Source of the DNA: Stellaceae bacterium | Lineage (GTDB): Bacteria > Pseudomonadota > Alphaproteobacteria > ATCC43930 > CGMCC-115725 | Direction of reading: 5' to 3' | DNA: 60,056 nucleotides | Assembly: GCA_035510075.1 (NCBI GenBank) | Contig: DATKHX010000117.1 | Location: forward strand, 1-60,056 | In this document: positions 1 to 60,056 of the stretch, piece by piece | Layout of the letters: the number at the start of each line of letters is the position of its first letter | Position numbering within the stretch: position 1 is the first letter of the stretch | Program-made: the position numbers and the translations under genes | Notes under the pieces: model-generated | Seen by the model: the letters and a program-made list of their open reading frames with translations, nothing else | Database searches by the model: none | Told to the model about the DNA's origin: nothing

Positions 1-141
1 GGCATCGTCGGCGACGAGGATGTCGCGACCCTGAAGGCGCTGGCGGCGACGGGGCCGAGCCCCGACGACTTCGCGGCGATCGCCGCCTGCCTGCGCGCTG
101 TCGGGTTTACCCGGATGCGCTGGGCGCGGCACCGCCCCGAC
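1..141. repeat. Terminal direct repeat, left copy (identical to 59916..60056)
   Basis: Read directly: ggcatcgtcggcgacgaggatgtcg...gcgcggcaccgccccgac occurs at both window ends. Confidence 0.95.
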
Positions 142-195
142 GGCCGCGTCATGGTCAAGGTGTTCAACACCGCCCGGCGCGAGGCCCGGCCGTGA
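1..195 (+). CDS. 3' part of a junction-spanning hypothetical gene (continuation of 59823..60056)
   Basis: Frame 1 is open from position 1 (GIVGDEDVATLKAL...) to TGA at 193-195. It is in phase with the ORF that starts at GTG 59823. Confidence 0.6.
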   Translation, partial: GIVGDEDVATLKALAATGPSPDDFAAIAACLRAVGFTRMRWARHRPDGRVMVKVFNTARREARP

Positions 196-506
196 GCGCC
201 GAGGCCGTGCGCAAATGCGCATGCTGCCATACGGTGCTGCAACGCGGCGAGGGCGAGAGCCCAAAGGCGTTCTTCAACCGCCGGACCTGCGGCGCCGAGC
301 GCTGCATAACCGAGCTGCGCCGCAAGGTCGCCGCCAACCACGCAGCACCCCGGCTCGCGGCCCCCGCCGGCGAATGGCCGGCCGAGATGGCGACGGCCAA
401 GCCCTTTGCCGACGACGTGCCGCGGCGCCGCTACGGGCCGGCGCGCCTGGCCGGCCCGGCCTCGCTCGCCGGCGGGTGCTCGTCGTCAAGCGGATGGGGG
501 CTGTGA
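192..506 (+). CDS. Hypothetical small Cys-containing protein
   Basis: 104-aa ORF. GTG start overlaps the upstream stop (GTGA). Contains CACCH...CGAERC, a possible zinc ribbon. Confidence 0.55.
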   Translation: MSAEAVRKCACCHTVLQRGEGESPKAFFNRRTCGAERCITELRRKVAANHAAPRLAAPAGEWPAEMATAKPFADDVPRRRYGPARLAGPASLAGGCSSSSGWGL

Positions 507-907
507 TGCGATGCGAACGCTGTCACGGCCGCGGCCAGATATCGGCCAGGACCACGAGTTTGCGCGTGCGGAGCGGCAAATGCGCGACGGTGCGCGGTCA
601 GCTTCCCTGCCCCGACTGCGGCGGCTCGGGGATCGCGCATTGCTGCGAAGGCGACCAGGCGCAGCCCGCGGCGACAGAAAAGACGATCGAGGCGCCGCGA
701 TGCGAGTGTCCCGATGACGTGGTGGGCCCGCCGATAATACCGGAGCTTTACGATTCCGTAACCGAGCTGCCCTTCGTCGTGCACCGGGTCGGCGAATGCC
801 AGTGCACGCACCGCCTCCGTCGCTATCGGCGCGGCGACAAAACCCTGTGGCTGTGCTCGTGCTGCCATTTGCTCGGCGACGAGCCGGTCGCGGAGGGCGC
901 GCCATGA
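506..907 (+). CDS. Zinc-finger protein with two DnaJ-type CxxCxGxG motifs
   Basis: ATG overlaps the upstream TGA by 1 nt. Motifs CERCHGRG and CPDCGGSG plus further Cys pairs. The longer 215 start is a shadow over the 192..506 gene. Confidence 0.6.
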   Translation: MRCERCHGRGQISARTTSLRVRSGKCATVRGQLPCPDCGGSGIAHCCEGDQAQPAATEKTIEAPRCECPDDVVGPPIIPELYDSVTELPFVVHRVGECQCTHRLRRYRRGDKTLWLCSCCHLLGDEPVAEGAP

Positions 908-944
908 TCCACCATCAGCTACACGGCTGCACGCAGGCGCCCCC

Positions 945-1646
945 GTGAAGATCATCGATTGCGAACAGGGAAGCGCGGCATGGCTCCGCGCTCGTTTAGG
1001 CATCCCGACCGCCTCGCAATTTCACCGCATCGTGACGCCGGCGAAATGGCAGCTCTCGAAGCAGGCGCGCGGCTACGCCTTTCGGCTCGCCGCCGAATTG
1101 CTGCTCAACCAGGTCACCGAGTCGATCGAGGGTATCGAGTGGATGGAGCGCGGCCAGGAGCTCGAGCCCGCGGCCCTGCGCATGTACGAGTTCGAGCAAG
1201 AGGTCGCGACGGCCGCGGTCGGCTTTCTGACGACCGACGACGGGCGAGTCGGCGCGACGCCCGATCGGCTCATTGTCGGAAAGCCCGCGGCGCTGGAGCT
1301 GAAATGCCCGGCCCCATGGACGCACCTGCAATACCTGATCGACGGGTTCGGCCCCGACTACCTGCCGCAGGCGCAAGGGCAGATCTTCGTCGGCGAGTTC
1401 GACTTCGTCGTGCGCTATTCGTATCACCCGGCGATGCCTCCGGTGCTGGCGCGCACTTTCCGCGACGACGCGCAGCAAAAGATGCTCGGCCAGGCCCTCG
1501 CCGATTTCCTCGACATGCGCGACGAGATTTTGGAACGCGCCCGCCGCCACGGCCTCTTCGCCGAGCGCCGCCGCCTCGCGACTGCGATCGACGGCCTCGC
1601 CGATGGCGCCGATCTCGGGCCGCTGCTGCCGGGAGAGATGGCGTGA
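945..1646 (+). CDS. YqaJ-like / lambda-Exo-type recombination exonuclease
   Basis: 233 aa. N-terminal QGSAAWLRARLGIPTASQF and ELKCP motifs are typical of YqaJ viral recombinase-associated PD-(D/E)XK exonucleases. Lies in the same operon as the ERF gene. Confidence 0.85.
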   Translation: MKIIDCEQGSAAWLRARLGIPTASQFHRIVTPAKWQLSKQARGYAFRLAAELLLNQVTESIEGIEWMERGQELEPAALRMYEFEQEVATAAVGFLTTDDGRVGATPDRLIVGKPAALELKCPAPWTHLQYLIDGFGPDYLPQAQGQIFVGEFDFVVRYSYHPAMPPVLARTFRDDAQQKMLGQALADFLDMRDEILERARRHGLFAERRRLATAIDGLADGADLGPLLPGEMA

Positions 1647-2011
1647 GCCGGACCTATAAGCGCTCGGCCGAGGTGCGCGCCCGCATGTCGGCCGCCAGCA
1701 AGGCGGCGTGGGCCGATCCCGAGGTGCGCGCCCGCATGTCGGCCGCCAGCAAGGCGGCGTTGGCCGATCCCGAGGTGCGCGCCCGCATGTCGGCCGCCCG
1801 CAAGGCGGCGTTGGCCGATCCCGAGGTGCGCGCCCGCATGTCGGCCGCCCGCAAGGCGGCGTTGGCCGCAAAAAACGTTGACTTGCGCGGGCTCACCCCG
1901 GCGCAGCTCCAGGTCTACAAAACGCTTCGCCGCAAGGGCTGCACTCGAGATGAGGCATTGCACGAGGCTCGCAGGCCGCCGCGACAGCCCATCGCCGAGG
2001 CCGCGGAATGA
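1643..2011 (+). CDS. NUMOD3-like repeat DNA-binding protein without a nuclease domain
   Basis: GTG overlaps the YqaJ stop (GTGA). Four tandem 17-aa units EVRARMSAA(S/R)KAA(W/L)ADP resemble the NUMOD3 motifs of homing endonucleases. Confidence 0.6.
   Translation: MSRTYKRSAEVRARMSAASKAAWADPEVRARMSAASKAALADPEVRARMSAARKAALADPEVRARMSAARKAALAAKNVDLRGLTPAQLQVYKTLRRKGCTRDEALHEARRPPRQPIAEAAE
1670..1866 (+). repeat. In-frame 51-bp tandem repeat, ~3.9 copies
   Basis: Units start at 1670, 1721, 1772 and 1823 (gaggtgcgcgcccgcatgtcggccgcc...). Only a few substitutions between units. Confidence 0.9.
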
Positions 2012-2226
2012 CCGACTCCGCTGCCCAGATCGCCTGCGTCAAGCGCGAGATCGCGCTGCGCGAGCGCGTCTATCCGAAGTGGGTTGCCGGCGGCCGGATG
2101 AAGCAGGAGGCGGCCGATCGCGAGCTGACCACAATGCGCGCCGTGCTGGCGACGATGCTGGCGGTCGACGAGTGGATGGTGTCAGGCCGCGGCAAGACTC
2201 TGGCGCAATGCGCGAGGGGCGGGTGA
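2008..2226 (+). CDS. Hypothetical protein
   Basis: 72-aa ORF. ATG overlaps the upstream stop (ATGA). The composition looks like real protein rather than Arg-rich shadow. Confidence 0.6.
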   Translation: MTDSAAQIACVKREIALRERVYPKWVAGGRMKQEAADRELTTMRAVLATMLAVDEWMVSGRGKTLAQCARGG

Positions 2227-2816
2227 TGGTCGAATATCGCTCGCTCGACGAGGTGACCGAGTTTCCGCTGTGCTGGCCGGAGGGCAAGCCGCGCGCGGCC
2301 GAGCGCCAGCGCTCGCCGTTTCGGACTTCGCTGGCGAAGGCGCACAAGGAAATAGCCGAGGAAATGCAGCGCTGGGGTGCGCGCGGCCATGTGATCTCGA
2401 TGGCGCCGGCCTATCGTCAAGGCCGGATCGATCCCGCCGTTGCGGTGTGGTGGGCGATGCCTCGGAGCGCCGCCGGCTCCGACTTGCGCGTGCTGGCCTG
2501 CGACAGCTATGGCGAGCGGGCGGACAATTTGCACGCGATTGCGCTGACCTTAACCGGGCTACGGGCCTTTGAACGCTACGGCACCTACACCCGCGAGCAG
2601 GCGGTCGAAGGAGCGCGCCCGATGCTCCCGCCGCCGGCCAGCAGCGAGCCGCCGTGGTGGCAGGTGATCGGCGTCGAGCGCGACTGGCCGTTGGCCGCCA
2701 TCGAGGCGGTGTGGCGCACCAAGCTCGAAAAGGCGCACCCCGACCGCGGCGGTGATCCCGGCGCCGCCGCGCGGCTCAATGAGGCGATGGATCAGGCGCG
2801 CAAGGAGCGCGGGTGA
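2226..2816 (+). CDS. J-domain (DnaJ-like) co-chaperone protein
   Basis: C-terminal WWQVIGV...LEKAHPDRGGD...LNEAMDQA is a J domain with the HPD motif. ATG overlaps the upstream TGA. Confidence 0.75.
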   Translation: MVEYRSLDEVTEFPLCWPEGKPRAAERQRSPFRTSLAKAHKEIAEEMQRWGARGHVISMAPAYRQGRIDPAVAVWWAMPRSAAGSDLRVLACDSYGERADNLHAIALTLTGLRAFERYGTYTREQAVEGARPMLPPPASSEPPWWQVIGVERDWPLAAIEAVWRTKLEKAHPDRGGDPGAAARLNEAMDQARKERG

Positions 2817-3004
2817 TGGCGCTAAGCTGGCAGGTCGATCGGGGTTGGCAGCGCGCCTATTCGGGCTCCATGCTGAGCGTCAGCGGGCAGTATTACTTGC
2901 GGGACCGCCCCTATGCTTCGATCGCCGGAGCAAAGAGGGCAGCGGCGAGAGCCTGGCATAAATTTCTGCGGGATGCCTGGTTGCGCGTGGCCGGCGATGC
3001 CTGA
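2813..3004 (+). CDS. Hypothetical protein
   Basis: 63-aa ORF coupled to the upstream gene by an ATGA overlap. Confidence 0.5.
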   Translation: MMALSWQVDRGWQRAYSGSMLSVSGQYYLRDRPYASIAGAKRAAARAWHKFLRDAWLRVAGDA

Positions 3005-3299
3005 TCGCGGCCACGTCAGCAGCGCGTCGCTGGCGCGCGCCACGGGGCTCTCGCGCCGCTGGTTTACCGCGATGGCGGCGGCGGGCAAGATACCGGGCGC
3101 CTACCAGCCAGCGGGCGAAGGCGGGGCGTGGCGCTTTGACGAAGCGCTGTTCTGGCGATGGTGGGATGGACAGAGGACGAAAGAATGGCGGGCCTCTATC
3201 AGCGCGGCGGGGTCTGGTGGGGACGTGTCCAGCGTAAAGGCCGTGATCTCCGCCGGTCCCTTAAGACAACGGCTAAAGAAGTTGCGCGCCGGCGCCTGA
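2997..3299 (+). CDS. Excisionase/AlpA-like helix-turn-helix protein
   Basis: MPDRGHVSSASLARATGLSRRWFTAMAAAGKIPGAYQ... is HTH-like. Lies immediately upstream of and overlapping the integrase gene. The C-terminal extent is uncertain. Confidence 0.55.
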   Translation: MPDRGHVSSASLARATGLSRRWFTAMAAAGKIPGAYQPAGEGGAWRFDEALFWRWWDGQRTKEWRASISAAGSGGDVSSVKAVISAGPLRQRLKKLRAGA

Positions 3300-4345
3300 G
3301 GTCCTGGCTCGAAGAACTGGACCGCGTCGCCTTTGGTGAGCGCCCTCGCCGCACCTTCGACGATCTCGGGGTTCGGTTTATCGACGAGCATCTGCCCCGG
3401 CTAAAGCCAAGCAGCGCCAAACGCTACGCCGTCTCGCTTGACGCGCTGACCGATGGCTTCGAGGGCCTTTACCTCGACCAAATCACCAGCGCCAAGCTCA
3501 GTGAATTCGAGACCGGGCGAAGGCGCGAGGGCGTGCGTATCCCCGAGGGGATGAGAGGCAAGCGGCGCCCGAAGGCAATATCGGCCGGCGGCATACGCCG
3601 CGACTTCGCCTGTCTATCGAGCATGTTTGGGTTCGCGATTGAGCTCGAATGGTGCGATTTCAACCCGGTGGCGGGCTATCTCAAGCGGGCAAAGAAGCGC
3701 GGGCTGCGCGAGGCGGCGCCGCGCCGGCGGTATCTGTCGATCGAGGAAGAAGCAAAGCTGCTTGCGGCGGCGGCCGATCGTCACGGATCGCAGGACCTTG
3801 CCGACGCGATCGCCATCGCCATCGATACCGGGTTGCGGCGGGGGGAACAATTCACGCTGCGCCGGGGTCGATTGGCCGCTTCTGGCCCGGTTCTCCGCCT
3901 CGACAAAAACGCGATCGAAGTCAGCGAGGACACCAGCAAGAACAGCCGCGCCCGCGAGGTGCCGCTGTTGCCCCGGACGCGCGCGATCCTGGCACAAAAG
4001 CCGGCGCAGCTACGCTCGGATTATGTGTTGATCAACGGCGACACCGGCGAGCGCTACAAGGCGATGAACAAGGGCCTCGCCGGCGCCGCAAGGCGCGCCA
4101 AGATCCCGCCGCTGACCTGGCACGATCTGCGCCGAACCTGCGGCTGTCGGCTGTTGCAAGAGCACGGCATGAGCATGGAGAAAGTCGGCCGGTGGCTCGG
4201 GCATTCGTCGGTCCTGGTGACCGAGCAGATTTACGCGTTTTTGGAAAATGAGCACCTGCAGGCGGCGGTCACCGGCACAAAACCCGGCACAGGGACAGCG
4301 GATAGCGGCCCAAAAGCCAAGGAAAGCCGCCCCTTTCGGTGCTAG
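3185..4345 (+). CDS. int: Tyrosine recombinase / phage integrase
   Basis: C-terminal HDLRRTCGCRLL...GHSSVLVTEQIYAFL carries the R-H-R-Y catalytic signature. Start chosen at MAGLYQRGGVWWGRV. attP follows directly. Confidence 0.9.
   Translation: MAGLYQRGGVWWGRVQRKGRDLRRSLKTTAKEVARRRLRSWLEELDRVAFGERPRRTFDDLGVRFIDEHLPRLKPSSAKRYAVSLDALTDGFEGLYLDQITSAKLSEFETGRRREGVRIPEGMRGKRRPKAISAGGIRRDFACLSSMFGFAIELEWCDFNPVAGYLKRAKKRGLREAAPRRRYLSIEEEAKLLAAAADRHGSQDLADAIAIAIDTGLRRGEQFTLRRGRLAASGPVLRLDKNAIEVSEDTSKNSRAREVPLLPRTRAILAQKPAQLRSDYVLINGDTGERYKAMNKGLAGAARRAKIPPLTWHDLRRTCGCRLLQEHGMSMEKVGRWLGHSSVLVTEQIYAFLENEHLQAAVTGTKPGTGTADSGPKAKESRPFRC
4272..4292 (+). promoter_or_regulatory. Candidate integrase arm-type site (P arm)
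   Basis: ccggcacaaaacccggcacag is repeated almost exactly at 4472..4491, on the other side of the tRNA-like core. Confidence 0.4.
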
Positions 4346-4350
4346 GCCGC

Positions 4351-4398
4351 GGGACTCTGACTCCGCCAGTCTAGGTTCGAATCCTAGTCCCCCAGCCA
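4351..4398 (+). other. attP core: 3' portion of a tRNA-Gln(CUG)-like sequence (anticodon loop to CCA end)
   Basis: gggaCTCTGACtccgc...ctaggTTCGAATcctag tccccca g cca. T-arm and acceptor 3' strand resemble bacterial tRNA-Gln. No matching 5' acceptor strand lies upstream. Confidence 0.7.
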
Positions 4399-4471
4399 AC
4401 CAACGCCGCAGTCTTCCTGAGGTTTTTCGCATGAAGCGGCGCGGCAGGATCGGCAAAGGGGGTGCCGGCGT

Positions 4472-4491
4472 CCGCACAGAACCCGGCACAG
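4472..4491 (+). promoter_or_regulatory. Candidate integrase arm-type site (P' arm)
   Basis: ccgcacagaacccggcacag is a near-identical direct repeat of 4272..4292. Confidence 0.4.
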
Positions 4492-4651
4492 TCGGAAACG
4501 CCGCTGCCGCGTCTGCGAGCGACGTGAGCGCCCGCGACGCGAACGCGCGCGGCCGGCTGGCACGGGGCCGGCACGGCGGTTGCCGAGGCGTTCGCCGCCC
4601 CGCCACCCTCGCTCCCGCCCCAAAAAAGCTGCGTAAAGCCGCATTTTCTGC

Positions 4652-4680
4652 TTGCATACGATGCTGCAAAATCCTACATT
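4652..4680 (+). promoter_or_regulatory. Sigma70-like promoter TTGCAT-N17-TACATT
   Basis: Hexamers at 4652-4657 and 4675-4680 with a 17-nt spacer. Followed by a GGAG RBS and the ATG at 4706. Confidence 0.5.
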
Positions 4681-4705
4681 ACGAGTGTCAGACGGGAGCA
4701 CGGAA

Positions 4706-5038
4706 ATGCAGATCAACGGCCAGGAAGTCACAAAGGACGGCCTCAACATCAAGATCGATGGGCGCCCTCTCTACCTCGGCCGGGACGGGGTTTCGGTGGT
4801 CGACTCAACCTCCACCGTGATCGTGACGCTGGCCGCCGGGCAAGTCGCCGCACTTCGGGCGGAAGAGGCCGCGATCCGGGCAGCCCGGCAAGCAGCTCCC
4901 AAGAGCTGGGCCGGAGCACGGGGCGCTCGGCCGAACGCATCGCGGGTCTCGAAAGAGCGCGCATACGACCGCGGCTATAACGAGGGCGGCGAAGGCTATA
5001 ACCCGTACCGCCACGGCTCGGCAAAGAGCTACAGGTAG
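4706..5038 (+). CDS. Hypothetical protein (attP-adjacent accessory gene)
   Basis: MQINGQEVTKDG... is preceded by GGAG. Has its own promoter-like sequence. C-terminus is RAYDRGYNEGGEGYNPY. Confidence 0.6.
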   Translation: MQINGQEVTKDGLNIKIDGRPLYLGRDGVSVVDSTSTVIVTLAAGQVAALRAEEAAIRAARQAAPKSWAGARGARPNASRVSKERAYDRGYNEGGEGYNPYRHGSAKSYR

Positions 5039-5059
5039 AGTGCAGAAGGGAGAGCGCAG

Positions 5060-5464
5060 ATGAGCGCAACACGTCCAGACGATCACCCCGATCTGGGGCC
5101 GCGTGTGCAAGTCGTGACCGACGCAGGCACCTACGGATGTTGGGCATCGACGGCCCACCCGATGAGCAGCTACGGCCTACCTGTTCTGATCCGCCCGACA
5201 CCAGCTAGGAATGGCGCAGCAACCGAGGCGGCATGGGATGTGGCCTATCGTCCCGGCGATTTCCTGGCGATGGTCAATCGCGACTGCCGCCCAGGGCGCG
5301 AGGTCGCGGCAATCAAGCATGCCGTCGTGCTTTGGGGCGGGGCCGAGATGCAGCGCGCCTTGGCCGCGGCGGGATATCAGACGCTTGCCAACTGCCCGAG
5401 CGATCTGCGGGCCGAGGTGCTGGCAGCCTACCCCGGCGCTGATTACGACATGATCCATGGGTAG
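5060..5464 (+). CDS. Hypothetical protein
   Basis: 134-aa ORF with a GAAGGGAGAG RBS upstream of the ATG. Confidence 0.65.
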   Translation: MSATRPDDHPDLGPRVQVVTDAGTYGCWASTAHPMSSYGLPVLIRPTPARNGAATEAAWDVAYRPGDFLAMVNRDCRPGREVAAIKHAVVLWGGAEMQRALAAAGYQTLANCPSDLRAEVLAAYPGADYDMIHG

Positions 5465-5473
5465 CATCGGGCG

Positions 5474-5502
5474 CGCTCCCCGCTCACCAGGAGCGGGGAG
5501 CG
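5474..5502 (+). terminator. Strong GC hairpin (12-bp stem) downstream of the 5060..5464 gene
   Basis: cgctccccgctc-accag-gagcggggagcg forms a perfect stem. There is no clear U-tract. Confidence 0.45.
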
Positions 5503-5591
5503 ATCGGAACCCGCACATCCCCGTGCGTAGCAATGTTTCTATCCGCGCCAAGCAAGCCCGGCGACCGGACGATGCTACCGTTATTCCCGCG

Positions 5592-5768
5592 ATGCGTCCA
5601 GACGAGCTTCGGTCGCTGCGCAAGCGCCTCGGATTGACCCAGGCGCAGCTCGCCGAGGCGCTCGATATGAGCCGCGACCAGATCGTGCGCTTCGAGGGCG
5701 GCCGGTCGCCGATCCCGCGCGTCGTCGCGCTCGCGGCCGCCAGCCTGGCGGCGTCGCCGCCGCATTGA
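5592..5768 (+). CDS. XRE-family helix-turn-helix protein
   Basis: MRPDELRSLRKRLGLTQAQLAEALDMSRDQIVRFEGG is a classic Cro/C1-type HTH. Confidence 0.7.
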   Translation: MRPDELRSLRKRLGLTQAQLAEALDMSRDQIVRFEGGRSPIPRVVALAAASLAASPPH

Positions 5769-5842
5769 AGGTATCGGCTAGGAGCGATCGGCGCCGGCAT
5801 GGTAAACCCTCGCGCGGGGGTGCGAGGCGCAGGAGTAGGGCA

Positions 5843-6244
5843 ATGGCGGGAATTATCGAATTGCTGCGCGGCTGCCGGGCGAAGCTCGAGGCCGCGACCA
5901 AGGGTGCGATCGGCGAGGCGCCGGGGCACATCGCGGCGGCGAGGAAGCTTATCGACGACGCCGAGGCGCTGATCGGCGTGCCGCGCACGACAGGGGCCGC
6001 TTCGGCGGCGGCGAAGCCCGGCATCGTCGATGTGCTGCGCCGGCACAATGCGACCGGCATCAGGCGCGAGGCGCTGATCAAGGCGCTGGGCTGGCCGCCG
6101 GGGCTGGTCGCGGCCAACCTGAACCGGCTGGCGAGGACCGGGCGGGTGACCGTCGAGGCCGGGCTGTACCGCGCGGTGGAGATCCCGGCGCCGGTCGCGA
6201 GGACGGCGAAGGCGGCAGCGCCGGCGGAGTCCGTCGCGGCCTGA
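5843..6244 (+). CDS. Hypothetical protein with a winged-helix-like C-terminal segment
   Basis: AGGAG RBS upstream. GIRREALIKALGWPPGLVAANLNRLARTGRV resembles a wHTH. Confidence 0.6.
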   Translation: MAGIIELLRGCRAKLEAATKGAIGEAPGHIAAARKLIDDAEALIGVPRTTGAASAAAKPGIVDVLRRHNATGIRREALIKALGWPPGLVAANLNRLARTGRVTVEAGLYRAVEIPAPVARTAKAAAPAESVAA

Positions 6245-6439
6245 TCAGCGCCCGAAGAGGCTGACGAGCCCGACCGCGGCGAGCAGCAGGATCGCGAGGG
6301 CGGCCCCGTCGCGCAGCACGCGGCCGAGGCCGCGAATCACCACGATCGCCATCGCCAGCCGCACCGCACTTGCGCCGCGGGTGCTCTCGCGCCCGGGGAA
6401 GTCGAGGATCTCGGCGCTGTCGCCGGGCTCGTCGCGCAT
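6245..6439 (-). CDS. Small membrane protein (last gene of the late/lysis strand)
   Basis: 64 aa with hydrophobic stretches AMAIVVIRGLG and LAILLLAAVGLVSLF. Abuts the convergent plus-strand gene. Confidence 0.5.
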   Translation of the reverse strand: MRDEPGDSAEILDFPGRESTRGASAVRLAMAIVVIRGLGRVLRDGAALAILLLAAVGLVSLFGR

Positions 6440-6486
6440 TGCATCGTCCTCGATTCGTTCCGGGGTAAGGCGCCGTCTCGGCTTGG

Positions 6487-6603
6487 TTAAAATTTGGCGT
6501 GCATCAGGACCGCGCCGACGACCGCGAGCAGCAGCGCGCCGGCCGCACTAAGGATCACGTGGCGGTCGGTCCGGCCGCGCATGTCGGAAGCGAGCGTCGT
6601 CAC
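6487..6603 (-). CDS. Possible 31-38-aa single-TM peptide
   Basis: Hand-translated (V)TTLASDMRGRTDRHVILSAAGALLLAVVGAVLMHAKF*. Lies directly after the holin-like gene and is not in the ORF track (<60 aa). Confidence 0.3.
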   Translation of the reverse strand: MTTLASDMRGRTDRHVILSAAGALLLAVVGAVLMHAKF

Positions 6604-6607
6604 GACA

Positions 6608-6811
6608 TCACGGCGTAGGGGCCGGCCGCGGCCCGATCATCCGGCCGATGACCGCGGTCGGGTTCATCAAAAACGCAGCCAGCATGATCGCGGCGTTGAC
6701 CGCGTCCTTGAGCCACGGCGCTGCCCATGACGGAACGTCGGGCTCGAAATTGACCGCGACGATGACGAGCCCTATCAGCACCATCACGGCGAGGTGCAAC
6801 ACCTTGTCCAT
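6608..6811 (-). CDS. Holin-like two-TM protein
   Basis: MDKVLHLAVMVLIGLVIVAVNF...AVNAAIMLAAFLMNPTAVIG shows two hydrophobic helices. Lies immediately downstream of the spanin pair. Confidence 0.55.
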   Translation of the reverse strand: MDKVLHLAVMVLIGLVIVAVNFEPDVPSWAAPWLKDAVNAAIMLAAFLMNPTAVIGRMIGPRPAPTP

Positions 6812-6813
6812 TT

Positions 6814-7071
6814 TCAGGGCCCCGCCGGCGGCGCCGGCGGCGCGGCAACGCTCTCGGTTGCATCGTGGCGCACCTCCTGGTCGCGCATCTCGGTCAGGCG
6901 CCGGAGCAGGCGATCGACCAGGCGGTTGATTTCGGCGCGGCCAGCGTGATGCGGCGGCAAGGGCGCCCTCGCCTCTGGCGGTTCGGGGGCTGCCGGTGGC
7001 AAGGGCACCGCACCCGACGGGCTGCAGCCCGAGAGTGCTGCCGCCAATGCCGCGACAAGCACGTATTTCAT
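6814..7071 (-). CDS. o-spanin (Rz1-like outer-membrane lipoprotein)
   Basis: MKYVLVAALAAALSG/C is a canonical lipobox. The mature part is Pro-rich. ATG overlaps the i-spanin stop (ATGA). Confidence 0.7.
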   Translation of the reverse strand: MKYVLVAALAAALSGCSPSGAVPLPPAAPEPPEARAPLPPHHAGRAEINRLVDRLLRRLTEMRDQEVRHDATESVAAPPAPPAGP

Positions 7072-7457
7072 TTGATTCTCCTGGCGATGAGCGCGATCGC
7101 GTCGAGCACTTTCTGCACGGCGGCGCGCTCCTCGACCTCGAAATCGCGACGCTCCTGATCGGAGCGGTCCATGCGCTGATCGGAGCGGTCCATGCGCTGC
7201 TCGTCGGCGGTGACCCGCAGGCTGATCGCGGCTTCCATGGCACCCATCGCTGCGGTCAGCGCCGCCTGGCGCGCGTCGATCTCGGCCTGGCGCGCCGAGA
7301 GCGCATTCCACGCCGGCGCCACGGCGAAGATGATCGTCAACACGACGCTGATGACGCCGACAAAAAAGAGGCCGCCCTGAAGGATGTGGCCGAGCTCGAC
7401 GCGCGGCGAATATTCGGGCATCGCATTCAGCCCGGCGACGCCGAATTGGGCGAGCAC
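7068..7457 (-). CDS. i-spanin (Rz-like; N-terminal TM + coiled coil)
   Basis: TM helix GGLFFVGVISVVLTIIFAV followed by an Ala/Gln/Arg/Glu-rich helix. An alternative start is MPEYS at 7421. Confidence 0.65.
   Translation of the reverse strand: MLAQFGVAGLNAMPEYSPRVELGHILQGGLFFVGVISVVLTIIFAVAPAWNALSARQAEIDARQAALTAAMGAMEAAISLRVTADEQRMDRSDQRMDRSDQERRDFEVEERAAVQKVLDAIALIARRIK
7155..7196 (-). repeat. Perfect 21-bp tandem duplication inside the i-spanin gene
   Basis: ctgatcggagcggtccatgcg occurs twice, encoding a doubled 7-aa unit in ...EQRMDRSDQRMDRSDQ... (exactly one heptad added). Confidence 0.9.
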
Positions 7458-7813
7458 AGCACGGTCGAGCTCAGCACCAGGGTGCGGCCGTCCGAGGTCG
7501 TGACCGTGGCGCTCAGGACATAGGTGGCGCCGATCGCCGAAGTTGGCATGCCGCCGACCAGCGCCACCGAAAAGAACCCGGTCTTCACGGCGAGATTGCC
7601 GGTGAGCGGGTCACGCACCGCGATCGTCGTCGCCGTCGAGGTCGCGATGATGCGTGAGCCGGCCGCGGGGTCGCTCGCGGTCTGGTAGGGTGCCAGCGCG
7701 CAGGTCCAGGTGGTGCCGGCAAGCGTCGCCGCGCCCATGTCGGCAGTGAAGTCAAAGGCGAAATTGTCGGTCTCGCCCGGCTCGATCGGGTCGAACGGGG
7801 TGGTCAGGCGCAT
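7427..7813 (-). CDS. Hypothetical protein
   Basis: MRLTTPFDPIEPGETDNFAFDFTADMG..., 128 aa, beta-rich composition, GAGG RBS. Confidence 0.6.
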   Translation of the reverse strand: MRLTTPFDPIEPGETDNFAFDFTADMGAATLAGTTWTCALAPYQTASDPAAGSRIIATSTATTIAVRDPLTGNLAVKTGFFSVALVGGMPTSAIGATYVLSATVTTSDGRTLVLSSTVLCSPNSASPG

Positions 7814-7844
7814 GCTCGCGGCCTCGATTTTGGGATTACGGCGC

Positions 7845-9914
7845 TTACAGCACCCGGCGTTTGCCGAGCGACCGCAGCACCCGGCGTTTGCCGAGCGACC
7901 GCAGCACCCGGCCGAGCGAAAGAAGCGGGACCATCGCGAGCTGCTGTATTTCGACCGCGAGGTCGCCGTCGCCCAGCACATGGAAAACGATCGCCTGCCA
8001 TTCGGCGGGCGAGGCGCTCGACGGCGTCACTCTCGCCGTGGCCTCGATCACGGCGGCGTGATCATGGATTGCCGAGGCCGCGCCCTCGAGCTGAAGCAGC
8101 GTGTCGACGAACGCCAGCGCCTGGCCCAGCGCTTCGTCCGGGAGCCCGGCGTCGAGCCGTGCGAGGTTCAGCCATTCGACCGTGCCGGCGCGGTCGGCGC
8201 GCGCCATGACCAGAATTTCGCCGAGCGCGCGCAAATCCGTCGCGACCGCGGCGGCGGCTTCGGCTGTCGCGGGGGTGTCGGCGCTGAGAAGTGCGGTCCA
8301 CTCGATCGTGGGGCTGCTGTCGCCGATGACCGCGGTCGACGCGGTTCCGGTCGCCTCGATCATCGGGTTGGCGTCGCCGCGCAGCCCCGCCGCGAGCTCG
8401 ATCCGCAGCAGCGCGTCGGCGATAATGGCGACGAGCCCGGTCGTTTCGAGCGCCAGGCCGTGCCCGCGCAAAGCCGCGATCAGGGTTTCGGTCGCGGCAG
8501 TCGTATCGCCGCGGGCCGCCGCCGACGCCTCGGCCGGGGCGCCGGCCGCGCCCCGCTGACCGCCCGGGTCCTCGGCCGGGAGCGGGGTGTCGTTCCGCTG
8601 GCGCGCGACGATCTCGTCGGGTGTCGTGCCGTCAGCCGCGACGGCGCCGAGGTCTTCGAGCGCCGCGGGGCCGCGGCGCGCGGCGCCGGACGGCGCCTCG
8701 ATCGGGATCGGCGGGTCGGCCCGCTGCGTCGCGGCGGCCTCGCTCGGGGTTGCCGGGTCGCCGCGCGCGGTAGCGCCCGGCTCGAACGGCAGTGCGGCAT
8801 CGGCGCGCTGTCCGGCTGCTCCCTCGATTGGAGCAACCGGATCGCTGCGCACGGCAACGGTGCTCTCGGCGAAGAAGATGCCATCGGCGATGAGCCTGGC
8901 GATGATCTCGCCGAGTGCTGCCGGGTCGGCTTTGAGGCGTGCAAGCGCCTCCGTCGCGATCGTGGCATCGATGGTGACGGTTGTTCCAGCGCTCGGCGTA
9001 TAGGTGATGACGATGAGACCGTCGCCGCCGGTCCCGCCGGTGCCGCCCGTCGCATAGCCGCCGCCGCCACCACCGCCGCCGTATTGCCCGCCGTTGCCAC
9101 CCGCTCCGGCGTTCGGGCCGCCTTGGTTGCCGCCGCCACCGCCGCCACCGCCACCGCAGCCGTGTGAGGCATCCCATTCGGTGCCGTTGCCGCCGGCGCC
9201 CCCGGCACCCGCCGGGGTCCCGGTGGTGCCTTGGTTGCTGCCGCCACCACCACCGCCACCGCCATTGGTCCCGGCTGATCCTGCGGTAAATGCGGCCCCG
9301 CCAGCGCCGCCAGCGCCGGCCCCGCCGGGGCCACTATTGCCGCCAGTGGCGCCTATGAGCGAGCTGGTTGCGGCGCTGGCGCCGTTGCCGCCATTGTCGG
9401 CACCGGCGCCGGACGCGCCTGCGTTGACCGCTGACGAGACGGTTGACGTGCCGCCGGCCCCACCGGGGCCCGAAGGGCCAGCCGCAGCGCCACCCCCTGA
9501 GCCGCCGCCCGGCGCACCCGCTCCATTACCACCGGCACCGCCGGTATGCCCGGTGCCGTTGACTGCGGTGCCGCCAGCGCCCCCGGTGCTCGCAACAAGC
9601 CCAAAACCGCCGCCGTTGGCGCTGACCGATGACGACGCGACACTGGTGCCGTTAAAATAAGTTCCGCCGCCCGCAACGCCCGGCGTGCCGCCAGCGCCGA
9701 CGCTGAATTGAACACTTCCGCCAGCTGTCAGCGCCAGGCTGGTGGTCTTTGAATAGCCACCGCCCCCGCCGCCGGAACCAATGCCGTTGGCCAGGGTCGC
9801 GGTTGCGCCACCGCCGCCGGCGCCGAGAACCTCAATCGTGCTGCCGGCCGAAGTCCAATCGCTCGGAACCGTCCACGGCGATGACGACGACTTCGTAAGA
9901 TAGACTACCGTCAA
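7845..9914 (-). CDS. Glycine-rich-domain protein with a C-terminal degenerate repeat array (fibre-like)
   Basis: N-terminus PWTVPSDWTSAGSTIEVLGAGGGG followed by ~300 aa of Gly-rich sequence ending GDGLIVITY. Then come repeated RxDxxxPxE units. Confidence 0.7.
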   Translation of the reverse strand: MTVVYLTKSSSSPWTVPSDWTSAGSTIEVLGAGGGGATATLANGIGSGGGGGGYSKTTSLALTAGGSVQFSVGAGGTPGVAGGGTYFNGTSVASSSVSANGGGFGLVASTGGAGGTAVNGTGHTGGAGGNGAGAPGGGSGGGAAAGPSGPGGAGGTSTVSSAVNAGASGAGADNGGNGASAATSSLIGATGGNSGPGGAGAGGAGGAAFTAGSAGTNGGGGGGGGSNQGTTGTPAGAGGAGGNGTEWDASHGCGGGGGGGGGNQGGPNAGAGGNGGQYGGGGGGGGYATGGTGGTGGDGLIVITYTPSAGTTVTIDATIATEALARLKADPAALGEIIARLIADGIFFAESTVAVRSDPVAPIEGAAGQRADAALPFEPGATARGDPATPSEAAATQRADPPIPIEAPSGAARRGPAALEDLGAVAADGTTPDEIVARQRNDTPLPAEDPGGQRGAAGAPAEASAAARGDTTAATETLIAALRGHGLALETTGLVAIIADALLRIELAAGLRGDANPMIEATGTASTAVIGDSSPTIEWTALLSADTPATAEAAAAVATDLRALGEILVMARADRAGTVEWLNLARLDAGLPDEALGQALAFVDTLLQLEGAASAIHDHAAVIEATARVTPSSASPAEWQAIVFHVLGDGDLAVEIQQLAMVPLLSLGRVLRSLGKRRVLRSLGKRRVL
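7848..7920 (-). repeat. 27-bp tandem repeat, ~2.7 copies, at the 3' end of the Gly-rich gene
   Basis: cagcacccggcgtttgccgagcgaccg occurs at 7848-7874 and 7875-7901, plus a partial copy. Encodes ...RVLRSLGKRRVLRSLGKRRVL*. Confidence 0.9.
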
Positions 9915-9936
9915 CGCGGTGCCCTGATGGGTGCGG

Positions 9937-10629
9937 TTATAATGCGCCGGCCGGGTTCGCGATCGGCCCTACCGCCGGCGGCGAGGTCATCCAGCTCGGC
10001 AAGCGCCCGAACGCGTCGGCCATGACCACGTCGCGGTCGATGTCGATCCCCGCGACCTGGCCCATTTGCGCGAATTGCTGGATGCAGGGCCCGCACACCG
10101 CGACCTGGGGCGTGTCGCGGCTCAGCGCGCGCCAATAGAGCGTCACGACCAGATCGAGATAGAGCTCTTCGGGGGAGAGCGGGCAGTCGGCGCTGTAATA
10201 GAGGCACGGCACGTAACCGGCGGCAATGACCGCGCGCGACCACGAGTTGACATAGGCGACGATCGCCGGATTGCCGCAGCCGGGCCGCATGTTTTCGAGG
10301 TCGACCGCCAATGTCGCGCCCGCCGGGTAGCCGACCGCGGCGGCGTTCTGCGCCGCCGCACCGCCATAGGCCGTGCCGAGCCCGGACGACGGCGTCCAGT
10401 AGGCCGGCGGGCAATGCTGCACCAGCATCAGCCCCAGACCCGCCGTCATGATCGTTGCGGCCTCCTCGGCGCCGATGTCGCCGGGGCCGTTCGGCACGGC
10501 GCGGCTGACATAGCGGATCGCCGCGGCATAGCCCCGGAGGGCGAGAGACCGTGCCGCCACCAGGTCGAGCTTGGTGTCGGTGTCGAAGCACTGGGCGCCG
10601 GGCATCGCGGTCACTGCGAGGGCGGTCAT
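9937..10629 (-). CDS. DUF1906 / Rv2525c-like glycoside-hydrolase-fold protein (putative endolysin)
   Basis: The pattern CFDT...GYAAAIRYVS...EEAATIMTAGLGLMLVQ...AVGYPAGATLAVDLE...AGYVPCLYY matches the DUF1906 TIM-barrel family. Confidence 0.6.
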   Translation of the reverse strand: MTALAVTAMPGAQCFDTDTKLDLVAARSLALRGYAAAIRYVSRAVPNGPGDIGAEEAATIMTAGLGLMLVQHCPPAYWTPSSGLGTAYGGAAAQNAAAVGYPAGATLAVDLENMRPGCGNPAIVAYVNSWSRAVIAAGYVPCLYYSADCPLSPEELYLDLVVTLYWRALSRDTPQVAVCGPCIQQFAQMGQVAGIDIDRDVVMADAFGRLPSWMTSPPAVGPIANPAGAL

Positions 10630-10829
10630 CGACGGGCCGCCACGATCGCGAACCCATCGGGTTCGAATTTGTGCTCTTGCGAGACGCCATTGGCATCCCT
10701 CAATAGGCACAGCCCGGTGTCGACGTTGGCCGCCATGATCAGACCCGGCACGTCGACAAAGTTGTCGCGGCGCACGATCTTGTAGCGCGCTCGCTCCGGA
10801 TCAATGGCAGTCAGCTTGCGTGGCGGCAT
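10626..10829 (-). CDS. Hypothetical protein
   Basis: 67 aa. GGAGAGAGAA RBS. Its stop overlaps the next ATG (ATGA). Confidence 0.6.
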   Translation of the reverse strand: MPPRKLTAIDPERARYKIVRRDNFVDVPGLIMAANVDTGLCLLRDANGVSQEHKFEPDGFAIVAARR

Positions 10830-10846
10830 TTCTCTCTCCGGAAAGG

Positions 10847-10866
10847 GACCCGCCGCACGGCGGGTC
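10847..10866 (-). terminator. Hairpin at the stop of the 990-aa gene
   Basis: GACCCGCC-GTGC-GGCGGGTC on the minus strand, followed by CCTTTCC (a weak U-tract). Confidence 0.35.
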
Positions 10867-13837
10867 AGTGCACCCTGACGGTCGGGTCGATCGCCCAGCG
10901 CTCTGCGTCACCCCAGCGCGGGGTGTAGACGAACCGCGCGTCGGCATTGGCGAACGCAGTCGCAAGGGAAGGCGTGGTCGCGCCATTGTTTAGGGCGGCC
11001 GCCATGCCCGACCGTGCCCACACGTCATAGTCCGAGCTGCTGTTGCCACCCTGCCCGTTCGCCGCCGGCCCGCTCGGGGGATCGTAGGCAAACTGGAACG
11101 CCATGCTGAAATTCGTACCGGCGGAGTAGGGGCCATGGGCCGGGACGAACGGGGTTATGGTCGGGCTTGGACAGGGGTTGAGGGCCGTCGCCGCGGTGCA
11201 GGTCGTCGAGAGCCGGAACATTTCCGCCGGCTGGGTGACGTTGTAAGTAAAATACTTGGTCGTCGGCCCGAAGTCGTTGTTGGGATTCAGGTCCCAAATC
11301 ACCCCCGCGTCGCCATTTTGTAGTTGTGGAAATAACCCGCCATTAGCCGTGAACAGACCCGTCGCATCGACGCTGAGGAAGCCGGCATTTGAGTGGGTGA
11401 ATATCTCGCTCGGGCCGTTGGCGTGCGGGAGCTGGTCCGGCGCCGCCATGAACGCCGACGGGAAGGTGTCCGTGACCTGCTCCGTCACTGCCCAATAGGT
11501 CGGCCACGACGATGCCCATAGGAGTTCGGGCCACACGGTCATGTAGTCGCACTCGGCCGCCGTGCTGCCTCCGGTGATCGGGCTGGTGTAGCGGATCAAG
11601 CCCTTCTGTGCACAATATGAAGTCTCCTCGTAGTAGTGCATGAAATTGGCCAGGAAGTCCGAAATCCCTTCCGTCGCGCCGATGGCAGCCATGCCGGGGT
11701 CGGCGTAGTGATGCGTCACGGTGTAGAAATTATCCACATCGCCGGCCAGCACGTCGAATTCGTATTGCTTCTCCGGGTTGCTGTCGGAGCCAATGACCGA
11801 TCCGCGCATGAACTCGCGCAGCTCCCACGCCGTCCGCCGCATACTGTCCGTAAATGAGATGCGAGCGACGTAGGGGGTGCCGTTCATCGCGAAGTTGCGG
11901 GAGCCGACGCCAAACGTGTCGACGTTCATATTCATGAGCTGTGCATTAGCCGCGAAATACTGCACGTCGATCATGCTGCGGTCGCCGGTCAGCAGCGCCA
12001 TCAGCCACTGCCCGTAATCCTCCCAATGCATCCCATCGACACCGGCCATCATCCCGCCGAGAAAGCACGATGGGCAGGTATCGCCGGTCGCGGTCGGCGG
12101 GATTTCCATGCCGCCGGAGACCCCATTGCCAGTATAGGTCCAGAACACGTTGGGCAGGCCGGCCCCGAGCTGGGGATAGGTCTTGTTGTTGAGGGCGGGC
12201 AGGTAGCCGGTCGCCTCGTTGAGGGTCATCAGCGTCGGAATGTTCATGACGCTCAGAGCGGTGGCGCGCACGCCGTCCCACGCCGCGGAATTTTCGCTGA
12301 GCAGGGCACGGGCTTCCCATTCGGAGAGCGGGCCGAGCCCGTCATGGTCGCCGCCGGCGCCATCGTCGACATCGCCAAGCCCGGTCGAGTTCGGCCGATA
12401 GACAGGACCGCCTTTGTTGCCCTGCGCCTTATAGAGCGGGAGAACCGCAAGGTTGGTGTAGTAGGACGGGATGACCCCGGCCACTTCGAGGTAGGAAATC
12501 TCGGCCGTGGTCAGGGCCGGGTTGAGATGGACCGCCGGGGCACGGTTGGCCGCGGCAAGCCAGAGCGGGCTGCCAACCTCGTCTGGGCCGATTATCGCCA
12601 CGGCGCGATAGTTGGCTGAGGCGACGGGCGTGAAATTCTGCGGTCCTACACCAGGACTGGTGATGTTGGGGCAGGTGAGCGGGTTGGCACCGCCGTTCTG
12701 GCTGGCGGGGCTGAGGACAAGATTGCCCTTGCCGCTGCCGACCACGGAGGAGCCATAAAAGTAGACACGGCCGGGCGTCATGCCGCCGATCGCGGTGCCG
12801 CCCGCAGCAGGCCCGTTGTACAGCACGGGCTCACCGTCTTGGAGCGTGGTCGGCAGTTGGAAATTGGTCGAGATGGTTCCGGCGCCGCAAGTCCCATTGA
12901 TCCCGGTCGTCACTGCGGCAGGCTGGATCGCGAACGGCCCTTCGGCGCTGCCGAGGCCGGTCGAGCGCTGGGCGATCAGCGCCGCCCCGTCATAGAGCGC
13001 CATGTCGCCGGTGTACACGGCCGTGGCATTGGCCGCGACGTTGAGCCAAGGGCCGTTCGCCACCCACGGGTCTTCGACCCGCACCTCGCCGAGCACGCCT
13101 GAGTTGGGCGCGGTCTGCCAGAGCTGGATCGCCGGAAAGTGCGCCCAGAGCTGCGCGCCCGCCGGGGAGCCGTTGGCCCGGTCGACGCAGGGGCCGTCGA
13201 CGGCGTAACTGGTCATCAGCGCGCCGTTGCTGGTGATCCTGTAACCGCCGTTCTTGGTGTAGGCGCCGAGTGCCGCGAGCGCGTTGGCATCGCACACCCA
13301 CACGCCGGAGCCGATCGTGACCCCGTTGCCGTCGCGCACCGGGATCGTGGACGAACCGAACACGACTTTGATATCGTGCGCGGAGGCCGCCGCGGAGAAC
13401 GGCAGGCCAGTGCCGGGCGTGTAGCTGTAGCTCGGGATCGTGCCGCGCTGGAACGCCGCGCCAAACGTGAAGGGCACGTCGGTTCCGGCCGCGCCGGCAT
13501 TCTGCTCCGTCCGGGTCGCGATCGGGACGCCATTGTAGGAAATCTGCACCTGGAAGGTGCCGCCGACCGGGACCGAGGGCACGCGGGTCGAGAAATTCGC
13601 CGTGCGGACACCGTTGCTGGCAGGCTCGCCGTTGAATCCGTAGGTGCCAACCTCGTCCATCTGTATCGGCACGGCGGTGTAGGGGCCGCCGACCGGGCCG
13701 ATGGCGAGCGACAGCGTTCCGGCGCCGCTGGCGGGCGGCCCCGTGACGGTGATCGTCAGATCGCCGGTCGCAGGCGCTGGCGGCGACTGAACAGCGAACC
13801 CCGCGGTCAGCAGGGCGCCGGCAGCCAGGGTGCGCAT
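10865..13837 (-). CDS. Large (990 aa) signal-peptide-bearing protein, possible polysaccharide-active enzyme or receptor-binding protein
   Basis: N-terminus MRTLAAGALLTAGFAVQS. The long ORF has coherent composition. The function call is speculative. Confidence 0.7.
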   Translation of the reverse strand: MRTLAAGALLTAGFAVQSPPAPATGDLTITVTGPPASGAGTLSLAIGPVGGPYTAVPIQMDEVGTYGFNGEPASNGVRTANFSTRVPSVPVGGTFQVQISYNGVPIATRTEQNAGAAGTDVPFTFGAAFQRGTIPSYSYTPGTGLPFSAAASAHDIKVVFGSSTIPVRDGNGVTIGSGVWVCDANALAALGAYTKNGGYRITSNGALMTSYAVDGPCVDRANGSPAGAQLWAHFPAIQLWQTAPNSGVLGEVRVEDPWVANGPWLNVAANATAVYTGDMALYDGAALIAQRSTGLGSAEGPFAIQPAAVTTGINGTCGAGTISTNFQLPTTLQDGEPVLYNGPAAGGTAIGGMTPGRVYFYGSSVVGSGKGNLVLSPASQNGGANPLTCPNITSPGVGPQNFTPVASANYRAVAIIGPDEVGSPLWLAAANRAPAVHLNPALTTAEISYLEVAGVIPSYYTNLAVLPLYKAQGNKGGPVYRPNSTGLGDVDDGAGGDHDGLGPLSEWEARALLSENSAAWDGVRATALSVMNIPTLMTLNEATGYLPALNNKTYPQLGAGLPNVFWTYTGNGVSGGMEIPPTATGDTCPSCFLGGMMAGVDGMHWEDYGQWLMALLTGDRSMIDVQYFAANAQLMNMNVDTFGVGSRNFAMNGTPYVARISFTDSMRRTAWELREFMRGSVIGSDSNPEKQYEFDVLAGDVDNFYTVTHHYADPGMAAIGATEGISDFLANFMHYYEETSYCAQKGLIRYTSPITGGSTAAECDYMTVWPELLWASSWPTYWAVTEQVTDTFPSAFMAAPDQLPHANGPSEIFTHSNAGFLSVDATGLFTANGGLFPQLQNGDAGVIWDLNPNNDFGPTTKYFTYNVTQPAEMFRLSTTCTAATALNPCPSPTITPFVPAHGPYSAGTNFSMAFQFAYDPPSGPAANGQGGNSSSDYDVWARSGMAAALNNGATTPSLATAFANADARFVYTPRWGDAERWAIDPTVRVH

Positions 13838-13841
13838 TGGC

Positions 13842-14228
13842 TTAATTCTGCGACGCTGTGATGCCGTTCACGATGTGCGTCCCGGCACCCGGCGCGCACA
13901 TGGGCGACGAGGTCGTGAGGCCAGCCGCCGCCACCGAGACCACGCCCGTGGCCGGGCCGATCACGAAGTCGGTGAGGTCGTCGGTCCCGGTCGAGCCCGC
14001 ACCCATCGAATAGGTAACGGCAGTGCCGTCGCCGCCGAAGGTCGACACCGTGGCCACGACCGTGCCGCCCGGAACCGGGCATTGCAGCGTCCCGTTGGGC
14101 AGCACCAGGCCCAGGGCCGGAGGCGTGACGACGATGTGGAGGTCACCGGAGACGAGCGAGCCGGCGAAGGCCGGCATCGCAGCGCCGGCGAACAGCGTTG
14201 CGGCGAGAAAGAGGCGGGGGAACTTCAT
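13842..14228 (-). CDS. Secreted Ig/cadherin-like small protein
   Basis: Signal peptide MKFPRLFLAATLFAGAAMPAFA/GS. AAGGAG RBS. Beta-rich mature part. Confidence 0.65.
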   Translation of the reverse strand: MKFPRLFLAATLFAGAAMPAFAGSLVSGDLHIVVTPPALGLVLPNGTLQCPVPGGTVVATVSTFGGDGTAVTYSMGAGSTGTDDLTDFVIGPATGVVSVAAAGLTTSSPMCAPGAGTHIVNGITASQN

Positions 14229-14253
14229 GGTGTCAGGCTCCTTTTCTTAAAAA

Positions 14254-14340
14254 TCAACCTTTGGGGATCAGGATCATCAGCGCCACCGCGAGCGCCGCGG
14301 CGATGCAGAAGATCTGCAACGCCAGCGCCCCATCGCTCAC
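14254..14340 (-). CDS. Possible 28-aa hydrophobic peptide
   Basis: Hand-translated VSDGALALQIFCIAAALAVALMILIPKG*. GTG overlaps the stop of the 450-aa gene (GTGA). Confidence 0.25.
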   Translation of the reverse strand: MSDGALALQIFCIAAALAVALMILIPKG

Positions 14341-15689
14341 GTCGTGGTTCCCTGGGTGCGCAAATCGGCGCTCCCCTTGTAGGCGGCGGTGCCGGCCGGC
14401 AGGGTCAGCCGCAGCCACACGCCTTGCGCGCCGGCGGCGTTGGGGGCGGCACCCGACGGCAGGTTGCCTGGCGACGGCACGTTGACAAAGGCTGGCTGGG
14501 TGGTGAACGAGGCGAGCCCGGTCGGCAGAAACGACGAGGCCTGCTGGCGCGGGTTGCAGGTGTTGGTGTCGTTGAGCGCGGTCGTGAGGCCGATATCGAG
14601 CAATGCGCCCGACGGCAAGGACGGGGTTTCGCTCGCGATCTCGACCTGCGCCCCGGTCAGGGCGGTCGCGGTGTTGTTGTTGACGACAAACACCTTTTCG
14701 TAAAAGTACCGGGCCGAGCCCGCCGGCACGTCGGCCGCCGCGGTCGAAAACGAGCGCAGCACCGAGGTCACCGGGTTGGGGTCGCCATAGGTGGCGCCCG
14801 AGCTCGCGAACCCGGTCTCGAAGAGGATGCCCTGGCTGACGTTATAGGTCGTGGTGGCGTCGGGCACCGTCGACCAGTCGCGGTTGACGGCGACGATGTC
14901 CGTGCCGTAGCCCGAGGTCGCGATGATCATGCGCAACTGGTTGGGGCCGGTGCCGCCGGTCGTCTGGATGATCTGGCCGGCCGCGACACTGGCGCCGTCC
15001 CCGGATTGCAGTTTGAAGAGCGGCGGGGTGGTGCCGCTATGGTTGGCGGAGCCCACTTGGGCGGTATGGGCCGAGACCGTGGCGGTATGTGCCAGCGCCG
15101 CGACATCGCCCAGCGGCATCAAATAGACCGCGACCCCCGAGCCGTGCGCCACCCCGCCCTGAAAGCCGGAGACACCGCGGGCCACGGTCCAGGTGTTGGT
15201 GCCCTGGCCGCCCGTCACCTGCATGATCTCGAAATTCGCCCCGGTGTCGACCGCGACGTAATAGTTGCCGGAGCCGGGAAAGCCGGCATGCGCGGCGACC
15301 GTCATCGAGGTCGTGACATTGGTCATCGTCCCCGATGTCGTCGTGTTGGTGCCCGCGGTCGGGCCGGCCAACGGGCCATTTGGCGAGCCGCCCGAGACGA
15401 CGCCATAAAGCAGCCGCTCAAAGCTCTGCGATCCGTTGACCTTGGTGGTGCCGTTCAGGGCCACCGCCGCTGGGGTTTGGATCACACCCGTCGAGTCGCG
15501 CCCCGCCACCTGGATGTAGACCGTGGTGTCCGCAGCGTTCGACGAGACAAAGTCGATCGTGCCGGCGGGGCTGACGTCGTAAAACGCGACGCGGCGCGCG
15601 AAATCGACCGCACCGCCGACCGCCACCCCATCGGCCTCGGGCATGTTGGCCGAGCCGTAGGCGACGAGGTCGTTCGGGAGCACGCTCAT
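14337..15689 (-). CDS. Hypothetical 450-aa virion-associated-type protein
   Basis: Long ORF MSVLPNDLVAYGSANMPEADG... with no signal peptide and a GAGG RBS. Follows an intrinsic terminator. Confidence 0.7.
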   Translation of the reverse strand: MSVLPNDLVAYGSANMPEADGVAVGGAVDFARRVAFYDVSPAGTIDFVSSNAADTTVYIQVAGRDSTGVIQTPAAVALNGTTKVNGSQSFERLLYGVVSGGSPNGPLAGPTAGTNTTTSGTMTNVTTSMTVAAHAGFPGSGNYYVAVDTGANFEIMQVTGGQGTNTWTVARGVSGFQGGVAHGSGVAVYLMPLGDVAALAHTATVSAHTAQVGSANHSGTTPPLFKLQSGDGASVAAGQIIQTTGGTGPNQLRMIIATSGYGTDIVAVNRDWSTVPDATTTYNVSQGILFETGFASSGATYGDPNPVTSVLRSFSTAAADVPAGSARYFYEKVFVVNNNTATALTGAQVEIASETPSLPSGALLDIGLTTALNDTNTCNPRQQASSFLPTGLASFTTQPAFVNVPSPGNLPSGAAPNAAGAQGVWLRLTLPAGTAAYKGSADLRTQGTTT

Positions 15690-15713
15690 CGGGTTGCCTC
15701 ATAATCGTAGGGC

Positions 15714-15745
15714 GGAAAAGAAAAGGGCTCCGACTTTCGGAGCCC
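15714..15745 (-). terminator. Rho-independent terminator inside the late strand
   Basis: Minus strand GGGCTCCGA-AAG-TCGGAGCCC followed by TTTTCTTTTCC. Confidence 0.7.
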
Positions 15746-15788
15746 AGGGTTCGCGATGCCTCATACGCGCAGAGGCTGGCGCGGAGGG

Positions 15789-16124
15789 TTAGGGGACGAA
15801 GGGGCCGAGCGGCGTCCCCTTGAGCGCGGTGCCGACGAGGCCCAGCCACAGCGAGGCGCAGCTCGGGTCGGCGAGGATGCCCTGGACGGCGCGCTTCGCC
15901 TCGATCTTGGTCAGCAGGCCGGCCTGTCCCTGAGCCGCACCCTCGATCGCCACCGTGATCTTGCCGATGTCGGCATAGCAGGCGGCGTTGGCAGTGTCGC
16001 CGGTCGCGGCCGCGAGTGCGGCCGCACTTGCGGCGTCCGCCTCGGTGAAGCCGGTGATCTGGGCGCAGCCGGAAGAAGCGAGCGCCATCGCCACGAGCGC
16101 CACGAGCGCCAGTGTCCGTGTCAT
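15789..16124 (-). CDS. Putative lipoprotein
   Basis: MTRTLALVALVAMALASSG/CAQ. Strong AGGAG RBS. 111 aa. Confidence 0.6.
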   Translation of the reverse strand: MTRTLALVALVAMALASSGCAQITGFTEADAASAAALAAATGDTANAACYADIGKITVAIEGAAQGQAGLLTKIEAKRAVQGILADPSCASLWLGLVGTALKGTPLGPFVP

Positions 16125-16138
16125 TGCCGGCTCCTCTT

Positions 16139-16639
16139 TTAAGGGGCGATCTCGACGAGTGCCGCCATTGCGGCGGGGTTTGCCGCGGCGCGGGCCGCGA
16201 GGTCCTTTGCCGCCGCGTCCGTCAACCCCAGTGCCGCCGCCGCCATGTGCAGCCGCGCGGCCTCGAGCGAGGCGTGCTCGACATTGTCGAGCGTACGGTA
16301 CTTGCGCAATGCGGCAATGCCGTCCTCGACCGGCTCGCCGAACATCCGGTCGAATTTCATCGACACCGCGACATAGGCCGCCCGCGCCGCAGCGGTCGCG
16401 GTATTGGCCGCGGCGAGTGCGGCAGCTGCTGCTGTCAAATCGCGCTGATGCTGCTCTCGCTCGCTCGCCAATGCCCGCTGCCCATCGCCGAGCGCTGCTT
16501 TCGTTTGATCGCACTGGGCGGCAACCTCGCCCAGGGCGGCATCGGCGCGGGTGAGCCGTAGTTCGGTCGCCGCGAGCTCGCGGCGCAATTCGGCGATCGT
16601 CGCCGCCGCCGCGGCGAGCTGCGCGTCTTCGGCCATCAC
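16139..16639 (-). CDS. Ala-rich coiled-coil protein (possible fibre assembly factor)
   Basis: 166 aa. Start overlaps the stop of the 1233-aa gene. No signal peptide. Confidence 0.6.
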   Translation of the reverse strand: MMAEDAQLAAAAATIAELRRELAATELRLTRADAALGEVAAQCDQTKAALGDGQRALASEREQHQRDLTAAAAALAAANTATAAARAAYVAVSMKFDRMFGEPVEDGIAALRKYRTLDNVEHASLEAARLHMAAAALGLTDAAAKDLAARAAANPAAMAALVEIAP

Positions 16640-19600
16640 CTGATCCGATAGCGGCCGGCGACATTCACCGACACGTTCGCCGTGCTCGGCAGAATGTTGC
16701 TCGTGTTGAACGGCAGCGGGATCGCGGCCGACTGGTAGTAGCCGAGCACGATGAGACCGAGGCCGTTGATATAGGCGGAGGACGGGATTTGGCCCGAGAG
16801 GAAGGTGATGTTCTGGATAAAACCGATCGACAGCGGGATCCCGGTCGGGTCCTCGAACGGCTGGGCGCCGGGCATGTTGGTCTGCAACTCGAAATTCCCC
16901 GAGGCGGTCGTATAGGCATTGGTGTTGAAGGTGTCGCGCAGGTGAAAATCGACAAAGTCGCCGCGCCGGAAATAGCTGCCGACGACCGCCGGGGTGACGA
17001 CGGTCATCGCGGTGTTCGCGACGGTCTGCGCCGGCAACACCGTCCAGTTGAACCCCGATCCGGTCTGGATCACGGTGTTCGGGGCGCAGCCGCCGCAGGT
17101 GACCTCTTCGCCGTGCGCGATCGTGCCGGAGAGCCCGCTGACGACGGTCAGGGCCGGGCCCAAAATGTTGCCGGTAAAGGTGGCGTCGGTAGTACCGCCG
17201 GTCGGTGCGAAATCGCCGTTGGTCGCGAATTGCGGCGTGCTCGTAACCGGCAGCGGTACGTCGGGGAAGTCGTAATAGCCAACCGACGTATTGAACCCGA
17301 GATCGACCTGCCAGCCGTTCAGAAAGTTGCCCTGGACGTTGTTGCCCGGGTTGTCCTGGTCGATCTCGAGGATGTTGCCGACGACATTGGCGCCAAGAAA
17401 GGTGTTGCCGGTCATGATGAGGCGCGCCGGCGCCGACAGCGCCGTGTTGACGTGGATCAGCGGGTTGCCGCTGGCGCGGGCGACGTTGGGCTCGGAGAAA
17501 TTGTTGCCGACGAGCTCGAGAGTGCCGCTGGCGCCGCCGGCGACGCTCATCATTGTCGCGGTCGCGGGGGTCGGCAGGACAAACCGGTCATTGGCGAATT
17601 TGAGCAGGCCGCCGGTGACCACGACCGGGGTCTCGTTCGGCGACGAATAGAAATAGTAGCAGCCATTGAGGATCGTGCTGCCGCCATTGACCAGGATGTC
17701 GGGGGCCGAGGTCTGCGCCGCCGAGACCCGGCAGTTGCTGATCTCGACCGAGGTCAGGGCGCCGTCGATATTCAGTGTCCCGAGCGTGTCGGCGGCACTC
17801 TTGGTCGAATAGAGGGTTCCGACGCGCACCGCGTTGCCCTGGCCGCCGCCATTGACCTTGAGCAGCGCGCCGTCGCCGTCGAGGTCGAGGGTATTGAACG
17901 AGGTCGGGATGTTGTAGGCGGTGCCGTTGTCGAGGGTCACACCCTGGGCAAAGCACATGGCCTTGCCAAAGGCCGGCCCCTGCACGTCGCCGGCGAGATG
18001 GATGCACTGCGCCGCGCCGGCTTCCCCGGCCGCCTCGTAGACCGCCCCCTGGTTGGCGGTGAGACCGCCGGTTTCCTGGTCCCAGGTGTCGACACTGAAA
18101 AAGGCATCGTTGCCCTGGAGGTAGAGCCCGGTGTTGAACGAGCTGCAATCGATCGTGCCGAGATGGGTCCCGCCGGGGGTGCCGCTCATTCCGCCCGCCG
18201 CGCCAAAGCACTCCCACGCGGCATTGATGCGGACCTTGTCGATTGTGCCGTAATGGACAAAGTCGCCATCGAGGGCTTTGGGGTAATGGATGATGTTCGC
18301 GAGCGTCATGCCGCCCGTATCGGGCTGGTAAAAGCCGATCTCGAAATTGGTCAGCGAGCACGGGCCGCCGACGATGGCGCCGGTCTGCACTACCCCGTTG
18401 GCGTTCATGTTGAAATCGTTGCCGCCGGCGCTCCCCACCGTCAAAACCGACACGTAATTGCCGGCCCCGCTCATCGCGTTGCCGCCATTGCAGGCGAGCT
18501 CGTCGGTGACGTGCCAGTTGCCGGGCGGCAGGTAGACCGGGCCGAGGTCCCAGGCGGTCTGGATCGGGGCCGTGTCGTTGGTCGAGCCGTCGCCCACGGC
18601 CCCAAAGATGCGCACGTCGTTGCCGATCGCCGGCGTGCTCCACAGCGGCAGGAAGCGGAAATTGGCGCCGTCGAACTGGACATAGGCCATGTAGTCGATC
18701 GGCACGTGTGCGGTGGATAGCGAGGTTCCCGCCGGCAGCAGGATATGGCCGCCGGCGGTGCCGTTGACCTGGACCGCGAGCGGCATCGCGTCGGCCGCGA
18801 GCCCGATCGTCCAGCCGGCCGCGACCGAGGTCGTCGACGGCAGGGTCACCGCGAGACCCGAGGAGGTGAGCGAGCTCGACAAGACCCCGGCATTGTCGCC
18901 CTGCGTCGCCTGGTAGCCGGGGCCGCCCGGAAATTCGTAGCGCGACGGGATGCCGGGGGCAGCGGCCCCATTGTAGACGAGGCTGCCGGAAGAGCCCTGC
19001 GTCACCCGGAAATTGGTGCCGTCGGAGCGCAATACGACAAATTCGTAATTGCCGGGGCCGAGGGTCATTGCCGCCAGCGACCTGGTGCCGGCGAGAATTG
19101 CGCCCGCCGACGCAGTCAGGACGACCGCCTTTGACGCGTCGGTGGCGAACCCGATCGAATAGCCGGCGCCGCAGGTCGCGGGGTTGGGCAGGGTGACCGG
19201 CAAGCTCGACGCCGCCCAGGTTCCCGCCCCCGAGCCGGTTGCGGCGGCCGAGCTGAACATCGTGCCGTCGTCGCTGCACAGTGCGGTATAGGTGCTCGCG
19301 GCCGGGGCGACGTAGCGGCTCAAGGCGCCGCGGCCGACGATCGTGATGCCGCCCGAGATCGGGCCGCGGTTGGCCCCGGCAAAAACCGGCGGCACCAGGA
19401 CGTTGCCGGCGCCCGAGGCGGTGGCGTTGACCGCGGTAGTGCAGCCGAAATTGGGGGCGACAAACGCGTTCAGCGCGGCCCCGGCGGCGGTGATCGACAG
19501 GCAGGTGTTCGACGTGGTGCCGTAGTTGAAGCCGGAAAAGGTGTTGCCGGTCGAGATGCCGTTCTCAACGAGGAGCGAGGCAGCACTCGCCCCGCTCGCC

Positions 19601-20337
19601 GCGCCGGCGCCGGCGATCTGCGAATCCTGAGCCTGTTCGACCGCGACCGCGGCCGCCGCCGCCGAGCCGCCCGCGGTGGTGCCGCCGAGCCACAGCCGGG
19701 CGCCGACGACATAGTTGACCTTGATGCCGCCGGCGCCAGCGGCGCTCGATGCGTTGGCCGCGGTCAGGTGCTCGATACGCAGCCCTTGAAACTTGTCGGA
19801 GAAGTCGGCTTTGCCGATCGCGACCGCGTAGGCGGCTGCGCTCGATAGGACCGACAGAGATCCTTCGATTGTGAAATTTTGGTCGACCGCCGGCGATCCG
19901 GTCGTCCCACCGGAGCGCTGGACCAGCAACACCGGGCCGCTCGATACGGCGGCGCCATCGAGCGTCGCGTTGTCGGCGATCAGGCGAACCCCGGCGGCGC
20001 CGAAACCCGAGGTATCAATTGTCAGCGTGCTGCTGATCTTGTACTTGCCGGCCGGGATGTGGATTGGCACGTCGTTGGTGAGCGCGTCGGCGATCGCCGT
20101 AGTAAAGGCCGTGGTCGAGTCGCTGGTATCGGTCGGATCGGCGCTATAGCACATCACGTCGATCCACGGCCGCCCTTGGCAGGACAGCACCGCGCCGGTC
20201 GACGGATAGCTGTTGTTTTGCAGCGCGGCTCGCGCCGACAGCGGGACGATGAACGGCAGCAGCCCCAGCGCCAGCGCCGCAGCGAAACTCAGGGCATGAC
20301 CCGAGGCTAGCACGCCGGCCAGTAGACGATGTTTCAT
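16636..20337 (-). CDS. 1233-aa beta-helix (pectate-lyase-superfamily-like) tailspike/depolymerase-like protein with a signal peptide
   Basis: VRIFGAVGDGSTNDTAPIQTAW and an earlier VMCYSADPTDTSDSTTAFTTAI resemble pectate_lyase_3 N-caps. The N-terminus is hydrophobic, MKHRLLAGVLASGHALSFAAALALGLL...ARA. Confidence 0.75.
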   Translation of the reverse strand: MKHRLLAGVLASGHALSFAAALALGLLPFIVPLSARAALQNNSYPSTGAVLSCQGRPWIDVMCYSADPTDTSDSTTAFTTAIADALTNDVPIHIPAGKYKISSTLTIDTSGFGAAGVRLIADNATLDGAAVSSGPVLLVQRSGGTTGSPAVDQNFTIEGSLSVLSSAAAYAVAIGKADFSDKFQGLRIEHLTAANASSAAGAGGIKVNYVVGARLWLGGTTAGGSAAAAAVAVEQAQDSQIAGAGAASGASAASLLVENGISTGNTFSGFNYGTTSNTCLSITAAGAALNAFVAPNFGCTTAVNATASGAGNVLVPPVFAGANRGPISGGITIVGRGALSRYVAPAASTYTALCSDDGTMFSSAAATGSGAGTWAASSLPVTLPNPATCGAGYSIGFATDASKAVVLTASAGAILAGTRSLAAMTLGPGNYEFVVLRSDGTNFRVTQGSSGSLVYNGAAAPGIPSRYEFPGGPGYQATQGDNAGVLSSSLTSSGLAVTLPSTTSVAAGWTIGLAADAMPLAVQVNGTAGGHILLPAGTSLSTAHVPIDYMAYVQFDGANFRFLPLWSTPAIGNDVRIFGAVGDGSTNDTAPIQTAWDLGPVYLPPGNWHVTDELACNGGNAMSGAGNYVSVLTVGSAGGNDFNMNANGVVQTGAIVGGPCSLTNFEIGFYQPDTGGMTLANIIHYPKALDGDFVHYGTIDKVRINAAWECFGAAGGMSGTPGGTHLGTIDCSSFNTGLYLQGNDAFFSVDTWDQETGGLTANQGAVYEAAGEAGAAQCIHLAGDVQGPAFGKAMCFAQGVTLDNGTAYNIPTSFNTLDLDGDGALLKVNGGGQGNAVRVGTLYSTKSAADTLGTLNIDGALTSVEISNCRVSAAQTSAPDILVNGGSTILNGCYYFYSSPNETPVVVTGGLLKFANDRFVLPTPATATMMSVAGGASGTLELVGNNFSEPNVARASGNPLIHVNTALSAPARLIMTGNTFLGANVVGNILEIDQDNPGNNVQGNFLNGWQVDLGFNTSVGYYDFPDVPLPVTSTPQFATNGDFAPTGGTTDATFTGNILGPALTVVSGLSGTIAHGEEVTCGGCAPNTVIQTGSGFNWTVLPAQTVANTAMTVVTPAVVGSYFRRGDFVDFHLRDTFNTNAYTTASGNFELQTNMPGAQPFEDPTGIPLSIGFIQNITFLSGQIPSSAYINGLGLIVLGYYQSAAIPLPFNTSNILPSTANVSVNVAGRYRIR

Positions 20338-20347
20338 GCGCTACCTT

Positions 20348-22636
20348 TTATCGGGTGCGGCAGGCGAAGGTGCCACCAGTTTGAAGAGAGCTGGTGATGT
20401 TCGCATTGGTCACAGGCTGAGAATTGGCATTGATCGCTGTGTCCGACTCGGTGAACGCAAAATAGTTTGCATTGCCGGTGGCTGACCCCCACACCGGACC
20501 AGTAAGCCCCGTGGTAGGCGTCGTGCCATTGCCGAAATGGAAAACCGGCGCCAGCCCGAAATCGTCGATTCCCGGCACGCAGTTCAATGGCATGTTGCCG
20601 AGCTGCAGGTTGCCGGTCCCACTGCCCAGAGCGGACAACTGAAACCCGAAATCGACCATCATGTAGCCGTATTGGTCGATCCGAAAATGGCCGGTCGGCG
20701 AGGTCGAGAAGGTCATGCCAGAACTCGGCACGCCGTTCAGCAAGACCGTCGGCGTCCAAGTTCCCGAGAGCGTCGCCGCAGGAACGGCAACGCCAGCCGT
20801 GCCGTCCTGCTCCTCGACCAACAACAATCCGGCGACTGCGCCCAACCCATCGAGCGTGAAGTTCTGCCCGAAATATCCCGCGACGTAGCCAGTGCCAAGG
20901 TTGGTCGCGATCCCGTCCAGTCGCAAAAAGTCGGTGCCGACCCCGGCAACAATGACTGACAAATCGCTCGCCTGGTTTCGGAAATTAAGGCCGATGACCT
21001 GATTTACGGTATTGCCCCCGGTGGTTTGCTCGTCGACCCCGATCGTCGACCCGCCTATTTGGCCTCCGATGAATTCGTTTTCATGCGCATTGGCGTCTAA
21101 GTAAATGCAGCTGTCAGTAGTGACGAAATTGCCTTCGATCAAGGCATCGCATGACGCGTCGTGAAAGAAATTCCACAATGAATTCGTCGAAACGTAATAA
21201 CCCTTCTTATAGCCATACTCGAACATGTCGTGAAAATCGTTTTGGGTGCCCCCCGTAACCTTGACAAACGCGCCTGAGCGTCGCGTGCCATTAAGCACCA
21301 AATCGCCGCCCGAGGTGTAGGTTCCCAACGCAAAGGTGAGGGTAACGCTACTGCCGGCTGCGGTCGGGTAGTTGCTCAGCCAGACCCGATTATTGATCGG
21401 ATCAACCGCCATGACGGTTGTCCCGGACTGAATATTCGTCCCGCTAACAGCACCTCCAGGATTGATCCCCTGAATTGTAGTGCAGGATATCGCGTTATCC
21501 GTGCTGCCCCATGAGCAGGTATGCGTTAGGCCGGCGAACGCCGATCCTTGAAGATCGACGTGAGTCGAGTCGATGACGGTGATCGTCCATGTGTCGCCAT
21601 TGGCGCCGACCGCGCCCCCGACTCCCTCGATGGAGACGTTATTACCGGTGGCGAGGTCCGTGGTAGAGGTGACCGTCAGCCTTACTAACCCAGAGCCGTT
21701 ATTCGCGACGCCGGTGATCGCCTCTACGTCGAAGGGGATGTTGTTGACGTTGCCGCCGGTCCAAGACCAGCCGTGGACCTTTGAGATGTGGGCGACGTCA
21801 TAACTGTTCGCCAACAACAGGCCGGCAGTGTCGTCGATCAGCACGTCGTCCATTATCAGGCGCGCAAATCCGGTCGACGAAATACCTTGCGCAAACCCGA
21901 CGACGCCGCTGTGTGTAATGACCGCATGATCGGCGCCGATCGTTATGCCGGTCCCAGCAAAGGTCAAAACCTGCTGATAGTAGGCTTGCCCCGAGGCCGC
22001 AGGCCCCATCCCATAGGGCGCCACAAGAACGCCGTCGAGGTTCCCCGACAACGAAACCGTCTTGGTCGGGTTTATCAAGATCGCACCACCCGTCGTCGAC
22101 GCCCAGTTGACGGGGTTGGTCGCGGGATCGCCGGCGACCGGCCCCGAGCTGGCGACCGTGCAGCCCTGCGGCACCACCCAGTTGGCGGCCGAGTCGTGCG
22201 CGTAGCGGTGGTTGCCGATTAAGAGGCGCCCGCCGCCCGTCACCCTTCCACACCACGCCGCCGCGGCGTCGAGGGCGGTCGAGCTGTCGGTGCCGGTGAC
22301 GTTGCCGCTGCCGAGATCGACGGCCCCCCATTCGCCCACAGAGGCGCCCACTGCGGGGAAGGTGGCGATCCAGCACTTGCTGTCGGCGCTGGCGACCTGC
22401 GAGCCGTTGTCGCCGGCGCCGGCATTGAGCGAGCAGGCCGAATTGCTCGAGGCGTAGAGGACCTTTTCGGCGTCCCCGATCGTCGTAAAGCCGAGCCGCT
22501 CGACCCATGCCGCCTGCGTCGATTTGAGGGCGGCGAGCGCCGCGTTGTTGGGGACCCTTACGATGCCGTCGAATTCGGCGCGCGCCGCTTGTGCGCCAGC
22601 GACGAGCGCCACCAGTGCCGCGAATACATAGCGCAT
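20348..22636 (-). CDS. 762-aa beta-helix tailspike-like protein with a signal peptide and a low-GC core
   Basis: MRYVFAALVALVAGAQAARA/EF. GTDSSTALDAAAAWC resembles an N-cap. GC drops to ~40-55% in hand-counted lines around 21.1-21.5 kb. Confidence 0.75.
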   Translation of the reverse strand: MRYVFAALVALVAGAQAARAEFDGIVRVPNNAALAALKSTQAAWVERLGFTTIGDAEKVLYASSNSACSLNAGAGDNGSQVASADSKCWIATFPAVGASVGEWGAVDLGSGNVTGTDSSTALDAAAAWCGRVTGGGRLLIGNHRYAHDSAANWVVPQGCTVASSGPVAGDPATNPVNWASTTGGAILINPTKTVSLSGNLDGVLVAPYGMGPAASGQAYYQQVLTFAGTGITIGADHAVITHSGVVGFAQGISSTGFARLIMDDVLIDDTAGLLLANSYDVAHISKVHGWSWTGGNVNNIPFDVEAITGVANNGSGLVRLTVTSTTDLATGNNVSIEGVGGAVGANGDTWTITVIDSTHVDLQGSAFAGLTHTCSWGSTDNAISCTTIQGINPGGAVSGTNIQSGTTVMAVDPINNRVWLSNYPTAAGSSVTLTFALGTYTSGGDLVLNGTRRSGAFVKVTGGTQNDFHDMFEYGYKKGYYVSTNSLWNFFHDASCDALIEGNFVTTDSCIYLDANAHENEFIGGQIGGSTIGVDEQTTGGNTVNQVIGLNFRNQASDLSVIVAGVGTDFLRLDGIATNLGTGYVAGYFGQNFTLDGLGAVAGLLLVEEQDGTAGVAVPAATLSGTWTPTVLLNGVPSSGMTFSTSPTGHFRIDQYGYMMVDFGFQLSALGSGTGNLQLGNMPLNCVPGIDDFGLAPVFHFGNGTTPTTGLTGPVWGSATGNANYFAFTESDTAINANSQPVTNANITSSLQTGGTFACRTR

Positions 22637-22654
22637 AAGCTCATGCCGCAGGCA

Positions 22655-23722
22655 CTACGAGATGATCCACTTCGTTCCGTCGTACTGGATGCAGGTGCTC
22701 TGGTAATTCTGGTTCATGATGAAAGTGGCGCCGCCGTCGATATTCCCCGCGGCGGGCGAGAGCGTGATGTTGTTGGCGGATGCGTCGCCTTTCCCATCCT
22801 TGACGCAGAGCCGGGTGCCCGGGGTCGGCGACGACACCAGGTTTACGGTGGTCGCGGCCCCGGTCGTCTTGTCGACCTCGATCGTGTTGTCGGTGGTCGC
22901 CATCGTCACCGCTCCGGACGCGGTGACGACCCGGACCGGCCCGACCTCGCCCGAGCCAAAGGTCGTGATCCCGCTCGTGCTCAGGGTCGTGAAGTGGGCC
23001 GCCGCCGGCGTGGTGCCGCCGATCGTGACGCCGTCGATCGTGCCCCCGGTAAACGCGACGGCGTTGGTCGCCATGAACGAATAGGTGCCGGCGCCGGTGC
23101 GGTTGACGAGGCCGGTCCCGGAAAACCCGGTGATGTTGTCGAGCGCCGTCCCCGAGGCCGATATCGAGCCGGTGCCGCCGAGCGCTACCGTAACCGGGGC
23201 GGTAATCGAGCAGGTGCCGGTCGTGGTGATCGTGCCGCCGCTGAGCCCGGTGCCGCAGGTGACCGAGGTCAGCGTGCCGACCGGGCTCCAGCTCGTGATG
23301 CCGGCGCCGTTGGTGGTGAGCGCGTTGCCGGAGGAGCCGTTTGCCGAGGGCAGCTGGAAGACGATGCCGGCGCCGGCCGCGGCGGCGACCTGGATGACGC
23401 CGGAGCCGCTCGTCGAGCCCTCGAGCGTCAAGGTGCCGCCGGTGCCGCCGTTGGCCCCCAGGGTCGGGGTCGAGGTGAAGGTCGGGTCGGCGCTCGCCAC
23501 ACCGGCGAGCAAGGTGCCGGCCCCGCCGGGGCCGACCTGGCCAAAGGCCGAGGTTCCTTCGCCGGTCAAGACCGCGTGTGCCGTCGCCGTCGTCAAGCCC
23601 GAGCCGCCGTTGACGACGAGCAGCGGGGGCGTCCCCATATAGGACGCCGCGGCCGGGGTTGTGGCGGTGCTGATCAGCGACCCGATCAGCGCCGCCGCTA
23701 CGAGGTGCCGTCCGGTGCGCAT
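22655..23722 (-). CDS. 355-aa fibre-like protein with a signal peptide
   Basis: MRTGRHLVAAALIGSLISTATTPAAA/SY. Gly/Thr-rich with NGGSG/LGGTG motifs. The C-terminal CVKDGKGD...MNQNYQ...YDGTKWIIS module is shared with 24055..24939. Confidence 0.75.
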   Translation of the reverse strand: MRTGRHLVAAALIGSLISTATTPAAASYMGTPPLLVVNGGSGLTTATAHAVLTGEGTSAFGQVGPGGAGTLLAGVASADPTFTSTPTLGANGGTGGTLTLEGSTSGSGVIQVAAAAGAGIVFQLPSANGSSGNALTTNGAGITSWSPVGTLTSVTCGTGLSGGTITTTGTCSITAPVTVALGGTGSISASGTALDNITGFSGTGLVNRTGAGTYSFMATNAVAFTGGTIDGVTIGGTTPAAAHFTTLSTSGITTFGSGEVGPVRVVTASGAVTMATTDNTIEVDKTTGAATTVNLVSSPTPGTRLCVKDGKGDASANNITLSPAAGNIDGGATFIMNQNYQSTCIQYDGTKWIIS

Positions 23723-23725
23723 GGC

Positions 23726-24070
23726 TCAGCGGCCCCGGCGATGGTGGAAATGCTCGGCGAGCCAGTCCCAGAGGCGGCCCCAGTAATCGGCCTTGGCCGC
23801 GGCGCCGATGACGTAATGCCGCCAGTAATCGGCGAGTGCGGCCGCACTCGCCTGCGCCGATTTGGACTCGTCGACGCGCCGGGTCTCGCTCAGCGCCAAC
23901 TCGTCGGAGACGCTGTTGCGCTCGATCATCAGCTGGCAGATCACGGTCGCGGTGCCGGGCGCGCACATCGGCGGCGGAAACTCGGCCGCGGCGCCGGCAC
24001 GCGCGGCCGGAGTGAGCGCGAGCAACGAAATTGCGGACGCGGCCCAAGCGAGCCTCAGATTATATCCCAT
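23726..24070 (-). CDS. 114-aa secreted protein
   Basis: MGYNLRLAWAASAISLLALTPAARA/GAAAEF. The start lies 16 nt inside the 3' end of the upstream gene. Confidence 0.5.
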   Translation of the reverse strand: MGYNLRLAWAASAISLLALTPAARAGAAAEFPPPMCAPGTATVICQLMIERNSVSDELALSETRRVDESKSAQASAAALADYWRHYVIGAAAKADYWGRLWDWLAEHFHHRRGR

Positions 24071-24939
24071 TGCGTTCCATCGAAGATGAAGCATCCGAAT
24101 TGCCGGGCCTGGTTCATCACGTAGCCGGTCGAGCCGGCGACGGCGTCGATCGCGGTGCCGTCGGTGGTCTTGATGGTGGCGGCGTTGGCCTGGAAGTTGT
24201 TGCCGCCGTCCTTTACGCACTGCACGAAATTCGCCGGCGGCGCGGCGGCGAGATCGACCGTGATCGGGGCGGCGACGCTCTGCCTGACGATTTCGATCAG
24301 GTAGTTGGTCGCCGGCAGGACGAGGGGGGTCGTCGTCAGCGTGTAGACCGAGGTCGACCACGCGACCCCGCCGCCCGTCGCCGACAATGTCTGCGCGCCA
24401 AACGCCCCGCTCAGCGACAACCCGGTGCCGACCGTCACCCCGCCAAAAGCAGACCCGTTGCTGCCCAAGAGATCGGCCGCCGCCGGAACGCTGCCGCCCG
24501 AGAAGAAGCCCAGCGCCAATGCGGTAGCCGGGGTCGCCGCGACGATCCGGAAATTGCCGTTGCCGTCATATTCGACGACCGCGATCTCGTTGTTCCCGGC
24601 GGCGGTCGAAAACGAGGTCGCCGAGGCCCCGCCTGATGTCGTCGGGTAGAGGATATGGCCGCCCGCGGTGCCGTTGACCTGGACCGTGACGGTATGCGCC
24701 GCGTCGTTCTCGACAGCGATCTGCCAGCCGCTCGCCGCCATGGCCGTCGTCGAGGGCAGGGTGACGGTCAGAGCGCCGCCGGCGTTGAGCGCCGAGATGA
24801 CCTTGTTGTCGTCGCCGAGCCCGGCGGCATAGCTGGCGCCGCCGGGATAGAGCCAGGTGCGGTCGAATGGCACCTGTTGCGCGCATGCCGCACCCGCCGC
24901 CGCGAGCGACAGCACGATGGCGAGGAGGAGCCTGATCAT
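24055..24939 (-). CDS. 294-aa fibre-like protein with a signal peptide
   Basis: MIRLLLAIVLSLAAAGAACA/QQ. Has two tip-like modules (TLPSTTAMAASGWQIA...VQVNGTAGGHIL and CVKDGGNN...FDGTQWDII). Confidence 0.75.
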   Translation of the reverse strand: MIRLLLAIVLSLAAAGAACAQQVPFDRTWLYPGGASYAAGLGDDNKVISALNAGGALTVTLPSTTAMAASGWQIAVENDAAHTVTVQVNGTAGGHILYPTTSGGASATSFSTAAGNNEIAVVEYDGNGNFRIVAATPATALALGFFSGGSVPAAADLLGSNGSAFGGVTVGTGLSLSGAFGAQTLSATGGGVAWSTSVYTLTTTPLVLPATNYLIEIVRQSVAAPITVDLAAAPPANFVQCVKDGGNNFQANAATIKTTDGTAIDAVAGSTGYVMNQARQFGCFIFDGTQWDII

Positions 24940-24942
24940 CGG

Positions 24943-25203
24943 TCACCCGCCGACCCAGGTTGATAACTGCGCGTTCCACACGAGGGTGCGGGTCGCCCCG
25001 TGCCCGGTGAGCGGCATCCCGGCGGAGCCGAGGTTTATCGTCTGCCCGGTATTGGGGGTCAGCGTCACGACGACTTGGGCCGCATTGGCGCCAATCAGCG
25101 TAAAGCGCCAAGTCTCCCCATCTTGCGGCCGGGGCCGTAAGATGGCGTTGAAGCTCCCGCCGCCCGCGGGCTCGAAGATCCGTAAGAACGCATTCGCCGC
25201 CAC
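24943..25203 (-). CDS. Hypothetical 86-aa tail-associated protein
   Basis: ORF directly after the host-specificity genes. No signal peptide. Confidence 0.6.
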   Translation of the reverse strand: MAANAFLRIFEPAGGGSFNAILRPRPQDGETWRFTLIGANAAQVVVTLTPNTGQTINLGSAGMPLTGHGATRTLVWNAQLSTWVGG

Positions 25204-25212
25204 ATCATCACG

Positions 25213-26034
25213 TCACAGGCTGATATTCGTGTTGGTGGTGATGACGTCGGTTTGGAAGCCCGGCCCCGGCAGGCTGCCGGACCCGGCCGGGGTGTAGGGA
25301 TAGGCCGTCGCCGCGGCAAGCGATTGCAGGCCGCCGCCGGTCGAATTGAACGACGGGAACTTGAATTCCAACGGCACCCCCGTGTATTGCGCCGGCAAGG
25401 GCTGCGCGAAATATTCGCCGCTGCCGAGATAGACGAACTGCGCGCCCAGCGCGTGGCTCGCGGCATCCGTCCCGTAGAGACCGCGATAGAGGGTCGTCAG
25501 GTGGTAGGCGCTGGCGCCGACGAGGCTCGCGGTCTCGAACGCCAGAAACTCGATTGGGCCGCCGCTCGCCTGCACCGCGCACAAGCTGACAAAGGCGGCG
25601 GCGCTCGTCGGGCTGACGCTCGCGAGCGTGCCCCTCGACTGGCTGAGGTCGACCGCGAGCGTGTCGGCGGTGTCGGGGTTGACCCCGCCATAGGCCGCGA
25701 GTGCCGCGGTGGTGAGCCCCATCGCCGACACCCCGAAAAAGGCGTCGTCGGCAAAAGGCTGGCCGTAATTCGTGCCGTCGAGCGATGCCCACACCTCGGC
25801 CCCGCCCCACAACGGGCTGTAGGCGCCGGCGGGGCCGCCGCTGAGCCCGACGATCAATGCCGGCCCGGCGACGCCGAGCGCTGCCAGCAATTGCTGCGTC
25901 GGCTCGACAAAAAAGGGCGGGTTCACGCTCGGTGCGGCGGCATTGTAGGCCGGAACCGAGGTGGTGGGTGCGGCCGCCTGGCGCGCGAAGAACGCGGGCG
26001 TGCCGATGCCGGCGCCGAGGCTCTTGACACCCAT
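25213..26034 (-). CDS. Host-specificity protein, C-terminal part (RcGTA g15-like, second ORF)
   Basis: 273-aa ORF starting 8 nt after the 571-aa ORF. Position and composition are consistent with a split J/g15-like protein. Confidence 0.6.
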   Translation of the reverse strand: MGVKSLGAGIGTPAFFARQAAAPTTSVPAYNAAAPSVNPPFFVEPTQQLLAALGVAGPALIVGLSGGPAGAYSPLWGGAEVWASLDGTNYGQPFADDAFFGVSAMGLTTAALAAYGGVNPDTADTLAVDLSQSRGTLASVSPTSAAAFVSLCAVQASGGPIEFLAFETASLVGASAYHLTTLYRGLYGTDAASHALGAQFVYLGSGEYFAQPLPAQYTGVPLEFKFPSFNSTGGGLQSLAAATAYPYTPAGSGSLPGPGFQTDVITTNTNISL

Positions 26035-26041
26035 TATGGGG

Positions 26042-27757
26042 TCAGGCCTGCGGGTATTGCACGGCCGCCGGCACGCCGAAAAAATCCTCCGCGGTGATGG
26101 CCAAGGTGCCCTCCTCGTCCTCGCTCACCCCGGTGATCCGCACCGTCAGATTGTCGAGGCCGAGGTAGGGGTCGCTCAGCTGCACCAAATCCATCGGTTC
26201 GAGGAGGCAGAATTTCCAACCGAGATTGAAGGTGTAGGTATTGCGGTAATAGAGATTGCGCTGCAGCACCAGCTGGGCCACGACCGGGCCGACATGCTGC
26301 ACGTCGACGATCGCGTTGCCCTTGACGCTGCTGTCTTTGCGGACCCCGTAGAGGTCGATCGCCCCCTGATCGAAGGCGACGACCGGCCATTTGTTGTACG
26401 AGTTCGAGCGGTCGACGCACTCGATCTCGACCCAGTTCGCGGCGTCGGCCGGCGAGGAGCGCTGCACGTGCACCGGGTCGTCGGTAAAGCCGCCGGTGAC
26501 CGGGGTCGCCCCTTGGCGCAATGCCGCGGTCCCGGGGGTAACCCCGAGATACGAGCCGACGGTCGATTCCTGGACGATGAAATCGTCGTCGTCGAGGCTG
26601 TAGACCGGGGTCGTGTAGGGCTGCCAGGAATAGGTCCCGAGCGGGCTGATCGTGGCGGTTTCGCCGCCGGCGCCGGAAAAGGTGACCCCGACCGCCAATG
26701 TGCCGGTGCCGGAATTGTCGAAGATCATCAGCCCGTTCGGTGCCACGCCGGCGTGCACGCCGAACGCCTGCAGGCCGCTCGCGTTGATCTGGCCGGCGAG
26801 CGCGCCGGTGAACGAGCTCATGTACAGGGTGTCGGCGTTGACGTTGGCGGCGCCGGCCGTGTAGGAGACCGCGACCGGCGAGCCGAGACCGGCGCCGGTA
26901 AAGGTCGCGGTGATCGTGTCGCCGCCGGCGACGGCCCCGGCGACCGTGATCAGCGTGAACGACGTGCTGAGCGGCATGTCCCCATAGGGGATGATCTTTA
27001 GCAGGCCCCCCGACCACACGATCGCCGAGTTGGTGATTTTTGCGATGTCGGCGAGCTGCTGCTGTGCCGGTATCTGGGTGTCGATCGACGGCGACAGCGC
27101 CACCCCCAAGGCCGTGCAATACTCCGAATAGCTCGTCAGGCTGTCGAGGTTCGCCGCCGGAAACCCGGCGCCGTAACGCGCATTGGTCAGAAAATCGCTG
27201 ACGATAAAGGCCGGGTTGGCGTCGGCGCCATTGAGCCAGGTCGACGAGCCGATGCCATAGACCTCGAACGTGAAATTCGGCAGCGAGGCCGAGGCGCCGA
27301 GGTTGTACTTGTCGAGCGTGATGTTGGCGGTGCCGGAATAGCCGATGGCATTGGGCGCGTGGTTGGTCACCCAATAGGGGTCGGCCGGCTGCCCGTCGGC
27401 GCCGAGATTTTTGGTCGACAACCCCAAGAGGTCGAGGAGTGCTCCGACGCTCTTGTTGTACCAGACCTCCCCGAACTGGGTTATCGGCCCCTGGCAGAGG
27501 CCGAGGATGACCGAGGCCGAGTACATCGTCTGCGACGACTTGCCGGCCTTCCCGGCGCTGCCGGCAGCGCCGCCCTTACCCTTTCCGGCGCTGCCGCCCA
27601 CGGCCTCGAAATCCTGGTAGTCGAGGACGTTCGGGCTGATGCGGGTGGTGCCATAGACGAGCGGGATGACGCTGCCCGCTTGCGAGGTCTGGAACCGCAG
27701 CGAGCCCGCGAGCTGCTGCTGCTTGGCGTTGGGGCCGATCCCCAGGATGTTGGTCAT
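26042..27757 (-). CDS. Host-specificity / central tail protein (lambda J / RcGTA g15-like, N-terminal part)
   Basis: MTNILGIGPNAKQQQLAGSLRFQTSQAGSVIPLVYGTTRISPNVLDYQDF is typical of the Phage-tail_3 family N-terminus. Follows the NlpC/P60 gene. Confidence 0.75.
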   Translation of the reverse strand: MTNILGIGPNAKQQQLAGSLRFQTSQAGSVIPLVYGTTRISPNVLDYQDFEAVGGSAGKGKGGAAGSAGKAGKSSQTMYSASVILGLCQGPITQFGEVWYNKSVGALLDLLGLSTKNLGADGQPADPYWVTNHAPNAIGYSGTANITLDKYNLGASASLPNFTFEVYGIGSSTWLNGADANPAFIVSDFLTNARYGAGFPAANLDSLTSYSEYCTALGVALSPSIDTQIPAQQQLADIAKITNSAIVWSGGLLKIIPYGDMPLSTSFTLITVAGAVAGGDTITATFTGAGLGSPVAVSYTAGAANVNADTLYMSSFTGALAGQINASGLQAFGVHAGVAPNGLMIFDNSGTGTLAVGVTFSGAGGETATISPLGTYSWQPYTTPVYSLDDDDFIVQESTVGSYLGVTPGTAALRQGATPVTGGFTDDPVHVQRSSPADAANWVEIECVDRSNSYNKWPVVAFDQGAIDLYGVRKDSSVKGNAIVDVQHVGPVVAQLVLQRNLYYRNTYTFNLGWKFCLLEPMDLVQLSDPYLGLDNLTVRITGVSEDEEGTLAITAEDFFGVPAAVQYPQA

Positions 27758-28183
27758 CTAAAACGGGTCGAAAAACCGCACCGCGCGGCAGGCGAGCGAG
27801 CCCTGTGTGGCGTCCCCCCAACAGACGAGCCGCGCGTCGGCCTGGGCGTGGACGATCCTGGGCCAGAGGACGACGATCGCGGCATGGGCAAAACAGCGCC
27901 CATAGCGCCACAGCGCGATGTCGGCCGGCTGCGGCGGCGGGTCGATCTCGCGCGCATAGGCGAGGAGGCCGTCGGCGTAACGCTCCTCGCCGCGGTGCAG
28001 GTGCCAATCGGGCGGATAGTACGGCAGCTCGATATGCGGCAGCACCCCGGCGCGCTCATAGACTTCGGCGAGGAGTGTGAGGCAGTCCGCACCGGCACCC
28101 TTCACCCGGCCCATGTGGTGATAGGGTGTCTTGAGCCAGGTTCGGGCCTCGGCAACGACCGCGGCGCGGCGCTGGTCAGTCAC
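27758..28183 (-). CDS. NlpC/P60-family tail peptidase (RcGTA g14 / lambda K-like)
   Basis: ARTWLKTPYHHMGRVKGAGADCLTLLAEVY...FAHAAIVV carries the Cys-His catalytic pattern. GTG overlaps the upstream stop. Confidence 0.8.
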   Translation of the reverse strand: MTDQRRAAVVAEARTWLKTPYHHMGRVKGAGADCLTLLAEVYERAGVLPHIELPYYPPDWHLHRGEERYADGLLAYAREIDPPPQPADIALWRYGRCFAHAAIVVLWPRIVHAQADARLVCWGDATQGSLACRAVRFFDPF

Positions 28184-29252
28184 GGCCGGGATGGCGGCGA
28201 TGCGGCGGCTCGGGGTGATGATGGCGGTGTGGCGGATGATGGGGATGCGACACCGGCGGGTCGCGCGGCGGGGGTGCCGGCGGGTGGCCCGGCCGGTGAA
28301 ACGCGGCGAACCCCTCGCCATTGTCGTCTTCCCAGCGCATCCGCAGATACTGGTCCCATTCGAGCTCGAGTGCCGGCTTGTTGCCGGCGAATTCGAGCAC
28401 ACCCCAGGTGTTGCGCTTCAGATCCGTCATCGGGTCGAACCCGTGGCGCAGAAACATCTGCCAGCGGTCCCAATATTGGCGGTTTTGCTTCGCACCGTGA
28501 AAGCGGTGCTCGATCGTGCCGGGCACATAGCCGATCCGGCCGTTGACCGCGTGCGTAGCACGCTTTTCCCAGGCCTCGAGGAGGACGCGGTAAGCGGGCG
28601 AGATCGTCTTCGGGAACGAGCTCTTGACGCGGCCCAGCATCGCCACCGCCTGGTGGTGGTCGGCGGCACCCATCCCGCCGTATTCGAAGAGCCCGCCGAC
28701 CTCGTTCAGCACCGAGCGCTTGGCCGCCCAGCAATAGCCGGTATGCGGGTAGTCGTGCTCCCCGCCCCAAAATTTGTGAAAGTCCTCGCCCTCGCCGACG
28801 ACGATCGGGTGGCCGTGCAGGTATTGGCGGGCGAACGAGCGCCAGACATGCGCGTGACTGTCGCCGGGGCCGAGGTCGTAGCAGGTCTCCCACGGCTGCA
28901 CCACGTGGTAGTGCTGCAATGCGTCGAGCGTGGCCTCGACCCAGTCGTTGCGGCGCGGGAAGACGTCGCTGTCCGCCCAGCAGACGTATTGCGCCTCCGG
29001 GCGGCGCTGGATGCCGAGGTTGAGGAGGCACTCTTTGGCCCACGCCCAGGAATCGGCGCGGACCCCGATGTGGTGGACGACGCCGGGAATTGCGCAGACC
29101 CACGGCGCCTCGCCATAGGCGCATTCGACGACCGTGACCTCGGCGCCGAGCTCGCGCATGCGATGGGCCCAGTCGAGATAGTGCCGCTGCGGCTGGCGCC
29201 AGCGCAGCGGGTTGAACCGCGCCGTAAAGACATGCAGCACCGGGGTCGTCAT
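28176..29252 (-). CDS. Putative GT-A-fold glycosyltransferase with a C-terminal His/Pro-rich tail
   Basis: VFTARFNPLRWRQPQRHYLDW..., a DxD-like WADSDVF, HVVQPW and HRFHGAKQNRQYWDRW are read as a nucleotide-sugar transferase-like family. The tail is HRPGHPPAPPPRDPPVSHPHHPPHRHHHPEPPHRRH. Confidence 0.5.
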   Translation of the reverse strand: MTTPVLHVFTARFNPLRWRQPQRHYLDWAHRMRELGAEVTVVECAYGEAPWVCAIPGVVHHIGVRADSWAWAKECLLNLGIQRRPEAQYVCWADSDVFPRRNDWVEATLDALQHYHVVQPWETCYDLGPGDSHAHVWRSFARQYLHGHPIVVGEGEDFHKFWGGEHDYPHTGYCWAAKRSVLNEVGGLFEYGGMGAADHHQAVAMLGRVKSSFPKTISPAYRVLLEAWEKRATHAVNGRIGYVPGTIEHRFHGAKQNRQYWDRWQMFLRHGFDPMTDLKRNTWGVLEFAGNKPALELEWDQYLRMRWEDDNGEGFAAFHRPGHPPAPPPRDPPVSHPHHPPHRHHHPEPPHRRHPGRD

Positions 29253-30109
29253 ACGGCGGTCTCCGGAGGCGGGATGAACGGCATGCCGCCGAAATGGACG
29301 GCATTGTTGAAGGTGTTGGTGCAGGTCGCGAGCATGTGGTCGCAGCCCGGCAGGATCTCGAACTGGTCGCCGGTGCCGACCGGCGACAAAAAGGCGAGCT
29401 TGACGCTGATGCTGCCCCCCGACTGAAACCCGAAGATCGTGCGCGTCTGCCCGGAATTGGCGCCGCTCTTGCCGCTGATCGATCCTTGCGCGAAGGGGGT
29501 CGTCGTCACCGGCGCGCCATTGATCGAGGTCTGCGACGAGCCGGCGCCGGCGCCAAACGTCAGCGCCAGGCTCGGCCGCGAGAACTGGCACATCGCGTCG
29601 CCAAAGACGTGGTTGCACGCCGCCTGGTAGAGCCGTCGCGGCATCGGGATGTTGAGCAATTCGAGGTGCGAGCGGCATTTCATGTCGATGCCGGAGCGGG
29701 TGCAGTCGAGGTCCGACACCCGGCCGGCGAAGAGCACCACCGTTCCCGGGCTGGTGTCGCCCCAGCCGGCGGCGAAAAACGCGCGCTCGACCTGTAGGAG
29801 CGCGCCGTCGAGCGCGCCGGTCCATGCCGCCTCCAAAAACGGCGTGGCGCCGATCGTGTCGGTTGCGGTCGGGTAAATCTTGACGTCGAGCTGGTCGACC
29901 TGGGTCCCGATGACGGTATTGATCAGCGAGCGCTCGAATTTGGGGCCGAGCGGAAAGACCCGCCCGGTGGCGAAATCGACGATTTGGGTCAGCGCGCCCG
30001 AATAGCGCAGGACCGTGCCGCCCTGAAGCGTGAAGGTGTAGAGGTCGGCCATCTGGAACTGGGCGCCGCCGTTCAGCAGTGCAATCAGGGTCGAGGACGC
30101 TTGCTTCAC
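29249..30109 (-). CDS. DUF2163 / BR0599-type tail hub protein (RcGTA g13-like)
   Basis: The C-terminal CDHMLATCTNTFNNAVHFGGMPFIPPPE signature fits. GTG start overlaps the upstream stop (GTGA). Confidence 0.8.
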   Translation of the reverse strand: MKQASSTLIALLNGGAQFQMADLYTFTLQGGTVLRYSGALTQIVDFATGRVFPLGPKFERSLINTVIGTQVDQLDVKIYPTATDTIGATPFLEAAWTGALDGALLQVERAFFAAGWGDTSPGTVVLFAGRVSDLDCTRSGIDMKCRSHLELLNIPMPRRLYQAACNHVFGDAMCQFSRPSLALTFGAGAGSSQTSINGAPVTTTPFAQGSISGKSGANSGQTRTIFGFQSGGSISVKLAFLSPVGTGDQFEILPGCDHMLATCTNTFNNAVHFGGMPFIPPPETAV

Positions 30110-31296
30110 GGCGGCACCGAAATAAACGCCAACTTTTTTAGCGCCCACAATTGCAGCATGAAGTTCTCAAAGCTGATGCTGTCATCGGCAAAGCGGCATC
30201 GGAAGAAATACGAGAAATCCGCCGATAGCGCCGGCTGGCTGCCGACAAAGGGCTGCGGCAGCGACACGAGGCCGGTTGCGGGATCGACCGGCCAGCCGGC
30301 GACATTGCTCCACAACAGGTTCGCGGTGCACCCCGAGCCGCTGCCGGTGACGCTGGTGAACGGCACTGCGGCGGAGGGTGGGGTCCCGAGATAGAGCCCG
30401 CCATTCGAGACGCCGAGCGAGGTGACGGCGCCGCCGCTCACACTCTGGACAAAGAGCGAGGCGGCGAGCGGCGGTCCTGCGATCGTCGGCGAGAGCTGGT
30501 CGCCGATGTTGTAGCCGCTCCCGCCCGCGACGATCCCGGTGTTGATCAATGTGACCTGCGGCACACCGGCGAAATAAAGCGCGGCGACCTTGTTGGGGGC
30601 GGTGATCGGCTCGTTGAAAAACGGGCCGACACCAAGCCCGCGCTGCAATTGGACGCTCGTCACCCAGGTGAGGTTTACGGTGGCGCCCGAGCCGCCGCCC
30701 GTCACCGTCGTCAACGGCACGCCGCTCGTGCCGGGCACGGTGTAATAGATGCCGCCGAGGCTCGGCCCGAGATTGGTGATCGCGCCACCGCCGCCGACGC
30801 TGTTGACGATCAGCGAGGCGGCAAGCGGCGGCGAGCCGCCGGTGGGCGAGAGCTGGTCGCCGATGTTGTAGCCGCTCCCGCCCGCGGCCGGGAACGAGGC
30901 CGAGACATAGCTCGTCGCCAGCGGCAACGGCTGCCCCGTGACCTGGTCGTCGCTCGGGTCGTCGAACAGAAACGTGCGAAAGGCAGCGCCGCAGGCGAGG
31001 TAGAACCCGAAGAGTGTGCGCAGCTCGTCGTAGTTGCCGACGGCCCCAAAACCCCGGCCGCGGCTGTCCCAACGGTCGCGCAGCACCTCGAAGGTCAGCG
31101 AGAACTGCCACAGCGGGTAGGGGTAATCCTGCAGCCGCAGCTCGCGGCCGGAGACCGCGCGCTGGATGCGCGTCTGCATCGTCGGCGCTTTGGTGACGCT
31201 CCACCCGATGCCGGGGAGGATCGTGAGCGGGCTGCCGGACAGCGGGCTGATCGCGAGGCCGCCGGCGGCGATCGCCATGATGCCGACGTCGGTCAT
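30106..31296 (-). CDS. DUF2460-type distal tail protein (RcGTA g12-like) with an inserted duplicated domain
   Basis: The ends match DUF2460 (PGIGWSVTKAPTMQT...; FYFRCRFADDSISFENF). The middle carries two ~78-aa repeats (GGSGYNIGDQLSPT...). Confidence 0.75.
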   Translation of the reverse strand: MTDVGIMAIAAGGLAISPLSGSPLTILPGIGWSVTKAPTMQTRIQRAVSGRELRLQDYPYPLWQFSLTFEVLRDRWDSRGRGFGAVGNYDELRTLFGFYLACGAAFRTFLFDDPSDDQVTGQPLPLATSYVSASFPAAGGSGYNIGDQLSPTGGSPPLAASLIVNSVGGGGAITNLGPSLGGIYYTVPGTSGVPLTTVTGGGSGATVNLTWVTSVQLQRGLGVGPFFNEPITAPNKVAALYFAGVPQVTLINTGIVAGGSGYNIGDQLSPTIAGPPLAASLFVQSVSGGAVTSLGVSNGGLYLGTPPSAAVPFTSVTGSGSGCTANLLWSNVAGWPVDPATGLVSLPQPFVGSQPALSADFSYFFRCRFADDSISFENFMLQLWALKKLAFISVPP

Positions 31297-31309
31297 CAGC
31301 TGGGGGTCA

Positions 31310-34300
31310 TCAGCCGGGGGTCAGCATCGAGCCGCGGCGGATCGCAGTATTCAATGCCGCGACCAGCGCCGAGCCGTTCGCCATGAAGAGCCGCTGCACC
31401 GAGGCCGCATCGGTCGCGTTGATGTTGATGCCGAAGGAGTTGCCGCCGCCGCCGCCGCCGTTGGCGATCATGCCTTGCAGCCCCTGGCTGATATTCGCCG
31501 GCAAGACCATCTCGTTCGAGTGCAATTGTGCGAGGGTGCCTCCCGGCCCGAGCTGCGGCACGGCCCAGCCGCCCGCCGCCGACGGCACGATCCCCCCCTT
31601 CGAGAACGCGAAGAGCGAGCCGAGGCCCTTGAACAAGGTGCCGAAGAGGCCGCTGAAGAGGCCGCCGCCCCCGACATCGGCCGCTGCGCCGATGCCGCCC
31701 GAGAAGTCCTGGTCGGCGGCACCCGAAGCGCCGCCAAAGAGGCCGCCGAGGAGGCCGCCCGAGCCCGCGGAGAACGGGTTGCCGACGGCGCCCGCGAGCC
31801 CCTCGCCGAAAATGTCCTTGCCGAGGCTGTCGAAAATCCCGCCGCCGACGCCGCCGCCCGAACCGCCGCCGACCCCGAGCGCCGAGCTGAAGAGGCTCTT
31901 GAAGGCGCTGTTGAGCGTGTCCTTGACGAGGCTTTGCGCCAATTGGTCGAACGCCTGGCCGATCGACTTCGTGCGCAGGACGACATCGGTCGCCATGGCG
32001 GCGAACGCGTCCGACACCTGCTTGATGCTTTCCTGCCAGCTTTTCGCGGTGTCCTGCGCCGTCTTCGCCTGGGCCTCGCTGATCTTGGCGGTATAGCTCG
32101 CGTCGAGCTCGACGAGCTCGTCATAGAGCCGCTGCTTTTGCGCCGTCGTCAGCCGGTCGTCCGCCATCATGATTTCGAGGCGGCGGCGCTCCTCGGCGTA
32201 GAGCTTGGCGGTGTACTCGATCTCAAAGCCGATCGCCTGCTGCGTCGAAATCTTATGCTCGGCGACGAGCTGCGCCATGTTGGCCTTGAAGACCGCGAGA
32301 TAGGAGGTGTCCTCGCTTTTGAGCGAGGTGTATTTCTGCTGGGCGAGCTGGATCGCGGCCGCGACCTCCTCGTGGTCGAGGCGCACCTTTTCGGCGGTGA
32401 CCGAGGCCGTGCTGGCCTTGTCCTCGGCGAGCATCGCGAGCTTCTTGTCGAGGAGCGCGCGGGCGGCAGCGAAATCCTGCTGGTACTCGGCCTGCCTGAT
32501 CTGCGCCTCGAGCTCGGCATATTGCTGCTCGCGCGCGACGCGGCCGGCCTCGGGGTCGAACCTCGCGGCGGTGCTGCCGGTGCCGGACCCGACCCCGCCG
32601 CCCGCCGCGATCTGGGTGGCGAGCGCCTCGCGGGCCGGCCCCGTCGTGTCCTTTGACCCCGGGATTTCGTAGCCGGAATAGACGATTTTGGCGGCCGACG
32701 CGGCGTCCGCCGCCCTATTCGCGGTGTGAAAGACGCCGGCGAACTTGCCTTGCAGCTCCTTCACGAGAAAATCGACCTGGCCCTGGAGCGTGTTCCACGC
32801 CGGGCCTTCGGCGGCCTTCAACTGCGCCAGCCGGTCTCCGGTCCACTGCGCGATCCCGGTGGCGCCGCTCGGGTTGACGGCATCCGGGCTGATGCCGCTC
32901 TCGGCCTTGAGATTGGCGAGAACCCCCGCCACGGTGTTGGCGGACGCGCCGATCTTGGCGAGGGCGTCGGCGACGATCGCGGCGTTGCCGGAGAGGTTCG
33001 CGATCGCGTTGCCGGCGAACGAGGCGCCCTCGCGCCCCGAGGCCCCGGCCGGGGCAGGTGCCGTCACCGAAACTTCGGGCAGGCTCACCTCGGCGGGTGC
33101 CGCGGGGCGCCCCGCATCCGTCAACCCCAGGGGCGACGCCCCCGGGACGAGCGAGGGCGCGTTGGCGGGCGGGACGATCCCGAGATGCTGCAGAAGCGTA
33201 TTATTTTGAAGCTGCTGCCAACCGCTCGCGAACGCGTTCCACACCGTCTTCAGATTGTCGATGTCGGTCTTGGTCGCGTCGATGGTCCCGTGGATCGCGT
33301 CGAAAAAGCTCTTGAACGCCGCGGTGGCAGCGCCCGAATTCGTAATCGTCTCGACAAACGCCTTCAACGACGTGGTGGTGGCGTCGATCGGCTCCTTGAA
33401 GTCGAGAAGGATGTGCGATTTGAGGCCGGTAATGGCCAATTCGAGCTCGTGGACCTTTTCCCAGGTGTCCGACAGCGCTTCGATCTGCGCGTCGTTGAGA
33501 TTGGCCCCGCTCGCCTCGGCCGCCTGCTTGACCTTTTCAAACTCCTCGGCGGTCAGGCTCAGAACGGGTGCGAGCTGGGTGATGCCGCGCGGCCCGACGA
33601 GGCTGCGGAAGATGTCGAGGCGATTGACGCTCCCCGCCATGTTCTGCCAGGTCTGGCGCAAGAGCTCGATCGTGTCGATCGGGTCCCGCAGCGCTTCTTT
33701 CAGCGCGGCCATGTCGATGCCGGCGGCGCGGATCGCCTGGCCCTGGTCGGAGAGCGGCTTGTTGAGACCGAGCTCGAGCTGGTGCCCGAGCTGGGTGACG
33801 ATGCGGATCAGGTTTTGACTCTCGCCGCCGGCGAGCAACGAGATGTTCTGGAACTCCGACAGGCGTTCCGAGCTGGTGCCGAGCGACTCCGCCAGGATCT
33901 TGGTCCGCTCCGCGCCCTCGGTGATCTCCTCGACCCATTCAGAGATCTTCTCGAAGGCAAAGGCGGCCCCGGTGACCTCGAGGATGCCGGCCATCCCTTG
34001 GCGGAAGGTGTCGATCGGGCTGCGGGCGCGCTCGACCTCCTCCTTGACATTGGCAAAGCTGCGGGCGAGGAGCGAGCCCTCGGTGGCGGCCCCGTTCAGC
34101 TCCTTTGTCAAGGCCGAGGCCTTGGCGCGGGCCTCCTCGAATTGCCCTGCCGCCTGGCGCAAATTGTCGTTGGCGCCGATACCGCCGCCGCTTCTGGCGT
34201 CGGCCGCAGCCTGCCGCAACGCGGTGCCGAGCGCTTTGACGTCGGCCTGGACGAGGGCGAGCTGGGCGCGCGCCTCGGCGGTGTCGGCGCGGACCGCGAT

Positions 34301-34318
34301 CGACAGGTTCGAGGCCAT
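31310..34318 (-). CDS. Tail tape measure protein with an internal lysozyme-like domain
   Basis: 1002 aa, helical and Ala/Gln-rich. SGATGIAQWTGDRLAQLK...QVDFLVKEL resembles the phage tail lysozyme domain. C-terminus is Gly-rich. Confidence 0.85.
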   Translation of the reverse strand: MASNLSIAVRADTAEARAQLALVQADVKALGTALRQAAADARSGGGIGANDNLRQAAGQFEEARAKASALTKELNGAATEGSLLARSFANVKEEVERARSPIDTFRQGMAGILEVTGAAFAFEKISEWVEEITEGAERTKILAESLGTSSERLSEFQNISLLAGGESQNLIRIVTQLGHQLELGLNKPLSDQGQAIRAAGIDMAALKEALRDPIDTIELLRQTWQNMAGSVNRLDIFRSLVGPRGITQLAPVLSLTAEEFEKVKQAAEASGANLNDAQIEALSDTWEKVHELELAITGLKSHILLDFKEPIDATTTSLKAFVETITNSGAATAAFKSFFDAIHGTIDATKTDIDNLKTVWNAFASGWQQLQNNTLLQHLGIVPPANAPSLVPGASPLGLTDAGRPAAPAEVSLPEVSVTAPAPAGASGREGASFAGNAIANLSGNAAIVADALAKIGASANTVAGVLANLKAESGISPDAVNPSGATGIAQWTGDRLAQLKAAEGPAWNTLQGQVDFLVKELQGKFAGVFHTANRAADAASAAKIVYSGYEIPGSKDTTGPAREALATQIAAGGGVGSGTGSTAARFDPEAGRVAREQQYAELEAQIRQAEYQQDFAAARALLDKKLAMLAEDKASTASVTAEKVRLDHEEVAAAIQLAQQKYTSLKSEDTSYLAVFKANMAQLVAEHKISTQQAIGFEIEYTAKLYAEERRRLEIMMADDRLTTAQKQRLYDELVELDASYTAKISEAQAKTAQDTAKSWQESIKQVSDAFAAMATDVVLRTKSIGQAFDQLAQSLVKDTLNSAFKSLFSSALGVGGGSGGGVGGGIFDSLGKDIFGEGLAGAVGNPFSAGSGGLLGGLFGGASGAADQDFSGGIGAAADVGGGGLFSGLFGTLFKGLGSLFAFSKGGIVPSAAGGWAVPQLGPGGTLAQLHSNEMVLPANISQGLQGMIANGGGGGGNSFGININATDAASVQRLFMANGSALVAALNTAIRRGSMLTPG

Positions 34319-34320
34319 GC

Positions 34321-34703
34321 CTACCCCGCCTTTAGCGCCTGGTGCTTTTCTTTGAGCACCGCGAAATCGATGATGCCCGGCGCCCCGAGGCCGTCATGCA
34401 GCGGGCGCTCGCCGACCGCGAACTGGCCCGACAACGCGAGCTCGGCCGCCTCGTGGTCGGCGATCGGGGCATGAAGCGGGGGGCTCCCCGGCGGGTTCTC
34501 CCGATTGGGGCCGGCGCGGCGCGGCTCGACCCCGAGAAACGCCGCCAGCAACACATGCACCGGCGGGTGGTCTTCCCAATAGTCGAAAAGGTCCTGGACC
34601 TGATGGAGGGTCAGCCCGTCGATGTCTCCGGGCCGGTAGCCGCAGGCGGTGGCGAGGAGCCCGTAGAGGCCGGCCCAGTCCTCGCCGCCGCGGCTTCCCC
34701 CGC
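34321..34703 (-). CDS. Tail assembly chaperone -1 frameshift extension (GT-like)
   Basis: The -1 frame is open from ~34749. It encodes EDWAGLYGLLATACGYRPGDIDGLTLHQVQDLFDYWEDHPPVHVLLAAFLG... and ends 2 nt before the tape measure ATG. Confidence 0.6.
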
Positions 34704-34994
34704 TTGCGCCGGGCGCAGCCCCGACCCGGTCAGGACCGCGCGCAGGGTCTCAAAGACGTTGCCGGCGTCGAGCAGCTCGCCCTCGAGCGTCGCCGCGGTG
34801 ATCTCGGGGTAATTGCGCTGCAATGCCGGCAGGATGATCCGTGCCGCGGCATCGGTGCGGGCCTCGAGCGAGGCTTCCTCGCTCTCGCAGGTCGCGCGGT
34901 CCGCTTGCGACTCCCGGATTTGGGCGATCGTCAATGGCGCAACGATCCATTCGCTGCCGCCCATCTCGATCGGGACGCCCTTGATCTTCGCCAT
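34611..34994 (-). CDS. Tail assembly chaperone (G-like; RcGTA g10-like)
   Basis: 127-aa ORF between the major tail and tape measure genes. Its 3' end is overlapped by a second open frame. Confidence 0.7.
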   Translation of the reverse strand: MAKIKGVPIEMGGSEWIVAPLTIAQIRESQADRATCESEEASLEARTDAAARIILPALQRNYPEITAATLEGELLDAGNVFETLRAVLTGSGLRPAQAGEAAAARTGPASTGSSPPPAATGPETSTG

Positions 34995-35009
34995 CGGCGC
35001 GCTCCGCCC

Positions 35010-35777
35010 TTATTCGACGGTCGAGAGATAGCCGATCGTGTTCGAGGCGTCGGCGAACGCCATGAAATCGAGCTCCTGGATCGTCCAGTCGTCGATCTTG
35101 GTCGGGAACGACAATTTGTTGGCGGTGCAGGCGTTGAGCCTGAGCGCGTAGCCTTCGCCGGCGCTGCCGCCGAGGCTGTAGGGCGAGCGCGTGTAAAAGG
35201 TCGCCTTGAAGACCGGGGTGGTGCCGGTCAGCTGGTTGGCGATCGTCACCTTGTTGCCGGCGGCGGTGATATTGTAGGTATAGGACAGCAGCACCGCCGC
35301 CGAGGCGTCGGCGGCGGCAAAGGTGTAGACCCCGGTCGTGAAGTTGACCGAATACTGGCCCGCCGACGCGGGCGTCGTGACCCGGTTGAGCGGCTTGCCG
35401 GTCGCGGCATAGACGACGCCGAGGTCGTCGACGTAGTTGGCGGAGTTCGCGACCGTGATCGTGTAGGTCGACACCGCCGGGACGCTCCCGGCCTCGAGCT
35501 GGGTGACCGCGAACTGGCCCGCCGCCGCCGCCAGGCCAAAAAAGATGTCGGTATAGAGGAGGCCGAGGATCTGGGCGAGCTTCGCCTTGCCCGAGATCTT
35601 GCCCTGGCCGCGCGCGATCGCGACCGGGAACTGCATCATGCCGTAGAGCTCCTTGTCGGTCCAGTCGAAATCGATCTGGATATCCTGGAGGACGCCAAAC
35701 TGGTGGGGGCCGATGCCCGACCCGGTCACGTCGACGCGCTCGCCCCACAAGGCGCCGGACCCGAAGGAAAGCTGCAT
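35010..35777 (-). CDS. Major tail (tube) protein
   Basis: 255-aa beta-rich ORF directly upstream of the chaperone pair, the canonical position. Confidence 0.7.
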   Translation of the reverse strand: MQLSFGSGALWGERVDVTGSGIGPHQFGVLQDIQIDFDWTDKELYGMMQFPVAIARGQGKISGKAKLAQILGLLYTDIFFGLAAAAGQFAVTQLEAGSVPAVSTYTITVANSANYVDDLGVVYAATGKPLNRVTTPASAGQYSVNFTTGVYTFAAADASAAVLLSYTYNITAAGNKVTIANQLTGTTPVFKATFYTRSPYSLGGSAGEGYALRLNACTANKLSFPTKIDDWTIQELDFMAFADASNTIGYLSTVE

Positions 35778-35778
35778 T

Positions 35779-36051
35779 TCAAACTCCGCTCAGCGCCGCG
35801 AGGCGGCGTTTCAAATCCTCTTTGGCGGTAAAGGCGACGTTCCACGCCGCGGTGTCGCGCGCCACCGCCGACCCGGGGAAGTTGTCGCTCCACCAGGCCT
35901 CGATCGCGCCGTCGATCGCCATCCAGGCGATCGGAGCCGACGGGGGAGCCGCTACGGTGGGGGTTTCGGGTTTGCCGGGCTCGACAGGCGCTGGGGCCGC
36001 CGATGGCGCGCCCACGGGCTCTGGAGACGGTTTCTGGTCGATCTCGCTCAT
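35779..36051 (-). CDS. Hypothetical protein with a Pro/Ala-rich N-terminus
   Basis: 90-aa ORF tightly packed between the tail terminator-like and major tail genes. Confidence 0.55.
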   Translation of the reverse strand: MSEIDQKPSPEPVGAPSAAPAPVEPGKPETPTVAAPPSAPIAWMAIDGAIEAWWSDNFPGSAVARDTAAWNVAFTAKEDLKRRLAALSGV

Positions 36052-36479
36052 GGCACGAGGATCCTCACCGGGATGATGGCGGCGGCACGGCTCGAAGCAT
36101 GGCCTTCAAAGATTTCGATCCGCGCCTTTTGCCCGTCGTCGCCGCCGATCCAGCAATGGACGACGAGGCCGCCCAGGGTCTGCGCCTGGCCGGGCATGAC
36201 GCCCAAGGCCGCCTCGATCGCATCGATCAGCGGATTGAGCTGGGCGCCCGGCGGCTGCTGCAGGTCGGTTGCGGCATAGACCCAGATCTCGGCGCCGATC
36301 GTGCGGCGCGGCGGAAAGGTCGTGCCGTGCTGCTGGTACTCGTTGTCGGTCGCGATCACATAGAGCGCCGGCAGCCCGGCGACCTTGGCGACCCATTCGA
36401 GGCGGCGGCCGATCGTGACAAACCCGGCGCTCTCGCTGACCAGGGTCAGCAGCGCCTGCATGATCGCTTCGCGGTTCAT
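36048..36479 (-). CDS. Putative tail terminator/completion protein (position of RcGTA g8)
   Basis: MNREAIMQALLTLVSES... with a GAGGGGAGG RBS. The call rests mainly on synteny. Confidence 0.55.
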   Translation of the reverse strand: MNREAIMQALLTLVSESAGFVTIGRRLEWVAKVAGLPALYVIATDNEYQQHGTTFPPRRTIGAEIWVYAATDLQQPPGAQLNPLIDAIEAALGVMPGQAQTLGGLVVHCWIGGDDGQKARIEIFEGHASSRAAAIIPVRILVP

Positions 36480-36493
36480 GGGCCTCCCCTCGC

Positions 36494-36994
36494 CTATGGG
36501 GGCGCGTTGGCGGCCTGGCCGACCGCGGCTTCGATGTCGGCCAGGATCGTGCCCCGCAAGGCGGCGAACGGCCCACGCAGATAGCGCTCCTCGCCGATCT
36601 CGACGCGGCGGCGGTATTCCTCGATCAGCACCGCTCGCGGTGCCGAGTAGCGGCCCCAGAAATTCGCGCGGATCGCCCAATGCTCGGCGACGGTCGCCGA
36701 TCGGTGGGCGCCGTATTCGAGGGCTGCCGCCTTGCCGTGCGCCGCCTTGTCGCCCGCCGGCGCCTCGACGGCGACGCCGGCGGTGATCGCGGCGGCGGTC
36801 TTCGTGACAAAGCTCGTCGTTTCGCTCCGCAGGGCGCCGGTGCGCTGCGGCTCGGCCGCCTCGACCGCACTCAGGAGCCGCCCCGCGATACGCTCCATCG
36901 CGGCATAGAGCCGCGCGTCGAGCCGCGCCGGGAAATCGTCAAAAAACGCCTGCAGGCGGCGCTCGCCGACCGCCAGCACATCGAACTCGACCAT
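36494..36994 (-). CDS. HK97 gp10-like head-tail joining protein
   Basis: MVEFDVLAVGERRLQAFFDDFPARLDARL... resembles the gp10 family N-terminus. Synteny supports it. Confidence 0.6.
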   Translation of the reverse strand: MVEFDVLAVGERRLQAFFDDFPARLDARLYAAMERIAGRLLSAVEAAEPQRTGALRSETTSFVTKTAAAITAGVAVEAPAGDKAAHGKAAALEYGAHRSATVAEHWAIRANFWGRYSAPRAVLIEEYRRRVEIGEERYLRGPFAALRGTILADIEAAVGQAANAPP

Positions 36995-36995
36995 C

Positions 36996-37193
36996 TCAGC
37001 AGCCGCAGCAATCGCATTGCCCGGCCGGCATGTAGCCGCACGGGCAGCGTGGGTTGTCGCAGGTGCATTTGGCGAGGTCGTCGGCCCCGCATTTGGCGCA
37101 GGGCCGCAGCTTCGAGGGTGCCTGCCACGGCTCCGGCGCTCCGGCCAGCCGCTTGCGCCCGGCCGCGATCCCCTCAAAGTCGTCGGCGATCAT
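36996..37193 (-). CDS. 65-aa Cys-rich protein
   Basis: MIADDFEG...CAKCGADDLAKCTCDNPRCPCGYMPAGQCDCCGC has 11 Cys in the last 34 residues. ATG overlaps the upstream stop (ATGA). Confidence 0.5.
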   Translation of the reverse strand: MIADDFEGIAAGRKRLAGAPEPWQAPSKLRPCAKCGADDLAKCTCDNPRCPCGYMPAGQCDCCGC

Positions 37194-38173
37194 CCCGCCA
37201 CCGGCACGCGGTAATGGTCGAGCACGCCGCGGATCGATTCCGGCACGCCGCCCGAAGAAGGCGGCCCGCCGACCCACCAGGTTTCGGTGCCGAGCTCGGG
37301 CTGGGTGCGGGTTTTCAGCGCCGGGTCGCCGCGCTTGCGCTCGTAATAGCGCCAGCTGATCCACTCGAGTGCCGCACCCGCGATGTCGTCGGGGATCGCG
37401 GGATAGCCGGCGCTGTAGTTGACCCAGGTCGGAAAGGTGTCCCAGGTGCAGGGCGCGGCGTCGAACGGGTTGAGCCGGATCAGCCGCCCGATCTTGCTGT
37501 CGACGAGGTAGTCGACATAGGGGCCGAGCGACTGCGCCGGCAGCGGCCCGGTGTTCAGCAAGCCGAGGCTGACCGGTAGATAGGGCGACTGGCCGGTCGC
37601 GAGGATGCGTGCCACCGAGAGCCCAAAGACGACGGCGTCGCCGGCGAGCACCTTCGTCGCCAACGCCGCGGTGGGATTCGTGCTGAGCGGCGCCGACAGG
37701 GTGACCGTCGTCGGCGTTAGGCTCGCCACTGTGGTCCCGGGCGGGATCGCGCGGTGGCTCGCCGGCATGCCGGCTGCAACCCCGGCGGTTGACGTAAAAG
37801 TCAACACCGCGCCGCTGTCGGCTTCGGCGGCGGCGAGGAGGCTGACGGCATTCGCCACCGGCCAGCGCGACAACGTCAACGGCGCTACGGTGCCGGGGGT
37901 GAGCCCCGAACCGCCGTCGAGGATCAATAGCTCGCTCAGCCCTTCGACCTGGAAGACGCGGTTGCAATAGTCCCGGATGCGCAGCGACACGTCGGTCACC
38001 GCGCGCGCCATCCACGCCAAAGGCAAGTTCGGGTCGGACGCGTTGACGCCGAGCTCGCCGAGCACGGTCGGAAAGTCGACGAGGTCATAGGCGCCGGGCG
38101 CCGGCAGGTTGTCGCTGGGCGCGTCCGGAGCCGTAGCGGGCGAGGTGACGGCGACAACGCGGCGCAACGCCAT
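37190..38173 (-). CDS. Head-tail connector (gp6-like) protein with an insertion
   Basis: 327 aa. N-terminal DLVDFPTVLGELGV...SLRIRDYCNR and the C-terminal WISWRYYERKR region resemble gp6-like connectors. Confidence 0.5.
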   Translation of the reverse strand: MALRRVVAVTSPATAPDAPSDNLPAPGAYDLVDFPTVLGELGVNASDPNLPLAWMARAVTDVSLRIRDYCNRVFQVEGLSELLILDGGSGLTPGTVAPLTLSRWPVANAVSLLAAAEADSGAVLTFTSTAGVAAGMPASHRAIPPGTTVASLTPTTVTLSAPLSTNPTAALATKVLAGDAVVFGLSVARILATGQSPYLPVSLGLLNTGPLPAQSLGPYVDYLVDSKIGRLIRLNPFDAAPCTWDTFPTWVNYSAGYPAIPDDIAGAALEWISWRYYERKRGDPALKTRTQPELGTETWWVGGPPSSGGVPESIRGVLDHYRVPVAG

Positions 38174-38176
38174 GGG

Positions 38177-38518
38177 TCAGGTGACGCCGCGAACAACGAG
38201 GGTGACATTTACGGTCGACCCCTGGCTTGCGCCGGAAACCAACTTTAGGGTGTCGATACCGCGCCACTGAGTCGGGTCGATCTCGATAAACTGCGAGGCG
38301 GTGATGCTGCCCGAGAGGACGCCGGTAAACGCAAAATTGTTTACCGGGTAGAAATTCGCCGCGTCGGGTGATGCCTGAAACGCGATTGTTGCGGTCGTCC
38401 ACCCCGACGGAGTTACGACCCCGACCAAGGTCTTCTTGCCGATCTGGACCGCGTTAGAGACGGTCTGGCCCGACTGGATCGTCGCGGTGAAGTATTCGAT
38501 GTCGGTAAAGAGCGACAT
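38177..38518 (-). CDS. Hypothetical head-module protein
   Basis: 113-aa beta-rich ORF with lower GC than its neighbours. Confidence 0.6.
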   Translation of the reverse strand: MSLFTDIEYFTATIQSGQTVSNAVQIGKKTLVGVVTPSGWTTATIAFQASPDAANFYPVNNFAFTGVLSGSITASQFIEIDPTQWRGIDTLKLVSGASQGSTVNVTLVVRGVT

Positions 38519-38554
38519 TTACTGGCGGCCCCGCTTTACTATCTGGCAGAAAGG

Positions 38555-39322
38555 TCAGGACCGGTTCATGCCGATCTGGCAGGAGTCGACCTGCATCGTC
38601 GCGACGTCGGTCGTCGCGGTTTTGTAGACCGCGAAATAGGGCTGCAGCACCGCGCTGGCGCCGGTCGCGGCAAAGGTCATCGCCGCCGCCGACGCCACCG
38701 GGCTGACCTTGATCCCGTCGATGAAGAACTGGACGTTGGTCGGGTCTGATGCGTCGAAGCGGAAATTGTGAAACACGCCGGCGGCGAGGGTGACCCCGGT
38801 CGCGACCGATTGGACCGAGGTGACGCCGTCCTTGATGCGGACGTTGACGTTGCCGTTCCCCAGCATCTGGAAATCGATATAGACCGCGGCGCTGTCGGGA
38901 ACCGCGTTGCGCGCGGCGCGAAGCCCGAACAGCGCTTCGGCGACGCCGGTCGGCAGGACGCTCATCGCCAGGCGCGCCTCGAAAACCGCGCTCTTCGAGG
39001 CGTCCCAATTCAGCATGTCGTTGGCGTAGAGCGTCGCCTCCTCGGCTTCCGAGGTCGCGGCGAGCGCGCAGGCGACCGCGCCGCCGGAAAAATTAGCGAG
39101 GACGCTGACCGTCCCCGAGCCGGTCGCGGTGTTCTTGACCCACGGGTATCCGGCCGCCGGCGACCCAGCCGCCGGGATCGTGGTGTGCCCCGGCCCGCAG
39201 AAATCCTCGTCGAGCACCGCCGCATTGACGCGCAAAATCGTTTCCTGGGTCGCCAAGTCGTATTCGGCCTGGCGATCGCCGGCCGGCGAGTTGCGCGACC
39301 GCAGCTGTATCAGCGAGCCCAT
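38555..39322 (-). CDS. Hypothetical head-module protein (beta-sandwich-like)
   Basis: 255-aa ORF between the capsid and connector genes. Confidence 0.6.
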   Translation of the reverse strand: MGSLIQLRSRNSPAGDRQAEYDLATQETILRVNAAVLDEDFCGPGHTTIPAAGSPAAGYPWVKNTATGSGTVSVLANFSGGAVACALAATSEAEEATLYANDMLNWDASKSAVFEARLAMSVLPTGVAEALFGLRAARNAVPDSAAVYIDFQMLGNGNVNVRIKDGVTSVQSVATGVTLAAGVFHNFRFDASDPTNVQFFIDGIKVSPVASAAAMTFAATGASAVLQPYFAVYKTATTDVATMQVDSCQIGMNRS

Positions 39323-39384
39323 TGCCGGCTCTCCTTGTTGACAGTCAAACGAGAGGGCCCAACCAAGCGAGCGGCCCGGCCCGA

Positions 39385-39903
39385 TCAGACGTAAGTCGTC
39401 GGCGGGTTGAGCCGCTGGTCGCGCAGCGGCATCACGACGAGATAGGCCGAGGTGATGTTGGCCGCGTTCGAGGCCCCGGTCTGGATCGCGATATGGCTGA
39501 ACGGCAGGGGGTTGCCCGAAGCGAGGTTATTCGGGTTCATCTGCTCGACCGGATCGATCTCGAAGACCACGATCTTGTTTTTGAGCCCGGCGTCGGTCGT
39601 ATAGCTCGCCGCCGCCGCGGGGAACGTGAACTGGTCCGACCCGGTCGAGGTCGAGGTGTCGAGGTCGGCGGCGATCGGCGCGCCGGCGCTCAACCCGGCC
39701 GAGTTGGTGCCGAGGTTGTCGGTCGCCTGCAACGGGGTAAAGGTGACGGTCGCGGCGTTCCCTTGGTTGACGCCGCAGACGAGGAACGCCTTGTGGCCGT
39801 ATTTGACCGAGACGTAGCTCGAGATGCGGCCGGCGGCGTCGGCCGCGGCCGGCAGCAGGTTGACGATCTGGGCGTTTTCCCAGAGGCGGAACGGAGTAGC
39901 CAT
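39385..39903 (-). CDS. Hypothetical head-module protein (possible decoration protein)
   Basis: 172-aa ORF immediately downstream of the major capsid gene. Confidence 0.6.
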   Translation of the reverse strand: MATPFRLWENAQIVNLLPAAADAAGRISSYVSVKYGHKAFLVCGVNQGNAATVTFTPLQATDNLGTNSAGLSAGAPIAADLDTSTSTGSDQFTFPAAAASYTTDAGLKNKIVVFEIDPVEQMNPNNLASGNPLPFSHIAIQTGASNAANITSAYLVVMPLRDQRLNPPTTYV

Positions 39904-39962
39904 CAGAGGGAGACCTTCAGCTAGGGCGGGACGCGAGCCGCCGGAGGCGGCGGATCAAGAAG

Positions 39963-41222
39963 TCAGCGGCTCGCCAGCGCGATGAACGGCGAGAGCGTGT
40001 TCGAGCCCTTGAACGGGGTCAGGCCCGTGTGCCAGATCGGGCTGCCGTCGACGCGGTAGGTCAACCGAAAGGTCATCTCGTCGGTCGTGAACCGCACGTG
40101 GATCGACGACATCTGCTGCATCGCGTTGCGGTCGGCGACGACGAACTGCGACAGGTCGACAAGCGTGATGTCGCCTGTGGTGCCGAGGGTGTTGGCATAT
40201 TCGATCGGGATCACCGGGCGCCCCAAGAGGGTGCCGTTCGGCGCGTTCGCCGCCTGCGAGCCGATCGAGCCGACCGGTAGGTAGACGGGCTGGCCGCCGG
40301 TCCCGACCACGGTCGAAAGGCTCAAGAGCTGCGACTCGCAGTCCTGGTTGATCAGCCACACCATGTTTTTGCGTGCCCGCGCCCAGGCGTGCTGCCACAT
40401 GTTGGTGACGTTGGTGTAGGTCAGCGTCTTTGGCGCCTGGCCCTTGTCGGCCGGCACCGTCACGAGCGCGTTGGCGTTCATGTAGCCCTGCGGCTGGCCC
40501 GCACCCGAGCCCTCGAAGATCGCGTCCTCGATCATGAACATGATTTCTTCGGCGAACGCCTGGTTGGCGATGCCGGTCAGCGCCGTCGAGTCGGCGAGCA
40601 TCTCGTCGGTGACGTACCACAGGCTCATCAGCTTTTTGAGGTAGAGCTCGATCAGCCGGAATTTGGGCTTGGTCGCGGTCACCGTGTCGCCTTCGCCGAC
40701 CCAGTAGGACTGGACGCCGCCCCAGCGCGAGCCGGTCACACGGCTCTGCTCGTCGATCGACGGGATGCGGATGCCGGGGCCTTCGATCGGCAGCTTGAAG
40801 ACGCGCTTGGCGAGCTCGCCCATGTCGTAGGCGCGGGTCAGGATCGTCGCCGAGAATTCGGGGGCGATCGTAAAGCCGCCGCCCGACGGGTCGGTTTCGC
40901 CCAGCCCCGCCGGCGCCCGGATCAGCCGCGGGTCGACCCCGCGGCCGTCGTTGAAGGCGGCGCGCATGACCGCCTGGAACTGCTCGCCGGCGTTCTTCCA
41001 GCCGTCGTTCGGCACTAGCTCGCCGCCCGGCGTCAGCTTTGCGTCCGTGCGGGCGAGCTCGAGCGTCTTTTCGGCGCGCGCGATTGCAATGTCGAGGCTC
41101 TCGACCTCGGAGGCCTTGGCGTCGAACTTGCGCTGGTCGGGGTGGCTCTGCAGCTTTTGCAGCTCGTCATAGGCGGCCGCCCGCTGTTGCTTCAGCTGGT
41201 GGAGTTTCGGTCTCGGGTCCAT
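39963..41222 (-). CDS. Major capsid protein, HK97 family
   Basis: 419 aa. N-terminal coiled delta-like region, then GGGFTIAPEFSATIL..., WGGVQSYWVGEGD and a typical HK97-fold family pattern. Confidence 0.9.
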   Translation of the reverse strand: MDPRPKLHQLKQQRAAAYDELQKLQSHPDQRKFDAKASEVESLDIAIARAEKTLELARTDAKLTPGGELVPNDGWKNAGEQFQAVMRAAFNDGRGVDPRLIRAPAGLGETDPSGGGFTIAPEFSATILTRAYDMGELAKRVFKLPIEGPGIRIPSIDEQSRVTGSRWGGVQSYWVGEGDTVTATKPKFRLIELYLKKLMSLWYVTDEMLADSTALTGIANQAFAEEIMFMIEDAIFEGSGAGQPQGYMNANALVTVPADKGQAPKTLTYTNVTNMWQHAWARARKNMVWLINQDCESQLLSLSTVVGTGGQPVYLPVGSIGSQAANAPNGTLLGRPVIPIEYANTLGTTGDITLVDLSQFVVADRNAMQQMSSIHVRFTTDEMTFRLTYRVDGSPIWHTGLTPFKGSNTLSPFIALASR

Positions 41223-41240
41223 TCAGCGGGCTCCGGTCAA

Positions 41241-41266
41241 TAAAAAAGCCCGCGGAGTGCGGGCTT
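41241..41266 (-). terminator. Hairpin with U-tract between the protease and capsid genes
   Basis: Minus strand AAGCCCGC-ACTCC-GCGGGCTT followed by TTTTTATT. A second hairpin, CCCCGG-TCTTT-CCGGGG, lies just upstream. Confidence 0.45.
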
Positions 41267-41306
41267 GCGGGGCGCCCCGGAAAGACCGGGGCGGGGTGAA
41301 AGGGGA

Positions 41307-42836
41307 TTAGGCAGCCGCGAGGGCCGCGACGCGCGCAGCGCGGGCTTCGATGTCCTCAACCGTACGCTTGCCGTCGTCGCCGCCGTCAGCCATCAGGCTG
41401 CGGCACTTTTCCATGTAGCCGTCGGCCGCCTTGACGTGCGCGTGCATCGCGCAGATCGCCGCGTCGCGCATCTTGCCCTTGGGGCCGTCGCCGTCGGCGA
41501 GGTCCTTGGCGTGGCCGTGCGCCGCGCGGACGTGCTCCATCGCGCGATCGAGGTGGTCGTCGGCGCCGCCGTCATCGGGCATGCCGCGCGCCACCAGGGG
41601 TGCGAGCTCGCGGCGCAATTCGGCGCCGACCGCGCGCGCCACCGCACCCGCCAATGCCTTGTCGGCCATCGACGGGCCGTGGATCATGCATTCCTCGGGG
41701 TTTTTGAGGCCACATTCGCTGTCGAGCCCGCGCCCGCAATTGGCGAGGTAGCCGCCGGTCGAGGGGTCGCCCTCGCCCATGCCGCCGCCATCCGCGCGAG
41801 CCTGAGCGCCCGGGCGCAAATTCTTGTCTCCGGCCATGCCGAACTTCTCCTCGTAATGTTTGACGACGGTTTCGGCCGCGTCGAGCGCTTCCTGCGGGGC
41901 ATCGGTCTGCGGCAGGCGAGAGGCCGCCGCCCGGATGCCGCCCTTGACCGCCTTCAATTCGCCGCCCGCCACGTGCGCGAACGGATCCTTGTACGACCCG
42001 CGCAGCTTGGGAGCGGCCGCGTCGTAGAGGAGGAAGCCGCGCCTGGCCTTTGCCGGGTCGAAATCGTCGCCGCCGGCATATTCAAAGATCGAGGCCGCGG
42101 CCGCACCGCCATCCCACGCATCACTGTCGTCGAGCGCCAGGTCGCGCGCCGCCCCGCATTTCCAGTCGGCAGCAGCACCGCCGCGGCGTCGTGGTTCCTG
42201 CGCCAGGCGCCGCAGCCGCTCCAATTCGGTTTTCGGCACAATGACCCTCCCGCCGCCGTCCAGCACGCGTTCGGCCCATTCGGCAAGCGGCCGAGTGTCG
42301 ATGCCTTTGGCGCGCGCCTCGACGAGCGCGTTGGCGTTCGCGGGCACTGGCACGACCGAGAATTCGAGCAATTCCTGGCGGGTGAAGTCGATGCCCCAGG
42401 GCCGGTCCTTATCGTTCGAGAATTCGAGGTCGAGCGGCATAAAGCCGACCGAGCCGGCATTGACGTATTTCGCCTTGACCAGGCGAAAGATCAGGTCGGC
42501 GAAGTCGTAGACCTCGGCGCCAGCGAATTCGACGTCGCCCAAGAGGCGCCCGTCCGAGACGCGGATATTGATGCCGCGGCCGATCGGCGGCGAGAAAGCG
42601 TCATGCGCCCACAGCGCCACCGGGTTTTTCTGGTAGCCGTCGAGGACCCAGCCGTCGGCGGCGATCGTGTCGCCCATCCGGTCGACCGTCCCGTCCGACA
42701 GACAGAATGGGATGCGCCGGCTGCTGTCGACATCGGCAAACGGCTCGACCGTCGCCAGCCGCCACACCGCACCCGCAGGCTTCTGCCCGGCGCGCAATCC
42801 CTCGCGGACCCGCGCAACGTCGATCAGCTCGGGCAT
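41307..42836 (-). CDS. Prohead protease (HK97/S78 family) fused to a long C-terminal scaffold-like extension
   Basis: The N-terminal ~190 aa (PVALWAHD...GSVGFMPLD...SVVPVPANANA) is protease-like. ~320 further residues are helical and rich in charged and His residues. No separate scaffold gene is seen. Confidence 0.8.
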   Translation of the reverse strand: MPELIDVARVREGLRAGQKPAGAVWRLATVEPFADVDSSRRIPFCLSDGTVDRMGDTIAADGWVLDGYQKNPVALWAHDAFSPPIGRGINIRVSDGRLLGDVEFAGAEVYDFADLIFRLVKAKYVNAGSVGFMPLDLEFSNDKDRPWGIDFTRQELLEFSVVPVPANANALVEARAKGIDTRPLAEWAERVLDGGGRVIVPKTELERLRRLAQEPRRRGGAAADWKCGAARDLALDDSDAWDGGAAAASIFEYAGGDDFDPAKARRGFLLYDAAAPKLRGSYKDPFAHVAGGELKAVKGGIRAAASRLPQTDAPQEALDAAETVVKHYEEKFGMAGDKNLRPGAQARADGGGMGEGDPSTGGYLANCGRGLDSECGLKNPEECMIHGPSMADKALAGAVARAVGAELRRELAPLVARGMPDDGGADDHLDRAMEHVRAAHGHAKDLADGDGPKGKMRDAAICAMHAHVKAADGYMEKCRSLMADGGDDGKRTVEDIEARAARVAALAAA

Positions 42837-42952
42837 TTTTGTGCTTGCTCGCGTAGTTTTGCGGCGCGCCGGGCGTTCTCGCGCGCTTTCGAATGCTGGG
42901 TGCGCTCCTCGCGCGACCGATAGGCCGGCCGCAGCATGCGATCGACGTACAT
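42824..42952 (-). CDS. Possible 42-aa basic peptide
   Basis: MYVDRMLRPAYRSREERTQHSKARENARRAAKLREQAQKCPS with a GAGG RBS. Fills the portal-protease gap. Confidence 0.3.
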   Translation of the reverse strand: MYVDRMLRPAYRSREERTQHSKARENARRAAKLREQAQKCPS

Positions 42953-42989
42953 TCGGCGTACCTCGTTGTACCGTGTTGTACCGCGCGGT

Positions 42990-44327
42990 TCACACGTTCG
43001 GCGCTTCGTCGGGCAGATCGGCCGGCCGCGAGCCGTCGCCTCGGCCGCCCGGGGCGGCTTCGCCCGACTGGTCGCTGCCGGGCCCGTTTGGCGCGTTGTT
43101 GCCGTTCGCCGCCGATTGCGGGACATAGCCGATCGGCGCCACGTTGACTGGCTGATAGAGCGTGTCGCCGCCCTCGACCGCCCCCAAGTCCTCGCCGAGC
43201 CGCGCCTCGTTCGGGGTATAGACCATCCCCACGACGCCGGTGCGCATCGCAGTAAGGCGCGTCTGCAAATCGGCCTTCAGGAAGTGCGAATAGTCGAACT
43301 CGACAAAGAGTTTCTGGCCGTCGAGCTCGCCCAGATCCTCGAATTTCGGGACCCAGCGCTCGGCCCAGGCGGTCAAGGTCGTGTTGAGGTAGAGCTGCTG
43401 CAATTGCACGAGGTCGCCGCGCTCGATCGGCAAGCCCAGCCGGTGCCGCGGCACGCCAAAGCCGCGGCCGACATCCTCGAGCTGGAACTCGCGCGATTTG
43501 AGCGCTTCGGCCTGCTCCGCAGTCATCGCCAAGGGCTGCCACTTGAGCCCCTCTTCGAGGATCGCGGTACGGCCGGCATTGCGCAGCCCGGCGTAATTTT
43601 GGTTGAAGCCGTCACGCAGCCTCTCAAAAGCTTCCTCGGACAACTTTCGGTCGGTCTGGAGAACACCGCCCGGCCGCGCACCCGAGCCCATCAGCCGGGT
43701 CGCGTATTGCTCCTGCGCCATGCCGAGGCCGATCGTCTCGCGCATCAGCGCCACGCGATGCGTGCCCAAGAGGCTATGCCAGGTTTGCAGCCAGCGGATG
43801 TGCAGCATGTCGTCGGAATGGATCATGACCGGCATGTCGCGAAGGACTGCCATTTCGTGCAGCCCTTGGCGCGTCACGACCCAGAACCATTCGCCGCCGG
43901 GCGCCTCGAACAGGGTCACCCGGTCGGGGTGCAGCGGCACCAATTGCGTCGGAAACCCGTTCGCGTCGCGCAGGATGACCGCCCAGGCGTTGCCGCGCAG
44001 CACCACCGAGGCCATCATCATTTCCATGAACTCGAACCGGGTCTGCCACGCATTGGGATGGCGCAACAGCCGGGCGAGGAAATGGTTGGCGACCTGCTCC
44101 TTGCCGCCGTTGGGCAGCCGGCGCATCATCCTGACCGGCAATTTCGCGATGTCCTCGGCGAGGATCGCGACACAGGTCATGACCGCGACGTAGCGCAGCG
44201 CCGTCACGTCGTTGACCGCGATGCCGGCGGTCGACAAGCCCCATTCGTTGAAGGCGTGGACGAGCTCGGACCCGACCACCGCGTCCTTGCGAAACGCAGT
44301 GGCGAGCCGGCGAAAGAGGCCGGCCAT
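42990..44327 (-). CDS. Portal protein, HK97 family
   Basis: 445 aa. AVMTCVAILAEDIAKLP..., LLRHPNAWQT..., GNAWAVILRD are typical of HK97-type portals. Confidence 0.9.
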   Translation of the reverse strand: MAGLFRRLATAFRKDAVVGSELVHAFNEWGLSTAGIAVNDVTALRYVAVMTCVAILAEDIAKLPVRMMRRLPNGGKEQVANHFLARLLRHPNAWQTRFEFMEMMMASVVLRGNAWAVILRDANGFPTQLVPLHPDRVTLFEAPGGEWFWVVTRQGLHEMAVLRDMPVMIHSDDMLHIRWLQTWHSLLGTHRVALMRETIGLGMAQEQYATRLMGSGARPGGVLQTDRKLSEEAFERLRDGFNQNYAGLRNAGRTAILEEGLKWQPLAMTAEQAEALKSREFQLEDVGRGFGVPRHRLGLPIERGDLVQLQQLYLNTTLTAWAERWVPKFEDLGELDGQKLFVEFDYSHFLKADLQTRLTAMRTGVVGMVYTPNEARLGEDLGAVEGGDTLYQPVNVAPIGYVPQSAANGNNAPNGPGSDQSGEAAPGGRGDGSRPADLPDEAPNV

Positions 44328-44590
44328 CAGGAGTCCAGCAATTCGGTGCCGCCCTGCAGCTCAGCAATGGCGGCTTCGAGGCGATGCGACAGGATCTCGG
44401 CGTTGCCGTCGATGATCAGCGCCGATCCTCCGGGCGCCAGCGCGTGCCAGGCGCGCGACACGAGGTGCATCTGCGCCGGGGTCAGTTCATGGTCGGCGAC
44501 GATCGCGTAATGCGGCTGGGCGGCGGCGAAGTCGTGGTTGAGCGCGGTCACCCGCAGCCGCGGCCGCCAGCGCCGGCGAAACCCGAACAC
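44327..44590 (-). CDS. Hypothetical protein
   Basis: 87-aa ORF between the terminase and portal genes. Its stop overlaps the portal start. Confidence 0.5.
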   Translation of the reverse strand: MFGFRRRWRPRLRVTALNHDFAAAQPHYAIVADHELTPAQMHLVSRAWHALAPGGSALIIDGNAEILSHRLEAAIAELQGGTELLDS

Positions 44591-44593
44591 AAT

Positions 44594-44689
44594 TCAGCCG
44601 AAGCCACAGACGATCGCGAAGGTGATGACCGCAGCGGCGAGTGCCGCGAGGTCGAGCCGCCACAGCGGCCGGGCGTCGAGCTTTTCCAT
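44594..44689 (-). CDS. Possible 31-aa single-TM peptide
   Basis: Hand-translated MEKLDARPLWRLDLAALAAAVITFAIVCGFG* with a GAGGGGG RBS. Confidence 0.3.
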   Translation of the reverse strand: MEKLDARPLWRLDLAALAAAVITFAIVCGFG

Positions 44690-44721
44690 CCGCCCCCTCG
44701 CCTGTTATGCTTCTGACCGCG

Positions 44722-45018
44722 ATGGAGATTTACCCGGTCGTCTTCGATGGCGCGGTCATCGGCGAACTGCATGGGATCGGTCGTTTATCGCCCGACAGCC
44801 CTACGCTCAGTCTGCTGGTCATCGAGAACGTGTCTGTCCTGGGCGCTCCCAGATCCTCAGATATGCGCCCCGAAGCCGCCACGATCATTCTCGATGCGCT
44901 TTGGGGCGAGGCGCTCGTCGTGCGCAGCCGCGAGGACTTTGCCAAACTCCAGCGCGTCCCCGGATTTCTTCCCGAGGACCGTTATTTTCAAATGACCAAC
45001 AGCCCGCGCTTCTCGTAG
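44722..45018 (+). CDS. Opposite-strand hypothetical gene embedded in the late operon
   Basis: MEIYPVVFDGAVIGELHGIGRLSPDSP... (alternative start 44707). Lower GC than its surroundings. Its 3' end overlaps the terL stop region convergently. Confidence 0.5.
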   Translation: MEIYPVVFDGAVIGELHGIGRLSPDSPTLSLLVIENVSVLGAPRSSDMRPEAATIILDALWGEALVVRSREDFAKLQRVPGFLPEDRYFQMTNSPRFS

Positions 45019-46676
45019 ACCGAGCGCCGCGACGGCGGGTTCTGTGACAGGCACGCGACCGCGTCGAAGAGCGCCATTACAGGGTCGATCTTGGCGTAGC
45101 CGGCGGCTTGCTTGGTGATCGTGATCGCGTTGCCGCGTGGCTCGACCTTGGCGTTGCCGACCGCCCACGCCATCAGCGCCTGGCCGCAATGCGCGAGGCT
45201 GCCCTCGGCGAGCTTGCGCTCGGCTGTCTTGATCGCACCCGAGAGCTTCCAGCCCTGGCTGATCCCGATGACATGGCCGCTCTCTCCGGTCATCTCGCGC
45301 TGCGCCAAGGCGTCGACCACGACGCCGATCCCGACCGGGTCGAGACCGATCTGCGCCAAAAGACCGGTGTTGAGCACGTGCTCGCAGATCTGGGCCAACT
45401 CGTCGATGTCGTCGCCGAGCCGCTCGACGATGACCAATTCCTCGGCTGCGGCGAGGTCGCGCAGCCGCGCTGCCTCGCTCTTGCGCCGCTCCAATACCGA
45501 GGTGTGCGCCCACGCGCGGCCCCAATGCAGCCAGCGCTCGCTGCCGCTCTCGCGGCCCAATACCGCCAGCCCCAATAGGTCGTCGAGGCCGCCGCCGTCG
45601 ATCCCGATGCACACGACTTCGCTGCGCGCCAATAGCGCCAGCAATGACAGGCTCGGGTCGGCCGCCCCTTCCCAGAAATCAGCGCCGGCCCACCGCGCCG
45701 AATGCAAGGCGAGGCCGATCTCGACATTCAAATGCTGCGAGGCCCATCCACGCAACGAGGCGTCGCCCTTTTCCTTGGCCTCGCCGAACTTCTCGATCAG
45801 GCTATCGAGCCGCAATGAGCGCCCGAGATTGGGCGTAACCATCGGCCACGCTGCGGGATTCTCCCACGGCGCCGGCTCTCCTGCGACCGACAACTTCTGC
45901 AATTCCCGCGGGAATTCATAAAGCGCCGGCAGCATCTTGCCCGAGCGATGGCCGTCGCGGATCGCACGCGCGGTTCCCAACTCCTCGGCAAAGGCCCCGG
46001 CCGGCGCGTCCTCCGACTGGGTCGTGCAAAAAACCAGAAACCCTTCCGGGATCGCCTCGCGACCGCCGCGCAATTGCCGAATGATTTTCGATGCCGCGGC
46101 GACGCCGCCGAGCAGGTGCAATTCGTCGAGAAACACACCCGCCGGCCGCGGCCCGGTCAGCACGTTCAAATCGAAGGTCTTAATCTTGAGCCGGGCCCCG
46201 GTGATCCGGTCGCGGATTTCCTTGATGTGCTCGCGCACCCGGTAGCGCCGCTTCAGCTCGGGATCAAGCTCGATCATGCCCGCCGCCTGGCTGAAGGCGA
46301 GGTCGGCGATCGAGTGAGTAACGGCGATAAACAGAAATTCGGCGAGCGGCCGCCGGTTCATGAAGAGCGCCGTCAGCATTAGCCCGGCGCCGTAGGTGGT
46401 CTTCGAATTCTTTTTCGCAACTAGCGCGAATATTTCCTCGATCCAGCGCGTCATCGCGACCGGGTCGAGCGAACCGAACAACGCGCGGATGATGTCGCGC
46501 CACCACTCGCCGCAAGCCTCGGCCATTGTCGGATTGCCGACGACGTCGGGCAGCCGCAACCGGTCGAAGAACTCGACCGCGATGTCGGCTTCCTCGCGCC
46601 ACAGCGGCAGCTCGGGCACCAGCGGGCGGCCCTGCCGTATCCGCTCTTCCCAGTCCCGGCACGACAGGTCCCACAT
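44988..46676 (-). CDS. terL: Terminase large subunit
   Basis: 562 aa. Terminase_1-like N-terminal ATPase (GVFLDELHLLGG is Walker-B-like) and a C-terminal nuclease region. Lies upstream of the portal gene. Confidence 0.9.
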   Translation of the reverse strand: MWDLSCRDWEERIRQGRPLVPELPLWREEADIAVEFFDRLRLPDVVGNPTMAEACGEWWRDIIRALFGSLDPVAMTRWIEEIFALVAKKNSKTTYGAGLMLTALFMNRRPLAEFLFIAVTHSIADLAFSQAAGMIELDPELKRRYRVREHIKEIRDRITGARLKIKTFDLNVLTGPRPAGVFLDELHLLGGVAAASKIIRQLRGGREAIPEGFLVFCTTQSEDAPAGAFAEELGTARAIRDGHRSGKMLPALYEFPRELQKLSVAGEPAPWENPAAWPMVTPNLGRSLRLDSLIEKFGEAKEKGDASLRGWASQHLNVEIGLALHSARWAGADFWEGAADPSLSLLALLARSEVVCIGIDGGGLDDLLGLAVLGRESGSERWLHWGRAWAHTSVLERRKSEAARLRDLAAAEELVIVERLGDDIDELAQICEHVLNTGLLAQIGLDPVGIGVVVDALAQREMTGESGHVIGISQGWKLSGAIKTAERKLAEGSLAHCGQALMAWAVGNAKVEPRGNAITITKQAAGYAKIDPVMALFDAVACLSQNPPSRRSVYEKRGLLVI

Positions 46677-46691
46677 TTTGCGAATTCGGGC

Positions 46692-46844
46692 TTACGCCGC
46701 GGCGGCGGCCGTCACCTTTGCCTGCGCTTCTTCGATGCGGCGGCAGGCAATGTCGAACCAGTGCCGCTCGATCCCCGGCAATATCTCGCGGCAGTCGCCG
46801 AGGATGAGGCGCGCGTCGCCGATCGCGACGGTTTCGACCGCCAT
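46692..46844 (-). pseudogene. Relic of an N6/N4 DNA methyltransferase (50-aa in-frame remnant)
   Basis: MAVETVAIGDARLILGDCREILPGIERHWFDIACRRIEEAQAK joins an MTase N-terminus (GDCxxxLP) to an MTase C-terminus (FDIAxRRI). The catalytic core is missing. Confidence 0.55.
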
Positions 46845-47242
46845 CAGTGCATCCGCGCGCGACGCGCCATCAGCTCGCCCATGTCAGTCGCGGCATCGGG
46901 ATGGAGGGCTGCTTCCTGCGCCTCTTCCTTTTTGCCGAGTGGGGGCGCCCTTTCGCCTTCCGGTCGCGCCGCGCCGGGCCGTGTCATGTCGTCGAGCTTG
47001 CGCTGGGCCGAGACGTTGCCGCCGCGCGCGCTCTGGAACAGGAGCCCGATGACCTCGCGCCGGCGCACCGCATGGCCGGTCGCCAGCTCGTTGGCAAAAT
47101 GCTTGCGCAAGGTCTCGTCGCTGCACCCGATCGCCCGCGCGATCGTCTCCTGCGCCTCGCCACAGGCGCGCATCTCCTCGACCGCGCGCCGCAGCTTCGC
47201 CGTCGGCTTGAATGGCGGCCGGCCGGTGACTTTTTCGGTCAA
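46844..47242 (-). CDS. terS: Terminase small subunit
   Basis: GRPPFKPTAKLRRAVEEMRACGEAQETIARAIGCSDETLRKHF is an HTH typical of small terminases. TTG start. Confidence 0.75.
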   Translation of the reverse strand: MTEKVTGRPPFKPTAKLRRAVEEMRACGEAQETIARAIGCSDETLRKHFANELATGHAVRRREVIGLLFQSARGGNVSAQRKLDDMTRPGAARPEGERAPPLGKKEEAQEAALHPDAATDMGELMARRARMH

Positions 47243-47305
47243 ATCGAGGATTTCCCCAAAATTCTCAAGACGCCAAAAAAACTCTGCGCGTGCGGTCCCA
47301 CGCGG
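47243..47305 (-). promoter_or_regulatory. AT-richer spacer with a hairpin and T7 run upstream of terS (candidate cos/late control region)
   Basis: Minus strand CGCGTG-GGACCG-CACGCG, then cagagTTTTTTT and ttgagaattttggggaaatcctcgatttg. Confidence 0.3.
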
Positions 47306-47653
47306 TTACTCGTGCGTCGGCGACGGCGACGGGAAACCCCCATCCCCCTGGCGCCTTGCGCGGGCGGCCGCGGTCTTGCGCGAATGGCACGCGCCGCAGA
47401 GCAGCATGATGTTGCGCCGGTCGAGGAGCGCCCCGCCGTCGGCGAGTTCCTTGATGTGGTCGCCAAAGAGACGCACCCCGGCGCGCGGACGCCCCGGATC
47501 ATGGGCCGGGTCTTCACAACGCCGGCCGCGCTCGGCGATGATCGACGCGATCAGCGAGCGCCATTCAGGCGAGGCGTAGAGCGGGGCAGCTTTCTTCTGA
47601 GGGAGATTGACCCGCGCCGGCAACAGCCGCAGCCGCGCGGCGAGCGTCTTCAC
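47306..47653 (-). CDS. HNH endonuclease (terminase-associated)
   Basis: GDHIKELADGG...NIMLLCGACHSRKT is an HNH motif. Sits next to terS as in HK97-like cos phages. Confidence 0.85.
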   Translation of the reverse strand: MKTLAARLRLLPARVNLPQKKAAPLYASPEWRSLIASIIAERGRRCEDPAHDPGRPRAGVRLFGDHIKELADGGALLDRRNIMLLCGACHSRKTAAARARRQGDGGFPSPSPTHE

Positions 47654-47882
47654 GCTGCGCCCACAGGCAATCGCGGATCGTCCGCTGCCCGACGCGCGCC
47701 AGCCATCGGTGATAGCCTAGCAGGCGTTCTTCGGCGCGCGAGCCGCGCGGCAGGTAGCACAGCGCATGGTGCGCCTCGCAATAGCTCGATCCGACCCGCC
47801 GCCGGCAGCCGCAATAGCGGATCGGCGCATCGTCGAGGGGATAGGCGCAACCGAAATCGATGATCTCGGCTTCGATGTTCAC
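47565..47882 (-). CDS. GcrA-like protein (C-terminal domain only)
   Basis: CAYPLDDAPIRYCGCRRRVGSSYCEAHHALCY matches the conserved Cys-rich C-terminal signature of GcrA cell-cycle regulators. GTG overlaps the upstream stop. Confidence 0.55.
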   Translation of the reverse strand: MNIEAEIIDFGCAYPLDDAPIRYCGCRRRVGSSYCEAHHALCYLPRGSRAEERLLGYHRWLARVGQRTIRDCLWAQREDARRAAAAVAGAGQSPSEESCPALRLA

Positions 47883-48625
47883 CGGTTCGCATCCCCCGCG
47901 CGTTGAATGACTCGCTTGACCTGCTCGGCGCGCCACTCATGGCCGCCGCCCGGGGTGTCGATGCCGCGCGCGGTCAAAGCGCGCGCGATCTCGCCGAGGC
48001 TGGCGCAGCCCGCGGCTTGCGCCGCAGCGATGAAGTGCATCACGTCGGCGGCGCGCTCCTGCGCCCGCACCGCACGGGCACGCCGCGCCGCACGCGCCAG
48101 GCCGAAACGGTCGCCGGGCTTCAAATGCGGGTTGCCGAGCCTGACGCCGCGCGCCTTGGCGGCGGCCAAGGCTTCCTTGGTGCGGCGCGAGATCGCCTCG
48201 GCCTCGTACTCGGCAAAGGCCGCCATGATGTGGACCAGGACGCGCGTCGCATGCGGGTTGTCGCATGCGACGAACTCGACGCCGGCTTCCATCAGCCCCG
48301 AGACGAAATGGACGTTGCGCGCCAGCCGATCGAGCTTGGCGATGACCAAGACGGCGCGCCTCAGCCGGCATGCCGCCAGCGCCGCCATCATCTGCGGCCG
48401 GTGGCGTTTTCGGGTGCCGGTCTCGACCTCGGTGAACTCGGCGACGACGAGCCCGCCCGCAGCACCTACATGGCGGGAGACGGCCTCGCGTTGCGCTTCA
48501 AGCCCCAGCCCCGAGGCGCCCTGCTTATCGGTCGAAACCCGGAAATAGGCGACAAAGCGCGGCCCCGAAACCGGGGGCGCCGACAAGCTTCTTGCGCACC
48601 TGTAACGCCGTTCCGAGCGCGTCAC
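47879..48625 (-). CDS. Small serine recombinase (resolvase/invertase family)
   Basis: AYFRVSTDKQ catalytic Ser motif, VIAKLDRLARN, and a C-terminal HTH IARALTARGIDTPGGGHEWRAEQVKRV. Confidence 0.85.
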   Translation of the reverse strand: MTRSERRYRCARSLSAPPVSGPRFVAYFRVSTDKQGASGLGLEAQREAVSRHVGAAGGLVVAEFTEVETGTRKRHRPQMMAALAACRLRRAVLVIAKLDRLARNVHFVSGLMEAGVEFVACDNPHATRVLVHIMAAFAEYEAEAISRRTKEALAAAKARGVRLGNPHLKPGDRFGLARAARRARAVRAQERAADVMHFIAAAQAAGCASLGEIARALTARGIDTPGGGHEWRAEQVKRVIQRAGDANR

Positions 48626-48661
48626 AGACTAAAACGTCGGTTTGTCGGTGGTGTGAGGGTT

Positions 48662-49198
48662 TCAGGCGGCGCGGGCGACGCCCTGAAAATGCTGATGCAG
48701 CGCGCCCAGCGCGGCGATCAGGATGCCCGAGGCCGCTTCCTGGCTGACGCGGCGGCCGTTCCAGCCCTGGCCCAGCGCCCATTCCTTCAGCGAGGTTTCC
48801 CAGCCGACGACATGCCACAGGCAGGACCCGCCGGGCGAGCCGACCCCTCCGACCGCGGTGATGGCGCGCCACACCCGCTCGCGCGCCACTTCGAGCGCCA
48901 GGCTCGGCTCGTTCCGGCCGCGACTCTGGCGCACAAGCGGAGCGGCGCGCAGCGGGTCGAGCGCGGCTCGCCGAAAAAGCTCGTTGAAGTCGTCGCCGGC
49001 GGTGCGCATCCGGGCGGTGATCGCACCGCGGCGCTCCATCGCGGCGAGGATGTTGATCGCGCGGTAGGGGCGCGAGATCACCCCCGCGTCATCGGCGATC
49101 GGATTTGGGCAGAGCTCGACCGGGCCGTGCGTAAAACGCTCGCCTGGCAGGGGGGAGACCAGGCGAGCGCCATGGGCGCTGCGAGTTTTTTTGCTCAC
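48662..49198 (-). CDS. Hypothetical protein
   Basis: GTG start at VSKKTRSAHGARL.... A conserved-looking core reads INILAAMERRGAITARMRTAGDDFNELFRRAALDP. Confidence 0.55.
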   Translation of the reverse strand: MSKKTRSAHGARLVSPLPGERFTHGPVELCPNPIADDAGVISRPYRAINILAAMERRGAITARMRTAGDDFNELFRRAALDPLRAAPLVRQSRGRNEPSLALEVARERVWRAITAVGGVGSPGGSCLWHVVGWETSLKEWALGQGWNGRRVSQEAASGILIAALGALHQHFQGVARAA

Positions 49199-49250
49199 AT
49201 TCGTGACGCCCCGCTGCGCCCAAGGTCGAATTATCCCAGGGTAGCCGGAA

Positions 49251-49568
49251 TCATGCCGGAAAGTTCCGATCCGAGTGCGGCGGTAAAATGCAACCCGGTT
49301 GCAGTTTGGTTGTTTTTTGCCCGGCGGCGCGCGGTGCACTCTTCGCCGGCAACCCGGGCGAGACCAGCCGCTGCCGCGGCAATCGGTGGCGCAGGCCGTG
49401 CGCCGCGAGCCAATCGGCGCGCTGCTGAGGCGGCATCACTTCCCACGCGCTGATCACAGCCCGGATCGGCCCCGGCACCGGATCGCGGCGCAGCCCTTTC
49501 GATACACCGCCCTCGCTCCAGCCGAGGAGCCGCGCGATCGTGCGCTGGCGCAGTCCAGCCATGTGCAT
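49251..49568 (-). CDS. Small HTH-like regulator
   Basis: M(H)MAGLRQRTIARLLGWSEGGVSKGL is HTH-like. An AT-rich region lies upstream. The C-terminal extent is uncertain. Confidence 0.45.
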   Translation of the reverse strand: MHMAGLRQRTIARLLGWSEGGVSKGLRRDPVPGPIRAVISAWEVMPPQQRADWLAAHGLRHRLPRQRLVSPGLPAKSAPRAAGQKTTKLQPGCILPPHSDRNFPA

Positions 49569-49644
49569 CCGCCCCCGCCAGCCGAGCATGCCGCCTCATG
49601 CGACAAGTGCTTTCCCCCAAGACAGGCGATACCGCACTTAACAC

Positions 49645-49947
49645 TTAAATAGGATGTTTAATACGCCGCGTCAGCTTGTGCCACGAGGGATCGACTGCTC
49701 GGCCTGGGTCGGTTGAAGGGCTAGGTCGCGGCGGGCATGGCCTTATTTGTGACCTGACGGCCACCGTCATCAGTGACGAGGCGGCGACGACCGACGCTGA
49801 ACAGAGCGCCCAAGTAAGTTGGTGTGAGATACACCAACCACCGATCGCTTCCAAGGCAATAAAATAGAGCGCCGCCGCCGTACATAACCCGCCTCCGAAG
49901 GCGGCTGCTACTGGGATTACAAACACGCAAACCGTTAGCGCGCGCAC
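49645..49947 (-). CDS. Three-TM membrane protein (low-GC, atypical codon usage)
   Basis: ALTVCVFVIPVAAAFGGGLCTAAALYFIAL..GGWCISHQLTWALCSASVVAASSLMTVAV. Many A/T-ending codons, unlike the rest of the genome. GTG start. Confidence 0.55.
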   Translation of the reverse strand: MRALTVCVFVIPVAAAFGGGLCTAAALYFIALEAIGGWCISHQLTWALCSASVVAASSLMTVAVRSQIRPCPPRPSPSTDPGRAVDPSWHKLTRRIKHPI

Positions 49948-50207
49948 GGCTTTTTCGGACTGATCGGCACATTAATCTCCTTGAGCACGACCACGGGGAA
50001 ATCCGGCTGCCAACCGCCTGTCGCCTCGGCCCAATGCTCGCTGTTGACTGAACGCCGGTCGTCCGCGTCAGCCCACCGAACCGAGACGCCGATCGCCTTG
50101 AGCGCGATCTCAATCTCGCCGAGAATTCGGGACTTACCGGACCCCGTTGGCCCCATTACCGTCACCGTGACGCACGCCAATTTCAAATCAACTCCCTGGC
50201 GAGCCAT
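49935..50207 (-). CDS. 90-aa mini P-loop protein
   Basis: MARQGVDLKLACVTVTVMGPTGSGKSRILGEIE carries a Walker A motif (GxxxxGKS). Too short for a complete NTPase. GC is lower than the flanks. Confidence 0.5.
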   Translation of the reverse strand: MARQGVDLKLACVTVTVMGPTGSGKSRILGEIEIALKAIGVSVRWADADDRRSVNSEHWAEATGGWQPDFPVVVLKEINVPISPKKPCAR

Positions 50208-50496
50208 TCCGCCACCAGGGCTGCAGCCTGCGCTTGACCCGCAGTGTGGGGGCGAACTTGACCCGTCGGCGCGCCGGGATCGCGATCGGCTCGCCGGTGC
50301 GCGGATGCCGCCCAGTGCGCGAGCCGACATGCTCGACCTTGAACCGCCCGAGCTCGGGCAGGACCACCTCGCTCTCGGTCGCCAACGCCTCGCCGATAAT
50401 CGCGAACTCCGCGCGCAACACCTCGCGCACCGTCGTTTTTGCTGTCGGCCAGGCCAGACGCTGCGTCACTCGGTCCACCAGATCCTCGAAATTCAT
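50188..50496 (-). CDS. HU/IHF-family DNA-binding protein
   Basis: LPELGRFKVEHVGSRTGRHPRTGEPIAIPARRRVKFAP is the signature beta-arm. Strong GAGGAGGAG RBS. Confidence 0.85.
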   Translation of the reverse strand: MNFEDLVDRVTQRLAWPTAKTTVREVLRAEFAIIGEALATESEVVLPELGRFKVEHVGSRTGRHPRTGEPIAIPARRRVKFAPTLRVKRRLQPWWRNGSPGS

Positions 50497-51038
50497 GACC
50501 TCTCCTCCTCTGCGATAGCCGGCATCGGCCCGAGAGCGTCGCCCAGCGGTCGCCAACCGGTCGCCAACCGGTCGTCGTCCGGCCCGTCGGCGACATAGCA
50601 CGGCGCCGGGCGGCGCGGCGCGGCCGGCGCCGGCAAGGACGCCGTGCCGAGCCTGCCGGCATCGAGATCGGCCATAACCTCGGCGAACGGGCGCAGCTCG
50701 CCCCCGTTGAACACGCGCCGCACCTCGCCCCACAGCGGCGCCAGCCGCCGACGGGTGTCGGCTATCTGGTCGAGGCTGCGCGGGTCGGGGGGAAACAGCG
50801 GCAGTGCACCGGAAGCGGCATCGTCGCCGGCAAACCCCGCGGCGGCGCGGATCTCGGCCGGGGTCGGGAAAAAGCGTTCGTGGTCGCGGATCAGCCGGTC
50901 GACCGCATCCGTCAGCGCAACCGTCGGCAGGTCGGCCAGGGCCCGGGCGTAGAGGTTCACGCCTCTCTCGCTCGGGCCGTCGTGGAATATCTCGGCCAGC
51001 ATCGCCACCGCGACGGCGACCTCAGGCGGCGAGGCCAC
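50493..51038 (-). CDS. Hypothetical replication-module protein (possible helicase-loader-like N-terminus)
   Basis: The ORF follows rep. LYARALADLP...RFFPTPAEIRAAA. The start is uncertain (51080, 51038 or 51002). Confidence 0.45.
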   Translation of the reverse strand: MASPPEVAVAVAMLAEIFHDGPSERGVNLYARALADLPTVALTDAVDRLIRDHERFFPTPAEIRAAAGFAGDDAASGALPLFPPDPRSLDQIADTRRRLAPLWGEVRRVFNGGELRPFAEVMADLDAGRLGTASLPAPAAPRRPAPCYVADGPDDDRLATGWRPLGDALGPMPAIAEEERS

Positions 51039-51780
51039 CGGCCGCCTCCACCCGAGCCACCCAGTTCGCGAGCATGGCATGGTAGGCGATCCTGCGCCGC
51101 TCGCGTTCCGTCATCCGCGGCGGCCTGTCTAACACTGGCCGACGCCGGCCGCCGTCGAGCGGCATCAGGATCTCGCCCTGAACCCCCTCGCCTTCCCTCT
51201 CGGCGATTTGCATCCGGGCGCTGCGCGCTCCCCCTTGGGGGGGCTTTTGGGGGGTATTTTTATATATATCTCTGGTAGGGGGTGCAGGGGGAAGGGACGC
51301 GGTAGCGTCACATGTGACGCCCGGATGTGACGCTGTGACGGGGCGGTGTGACGCCTCTTTGGCGGCGGCCGTAAAGAGCTCCCCCTGCCGGTGCGCGGCG
51401 GCGTCGCGCTCGCGCTTTCGCCGCATCCGCTCGGCCGATTTCGTGATCGCGCGGTCGACGGATTTGGCCGCGGCTAGGCCAGCCTCGATGGCGGCGGCGC
51501 CCTGGCGCTTAGCCCAGTTGACCAAGCGCTCGCCGGCGACGATCCCGAGCTCTACAAAGGCGGCGATGAGGCGCTCGACCTCCTCCACCTTGACTCGGAA
51601 TTTGTACGCCAGCACGCGCGGCTGAAAACCGCGGAACGTTCCATCGCCATTTTCGATCGTGCGCTCGAACAATGCGCCGAACACGACCGGCCCCAGAAGC
51701 GGCGAAGCGCCGGCCATATCAGCCGCCGTCACCAGCTTGTCGTCGGTGATCATGCCGACGTGATGCTTCCCCCAGAACAT
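51022..51780 (-). CDS. Putative replication initiator / replisome organiser
   Basis: N-terminus is wHTH-like (MFWGKHHVGMITDDKLV...). The central linker is encoded by iterons plus an AT tract, as in lambda O. Confidence 0.55.
   Translation of the reverse strand: MFWGKHHVGMITDDKLVTAADMAGASPLLGPVVFGALFERTIENGDGTFRGFQPRVLAYKFRVKVEEVERLIAAFVELGIVAGERLVNWAKRQGAAAIEAGLAAAKSVDRAITKSAERMRRKRERDAAAHRQGELFTAAAKEASHRPVTASHPGVTCDATASLPPAPPTRDIYKNTPQKPPQGGARSARMQIAEREGEGVQGEILMPLDGGRRRPVLDRPPRMTERERRRIAYHAMLANWVARVEAAGGLAA
51256..51354. promoter_or_regulatory. Candidate origin of replication: AT tract plus TGTGACG iterons
   Basis: atttttatatatatc (51256-51270), then gcgtcaca/tgtgacgc (51305-51320), tgtgacgc (51326), tgtgacgg (51334) and tgtgacgc (51347). 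Confidence 0.55.
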
Positions 51781-51832
51781 CGTTGCTTTCCCCCAACGAA
51801 AAAACTTAGCGCCCTGCGCAGGCGCTCCCCCC

Positions 51833-51950
51833 TCATTCGCAACCGCCGTAGTCGACCGGCAGGCGGCTCGCGAGGAACCAGGCCGCGAGGAGCACGACGA
51901 GCGGCCACGCGGCGACCCCGGCGACAAATCCCCAGACAAACCCGTTCATG
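51833..51950 (-). CDS. 38-aa single-TM peptide
   Basis: MNGFVWGFVAGVAAWPLVVLLAAWFLASRLPVDYGGCE. ATG overlaps the upstream stop (ATGA). Confidence 0.4.
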
Positions 51951-52170
51951 CCCGGCCCTTGACCTGGCCCTGAAGCGCTTCGGGTGCGGCTTTCAGCGCA
52001 TCGGCGGTGTCGCAGGTCCGCAGGATCAGGTGCGCGAGAACGCGCAACTCGTCGGCGCCGTCGCAAATGCGCGCCTGGTGGCCGCAGGAAAAACAGATGG
52101 CGACAACGACCCGGCCGTCGCCAATGGCGCTGACCTCGACACGCACAGAACGCTCGATCTCGGCATTCAT
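51946..52170 (-). CDS. Hypothetical 74-aa protein
   Basis: [38 protein letters not shown].... ATGA overlap with the VRR-NUC stop. Confidence 0.5.
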   Translation of the reverse strand: MNAEIERSVRVEVSAIGDGRVVVAICFSCGHQARICDGADELRVLAHLILRTCDTADALKAAPEALQGQVKGRA

Positions 52171-52562
52171 AGCGCCCCCCATTCGCCGAGCCGCTCTTTC
52201 AGCCCCTCCCAGGAGCGGACAAACGCGTGGTGAACCCCGAGTGCCGCGCAGCGGCGGGCGAACTCGCGCTGGTCCTCCGAGGCTTGGCCCGCGGCGTGAT
52301 GGCCGAACACGTCGCGAAACGCCGGGCGCTTCAGCTCGACCGCTGCACAGCCGGTTGCCCAAGCGAGGATGATGTCGGGGGCGCCTGGCAAAAGGAAACC
52401 GTCGCCCTTTAATCGGTTAATAAGCCTGGCCACTACGGCCTTCTCGGCCTCCGACCGGGCTGGTATCCAAATCCCATTAGGGATAGGGACGGCCAAGATC
52501 GGGTAGCCTTTCAGGCGCCATAGAACCTCTTGCTGAAGGGTACGTTCCGCTTGAATGGTCAT
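52167..52562 (-). CDS. VRR-NUC domain nuclease
   Basis: [21 protein letters not shown] is the PD-(D/E)XK core typical of VRR-NUC. Start at [13 protein letters not shown]. Confidence 0.75.
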
Positions 52563-52885
52563 GGCGCGACTCGGCTTATCCGCTGGCGCCTCCATTTCTC
52601 TCGGAGGCGATTACGTTTTTCCCCCTTTGGCAGCGCTCTTCGTCTGTTCGACGCAGCGACAGCCGACCTCGTCTCGCGAAGCCGCTGTACCTCGCGCATT
52701 CGTTGGCCTCGGGCTGCCCGCTCACACGCGTCAGCTTGGATGAAGCGGAAGGGATAGTGAGGCTGTGGCCGGATATCGATTCCCGTCACGTCGAAGCCGG
52801 CGCGATGAAGGCCCATGCTTGCCCCGCCGCCGCCACAAAACAGGTCGAGCGCCAGCGGTCTGGCCATGCGTCGCACGGCGGTCAC
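52559..52885 (-). pseudogene. N-terminal fragment of a DNA (cytosine-5) methyltransferase
   Basis: [43 protein letters not shown] is motif I (FxGxG). No PCQ catalytic motif follows, and the tail is Arg-rich nonsense-like. Confidence 0.55.
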
Positions 52886-53259
52886 GGATCGTCGCCCGGA
52901 TCAAAGTCGTCGTCGAAGTCGAGGCGCACACCCAGCCGAGCTGGCGCTGCGACATCGCACATGCGCGCCAGCTCGGCGCGGCCTCGCTCTTCGGTAATCG
53001 GCGTGATGCCAAAGACCGATGCGCCGCCGTAAAAGTACGTTGCTTTGATCGCCGGCTGTGGAGCTAGTAGGTCTTGCTGAGCCGGGCCGGGTACGTCGAT
53101 GCGCAACATTTTCACGCCAAATTGCTCAGCCTCGGAGATGACACCGACATGCCGGCGATGGCCGAAGATTTCGATGACGGCCCAATAAGGCGCGCCCCTG
53201 CCTGCCTCCTCGCCTTCCCGTGCCGGGATCGTCTCGCTCTCTCGGATTTCGTCGCTCAT
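52882..53259 (-). CDS. Hypothetical conserved-looking phage protein
   Basis: [33 protein letters not shown]. 125 aa. ATGA-coupled on both sides. Confidence 0.65.
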
Positions 53260-53438
53260 GCGGCCTCCTCCCCATCCGGAGGCGTGGGCACTGCCGGCCC
53301 GCCCGGGTCATCGGCCGCAGGTTGCTCCGAAATCGGCTTGCTCGGTCGCGGCCCGAATAGCGCGGCCGCTGCCGCCAATTGCTGCGCGCTCGGCCGCGCC
53401 CGCACTTTGCCGCGCCGGTAGAAGCCCATCGGCCTCAT
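53256..53438 (-). CDS. Hypothetical 60-aa protein
   Basis: MRPMGFYRRGKVRARPSAQQLAAAAALFG.... ATGA overlaps at both ends suggest translational coupling. Confidence 0.4.
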   Translation of the reverse strand: MRPMGFYRRGKVRARPSAQQLAAAAALFGPRPSKPISEQPAADDPGGPAVPTPPDGEEAA

Positions 53439-54010
53439 GCCGAGCCGCCCGGGCTTGCGTCGCGCAGGTTTGCCGCGCCGTTCGCCGCCTTGCGCGGGCG
53501 GCCGCGCCCGCGCTTTGGCGGATCGGGCTCGGGCTCGGCGGCGTCGGGCGGGCGCTCGCACTGCGCCGCGAATGCCGCGGTCCAGCCGTCGCGCCACGCC
53601 TCGTTCTGCGCCCCACCCTCCGGGTAGGGGTTGCGCGAGGCGGCTTCGCCGGCGCGGCCGGCGATCACCCCCTCGCTATAGGGCGTAAGCTCGACGAGGC
53701 CGGGGTCGCGGGGCTGCGGAGTGCGCGGCTGATCGCCGAAGAGGTCGCCCTGCGCCCACACGCCCAGCACGTCGCAATAGGTCGCGAGGCAGGCGAGGAA
53801 GTCGTTGCGCTTGTCGTCCTCCATGTGCTTGAGCTTGAGCGCCATCTTGAGCGCCGCCCGGTTGAAGCCGTAATCCTCGGCCTCCTGGTAGAGGTTGCCC
53901 AAGTCGCTGCGCACGTCGTCGGCGTTCTGTTTCTTCGCTTCGATGCGCTGCACCAGGCCGGAAAGCTTGCCGATGTTGACGGCGGCCGAGCCGTCTCCCA
54001 TTTCCGCCAT
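53435..54010 (-). CDS. GapR/DUF2312-like domain fused to an Rmf/CrpP-like motif and an AT-hook
   Basis: KLSGLVQRIEAKKQNADDVRSDLGNLYQEAEDYGFNRAALKMALKLK parallels GapR. Followed by NPYPEGGAQNEAWRDGW and PKRGRGRPRK. AAGGAAG RBS. Confidence 0.6.
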   Translation of the reverse strand: MAEMGDGSAAVNIGKLSGLVQRIEAKKQNADDVRSDLGNLYQEAEDYGFNRAALKMALKLKHMEDDKRNDFLACLATYCDVLGVWAQGDLFGDQPRTPQPRDPGLVELTPYSEGVIAGRAGEAASRNPYPEGGAQNEAWRDGWTAAFAAQCERPPDAAEPEPDPPKRGRGRPRKAANGAANLRDASPGGSA

Positions 54011-54195
54011 GACTGACTTCCTTTCAGTCGACGCCCGCTCTTCCCCCCGAGCGGGCAAAAAGGTAGCGGCCCCGCAGCGCCGATCCCCCTCGTCGGCACG
54101 AGCTGCGGGGCCGGCGCCCGCGCCCAGCCCTTCGGGGTCGCGGCGCAGCCGAATTTCGAGCAATCCCGATTCGCCGCGCGCAGCGGCGCTTATCG

Positions 54196-54975
54196 TCATC
54201 GCTCCCCCTCCTTCTGTTGCGCGCGCGGCGCGCCCTCTGCCGCGCCCGCCGTCGGCGTCCCCAGGCGAGGCGGCACCAGATGAGCCAGGCCAAGAGGAGC
54301 CTCGGCCACCAGCTCGGCGACGAGTGCGGCGTATTCGTTTTCGAGTGCCGCGAGCCGCCGGCGCTTGGCCGCGGCGGCGCGATAGCGGATCCAGTCGGCT
54401 TCGTGGGCTTCAACCCGGCGCACCTCGCGATAAAAAAAGCGGGTGACGCGCCCCGGCGGCAGACCCAGCGCACGGGCCGCCGCGCGCAGCCGCGCCTTGA
54501 CGGTCAGGCCGGGGGAAGCCTCGACGAGTTCACGGATCCGGGCCGACAGCTCGGCCCGCACCGCCTCGGGGGTGAAGACCTCAGCGGTAAACGCCACGGC
54601 AGGCTCCGCTGACGGCGGCAGCGGGGATTCCGCGCTCGCGGACGAAAATTCCGCGCTCGCGGGTGAAAATTCTGCGCGCACGGAATCTTTCCACGCCAGT
54701 TTCAGGGCGTGGAACCACAGCGCAGCAAAGGAGTTGACCAAGCCAAAACAAGACCGACGATGTGGCGCGCGGGCCTGCCGGCGGCCGAAATTCCCCCTTC
54801 GGCCAGCCGCCCGCTCGAGCACGGTGCCCGCGCGCCCACCTTCCCCCAACGCTCGCTCGAGCTGTGCTGCCGGCCGCTTTGCGAGAGCGGCCGGCATGAC
54901 TTTGGCGCCACGGCGCCTCGACGCGATCCTCGCCGCCCGGTCGAGCGGCCCCATGCCGTCGGGCGGGATCGTCAA
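54196..54975 (-). CDS. Hypothetical protein (start uncertain) containing a 21-bp repeat region
   Basis: The C-terminal half (VAFTAEVFTPEAVRAEL...RRLAALENEYAALV) is protein-like. The TTG start at 54975 overlaps the upstream stop. Confidence 0.45.
   Translation of the reverse strand: MTIPPDGMGPLDRAARIASRRRGAKVMPAALAKRPAAQLERALGEGGRAGTVLERAAGRRGNFGRRQARAPHRRSCFGLVNSFAALWFHALKLAWKDSVRAEFSPASAEFSSASAESPLPPSAEPAVAFTAEVFTPEAVRAELSARIRELVEASPGLTVKARLRAAARALGLPPGRVTRFFYREVRRVEAHEADWIRYRAAAAKRRRLAALENEYAALVAELVAEAPLGLAHLVPPRLGTPTAGAAEGAPRAQQKEGER
54627..54680. repeat. 21-bp tandem repeat, ~2.5 copies
   Basis: attccgcgctcgcggacgaaa / attccgcgctcgcgggtgaaa / attctgcgcgca.... In frame, it encodes AEFSPAS AEFSSAS AES. 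Confidence 0.85.
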
Positions 54976-55193
54976 TCACTTCGAGAATGTCCGGCAGCCG
55001 CTGTCTCGGGGGCCTTGCCGGCCACCGGGGCCGTTGCAGCACCCCTGACCGCAAAATCGTAAAACGCCTGCGCCCGCGCCACGATCTCGCCCGATGCGGA
55101 CGCCCGATCATCGGCGAGGTAATAGCGCCCCGATTCCACCGCCAGCCGCAGACAGTCCAGCCGCAGCGCGCTCTCTTGCGGGCTCGCCGTCAT
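54972..55193 (-). CDS. Hypothetical early protein (second gene after cro-like)
   Basis: 73-aa ORF. ATGA-type coupling to the cro-like gene. Confidence 0.55.
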   Translation of the reverse strand: MTASPQESALRLDCLRLAVESGRYYLADDRASASGEIVARAQAFYDFAVRGAATAPVAGKAPETAAAGHSRSD

Positions 55194-55414
55194 CGCGGCG
55201 CATCCTCGGCGACACGGACCTCGCCAGAGATCAGATCAGCCGGGCTCAGCGGCGGGTCGAGCGACGCGCCTGCCTGCAAGACCTCGTACTGGCGCTGGGC
55301 CGGGATAAAGCCAGTGCTGCACCAATGCTGCACCGTCGTGACCGGCCAGCCGCCGGCGCGCGCCATCGCGTTCAGCCCGCCAAAACGCGCGGCGATTTTT
55401 TGAGCGACATTCAT
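55190..55414 (-). CDS. Cro-like DNA-binding protein
   Basis: MNVAQKIAARFGGLNAMARAGGWPVTTVQHWCSTGFIPA is HTH-like. Divergent from the CI-like repressor across an 87-bp operator region. Confidence 0.65.
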   Translation of the reverse strand: MNVAQKIAARFGGLNAMARAGGWPVTTVQHWCSTGFIPAQRQYEVLQAGASLDPPLSPADLISGEVRVAEDAPR

Positions 55415-55423
55415 GGGCGAAGG

Positions 55424-55452
55424 GCCATACGGTATTTCCGTCCGGTCGTCAA
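55424..55452 (-). promoter_or_regulatory. PR-like promoter TTGACG-N17-TATGGC (minus strand)
   Basis: -35 at 55447-55452 and -10 at 55424-55429. Operator O1 lies in the spacer/-10. The -10 ends only 9 nt before the cro-like ATG. Confidence 0.55.
55429..55441. promoter_or_regulatory. Operator O1: ACGGTATTTCCGT (palindromic ACGG-N5-CCGT)
   Basis: Perfect inverted half-sites. The same 13-mer recurs at 57487-57499. Confidence 0.6.
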
Positions 55453-55465
55453 ACGGTAATTTCGT
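55453..55465. promoter_or_regulatory. Operator O2: ACGGTAATTTCGT (imperfect copy)
   Basis: Centre lies 24 bp from O1, a spacing similar to lambda-type tandem operators. Confidence 0.5.
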
Positions 55466-55501
55466 ACGGCGCGCTCTCGGCGAGGCTGGTCAAATTCGGC
55501 G

Positions 55502-56194
55502 ATGGCGGACAGCAAATTAAATAACCGTCCCCGGCGCGGCGGCGCCGGACCAGCGCTCAAGGCGCTGGCGAGGGAGGCGGGCCTGAGCGTACAGCAAGTC
55601 GCGGACAAATTAGGACGCCCGAAAAGCAGCTATCAATATTACGAAGACGAATTCAAGGAAGAGCGCTTGCCGCTAAAGCTCGTAGAGGAGCTGGTGCCGA
55701 TCTTCGAGCAGCGGGGAATCCCCCGCGACCGGGTTCTTGCCTTAGGCGGCGATTTTCCGATTTCGTTAACGTCGGTCGGGATGGCAATAATTCGCGAGCA
55801 AAGGCCGCGCGAGCTCGCGGAAAACGGCCTAGAAGAACCAAGCGGCGGTGGCGGGAACGCGTGGCAGATGCCAAAGGACTTCTTGCGCGCGGCAACCGAC
55901 GCGGCCGAGGGGCAAATCCGCATCATGACCGTGGTCGGGGATTCGATGGAGACCACGTTTCGCCCGTATGAACGCATCATGGTCGATGTCAGCGACCGCC
56001 AACCGAGCCCGCCCGGAATTTTTGTGCTGTTCGACGGCGTCGGCCACGTCGTCAAGCGCGTCGAGCTGGTCGTCGGCTCGAACCCGCCGCGAGTGCGCAT
56101 CAGCGCCGACAACCCGCGCTACAGCGTTTACGAGTCCGCTCTCGACGAAGCCGGCATCGAGGGCCGCGTTCTTGGAAAGTGGCAATGGGTATGA
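55502..56194 (+). CDS. cI: CI-like repressor (HTH + S24 LexA-type autopeptidase)
   Basis: N-terminal LSVQQVADKLGRPKSSYQYYE HTH. C-terminal VVGDSMETTF (Ser) and HVVKRVE (Lys) S24 motifs. Confidence 0.85.
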   Translation: MADSKLNNRPRRGGAGPALKALAREAGLSVQQVADKLGRPKSSYQYYEDEFKEERLPLKLVEELVPIFEQRGIPRDRVLALGGDFPISLTSVGMAIIREQRPRELAENGLEEPSGGGGNAWQMPKDFLRAATDAAEGQIRIMTVVGDSMETTFRPYERIMVDVSDRQPSPPGIFVLFDGVGHVVKRVELVVGSNPPRVRISADNPRYSVYESALDEAGIEGRVLGKWQWV

Positions 56195-56284
56195 AGGCAA
56201 CGGCCGGCGCACGACCTGCTGGTGCGCGCTACGCGTTTGGGTTCAGCGCCTATCGCCTTCAGGCAAGTGGAGCGTCACGCCGCC

Positions 56285-57409
56285 CTACAGCCTCAAAGGC
56301 GTCACCCCGGCGCGCTCGGCGAGCGTGCGAGCTCGGCTCAGCCGTTGCGTTGCCGTCAAAGCTGGCGGGTAGCCGAGCTCGCCCTGAATGTCGCAATATC
56401 GCGTCAGCACCTCGATCTCGGCCGCATACCGCCTCTGCCGCCGCTGAATACTCGCCATAACGCCATAGGCCCGAAAGGGCACTGCCACATGCGAGCTACG
56501 GGCCGCCCCTTCTGTTCTGGTTATTCGCTCCAAAAGAAACTGCTCGGCGGCGGCATAGTCTCCGCTGCGTCTGGCGGCAGCCATCACGTCGGCAAGATGC
56601 TGCCCGGAGATTGGCGCTTCATCATCTGGAACGGGATGAAAGTTTAGCGGATCGCCCGCCGCCGCCGCAATTGGGCCAAAGCCCACCGCGATCGGACACC
56701 CGCGTAGCAGCAGGTAGACTCGCAACGCCAGCCACGCGTCCTCGATCGCGTTGTGGGTGCCGCCGCGCCGCGCGAGACCGAGATATCGCGCAACCGCCTG
56801 GAGCGAGGCAGAATCCGTGAGCGCCCGCTCGCGCCATTCGGTCATCGTGCAAAAACGCGGCTTGGCGATAAGCGGGCGACCGGCCATCGTGAGCTCGCGG
56901 TCGAGAAAGCGGATGTCGAAATCGGCGTTGTGGGCAACGATGAGGTCGCTGGCGTCGATCAGCTCGCAAACCTCAGCCAGCTCGGCCGAAAAGGCCTCTT
57001 GGTGAGCCAGGACCGAGGCGCGGTAGCCATGGATACGCTCCGCAACCGGATGGCTGCGCCTGCCCGGGTCAAAAATCAGGTGGTTGATTTTTAAGTCTAC
57101 GAATTCGGTCGCCAGCGATCGAGTGTTAAGCAAGATAAACCCGGCGCTGACAATCCGGTCCGAGTCCTCGAGCCCGGTGGTTTCCACGTCGAGAGCGAGC
57201 ACGTAGCGAGGCATCGCGACGAGCCAGCTTGGCTCTTCCCCCACGCTCGCGTGTGGACGCTCGCTTTCCGCCGGCGCCTCGGTCGAGCGGGGAATTGTGG
57301 GCGTCTCCCCGGGCTTCGGCGCGGCGCGGCGCGCTCTTCGGGCGAAATAGAGACCGGCCGCAGCCAGAGCGGCGGCGCCGAACCCCACCCAAATCGGATC
57401 CCCCGCCAT
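56285..57409 (-). CDS. Membrane-anchored DEDDh (DnaQ-like) 3'-5' exonuclease with a C-terminal helical domain
   Basis: TM helix DPIWVGFGAAALAAAGLYFARRARR. Exo motifs LALDVETTGL, AHNADFDIRFL and HNAIEDA. ~150-aa helical tail. AAGGGGGA RBS. Confidence 0.75.
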   Translation of the reverse strand: MAGDPIWVGFGAAALAAAGLYFARRARRAAPKPGETPTIPRSTEAPAESERPHASVGEEPSWLVAMPRYVLALDVETTGLEDSDRIVSAGFILLNTRSLATEFVDLKINHLIFDPGRRSHPVAERIHGYRASVLAHQEAFSAELAEVCELIDASDLIVAHNADFDIRFLDRELTMAGRPLIAKPRFCTMTEWRERALTDSASLQAVARYLGLARRGGTHNAIEDAWLALRVYLLLRGCPIAVGFGPIAAAAGDPLNFHPVPDDEAPISGQHLADVMAAARRSGDYAAAEQFLLERITRTEGAARSSHVAVPFRAYGVMASIQRRQRRYAAEIEVLTRYCDIQGELGYPPALTATQRLSRARTLAERAGVTPLRL

Positions 57410-57475
57410 CGGCTTTCCCCCTTTCTCGAAAAGTCTGGGGGAACTTTTATTTCTGCCGCCATACGGGAAAATGGG

Positions 57476-57504
57476 TTGACCATCGTACGGTATTTCCGTA
57501 TGAC
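57476..57504 (+). promoter_or_regulatory. PL-like promoter TTGACC-N17-TATGAC with an embedded operator
   Basis: -35 at 57476-57481 and -10 at 57499-57504. The architecture is the same as the PR-like promoter. Confidence 0.55.
57486..57500. promoter_or_regulatory. Operator OL: TACGGTATTTCCGTA (perfect 15-bp palindrome)
   Basis: Contains the O1 13-mer. Overlaps the spacer and -10 of the PL-like promoter. Confidence 0.6.
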
Positions 57505-57542
57505 GACATCGAACGCAACCACGCGGGCAGGGGGAGAGTGCG

Positions 57543-57872
57543 ATGGCATCGAAAAAACCGACAGCGGCCGAAGTTGAGAGCGACGCGGCGCCGGCGGTGC
57601 TGCCGGCGCTGAGACGCGCGCTGCCCGACACCCGCGAGTGGCACCTGACGACGGCGGCGGCCCGGCTCTATGCCGCGAGCGAGGAGCCCCGCATCGGGTA
57701 TCTGCGCAACCAGGTCTTGGACCAGGCGGCCGCGGCGTTGCGGCTCGCCGGCGAGCCCGCCTTGGCGCAAGCGGTCGCCGCCGAGATCGGCGAGCTCCAC
57801 GGCGCCTCCCAGACGATGGCGCTCCTCTCGGCGCGGGTCGAAACGCTGTTGCGCCACGAGGTGGCGTCGTGA
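57543..57872 (+). CDS. Hypothetical early protein (first gene of the early-left operon)
   Basis: 109-aa ORF with a GGGGGAGAG RBS, downstream of the PL-like promoter. Confidence 0.6.
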   Translation: MASKKPTAAEVESDAAPAVLPALRRALPDTREWHLTTAAARLYAASEEPRIGYLRNQVLDQAAAALRLAGEPALAQAVAAEIGELHGASQTMALLSARVETLLRHEVAS

Positions 57873-58174
57873 GCGACCTGCGGCTGTCGCCGGCGGAAGC
57901 GGCACTCTACGGCACGCCCGAAGCGCGCCAGCGCGATCACGAGGCCTACCAGCGGCGACTGGCCGGGATCACCAGCTACGCCGACGCCTTTGCCGCCGCG
58001 ATCCGGCGCGCGGGCGTGTTCGAGGTCGAGGGGCTGCGGTTCGCCCGCCGCGCCGATGTATCGGTCCCGACCGATTATGTCGCGAGCGGCCGGCATACGC
58101 TCGTCTTCGAGCTGCTCGGCACGGGGAAGACCTACCGGCTGATGATCGAGCCGGTGCCGGAGACGCACCGGTGA
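57869..58174 (+). CDS. Hypothetical early protein
   Basis: VSDLRLSPAEAALYGTPEARQRDHEAYQRRL.... GTG overlaps the upstream stop (GTGA). Confidence 0.55.
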   Translation: MSDLRLSPAEAALYGTPEARQRDHEAYQRRLAGITSYADAFAAAIRRAGVFEVEGLRFARRADVSVPTDYVASGRHTLVFELLGTGKTYRLMIEPVPETHR

Positions 58175-58362
58175 GCCGCTCTACCGGAGAAGCCTGGCAC
58201 CGCCAGGCGGGGTGCGCCGGCAAGAAGCGGTTTCCCAGCCCGGCCCTCGCGCACCGCGTGCAGGTGCGCGCCAGCAAGGCGGCCCGCCGCCGCGGCGAGC
58301 GCCCTCGCGCGGCCTATCGCTGCCCGCATTGCGGCGGCTGGCACTTGGGGAGCCGGCAATGA
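58171..58362 (+). CDS. Small zinc-ribbon-like protein
   Basis: ...AYRCPHCGGWHLGSRQ. GTGA overlap with the upstream gene. Confidence 0.5.
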   Translation: MSRSTGEAWHRQAGCAGKKRFPSPALAHRVQVRASKAARRRGERPRAAYRCPHCGGWHLGSRQ

Positions 58363-58490
58363 GTTGGGATGCCGGGCAAGCGCAACGGCGGGGCGAGCGC
58401 CTGCGGACGCTGCGCCTGGCGATGGGCGCCGTCATGGCGCTCTCGGTCATCTGGCTGCTGCTCGCGTTTTTTCTCGCGGCCATCGGATGA
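58359..58490 (+). CDS. 43-aa single-TM peptide
   Basis: MSWDAGQAQRRGERLRTLRLAMGAVMALSVIWLLLAFFLAAIG. ATGA overlap. Confidence 0.4.
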   Translation: MSWDAGQAQRRGERLRTLRLAMGAVMALSVIWLLLAFFLAAIG

Positions 58491-58693
58491 TGCGCCACAC
58501 CGTCCGGGCCGGGTGCCGGCGCTGCGGCTCGGGGCGGCTCGCGGTCCAGGTCATCGCCTGGGCCGAATACCGCGACGGCGAGTTCGAGCGGATCGACCTC
58601 ACCGCCGAGGTGGCGCCCAAACCGCGCGGCTATGCGCTGTGCCTCGATTGCACTCACGTCCAGCCGACGCTCGAGGAGGAGACCGCGCCATGA
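58487..58693 (+). CDS. Small zinc-ribbon-like protein
   Basis: CRRCGSG...CLDCTH, two CxxC pairs. ATGA overlap. Confidence 0.5.
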   Translation: MMRHTVRAGCRRCGSGRLAVQVIAWAEYRDGEFERIDLTAEVAPKPRGYALCLDCTHVQPTLEEETAP

Positions 58694-58860
58694 TTGGGAA
58701 ATTTGCGCGCGGCTTGCTGCTGGCGGCTCTGTTGATGTGGGGGTTGGGCGGCTGCGTGCCGCTGATGATCGGCGGCTATGTCGGCTACCAGATGGCGCAA
58801 AGGGACGCGCACGAGGCCTGGTGCGCCCAGCACGCCGGCGATCCGAGCTGTCACCCGTGA
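58690..58860 (+). CDS. 56-aa putative lipoprotein/membrane peptide
   Basis: MIGKFARGLLLAALLMWGLGG/CVP is lipobox-like. ATGA overlap. Confidence 0.45.
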   Translation: MIGKFARGLLLAALLMWGLGGCVPLMIGGYVGYQMAQRDAHEAWCAQHAGDPSCHP

Positions 58861-59069
58861 GGTTCACCGAGCACGCGATCCTGCGGCGCATCGCGCGCGC
58901 CGCCGCCGCGCATGCCGAGGCGACGGTCAAGACGCACGGGAGGCAGAGCGCCACCGGTGCGGAATTGCGGCGCTGGCTGACCGTGCTCGACGCGTGGGAC
59001 GCGACGCATGCGGTCGAGGCCGGCCCGCTGTTCGAGGAGAAGGGGGAAGACGATGGCAGAGACGGCTGA
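58857..59069 (+). CDS. Hypothetical 70-aa protein
   Basis: VRFTEHAILRRIARAAAAHAEATVK.... GTGA overlap with the upstream gene. Its 3' end overlaps the erf start. Confidence 0.45.
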   Translation: MRFTEHAILRRIARAAAAHAEATVKTHGRQSATGAELRRWLTVLDAWDATHAVEAGPLFEEKGEDDGRDG

Positions 59070-59826
59070 TTTGATCGAAGCCGGGCGCGACCTCGCGCCC
59101 GCCGAGGGGCGCGCCACGCCGGCGACGATGCTGGCGTTGATCGCGCGGGCGGCGACCGACCCGGCGGTCGACGTCGCCAAGATGGAGGCGCTCCTGCGCA
59201 TGCAGCGCGAATTGGAGGCCGACCAGGCGCGCGCCGCCTTCAACGCCGCCTATGCCCGGTTGCAGGCTCGGCTGCCCCGGATCACGAGGCGCGGCAAGAT
59301 CGCGTATCCGGGCAAGAGCGGCGGCAAGGGCTCATCGATCCCATTCGCGCGCTGGGAAGACATCGACGCGGCGATCCGCCCGCTGCTGATCGCGGAGGGC
59401 TTCTCGCTGATCTTCGACAGCCCGTCGGGCGGCGACGGGCGGCTGTTGTGCTCGGGCACCCTCTTGCATGTCGACGGGCACAGCCGCTCGGCCTCGATCC
59501 CGCTGCCGCTCGATACCTCGGGCGGCAAGAACAACCTGCAGGCCGGCGGGTCGGCCGCTTCCTACGGGCAGCGCTACACGACGCGCATGCTGCTCAACCT
59601 CGTCTTCGAGGGCGAGGACGACGACGGCGCCAAGGGCGGGGCCGAGTACATCAGCGCCGAGCAGGTCAAGGAATTGTCCGACCTGATGCGCGAGCTGGCG
59701 GTCAATCTCGACGATTTCTGCCGCACCCTGAATGTCGAGGCGCTGCCCGACATTCAGCAGGCTGCCTACCCGGTGGCGATCAACCTGCTGATGGCGCGCA
59801 AGGCCAGGCGGGAGGGGCAGTCGTGA
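59053..59826 (+). CDS. erf: ERF-family single-strand annealing protein
   Basis: AFNAAYARLQARLPRITRRGKI..., GSAASYGQRYTTRMLLNLV is the ERF signature region. Confidence 0.85.
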   Translation: MAETADLIEAGRDLAPAEGRATPATMLALIARAATDPAVDVAKMEALLRMQRELEADQARAAFNAAYARLQARLPRITRRGKIAYPGKSGGKGSSIPFARWEDIDAAIRPLLIAEGFSLIFDSPSGGDGRLLCSGTLLHVDGHSRSASIPLPLDTSGGKNNLQAGGSAASYGQRYTTRMLLNLVFEGEDDDGAKGGAEYISAEQVKELSDLMRELAVNLDDFCRTLNVEALPDIQQAAYPVAINLLMARKARREGQS

Positions 59827-60056
59827 GCCCGCCCGTCCACCTCGAGGTCACCTCGGGCATCCTGCGGGTGTTCGGCCCCGGCGCCGGGTTTGGCGCGCCG
59901 TTCAAATATGCGCTCGGCATCGTCGGCGACGAGGATGTCGCGACCCTGAAGGCGCTGGCGGCGACGGGGCCGAGCCCCGACGACTTCGCGGCGATCGCCG
60001 CCTGCCTGCGCGCTGTCGGGTTTACCCGGATGCGCTGGGCGCGGCACCGCCCCGAC
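59823..60056 (+). CDS. 5' part of a junction-spanning hypothetical gene (continues at 142..195 in the circular molecule)
   Basis: GTG overlaps the erf stop (GTGA). The frame runs to the window end and is in phase with 1..195. Confidence 0.6.
   Translation, partial: MSPPVHLEVTSGILRVFGPGAGFGAPFKYALGIVGDEDVATLKALAATGPSPDDFAAIAACLRAVGFTRMRWARHRPD
59916..60056. repeat. Terminal direct repeat, right copy (identical to 1..141)
   Basis: Same 141-nt string as the window start. Consistent with a circular assembly overlap or terminal redundancy. Confidence 0.95.

Follow-up and report, generated by a model that had tools for sequence, protein, structure and literature searches.

Ten consecutive minus-strand genes (24939–10865) lie between the tail and lysis genes of a temperate soil phage in the 60,056-nucleotide stretch of DNA analysed here (the window), and eight of them start with a signal peptide, seven of Sec type and one with a lipobox. 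The signals are conserved in homologues, the mature proteins carry a cysteine signature, the genes follow an operon layout, and the arrangement recurs in other phages, soil phages among them. The most likely interpretation, which we hold with middling confidence, is that these genes encode late-made, envelope-exported accessory lectins and glycanases that accompany signal-less fibre candidates. The literature searched contains no description of such a pattern of exported fibre-like phage proteins.

Layout and content of the block

All ten open reading frames are present on the minus strand where the first-pass annotation had placed them (Table 1), and their starts agree with those in independent metagenome gene calls for two near-identical contigs (294, 114, 355, 762, 1233, 165, 111, 450, 128 and 990 aa). 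Phage-tail_3 (g15-like) and Rcc01698_C genes are situated just upstream, consistent with the earlier placement of the block downstream of g15-like genes, and the upstream setting is a late operon (TerL-portal-capsid-tape-measure). The first seven genes overlap or are separated by gaps of at most 18 nt, continuing the tail operon; specifically, the start of p114 overlaps the stop of p294 by 16 nt, p114 ends 3 nt before p355, and p166 overlaps the stop of p1233 by 4 nt. Gaps of ~100 nt precede p450 and p128, and p128 ends 4 nt before p990. A promoter scan gave no convincing candidate, with nothing above shuffled expectation and nothing within the gaps. The proposed terminator within the block is borne out by a stem and T-run (fold z = −3.2); the proposed hairpin past p990 exists, but its folding is no stronger than that of shuffled sequence (z = −0.5).

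Table 1. Features of the block and its surroundings (↓, predicted cleavage junction)
Feature	Coordinates	Strand	Mature Cys	Description
p86	24943..25203	-		86 aa, no signal, between Rcc01698_C gene and p294; context only
p294	24055..24939	-	2	Sec signal MIRLLLAIVLSLAAAGAACA↓QQ
p114	23726..24070	-	2	predicted small exported partner: signal, C-x8-C, I-E-R-N motif, Trp-rich helix
p355	22655..23722	-	4, incl. C306/C344	fibre-shaft protein; Sec signal …TTPAAA↓SY
p762	20348..22636	-	10	Sec signal
p1233	16636..20337	-	16, in sequential pairs	long Sec signal
p166	16139..16639	-		Ala-rich, helical-looking; no signal or transmembrane segment
p111	15789..16124	-	2 (plus lipid Cys)	predicted lipoprotein MTRTLALVALVAMALASSG↓C; lipobox-like ...ALASSG↓C, Cys20
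Intrinsic terminator	15725..15745	-		9-bp GC stem GGGCTCCGA/TCGGAGCCC, then TTTTCTTTTC; between p111 and p450
p450	14337..15689	-		no signal
p128	13842..14228	-	2	small Sec-signal protein …AAMPAFA↓GS; strong AGGAG ribosome-binding site
p990	10865..13837	-	10	Sec signal
Hairpin	10847..10866	-		GC-rich, 8 bp; after p990 stop
p689	7845..9914	-		signal-less, glycine-rich, fibre-like, downstream of endolysin; candidate virion fibre
Gene after p689	7427..7813			weak match to Gp77 fibre-tail adaptor (PF23148)
Integrase	3158..4345			phage also encodes YqaJ

The proteins p294 and p355 have a C-terminal domain in common, and p294 has a ~100-aa module in common with p1233. The mature N-terminus of p355 leads directly into an NGG(T/S)G shaft motif with no N-terminal docking domain; RSK1 ORF11, whose shaft is homologous and which is annotated only as a hypothetical protein within a structural module, has ~120 aa at this position. 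The first-pass annotation counted three giant β-helix or depolymerase-like proteins, a description that suits p1233, probably suits p762, and is not borne out by the model of p990. The second domain of p1233 (residues 575–652) is pectate-lyase-like (PF12708, E = 6.9e-14), its N-terminal 43% is part of a large family of signal-bearing ~855-aa proteins in prophage-like elements, and it weakly resembles an annotated tail spike (26% identity); no docking domain is recognisable in its mature form. Residues 20–149 of p762 are 35% identical to residues 119–242 of Burkholderia phage Bcep781 gp49, and its C-terminal half has a GC content of 53–55% in a genome of 68% GC. The AF2 model of p990 is composed of a β region (140–430), an all-α region (444–780) and a second β region (810–915), and does not represent a β-helix. 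Both p762, which is probably a pectate-lyase-like β-helix but found no match in a Pfam family search, and p990, whose model gave no significant fold match in structural comparison, are candidate enzymes. The p990 family is rare (22 representatives among 1.84 billion), and its homologue P0134 contains a PcRGLX RIFT-barrel domain. Furthermore, p990, its homologue P0126, and P0170 are each immediately upstream of a lysis cassette. Neither a family nor a phage match was found for p450, and p111 was rejected as the o-spanin, which is encoded elsewhere in the window.

Export signals and cysteine content

Signals were judged by a rule-based n-h-c / −3,−1 test, and the lipobox of p111 by eye from the sequence. 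The test is positive in all eight named proteins, in 0 of 7 neighbours and in 12 of 370 other window ORFs of at least 60 aa (~3%), in agreement with the initial count of eight signal starts among ten ORFs; the binomial p for 8/10 is ~1.6e-9 at a 5% background rate. No signal is present in the 166-aa or the 450-aa protein, as first described. None of the head, tail and lysis genes of the phage, the endolysin gene included, has a signal peptide start. In six of the eight signal genes, an in-frame stop is located 1–11 codons 5′ of the ATG, so that a longer N-terminus is impossible for these six.

Comparison with homologues, suggested earlier as a check on the N-termini, reveals that in distant homologues the property is conserved and the sequence is not, while the cleavage motifs are retained. 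In the three families searched (p1233, p990 and p355), the hydrophobic core is variable, positive n-regions persist beside it, and the A-x-A site is conserved. Specifically, the cores of the p1233 N-half family are very variable, with the junction A-x-A↓QSPGNFSTLSTTG kept in nearly all members, and the alignment of three p355 homologues begins at the N-terminal end, where the junction AA↓Y.GSAPLLV.NGG is conserved. A signal start is present in 10 of the 12 p990 homologues read (22–31% identical in the alignment), and the majority of the full-length distant homologues that were read are signal-bearing. A sister phage (91% identical) keeps every signal, including that of p1230, whose N-terminus has diverged in sequence yet is still hydrophobic.

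The mature cysteine counts of the eight proteins are all even (Table 1), and the signal-less proteins of the phage mostly have odd counts. Among p355 homologues, those with a signal have even counts in 35 cases and odd counts in 8, and those without have even counts in 17 and odd counts in 22 (p = 5e-4). In addition, the C306/C344 pair is found in 11 p355 homologues, each of which proved to be signal-type when inspected, and none of 19 signal-less homologues has it (p = 2.5e-4). This disulfide signature is an independent pointer in the same direction, suggesting genuine export signals.

The lack of upstream starts, the agreeing gene calls, the family conservation, the even cysteine counts and the cysteine pair that tracks the signal in p355 homologues strongly support the view that the N-termini are genuine export signals rather than Ala/Leu-rich by chance. 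That the N-termini are instead structural helices (for example, for trimerisation or baseplate docking) or artefacts of start choice is highly improbable. Ala, Leu and Gly are indeed abundant in high-GC genomes, and the crude test is passed by ~3% of arbitrary ORFs, but such an explanation has to contend with the enrichment to 8/10, the stops just 5′ of the starts, the lipobox of p111, and the positive n-regions and conserved A-x-A junctions next to variable cores. The even-cysteine bias and the signal-linked pair would likewise be unexpected in cytoplasmic helices.

Recurrence in other phages and prophages

Fibre-like genes with signals also occur in runs elsewhere, in at least six unrelated viral contigs, in two Burkholderia prophages and in Bcep781 (gp49). 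A conserved gene pair recurs as well, in which a small exported CX8C protein is followed by an exported fibre; in other viral contigs too, homologues of p114 directly precede signal-bearing fibres. In three podovirus-like contigs (L019, L031 and L051), the runs are inside structural modules, between capsid/head-decoration and tail-tube genes. Locus L016 encodes, at the Mu S position, a signal-less Gly-rich fibre candidate of 299 aa, and signal-bearing proteins of 797 and 289 aa between a membrane protein and a GH19 endolysin; in L025, a signal-less 304-aa fibre coexists with signal-bearing genes. In the L017 prophage, a separate gene for an 82-aa virion-anchor domain is directly upstream of the signal-bearing fibre P0214. 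This domain is the N-terminal domain of the fused, signal-less orthologues P0209 and P0213, which the C-terminal part of P0214 resembles (by reading of the sequences, unscored); P0214 has two extra cysteine pairs. At 16 of 69 loci, signal-less fibres start directly with the shaft motif.

Possible roles of the signal-bearing proteins

We infer the destination of these proteins (export to the envelope), their enzymatic activities, non-virion status and biological role as follows. Seven would be genuine Sec pre-proteins and p111 a lipoprotein precursor, all of them late lytic products of the tail/lysis operon that would cross the inner membrane and acquire disulfide bonds by oxidation in the cell envelope. 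There, p294 and p355 would be fibre-like lectins, and p1233 (pectate-lyase-like), p762 (probably likewise) and p990 (a possible α-toroid enzyme) would be large glycan-active enzymes. The small proteins p128 and p114 would be partners, and p114, conserved as the companion of p355-type fibres, may serve as a periplasmic assembly factor; p111 would be a membrane-anchored lipoprotein. The virion, to which all of these would be accessory, would be built in the cytoplasm; its signal-less fibre candidates are the g15-like protein and p689 (together with the Gp77-like adaptor). The exported proteins may target host surface polysaccharides from the periplasm and then, after outer membrane breakage, from outside, so that receptors are destroyed or capped, matrix is cleared, and progeny escape without loss on debris. 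The presence of signal-less fibre candidates alongside signal genes in this phage, Bcep781, L016 and L025 argues for an accessory status, and PF12708 in p1233, the RIFT-barrel in P0134 and the adjacency to lysis cassettes argue for glycan activity and a link to lysis. No signal-less paralogue in the window has a receptor-binding domain in common with the exported proteins, which weakens the idea of decoys of the phage's own receptor-binding protein.

The first-pass annotation offered a choice between an exported arsenal and an envelope-routed fibre assembly; both are compatible with the data, and the apparently genuine export signals underlie both. In the latter, which we consider rather unlikely, the signal-bearing fibres and spikes would be the true receptor-binding proteins of the virion, exported, folded and disulfide-bonded in the periplasm with the aid of p114-type partners, and docked on fibreless particles only when holin and endolysin have turned cytoplasm and periplasm into one compartment, no later than the breakage of the outer membrane. 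Since P22 and T4 particles can acquire their tailspikes and fibres in vitro, joining at such a late stage is chemically feasible. The location of the runs in L019, L031 and L051 is an odd place for accessory factors and counts against the accessory interpretation, the split-off anchor gene of L017 hints that a signal-bearing fibre may still dock on virions, the p114-like and fibre gene pair looks like a chaperone-and-fibre unit, and the p355 shaft has its homologue in a structural-module gene. However, a normal signal-less fibre candidate is present in all of the better-resolved cases, p114 itself carries an export signal and so could not already be mounted on the particle, p111 as a predicted lipoprotein would not be expected in the virion, and the literature searched yielded no pathway of this kind. 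The missing docking domain of mature p355 and p1233 also speaks against virion assembly, although signal-less fibres that start at the shaft motif make such a lack compatible with docking.

Lysogenic conversion, the least supported part of the original proposal, is distinctly unlikely. The block or its tail end (p450, p128–p990) would be expressed from the prophage to remodel the lysogen surface or exclude superinfecting phages, as do lambda Lom and Bor, T5 Llp, and Cor. The integrase and YqaJ, the strong terminator past p111, the ~100-nt gaps that could delimit transcription units, the ribosome-binding site of p128, p111 as a small lipoprotein encoded among fibre genes in the manner of Cor and Llp, and the foreign GC content of the C-terminal half of p762 are consistent with this scenario. 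Against it stand the tight packing of the first seven genes in the late operon, the promoter scan, the same arrangement in a virulent phage, Bcep781, and the lack of detected homology to known exclusion proteins.

Several known systems resemble the block in part. Lambda Lom and Bor, T5 Llp, and Cor of phi80/N15 are exported morons or exclusion proteins among tail-fibre genes; they too have Sec or lipoprotein signals and adjoin fibre genes, and p111 is similar in size and has a lipobox. Each of these, however, is a lone small lipoprotein or outer-membrane protein that has expression signals of its own, whereas the block encodes large fibre- or enzyme-like proteins inside a late operon and has no detected sequence homology to them. 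Secreted and SAR endolysins are, like the block proteins, late phage proteins that use host Sec to reach the periplasm before lysis. An example is JG068 gp47 (PMC3765740). SAR domains lack a cleavage region, whereas the block families have conserved A-x-A junctions, and the endolysin cargo is muralytic enzymes rather than the putative fibres and glycanases of the block. Pectate-lyase-superfamily tailspike depolymerases are similar to p1233 (PF12708, and the annotated tail spike), but known depolymerases fold in the cytoplasm and have an N-terminal particle-binding domain and no signal, whereas here the β-helix directly follows the signal and the cysteines come in pairs. The mosaic adhesive trimer fibres of Bdellovibrio are phage-fibre-like, trimeric and act outside the cytoplasm of the producing cell; likened here by description only, they are encoded on the predator chromosome and not in a phage late operon. 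Bcep781 gp49, whose GenBank note reads 'possible tail fiber; possible signal peptide domain', is one gene of a virulent myovirus and not a run of eight, but this fibre/β-helix-like protein has an N-terminus that is signal-like (lipobox-like LLTAC) and coexists with a signal-less fibre, gp31, as in the phage described here.

Probable export signals and paired cysteines in the late gene block

All ten ORFs of the minus-strand block (24939-10865; p294, p114, p355, p762, p1233, p166, p111, p450, p128 and p990, named by length in amino acids) are present, with identical starts in independent gene calls, and the Phage-tail_3 (g15-like) and Rcc01698_C genes directly precede them, as the first-pass annotation had described. 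That annotation had also assigned signals to eight N-termini, and a rule-based n/h/c and −3/−1 test flags exactly these eight, together with 0 of 7 neighbours and 12 of 370 other ORFs. Eight signal-bearing genes of ten, against a background of 5%, gives p ~1.6e-9, and therefore chance clustering in a GC-rich genome is excluded. Specifically, p294, p114, p355, p762, p1233, p128 and p990 have the features of a Sec signal: within the first ~15-40 residues, a basic n-region is followed by an h-region that is hydrophobic and free of charge, and positions −3/−1 carry small residues. The N-terminus of p111, MTRTLALVALVAMALASSG/C (a slash marks the cleavage site), shows by eye a lipobox pattern at Cys20. 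In lipoproteins the basic N-terminus and a hydrophobic stretch free of charge lead up to the lipobox, the Cys of which falls at about position 15-35; p111 is a predicted lipoprotein on this basis and is distinct from the o-spanin. An in-frame stop lies 1-11 codons upstream in six of the eight signal-bearing genes. Tat signals were rejected, there being no twin-arginine motif in the N-termini by eye.

The hydrophobic N-termini are kept among homologues in the p1233, p355 and p990 families, as a conserved property rather than a conserved sequence, and the cleavage junction is conserved. In the p1233 family this junction reads A-x-A/QSPGNF; in the family of ~855-aa proteins to which the N-terminal 43% of p1233 belongs, the hydrophobic core differs in almost every member and is followed by the same A-x-A/QSPGNFSTLSTTG junction. 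Three p355 homologues can be aligned from the N-terminal end, with the junction AA/Y.GSAPLLV.NGG conserved, and 10 of the 12 p990 homologues read (22-31% identical in alignment) have classical signals. Furthermore, a sister phage, 91% identical, retains every signal; the N-terminus of its p1230 has diverged yet is hydrophobic, and the cleavage site of its p990, AVQALA/AT, is more canonical.

Exported, DsbA-oxidised proteins are recognizable by a mature cysteine number biased to even. The eight mature signal-bearing proteins contain 2, 2, 4, 10, 16, 2 (plus the lipid Cys), 2 and 10 cysteines (8/8 even), arranged, where listed, as sequential close pairs, while the counts in signal-less proteins of the phage are mostly odd. 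Among p355 homologues, even and odd counts are 35 versus 8 with a signal and 17 versus 22 without (p = 5e-4). The pair C306/C344 occurs in 11 p355 homologues, all signal-type on inspection (8 flagged by the rule and 3 with truncated or over-extended start calls), and in 0 of 19 signal-less ones (p = 2.5e-4). Because homologue conservation, cysteine parity and covariation among p355 homologues are three independent lines, we judge the signals to be real; that these N-termini are not export signals is very improbable, and export of the block proteins to an oxidising compartment is, from their sequences, very likely.

Genome layout and lysis region

The window is a temperate phage genome of 68% GC from forest-soil metagenomes, with near-identical contigs of 56 and 59.9 kb. 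The late operon occupies the minus strand and the block follows directly after its tail genes; 3′ of the block are an Rv2525c-like endolysin and then a spanin/holin set, while the integrase and YqaJ are at the left end of the window. The presence of a GapR-domain protein suggests that the host is an alphaproteobacterium. A 254-aa protein joins a GapR-like DNA-binding domain (PF10073) to a ribosome-modulation-factor domain (PF04957), an odd fusion for a phage. A serine recombinase is encoded ~1.2 kb upstream of TerL, at the other end from the tyrosine integrase, and a 100-aa ORF outside the block has a strongly hydrophobic N-terminus (MRALTVCVFVIPVAAAFGGG…) and is a possible early-region membrane protein.

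Features of the phage genome
Feature	Position	Strand	Remarks
Serine recombinase (Resolvase domain)	47879-48625	minus	same strand as TerL
GapR-like/ribosome-modulation-factor fusion	53435-54199	minus	254 aa
Hydrophobic 100-aa ORF	49645-49947	minus	outside block
TerL	44988-46676	minus	late operon
Portal, prohead protease, major capsid protein		minus	late operon
Tape-measure protein with lysozyme domain		minus	late operon
DUF2460 and BR0599-type hub		minus	late operon
Phage-tail_3 (g15-like)	26042-27757	minus	late operon
Rcc01698_C	25213-26034	minus	late operon
p86	24943-25203		signal-less, just before p294
Intrinsic terminator	15745-15725		strong, z = -3.2
67-aa protein	10626-10829	minus	between p990 and endolysin
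p689	7845-9914	minus	signal-less, Gly-rich
27-nt tandem repeat	7848-7912		perfect, 2.4 copies
Lysis cassette	6608-7457	minus	downstream of endolysin
i-spanin-like 129-aa protein	7068-7457	minus	N-terminal transmembrane segment
21-nt repeat	7155-7203		2.3 copies, inside i-spanin gene
Embedded out-of-frame o-spanin lipoprotein (MKYVLVAALAAALSGC…)	start ~7071, within ORF 6814-7311	minus	
Holin-like 67-aa protein	inside ORF 6608-7243	minus	2 TM
Tyrosine integrase	3158-4345		left end

Gene spacing in the block is operon-like. From p86 through p111 the intergenic gaps are at most 18 nt or the genes overlap by 4-16 nt, so that the first seven block genes are tightly coupled. The 99-nt gap after p111 holds the terminator; p128 is preceded by a 108-nt gap and is spaced 4 nt from p990.

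Between the endolysin and the spanins (7427-9914 region) lies p689, a signal-less, Gly-rich, fibre-like protein, followed by a 128-aa protein that resembles the podophage fibre-tail adaptor Gp77 (PF23148) weakly, with a score slightly below the cut-off (E = 1.3e-5); by sequence, p689 and the Gp77-like protein are probably the virion's own fibre system. The perfect tandem repeat is at the 3′ end of the p689 gene, the C-terminus of which reads …RVLRSLGKRRVLRSLGKRRVL. Two candidates for lysis functions were rejected: p166 and p111 as a spanin pair, since p166 is without a transmembrane segment and a separate i-spanin and o-spanin are present in the lysis region, and, as a holin, the conserved 67-aa protein after p990, which overlaps the endolysin start by 4 nt and has no transmembrane segment.

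Protein families and their recurrence in other phages

The first-pass annotation had counted three giant beta-helix/depolymerase-like proteins in the block, and of these p1233 stands. It opens with the signal, continues with a beta-helix with two ~95-aa repeat modules (the part common to the 855-aa family) and a further PF12708 domain, and closes with a C-terminal region. The PF12708 match in Pfam, at residues 575-652, scores 52.6 bits against a gathering cut-off of 27, and PF12708 is also found in the ~855-aa homologues of the N-terminal half. The large family of ~855-aa proteins that corresponds to the N-terminal 43% of p1233 includes many from Stellaceae MAGs.

The label is less secure for p762, a probable beta-helix protein, and does not fit the model of p990; neither protein has a Pfam, PHROG or NCBIfam match at any threshold. 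A single-sequence AF2 model of p762 is uninformative (pLDDT 32); its first 130 mature residues are 35% identical to gp49 of the virulent Burkholderia phage Bcep781, degenerate pectate-lyase-type start included. The C-terminal half of p762 (20348-21400) has a GC content of 53-55% against ~68% elsewhere and a GC3 of 0.75 against ~0.87, which suggests that this module was recently swapped in from a lower-GC source. The p990 family is rare, with 22 representatives among 1.84 billion proteins, found by an exhaustive search; a word-indexed search returned the 91% relative only. The AF2 model of p990 (pLDDT 70, pTM 0.79) has beta, all-alpha and beta parts in this order. A PcRGLX-like (alpha/alpha)6 polysaccharide lyase or hydrolase would have an N-terminal RIFT barrel, followed by a catalytic alpha-toroid and then a beta-sandwich; the p990 homologue P0134 matches PF19501 (PcRGLX RIFT barrel) above cut-off. 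Foldseek of the model against the PDB and BFVD gave nothing significant (the weak top rows, of GH116, GH81 and GH63 type, are not evidence), and no PDB sequence was matched in a profile search. An enzymatic role for p990 is no more than a lead.

Of the smaller proteins, p355 is built as a fibre shaft whose C-terminal domain recurs in p294; p294 has a second module common to p1233. Residues 21-82 of p355 are 46% identical to ORF11 of Ralstonia phage RSK1, which is annotated as hypothetical and lies in the structural module. p114, which appears to be exported, is small and combines its signal with a Trp-rich helix and two motifs, C-x8-C and (I/V)(Q/E)RN. Two further likenesses were dropped: that of the 'TLP…G…DG.N(W/F)' module of p294 and p1233 to a module of BcepMu gp52 and Bcep781 gp31, made by eye and unsupported by BLASTP, and a C-terminal tip common to p762/p1233 and the fused fibres of P0209 type, which was not supported. 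Megablast of the block against cultured phages gave no match, nor did tblastn against phages with p990, p294, p450 and p689 as queries. When viral contigs were scanned with single proteins, a near-identical phage alone was returned, and no relatives emerged from a genome-contig scan with an alignment of p355 type. Sequence searches of the PDB gave either nothing or insignificant matches, NCBIfam gave nothing and lenient Pfam sub-threshold noise only.

The design recurs in sipho-, myo- and podovirus-like soil genomes and in Burkholderia prophages. In the window and in the compared loci L018/L030, L025, L028, L031 and L051, a gene of p114 type and, next after it, one for a signal-bearing fibre form a conserved pair. 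Runs of signal-bearing genes are found in L025 (seven, its own fibre counted), L028 (six), L031 (four), L033 (four) and L051, and in a BPP-1-like podovirus contig (L019) four consecutive ones are flanked by Bbp16 on one side and the tail-tube genes on the other. The shaft motif is present in 69 IMG/VR loci: it is preceded by a long N-terminal domain in 43, by a short N-terminus that is not a signal in 16, and the remaining 10 are of signal type. One p990 homologue immediately precedes a GH25 lysis cassette, and the 855-aa family is located between TerL and portal in prophage-like elements. In three of these (L004, L005 and L006, ~9400-12570; metagenomic contigs up to 919 kb) the signal-bearing ~855-aa protein is pectate-lyase-like and is preceded by a conserved 145-aa signal-less protein; these elements also encode an S24 repressor and DUF6456, and other family members are labelled Stellaceae.

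Signal-bearing fibre-like genes also occur in two Burkholderia prophages and in Bcep781, where the GenBank note on gp49 reads 'possible signal peptide domain'. In a B. ambifaria prophage (L017, GCA_902830175.1, 9744-11083), an 82-aa gene immediately before that of the signal-bearing fibre P0214 corresponds to the N-terminal anchor domain of the fused signal-less fibres P0209 and P0213, and P0214 has two extra cysteine pairs. By sequence comparison, the 82-aa gene and P0214 look like a split fibre.

Possible destinations of the predicted exported proteins

The evidence on a virion or non-virion destination cuts both ways. Weighing both sides, we favour, at about even confidence, an accessory arsenal that would act on the envelope outside the virion. 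All of the better-resolved genomes encode, in addition, a conventional fibre candidate without a signal: p689 with the Gp77-like adaptor in the window, a 299-aa Gly-rich fibre at the Mu S position (5961-6860) in L016, gp31 in Bcep781 and a 304-aa protein in L025. Furthermore, the mature exported proteins have no docking domain, the shaft or beta-helix starting at once after the signal, although 16 of the 69 shaft loci are signal-less relatives that also have very short N-termini. One member is a lipoprotein, and several adjoin lysis genes.

It is rather unlikely, though consistent with part of the data, that this class of soil phages instead routes some receptor-binding fibres or spikes via Sec, in which case folding and disulfide formation would take place in the periplasm, where a small p114-like protein, itself exported, would serve as their dedicated partner, and the fibres or spikes would join cytoplasm-built particles only once lysis merges both compartments. 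Signal-bearing runs embedded in structural modules argue for such post-lysis attachment, as does the retention of the P0209/P0213 anchor as a separate gene directly upstream of P0214, and the homology of the p355 shaft repeats to RSK1 ORF11, with a motif common to the 69 IMG/VR loci, argues for a virion-fibre identity; the absence of an N-terminal particle-attachment domain from the mature proteins argues against attachment. Moron-type expression, with lysogenic conversion, is improbable. A moron would have its own promoter and terminator; the terminator after p111 is present, but no promoter above shuffled expectation was found and the first seven genes are coupled.

It was unexpected that an entire group of late proteins, fibre-like and glycan-active, should have conserved export signals and a disulfide signature. 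If accessory, as we favour, the proteins would represent a widespread phage strategy by which host surface glycans are attacked or masked from the envelope side at lysis; depolymerases that are secretion-competent and stabilised by disulfides could also be drawn from them. If they belong to the virion, assembly of these phages would gain a post-lysis step across compartments, and receptor-binding protein prediction, expression and engineering would change. Cultured systems exist in Bcep781, the B. ambifaria prophage and a B. vietnamiensis prophage (GCA_020736425.1).

In textbooks, the fibres and spikes of tailed phages are cytoplasmic assemblies. The full-text literature searched contains no account of signal-bearing tail fibres or exported fibre-like late proteins, an absence there that is not proof of novelty, nor of any conserved partner that is exported and chaperone-like. 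Were the assembly reading correct, this would be a categorically new, undescribed compartment-split virion assembly. Phages are known to rely on Sec for their secreted and SAR endolysins, as well as for small morons and exclusion lipoproteins such as Lom, Bor, Llp and Cor. Soluble depolymerases are known as well, but these stay cytoplasmic until lysis, whereas the block proteins carry export signals.

Follow-up and report, generated by a model that had tools for sequence, protein, structure and literature searches.

The canonical RcGTA-type tail-tip module runs g12 (DUF2460), g13 (hub), g14 (NlpC/P60) and g15 (host specificity), with nothing between g13 and g14. In the window, which is the whole stretch of 60,056 nucleotides analysed here, these families occur in the same order, but a gene for a predicted glycosyltransferase (GT) stands between the g13-like and g14-like genes, as cargo outside the module. 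Why would a phage harbour a sugar transferase among its tail-tip genes, and what would that enzyme modify? The reading that we favour, with a probability of about 40%, is that the gene is a cassette encoding a soluble, metal-dependent GT-A enzyme that is co-expressed with the tail genes and glycosylates virion proteins.

The gene and its genomic context

The 358-residue ORF is a real gene and not a chance ORF, since its GC3 is 0.87 in frame but 0.68 and 0.45 in the alternative frames, homologues form 690 clusters at 90% identity, and the identical protein is found on five contigs from independent assemblies. Independent gene calls in other assemblies give identical boundaries, with 358 and then 141 residues and an 8-nt overlap. 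The ATG start (29252-29250), with GGAG 8 nt 5' of it, overlaps the TGA stop of the upstream g13-like gene (29251-29249). The TGA stop (28178-28176) lies inside GTGACTGA, of which the GTG (28183-28181) starts the downstream gene of 141 residues. The ORF and its translational coupling on both sides, as described in the original prediction, can thus be read directly in the sequence (Table 1), and the motifs quoted there, FNPLRWRQPQRHYLDW, WADSDVF, HVVQPW and HRFHGAKQNRQYWDRW, were all located in the translation.

The window is a complete temperate siphovirus genome with an RcGTA-type tail-tip block. The genome of approximately 60 kb is circularly assembled, with a terminal overlap of 141 bp, and its integrase gene is found at 3158-4345, 24 kb from the GT gene. 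The assignment of the flanking genes to the g12, g13, g14 and g15 types agrees with their profile matches. In the translation of the g12-like gene, the repeat GGSGYNIGDQLSPT...PPLAASL is present twice.

Table 1. Features of the GT gene and of the surrounding tail-tip block
Feature	Positions	Strand	Basis
GT-A-fold glycosyltransferase gene	28176..29252	-	358 residues plus stop; ORF, translation, AlphaFold2 model, Foldseek, 690 homologous clusters
Predicted catalytic GT-A domain, residues 1-312	28317..29252	-	alignments; family-wide conservation
DxD motif, D94-S95-D96 in WADSDVF	28965..28973	-	invariant; canonical GT-A position
H249-R-F-H252 in EHRFHG	28497..28508	-	candidate third metal ligand or acceptor-site histidines
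Disordered Pro/His tail, residues 313-358, with PPVSHP at residue 332	28179..28316	-	composition; pLDDT 52-65
ATGA start/stop overlap of GT with the g13-like gene	29249..29252	-	direct from sequence
GTGACTGA overlap, start of the g14-like gene spanning the GT stop	28176..28183	-	direct from sequence
g12-like distal tail gene (DUF2460) with internal duplicated insert	30106..31296	-	PF09343 E 1e-23, in two stretches
g13-like baseplate hub gene, upstream of GT	29249..30148	-	PF09931 E 2e-30; PF09356 E 1.7e-18
g14-like NlpC/P60 cell-wall peptidase gene, downstream of GT	27758..28183	-	TIGR02219 E 4.4e-14 (53.1 bits, under the curated cutoff of 81.9 bits); phrog_329 minor tail protein E 7.6e-11
g15-like host-specificity gene (Phage-tail_3)	26042..27757	-	PF13550 E 3.9e-25
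Gene with Rcc01698-like C-terminal domain (Rcc01698_C), continuing the g15 region	25213..26034	-	PF23666 E 4.9e-18

No promoter-like site was detected in the 12.5 kb around the GT gene (24000-36500) by a scan for sigma-70-type consensus sites, and no terminator flanks the gene in that region. Since the gene shares sequence with each neighbour and lacks such signals of its own, it is probable that the enzyme is made late in infection, together with the tail-tip proteins. No gene for NDP-sugar synthesis was detected in scans of the larger phage ORFs, with part of the small ones covered, so the enzyme would have to draw on a host NDP-sugar.

Predicted fold and active site

Searches with the GT protein against Pfam, PHROGs, NCBIfam and PDB sequences returned no usable match. 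PF00535 was not matched even at E<=10, so its gathering threshold was not reached, and the sole match among PDB sequences, MmaA1 (E 0.13), was taken as a chance hit. Structure is more telling. The AlphaFold2 model has a pLDDT of 87.9, mostly above 90 over residues 1-312, and a pTM of 0.83. Foldseek returned 217 PDB matches at E<=1e-3, the best 50 of which are all GT-A enzymes with a probability of 1.0. The structural neighbours include 6p61 (the Leptospira GT among the matches), WrtF (9oml), K4CP (2z86), GtrB (9nyf), TarS (5tzi), TarP (6h4m) and GpgS (4dec), with B4GalT1, ppGalNAcT, ArnC and WfgD-like enzymes among further GT-A matches. These similarities are distant, as identity to the PDB neighbours is only 9-15% and query-normalised TM-scores are 0.3-0.43. 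Foldseek against viral proteins gave 199 matches, mostly annotated as GT-A/GT2.

Relatives of the protein add to this picture. PF00535 weakly matches 21 of 41 family members (best E 1.2e-6), and GT34, a retaining family, weakly matches 10 of the 41. A profile of the family matches thousands of proteins over its full length (1-310), and multidomain members are fusions to GT2, GT8 or NodZ-type domains. Judging from these alignments, the protein is kin to the PF00535 family yet outside its curated model, and taken together with the structural model they indicate that it is very probably a GT-A enzyme. The GT-A fold that the original prediction had read from the sequence therefore stands by structure and by the weak PF00535 matches of relatives, but searches against curated profiles gave no direct match for the protein itself. 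Compared with GT2-like GT-A enzymes of the PF00535 clan, the window GT shares the predicted Rossmann-like fold and a DxD after the fourth strand, and its conserved acidic residue D198 may correspond to the Asp of an ED motif. It differs from them by invariant motifs of its own in the C-terminal half and by matching no curated profile. No membrane segment was found in the protein, for which the maximal Kyte-Doolittle value over 19 residues is 1.19, nor was an amphipathic anchor.

As for the active site, D94 and D96 are invariant in 41/41 and 15/15 aligned sequences, down to 33% identity, in alignments that include the jumbo-phage copy and the plasmid copies discussed below. In the model the motif directly follows strand 89-93, i.e. 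the canonical GT-A site after the fourth strand. The earlier interpretation of WADSDVF as a DxD motif is therefore well supported, and D94-x-D96 would hold a divalent cation and the NDP-sugar. The C-terminal half (approximately residues 130-310) contains the invariant motifs PHxGYxW, GMGxxDHH, EHxFHGxKxxRxY and YLRxRxED. Asp198, in GMGxxDHH, is invariant down to 33% identity. When the family profile was compared with PDB sequences, only ceramide glucosyltransferase (GT21) was matched, at a borderline E of 0.012, with D198 aligned on the Asp of AED (ED motif). This alignment is a hint only, and D198 is a candidate catalytic base. Similarly, H249, H252 and G253 are invariant family-wide, the two His residues down to 33% identity, and general GT-A chemistry makes these two candidate metal ligands; they might alternatively contact the acceptor. 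Altogether, the protein would be a soluble, cytoplasmic, metal-dependent nucleotide-sugar glycosyltransferase of the GT-A (GT2-like) type.

Beyond the conserved end of the family (...EDDN), the protein has a 46-residue tail with 15 Pro and 11 His residues, i.e. 57% Pro+His versus 11.5% in the core. This composition confirms the unusual His/Pro-rich tail initially noted. The tail is present only in the nearest GT clade, with a conserved PP[VI]SHP core, and it is kept at both gene positions in that clade, between g13 and g14 and before the tail-tube gene. Since no stop interrupts the g14 frame back to 28402, we considered that the tail might be a by-product of an extended g14 frame. GC3 over the tail region is indeed higher in the g14 frame (0.93) than in the GT frame (0.77), as the first positions of Pro, His and Arg codons would lead one to expect. 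The by-product idea was rejected, as the same tail is found where the tail-tube gene, and not g14, follows the GT gene. Its conservation in loci without a following g14 shows that the GT frame is the translated one in this region. The tail may be a disordered appendage that docks the enzyme or binds metal.

Distribution of the family and the g13-g14 junction

The family comprises approximately 5,000 clusters at 50% identity, and almost all members are labelled 'hypothetical'. No Pfam, PHROGs or NCBIfam model represents it, and our literature search revealed no paper that deals with the family or describes a GT within RcGTA-type tails. Thus, the fold and the chemistry are ordinary, but the family itself was not found described. 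Of 80 copies in GTDB genomes, 42 belong to blocks of phage late genes and share the strand of the structural genes there, and 20, about a quarter, are in plainly cellular settings. One chromosomal copy is located between purB and ggt and another adjoins a GT1_4 gene, while that of Rhodoblastus acidophilus DSM 137 is found among MltB-like (SLT_2), PAP2 and GHMP-kinase genes. A prophage copy is present in a cultured strain, Roseiarcus fermentans DSM 24875, at approximately 122-135 kb of NZ_QNRK01000007.1.

In phages, the gene occupies at least seven positions across three architectures. In sister phages, the gene precedes the tail-tube gene and is not between g13 and g14. In other phage types it follows the head genes or is adjacent to lysis genes or to that for terminase. 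In myovirus-like loci (n=49), it is typically 15-140 nt from the upstream head gene and mostly 15-25 nt from the downstream gene, and in 26 loci it lies between tail fibre and lysis genes. INPHARED contains one distant homologue, in the Xanthomonas jumbo phage XaC1, annotated as hypothetical and surrounded by small hypothetical genes in a non-structural region. PLSDB contains five copies on Burkholderiaceae plasmids, all annotated as hypothetical, with PRTRC and toxin-antitoxin genes as neighbours. The XaC1 and plasmid copies have 32-35% identity to the window GT. Yasminevirus has a representative of the family as well, identified in the viral structure search.

How unusual is the arrangement in the window? 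Among the 75 closest relatives of g13 for which g14 could be seen as well, g13 and g14 abut in 58, at least 12 of which have no GT anywhere in the covered region; the GT gene lies between the two in only six, and before the tail-tube gene instead in six. This comparison of related tail clusters bears out that the gene interrupts an otherwise contiguous junction. It also bears on the alternative named in the original prediction, that the protein is a regular, non-catalytic structural part of this tail-module family. The g13-GT-g14 order is found in two divergent GT clades, in which g13 falls to 33-36% identity while the GT remains at 47-50%, and the tight coupling to the hub and peptidase genes would also suit a structural component. 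However, a regular component should not be missing from the junction in 58 of 75 close relatives, nor be found elsewhere in sister phages, on chromosomes and on plasmids, and its catalytic motifs would not be expected to be invariant. The structural hypothesis is close to refuted, and we rejected it on the distribution among g13 relatives.

The notion of a single insertion did not survive. The same arrangement is present in 21 loci belonging to the two clades, and family members are found at six or more other late-region positions, on chromosomes and on plasmids. Furthermore, the GT is not the only cargo of the region. In six sister loci, an unrelated GT-B glycosyltransferase (family 1/4, a class assigned by named homologues and Pfam domains) is found between g13 and g14 or between g12 and g13, and collagen-like genes are inserted in the distal tail block of relatives. 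The remaining ORFs of the L174 junction insert were checked for a sugar pathway and gave no Pfam or PHROG matches. Judged by these gene orders, the distal tail block, at both g12-g13 and g13-g14, is a general cargo hot spot, and the comparison of loci makes it very likely that the GT gene is a mobile accessory cassette lodged there.

This behaviour recalls the morons in the sense of Hendrix and colleagues, which are accessory genes between conserved late genes of phages. The window GT is moron-like in its patchy presence, its variable position in late operons, its occurrence in unrelated phage architectures and its chromosomal homologues. Nevertheless, a classic moron comes with a promoter and a terminator of its own, whereas the window GT has neither and overlaps both its neighbours.

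Which acceptor?

In the reading that we favour, the cassette lodged in the g13-g14 junction of a cargo-taking, RcGTA-type tail-tip block would supply an enzyme whose acceptors are one or more virion proteins, of the tail tip, fibres or capsid, yielding glycosylated particles. We propose this acceptor tentatively, by analogy, from the genomic context and from precedent. In at least three phage architectures, the family is systematically found within operons of virion genes. This pattern points to a GT activity needed during virion building, and so does the repeated replacement by an unrelated GT-B in the same tail-tip block. As for precedent, both capsid and tail-tube proteins are substrates of actinobacteriophage GTs (Freeman et al. 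2023, cited through PMC11256854, PMC11600133 and PMC13313380). According to these accounts, Che8, Corndog and cluster O phages encode GTs of their own that work in the cytoplasm with host NDP-sugars and target capsid or tail-tube proteins, and this is the functional model that we favour for the window GT.

The parallel has its limits. The actinobacteriophages covered by the same accounts have two to four GT genes, and cluster O also an O-methyltransferase, whereas Pfam scans of the larger ORFs of this genome revealed neither a second GT nor a methyltransferase; a single GT suggests a simpler modification. The cluster F1 GT genes are described near the right genome end, unlike the window GT inside its tail-tip block. 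No sequence relationship was found between the family of the window GT and the actinobacteriophage GTs. The hosts of the latter are Actinobacteria. Finally, the tail-tube protein has tblastn spans of equal length, approximately 248 residues, whether or not a sister phage has the GT. An extension of the acceptor such as has been reported in mycobacteriophages is thus not apparent.

The main rival to a virion acceptor is a host envelope glycan. On the cytoplasmic side of the membrane, the enzyme would transfer a sugar onto a glycoconjugate of the host. This might be, for example, an intermediate of undecaprenyl-linked O-antigen, EPS or LPS core, or else a precursor of peptidoglycan or of a wall polymer; prophage TarP and soluble O-unit GT2 enzymes would be parallels. 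The modification would alter the phage receptor and result in superinfection exclusion or lysogenic conversion, or it would keep new particles from binding to cell debris. Homologues on chromosomes and plasmids must act on something cellular, and the copies on plasmids and in the non-structural region of XaC1 cannot be glycosylating virions. Some genomic neighbourhoods point the same way, with the Rhodoblastus copy beside its envelope genes and another copy abutting GT1_4, and the position between tail fibres and lysis genes in 26 loci is a classic moron site. The acceptor-side half of the protein is conserved at least as well as the donor side across phage, plasmid and chromosomal copies, and these shared acceptor-side residues hint at a common, non-virion acceptor. 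Moreover, the structural neighbours TarP, TarS, GtrB, ArnC and WfgD-like enzymes act on lipid-linked or polymer acceptors.

The expression pattern fits this explanation less well. As the GT gene overlaps both tail genes and has no promoter-like site or terminator, a lysogen expressing it would express g14 and g15 too, and late-only expression would leave little time for surface remodelling. TarP of Staphylococcus aureus prophages and GtrB of the GtrABC cassettes are, like the window GT, GT-A (GT2) enzymes borne by temperate phages, and both are among its structural neighbours; TarP is also soluble. GtrB, for its part, has C-terminal membrane helices and works with the partners GtrA and GtrC, and conversion genes are expressed in lysogens. 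The gtrB gene is flanked by those of its partners, near int/att. In contrast, the window GT has no membrane segment or amphipathic anchor, no flippase or GtrA/GtrC-type partner was found among the annotated ORFs of the complete genome, many of whose ORFs are without assignment, and the gene is far from the integrase gene, flanked by the hub and NlpC/P60 genes and coupled to tail genes without transcription signals of its own. Classical Gtr-type seroconversion is thus disfavoured, and modification of the host envelope in the broader sense is a serious but rather unlikely alternative. If it is nevertheless correct, the family represents a widespread, overlooked class of late-expressed surface modifiers.

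The broad distribution of the family, on siphovirus-like and myovirus-like prophages, the jumbo phage XaC1, Burkholderiaceae plasmids and Yasminevirus, might also suggest a role in conflict. The target of the enzyme could be a protein of the host or a small molecule such as a nucleotide-derived signal, and its glycosylation would disarm a host function. Host proteins are established targets of some GT-A enzymes, with the clostridial toxins and NleB/SseK as precedents. However, defence or anti-defence genes are not consistently adjacent to the GT gene, and anti-defence genes are typically early, whereas phage copies of the GT gene belong to operons of late structural genes. The fusions to other glycan-building GT domains are typical of oligosaccharide assembly. 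An anti-defence function therefore appears improbable.

DNA would be a universal acceptor, which would fit the presence of the family on both phages and plasmids. Modified phage bases might be decorated before packaging in order to evade restriction, as by the T4 glucosyltransferases or the GT-A-like base-J glucosyltransferase, and late expression is compatible with such a modification, the mom gene of Mu being a late gene. Nevertheless, no gene for dCMP/dUMP hydroxymethylase, TET/JBP, DpdA or other hypermodification enzymes was found in the larger ORFs of the complete genome, no DNA glycosyltransferase is among the structural matches, and stand-alone chromosomal copies would be hard to explain. 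We regard this possibility as very improbable.

To return to the virion as acceptor, phage particle glycosylation has, to our knowledge, so far been documented for actinobacteriophages. If virion proteins are the target here, particle glycosylation reaches proteobacterial phages, with a bearing on host range, on stability in acidic soils and on annotation, and we know of no virion-glycosylation system described earlier for phages of Gram-negative hosts. It is tempting to speculate further that glycosylation of their own virions, chiefly at the tail tip, is routine among tailed phages of alphaproteobacteria from peat and acid soils. The distal block would then be a dedicated slot for interchangeable, non-homologous GTs (the present GT-A family or GT-B of family 1/4), and the Pro/His tail, by docking or by binding metal, would direct the enzyme to tails under assembly. 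This extended proposal is doubtful, but a distal-tail glycosylation slot would provide a function for a family of approximately 5,000 clusters. The family in any case merits a profile model, and the prophage copy of the cultured R. fermentans strain makes its function testable.

A glycosyltransferase gene in the tail-tip operon

The gene under study (hereafter GT) overlaps both of its neighbours, as the original prediction had stated. Its start codon, ATG at 29252-29250, shares bases with the TGA stop of the preceding gene within the ATGA at 29249-29252, and its own TGA (28178-28176) lies inside GTGACTGA, where the GTG at 28183 starts the downstream gene. These overlaps were read from the sequence, and gene callers gave the same boundaries on independent assemblies. 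In-frame GC3 is 0.87, versus 0.68 and 0.45 in the remaining frames, and an identical GT protein was recovered from different metagenome assemblies, on five contigs of 56-60 kb. The proposed identities of the surrounding RcGTA-type tail genes, g12 to g15, are borne out by domain matches, of which TIGR02219 is below cutoff. No promoter-like site was found in the 12.5 kb around GT, and no terminator flanks it.

All the motifs quoted in favour of a GT-A-type transferase are found in the translation, and this reading is upheld by a confident model, structural matches and invariant aspartates. The AlphaFold2 model, based on an alignment of 41 sequences, is confident over residues 1-310 (mean pLDDT 87.9, pTM 0.83). 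Foldseek matched it to 217 solved structures at E<=1e-3, and the best 50 of the 217 are all GT-A glycosyltransferases with a probability of 1.0. The GT-A matches include a Leptospira glycosyltransferase, WrtF, chondroitin polymerase, GtrB, COLGALT1, TarS/TarP, GpgS, B4GalT1 and ppGalNAcT, at just 9-15% identity and with modest TM-scores. In a viral structure library, two true family members were found (26-27% identity, TM 0.72-0.76), one of them from Yasminevirus, followed by generic viral GT-A proteins. D94 and D96 (immediately behind strand 89-93), D198 (in GMGxxDHH), and H249 and H252 (in EHxFHG) are invariant down to 33% identity, jumbo-phage and plasmid copies included. In a borderline profile match, D198 aligns with the Asp of the ED motif of ceramide glucosyltransferase; this Asp is the catalytic base in GT2-like enzymes.

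None of the curated sequence profiles recognises the protein, which also falls outside PF00535 as curated. Its homologues form 690 clusters in a 90%-identity database, nearly all without a name. Searching 1.84 billion cluster representatives with a profile yielded 5,032 relatives, 1,589 of them at E<=1e-30, most being approximately 310 residues long and matched over their full length. Half of the relatives match PF00535 weakly and a quarter GT34, and multidomain members are fused to GT2, GT8 or NodZ-type fucosyltransferase domains. The protein has no hydrophobic segment. With high confidence, the modelled protein can be regarded as a soluble GT-A glycosyltransferase that depends on metal and represents a distinct family, so far undescribed. 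It resembles GT2-like GT-A enzymes in fold and chemistry, and its enzymology appears ordinary. What is new is a very large GT-A family on mobile elements that recurs in the tail-tip block and, in this phage, bears a Pro/His appendage specific to its clade.

The C-terminal appendage is present as predicted, with 46 residues, 57% of which are Pro or His. It is restricted to the nearest clade (approximately 70-83% identity), in which tails of 20-70 residues share their composition and the core F-x-R-P...HHxP...PP[V/I]SHP, some ending in (W)PPGPPxGS instead; members of 311-313 residues terminate with ...EDDN. The tail is predicted to be disordered (pLDDT 52-65). It is kept at both positions of the gene, the g13-g14 junction and the site before the tail-tube gene, and is thus a part of the enzyme, not a side effect of overlapping g14. 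It is tempting to speculate that it might bind metal or dock onto assembling tails.

Mobility of the gene and other cargo

The original prediction described GT as an insertion between g13 and g14. We compared 80 loci on viral contigs, those with the closest relatives of g13 (58-99% identity); both genes are visible in 75 of them. They abut in 58 of the 75, which supports an insertion, but the arrangement is not unique, as the order g13, GT, g14 occurs in 6 of the 75. The remaining 11 have different inserts, of 188-3,509 nt, at this junction. Among the 58 abutting loci, five carry GT approximately 400 bp upstream of the tail-tube gene, and at least 12 lack it over the whole covered region. Another pre-tube copy belongs to one of the 11 loci (L188), which has a small g13-g14 gap.

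A survey of 169 GT-carrying loci revealed a wide range of placements. The most frequent (49 loci) is in a myovirus-like prophage, where GT is flanked by a 207-aa head gene and a 269-aa gene, with gaps of mostly 15-25 nt downstream and typically 15-140 nt upstream. The gene lies between tail fibres and lysis genes in 26 loci, between g13 and g14 in 21, in a plainly cellular neighbourhood in 21, before the tail-tube gene in eight, next to the terminase gene in six, immediately downstream of the major capsid gene in five, which represent a third phage type, and next to g12 in two; 31 are unclassified. Among 80 loci from GTDB genomes, taken without viral pre-selection, 42 belong to phage late regions and 20 to cellular surroundings, with 18 unclassified. 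In a neighbour-joining tree, the window clade, with GT between g13 and g14, and the pre-tube clade are sisters. A further GT clade, distant (47-50% identity) and without the tail, occupies the g13-g14 position too, and the g13 there is just 33-36% identical. The tree and placements therefore indicate mobile cargo that tends to persist once placed, not a core structural gene. As the gene is mobile and occupies this junction in only 6 of the 75 loci, it is no regular conserved member of the tail module, and a structural role is scarcely credible. It is distributed as morons are, but it has none of the transcription signals that a moron brings with it.

Several carriers have features of their own. 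The short copy of one MAG ends after 192 codons and is likely a pseudogene, or else an assembly frameshift. In cultured Roseiarcus fermentans DSM 24875 (L148), a prophage copy lies between tail genes and a gene without Pfam match that looks like the putative endolysins in other loci. In seven Acetobacteraceae MAG loci (L110, L111, L115, L117, L123, L126 and L165), a 765-aa gene without Pfam match is found immediately 5' of GT. It has Gly-rich N-terminal repeats and a GQSNAGNG motif recalling SGNH or sialate-O-acetylesterase enzymes, and it could be what remains of a fibre gene, or else a partner of GT.

The g13-g14 junction is a general cargo hot spot. In two sister loci (L202, L204), the insert is a 351-aa ORF with a GT4-like ETFNIVAADSVAAGVPTVVS motif and a weak PF20706 match. 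Its 2,738 homologues carry PF13692, PF00534 and PF20706, and some are named 'glycosyltransferase family 1 protein' at NCBI, which identifies it as a GT-B enzyme. Relatives occur in further tail-tip blocks, including that of the closest g13 relative of the window (L174, 78% identity). Collagen-triple-helix-repeat genes occupy the junction in L222, a gap of approximately 1.2 kb separates the two genes in L225, and further loci have inserts of 188-432 nt. In our view, the presence of two non-homologous glycosyltransferase classes in one tail-tip block is the most telling clue from the context. It hints at selection, in this phage lineage, for glycosyltransferase activity while tails or virions are being made.

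Coordinates and assignments of features in the window and in comparison loci (L-numbers)
Feature	Location	Strand	Remarks
GT ORF	28176-29252	-	358 codons; starts MTTPVLHVFTARFNPLRW, ends HPGRD(stop)
g13-type hub			PF09931 + PF09356
g14-type NlpC/P60 peptidase			TIGR02219 (below cutoff), phrog_329
g12	30106-31296	-	DUF2460; 396 aa
g15			Phage-tail_3 plus Rcc01698_C
Tyrosine integrase	3158-4345	+	
Serine recombinase/resolvase	47879-48625	-	
Late protein	10865-13837	-	990 aa
Beta-helix late protein	16636-20337	-	1,233 aa
Fibre-like genes	20348-22636, 22655-23722, 24055-24939	-	3' of tail tip
Putative lectin-like protein	38555-39322	-	255 aa; between capsid and head-tail adaptor genes
GapR-like fusion	53435-54199	-	254 aa
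GT-B gene	L202:9958-11013; L204, same coordinates		g13-g14
GT-B relative	L174:11136-12470		within 3.5-kb g13-g14 insert
GT-B relative	L219:7944-8981		between g12 and g13
GT-B relative	L227:7956-8945		between g12 and g13
GT-B relative	L181:4105-5144		between g12 and g13; match in two pieces, as if frameshifted
Short GT	L141:6001-6579		between g12 and g13
Chromosomal GT region	L159:2275-8838		Rhodoblastus acidophilus DSM 137
Collagen-repeat genes	L222:8697-9703		g13-g14

Possible acceptors

GT would be produced late in infection, together with the hub and the peptidase. It would draw on a host NDP-sugar and a divalent cation, and transfer a single sugar, or a short processive series, to an acceptor available in that phase. 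We tentatively favour virion proteins as this acceptor, with a probability of approximately 0.4, because the gene is embedded in the structural operons of three phage architectures, because the same tail block houses a GT-B enzyme in sister phages, and because actinobacteriophage glycosyltransferases are reported to modify virion proteins. The latter targets are capsid and tail-tube proteins, according to work cited in PMC11256854, PMC11600133 and PMC13313380. GT itself belongs neither to the actinobacteriophage clusters of multiple glycosyltransferases plus methyltransferase nor to the GtrB-type conversion cassettes.

The main evidence against a virion acceptor is that a quarter of the genomic copies are chromosomal. 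One lies between purB and ggt, another beside a GT1_4 gene, and that of the cultured Rhodoblastus acidophilus DSM 137 among MltB-like, PAP2, GHMP-kinase and pirin genes. Distant copies are found on plasmids and in a non-structural region of a jumbo phage, and conservation is high in the acceptor-side half of the protein. This spread and this conservation fit a cellular acceptor, for example a lipid-linked glycan, and modification of the host envelope is therefore a serious, if rather unlikely, alternative. Other conflict-type targets appear improbable, and DNA as the acceptor very improbable. Pfam scans of the larger ORFs in the window found no DNA-hypermodification gene, nucleotide-sugar synthesis gene, second glycosyltransferase or flippase. 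The distribution of GT yields a concrete, testable hypothesis, virion glycosylation in phages of Gram-negative hosts, for which cultured carriers exist.

The phage genome

Positions 1-141 of the window are identical to 59916-60056. Such a direct overlap of 141 bp between the two ends is what a k=141 assembler typically leaves on a circular contig, and the window thus represents a complete phage genome of approximately 59.9 kb, not a fragment. Near-identical contigs of 56-60 kb are present in other assemblies. Its head module is of the HK97 type, with TerL, portal, S78 protease and capsid protein, and its tape-measure protein includes a lysozyme domain. The genome also has a temperate and recombination set comprising a tyrosine integrase, a serine recombinase, an S24 repressor, ERF, YqaJ and an exonuclease, both recombinase types being present in one genome.

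A long series of fibre- or spike-like genes follows the RcGTA-type tail tip. One product has a pectate-lyase/rhamnogalacturonase-like beta-helix and is therefore a probable tailspike depolymerase, and the 990-aa late protein has zero matches. Three fibre-like genes have no Pfam match and no significant PHROG match (a single one, E 0.0095). Their N-termini (MRYVFAALVALVAGAQAARA, MRTGRHLVAAALIGSLISTATTPAAA, MIRLLLAIVLSLAAAGAACAQ) look like signal peptides, which is unusual in virion proteins. The g12-like protein owes its length to two modules of approximately 100 residues, starting GGSGYNIGDQLSPT...PPLAASL, inserted between the halves of its DUF2460 domain; they may serve in display or carbohydrate binding, as in 'evolved' distal tail proteins. 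The 255-aa protein weakly matches a concanavalin-A-like lectin domain and an SO2946-like C-terminal domain; it could decorate the head or bind glycans. Finally, an odd constituent for a phage early region is a fusion protein in which a GapR-like DNA-binding domain (E 8e-8) is joined to a ribosome-modulation-factor domain (E 2e-6).
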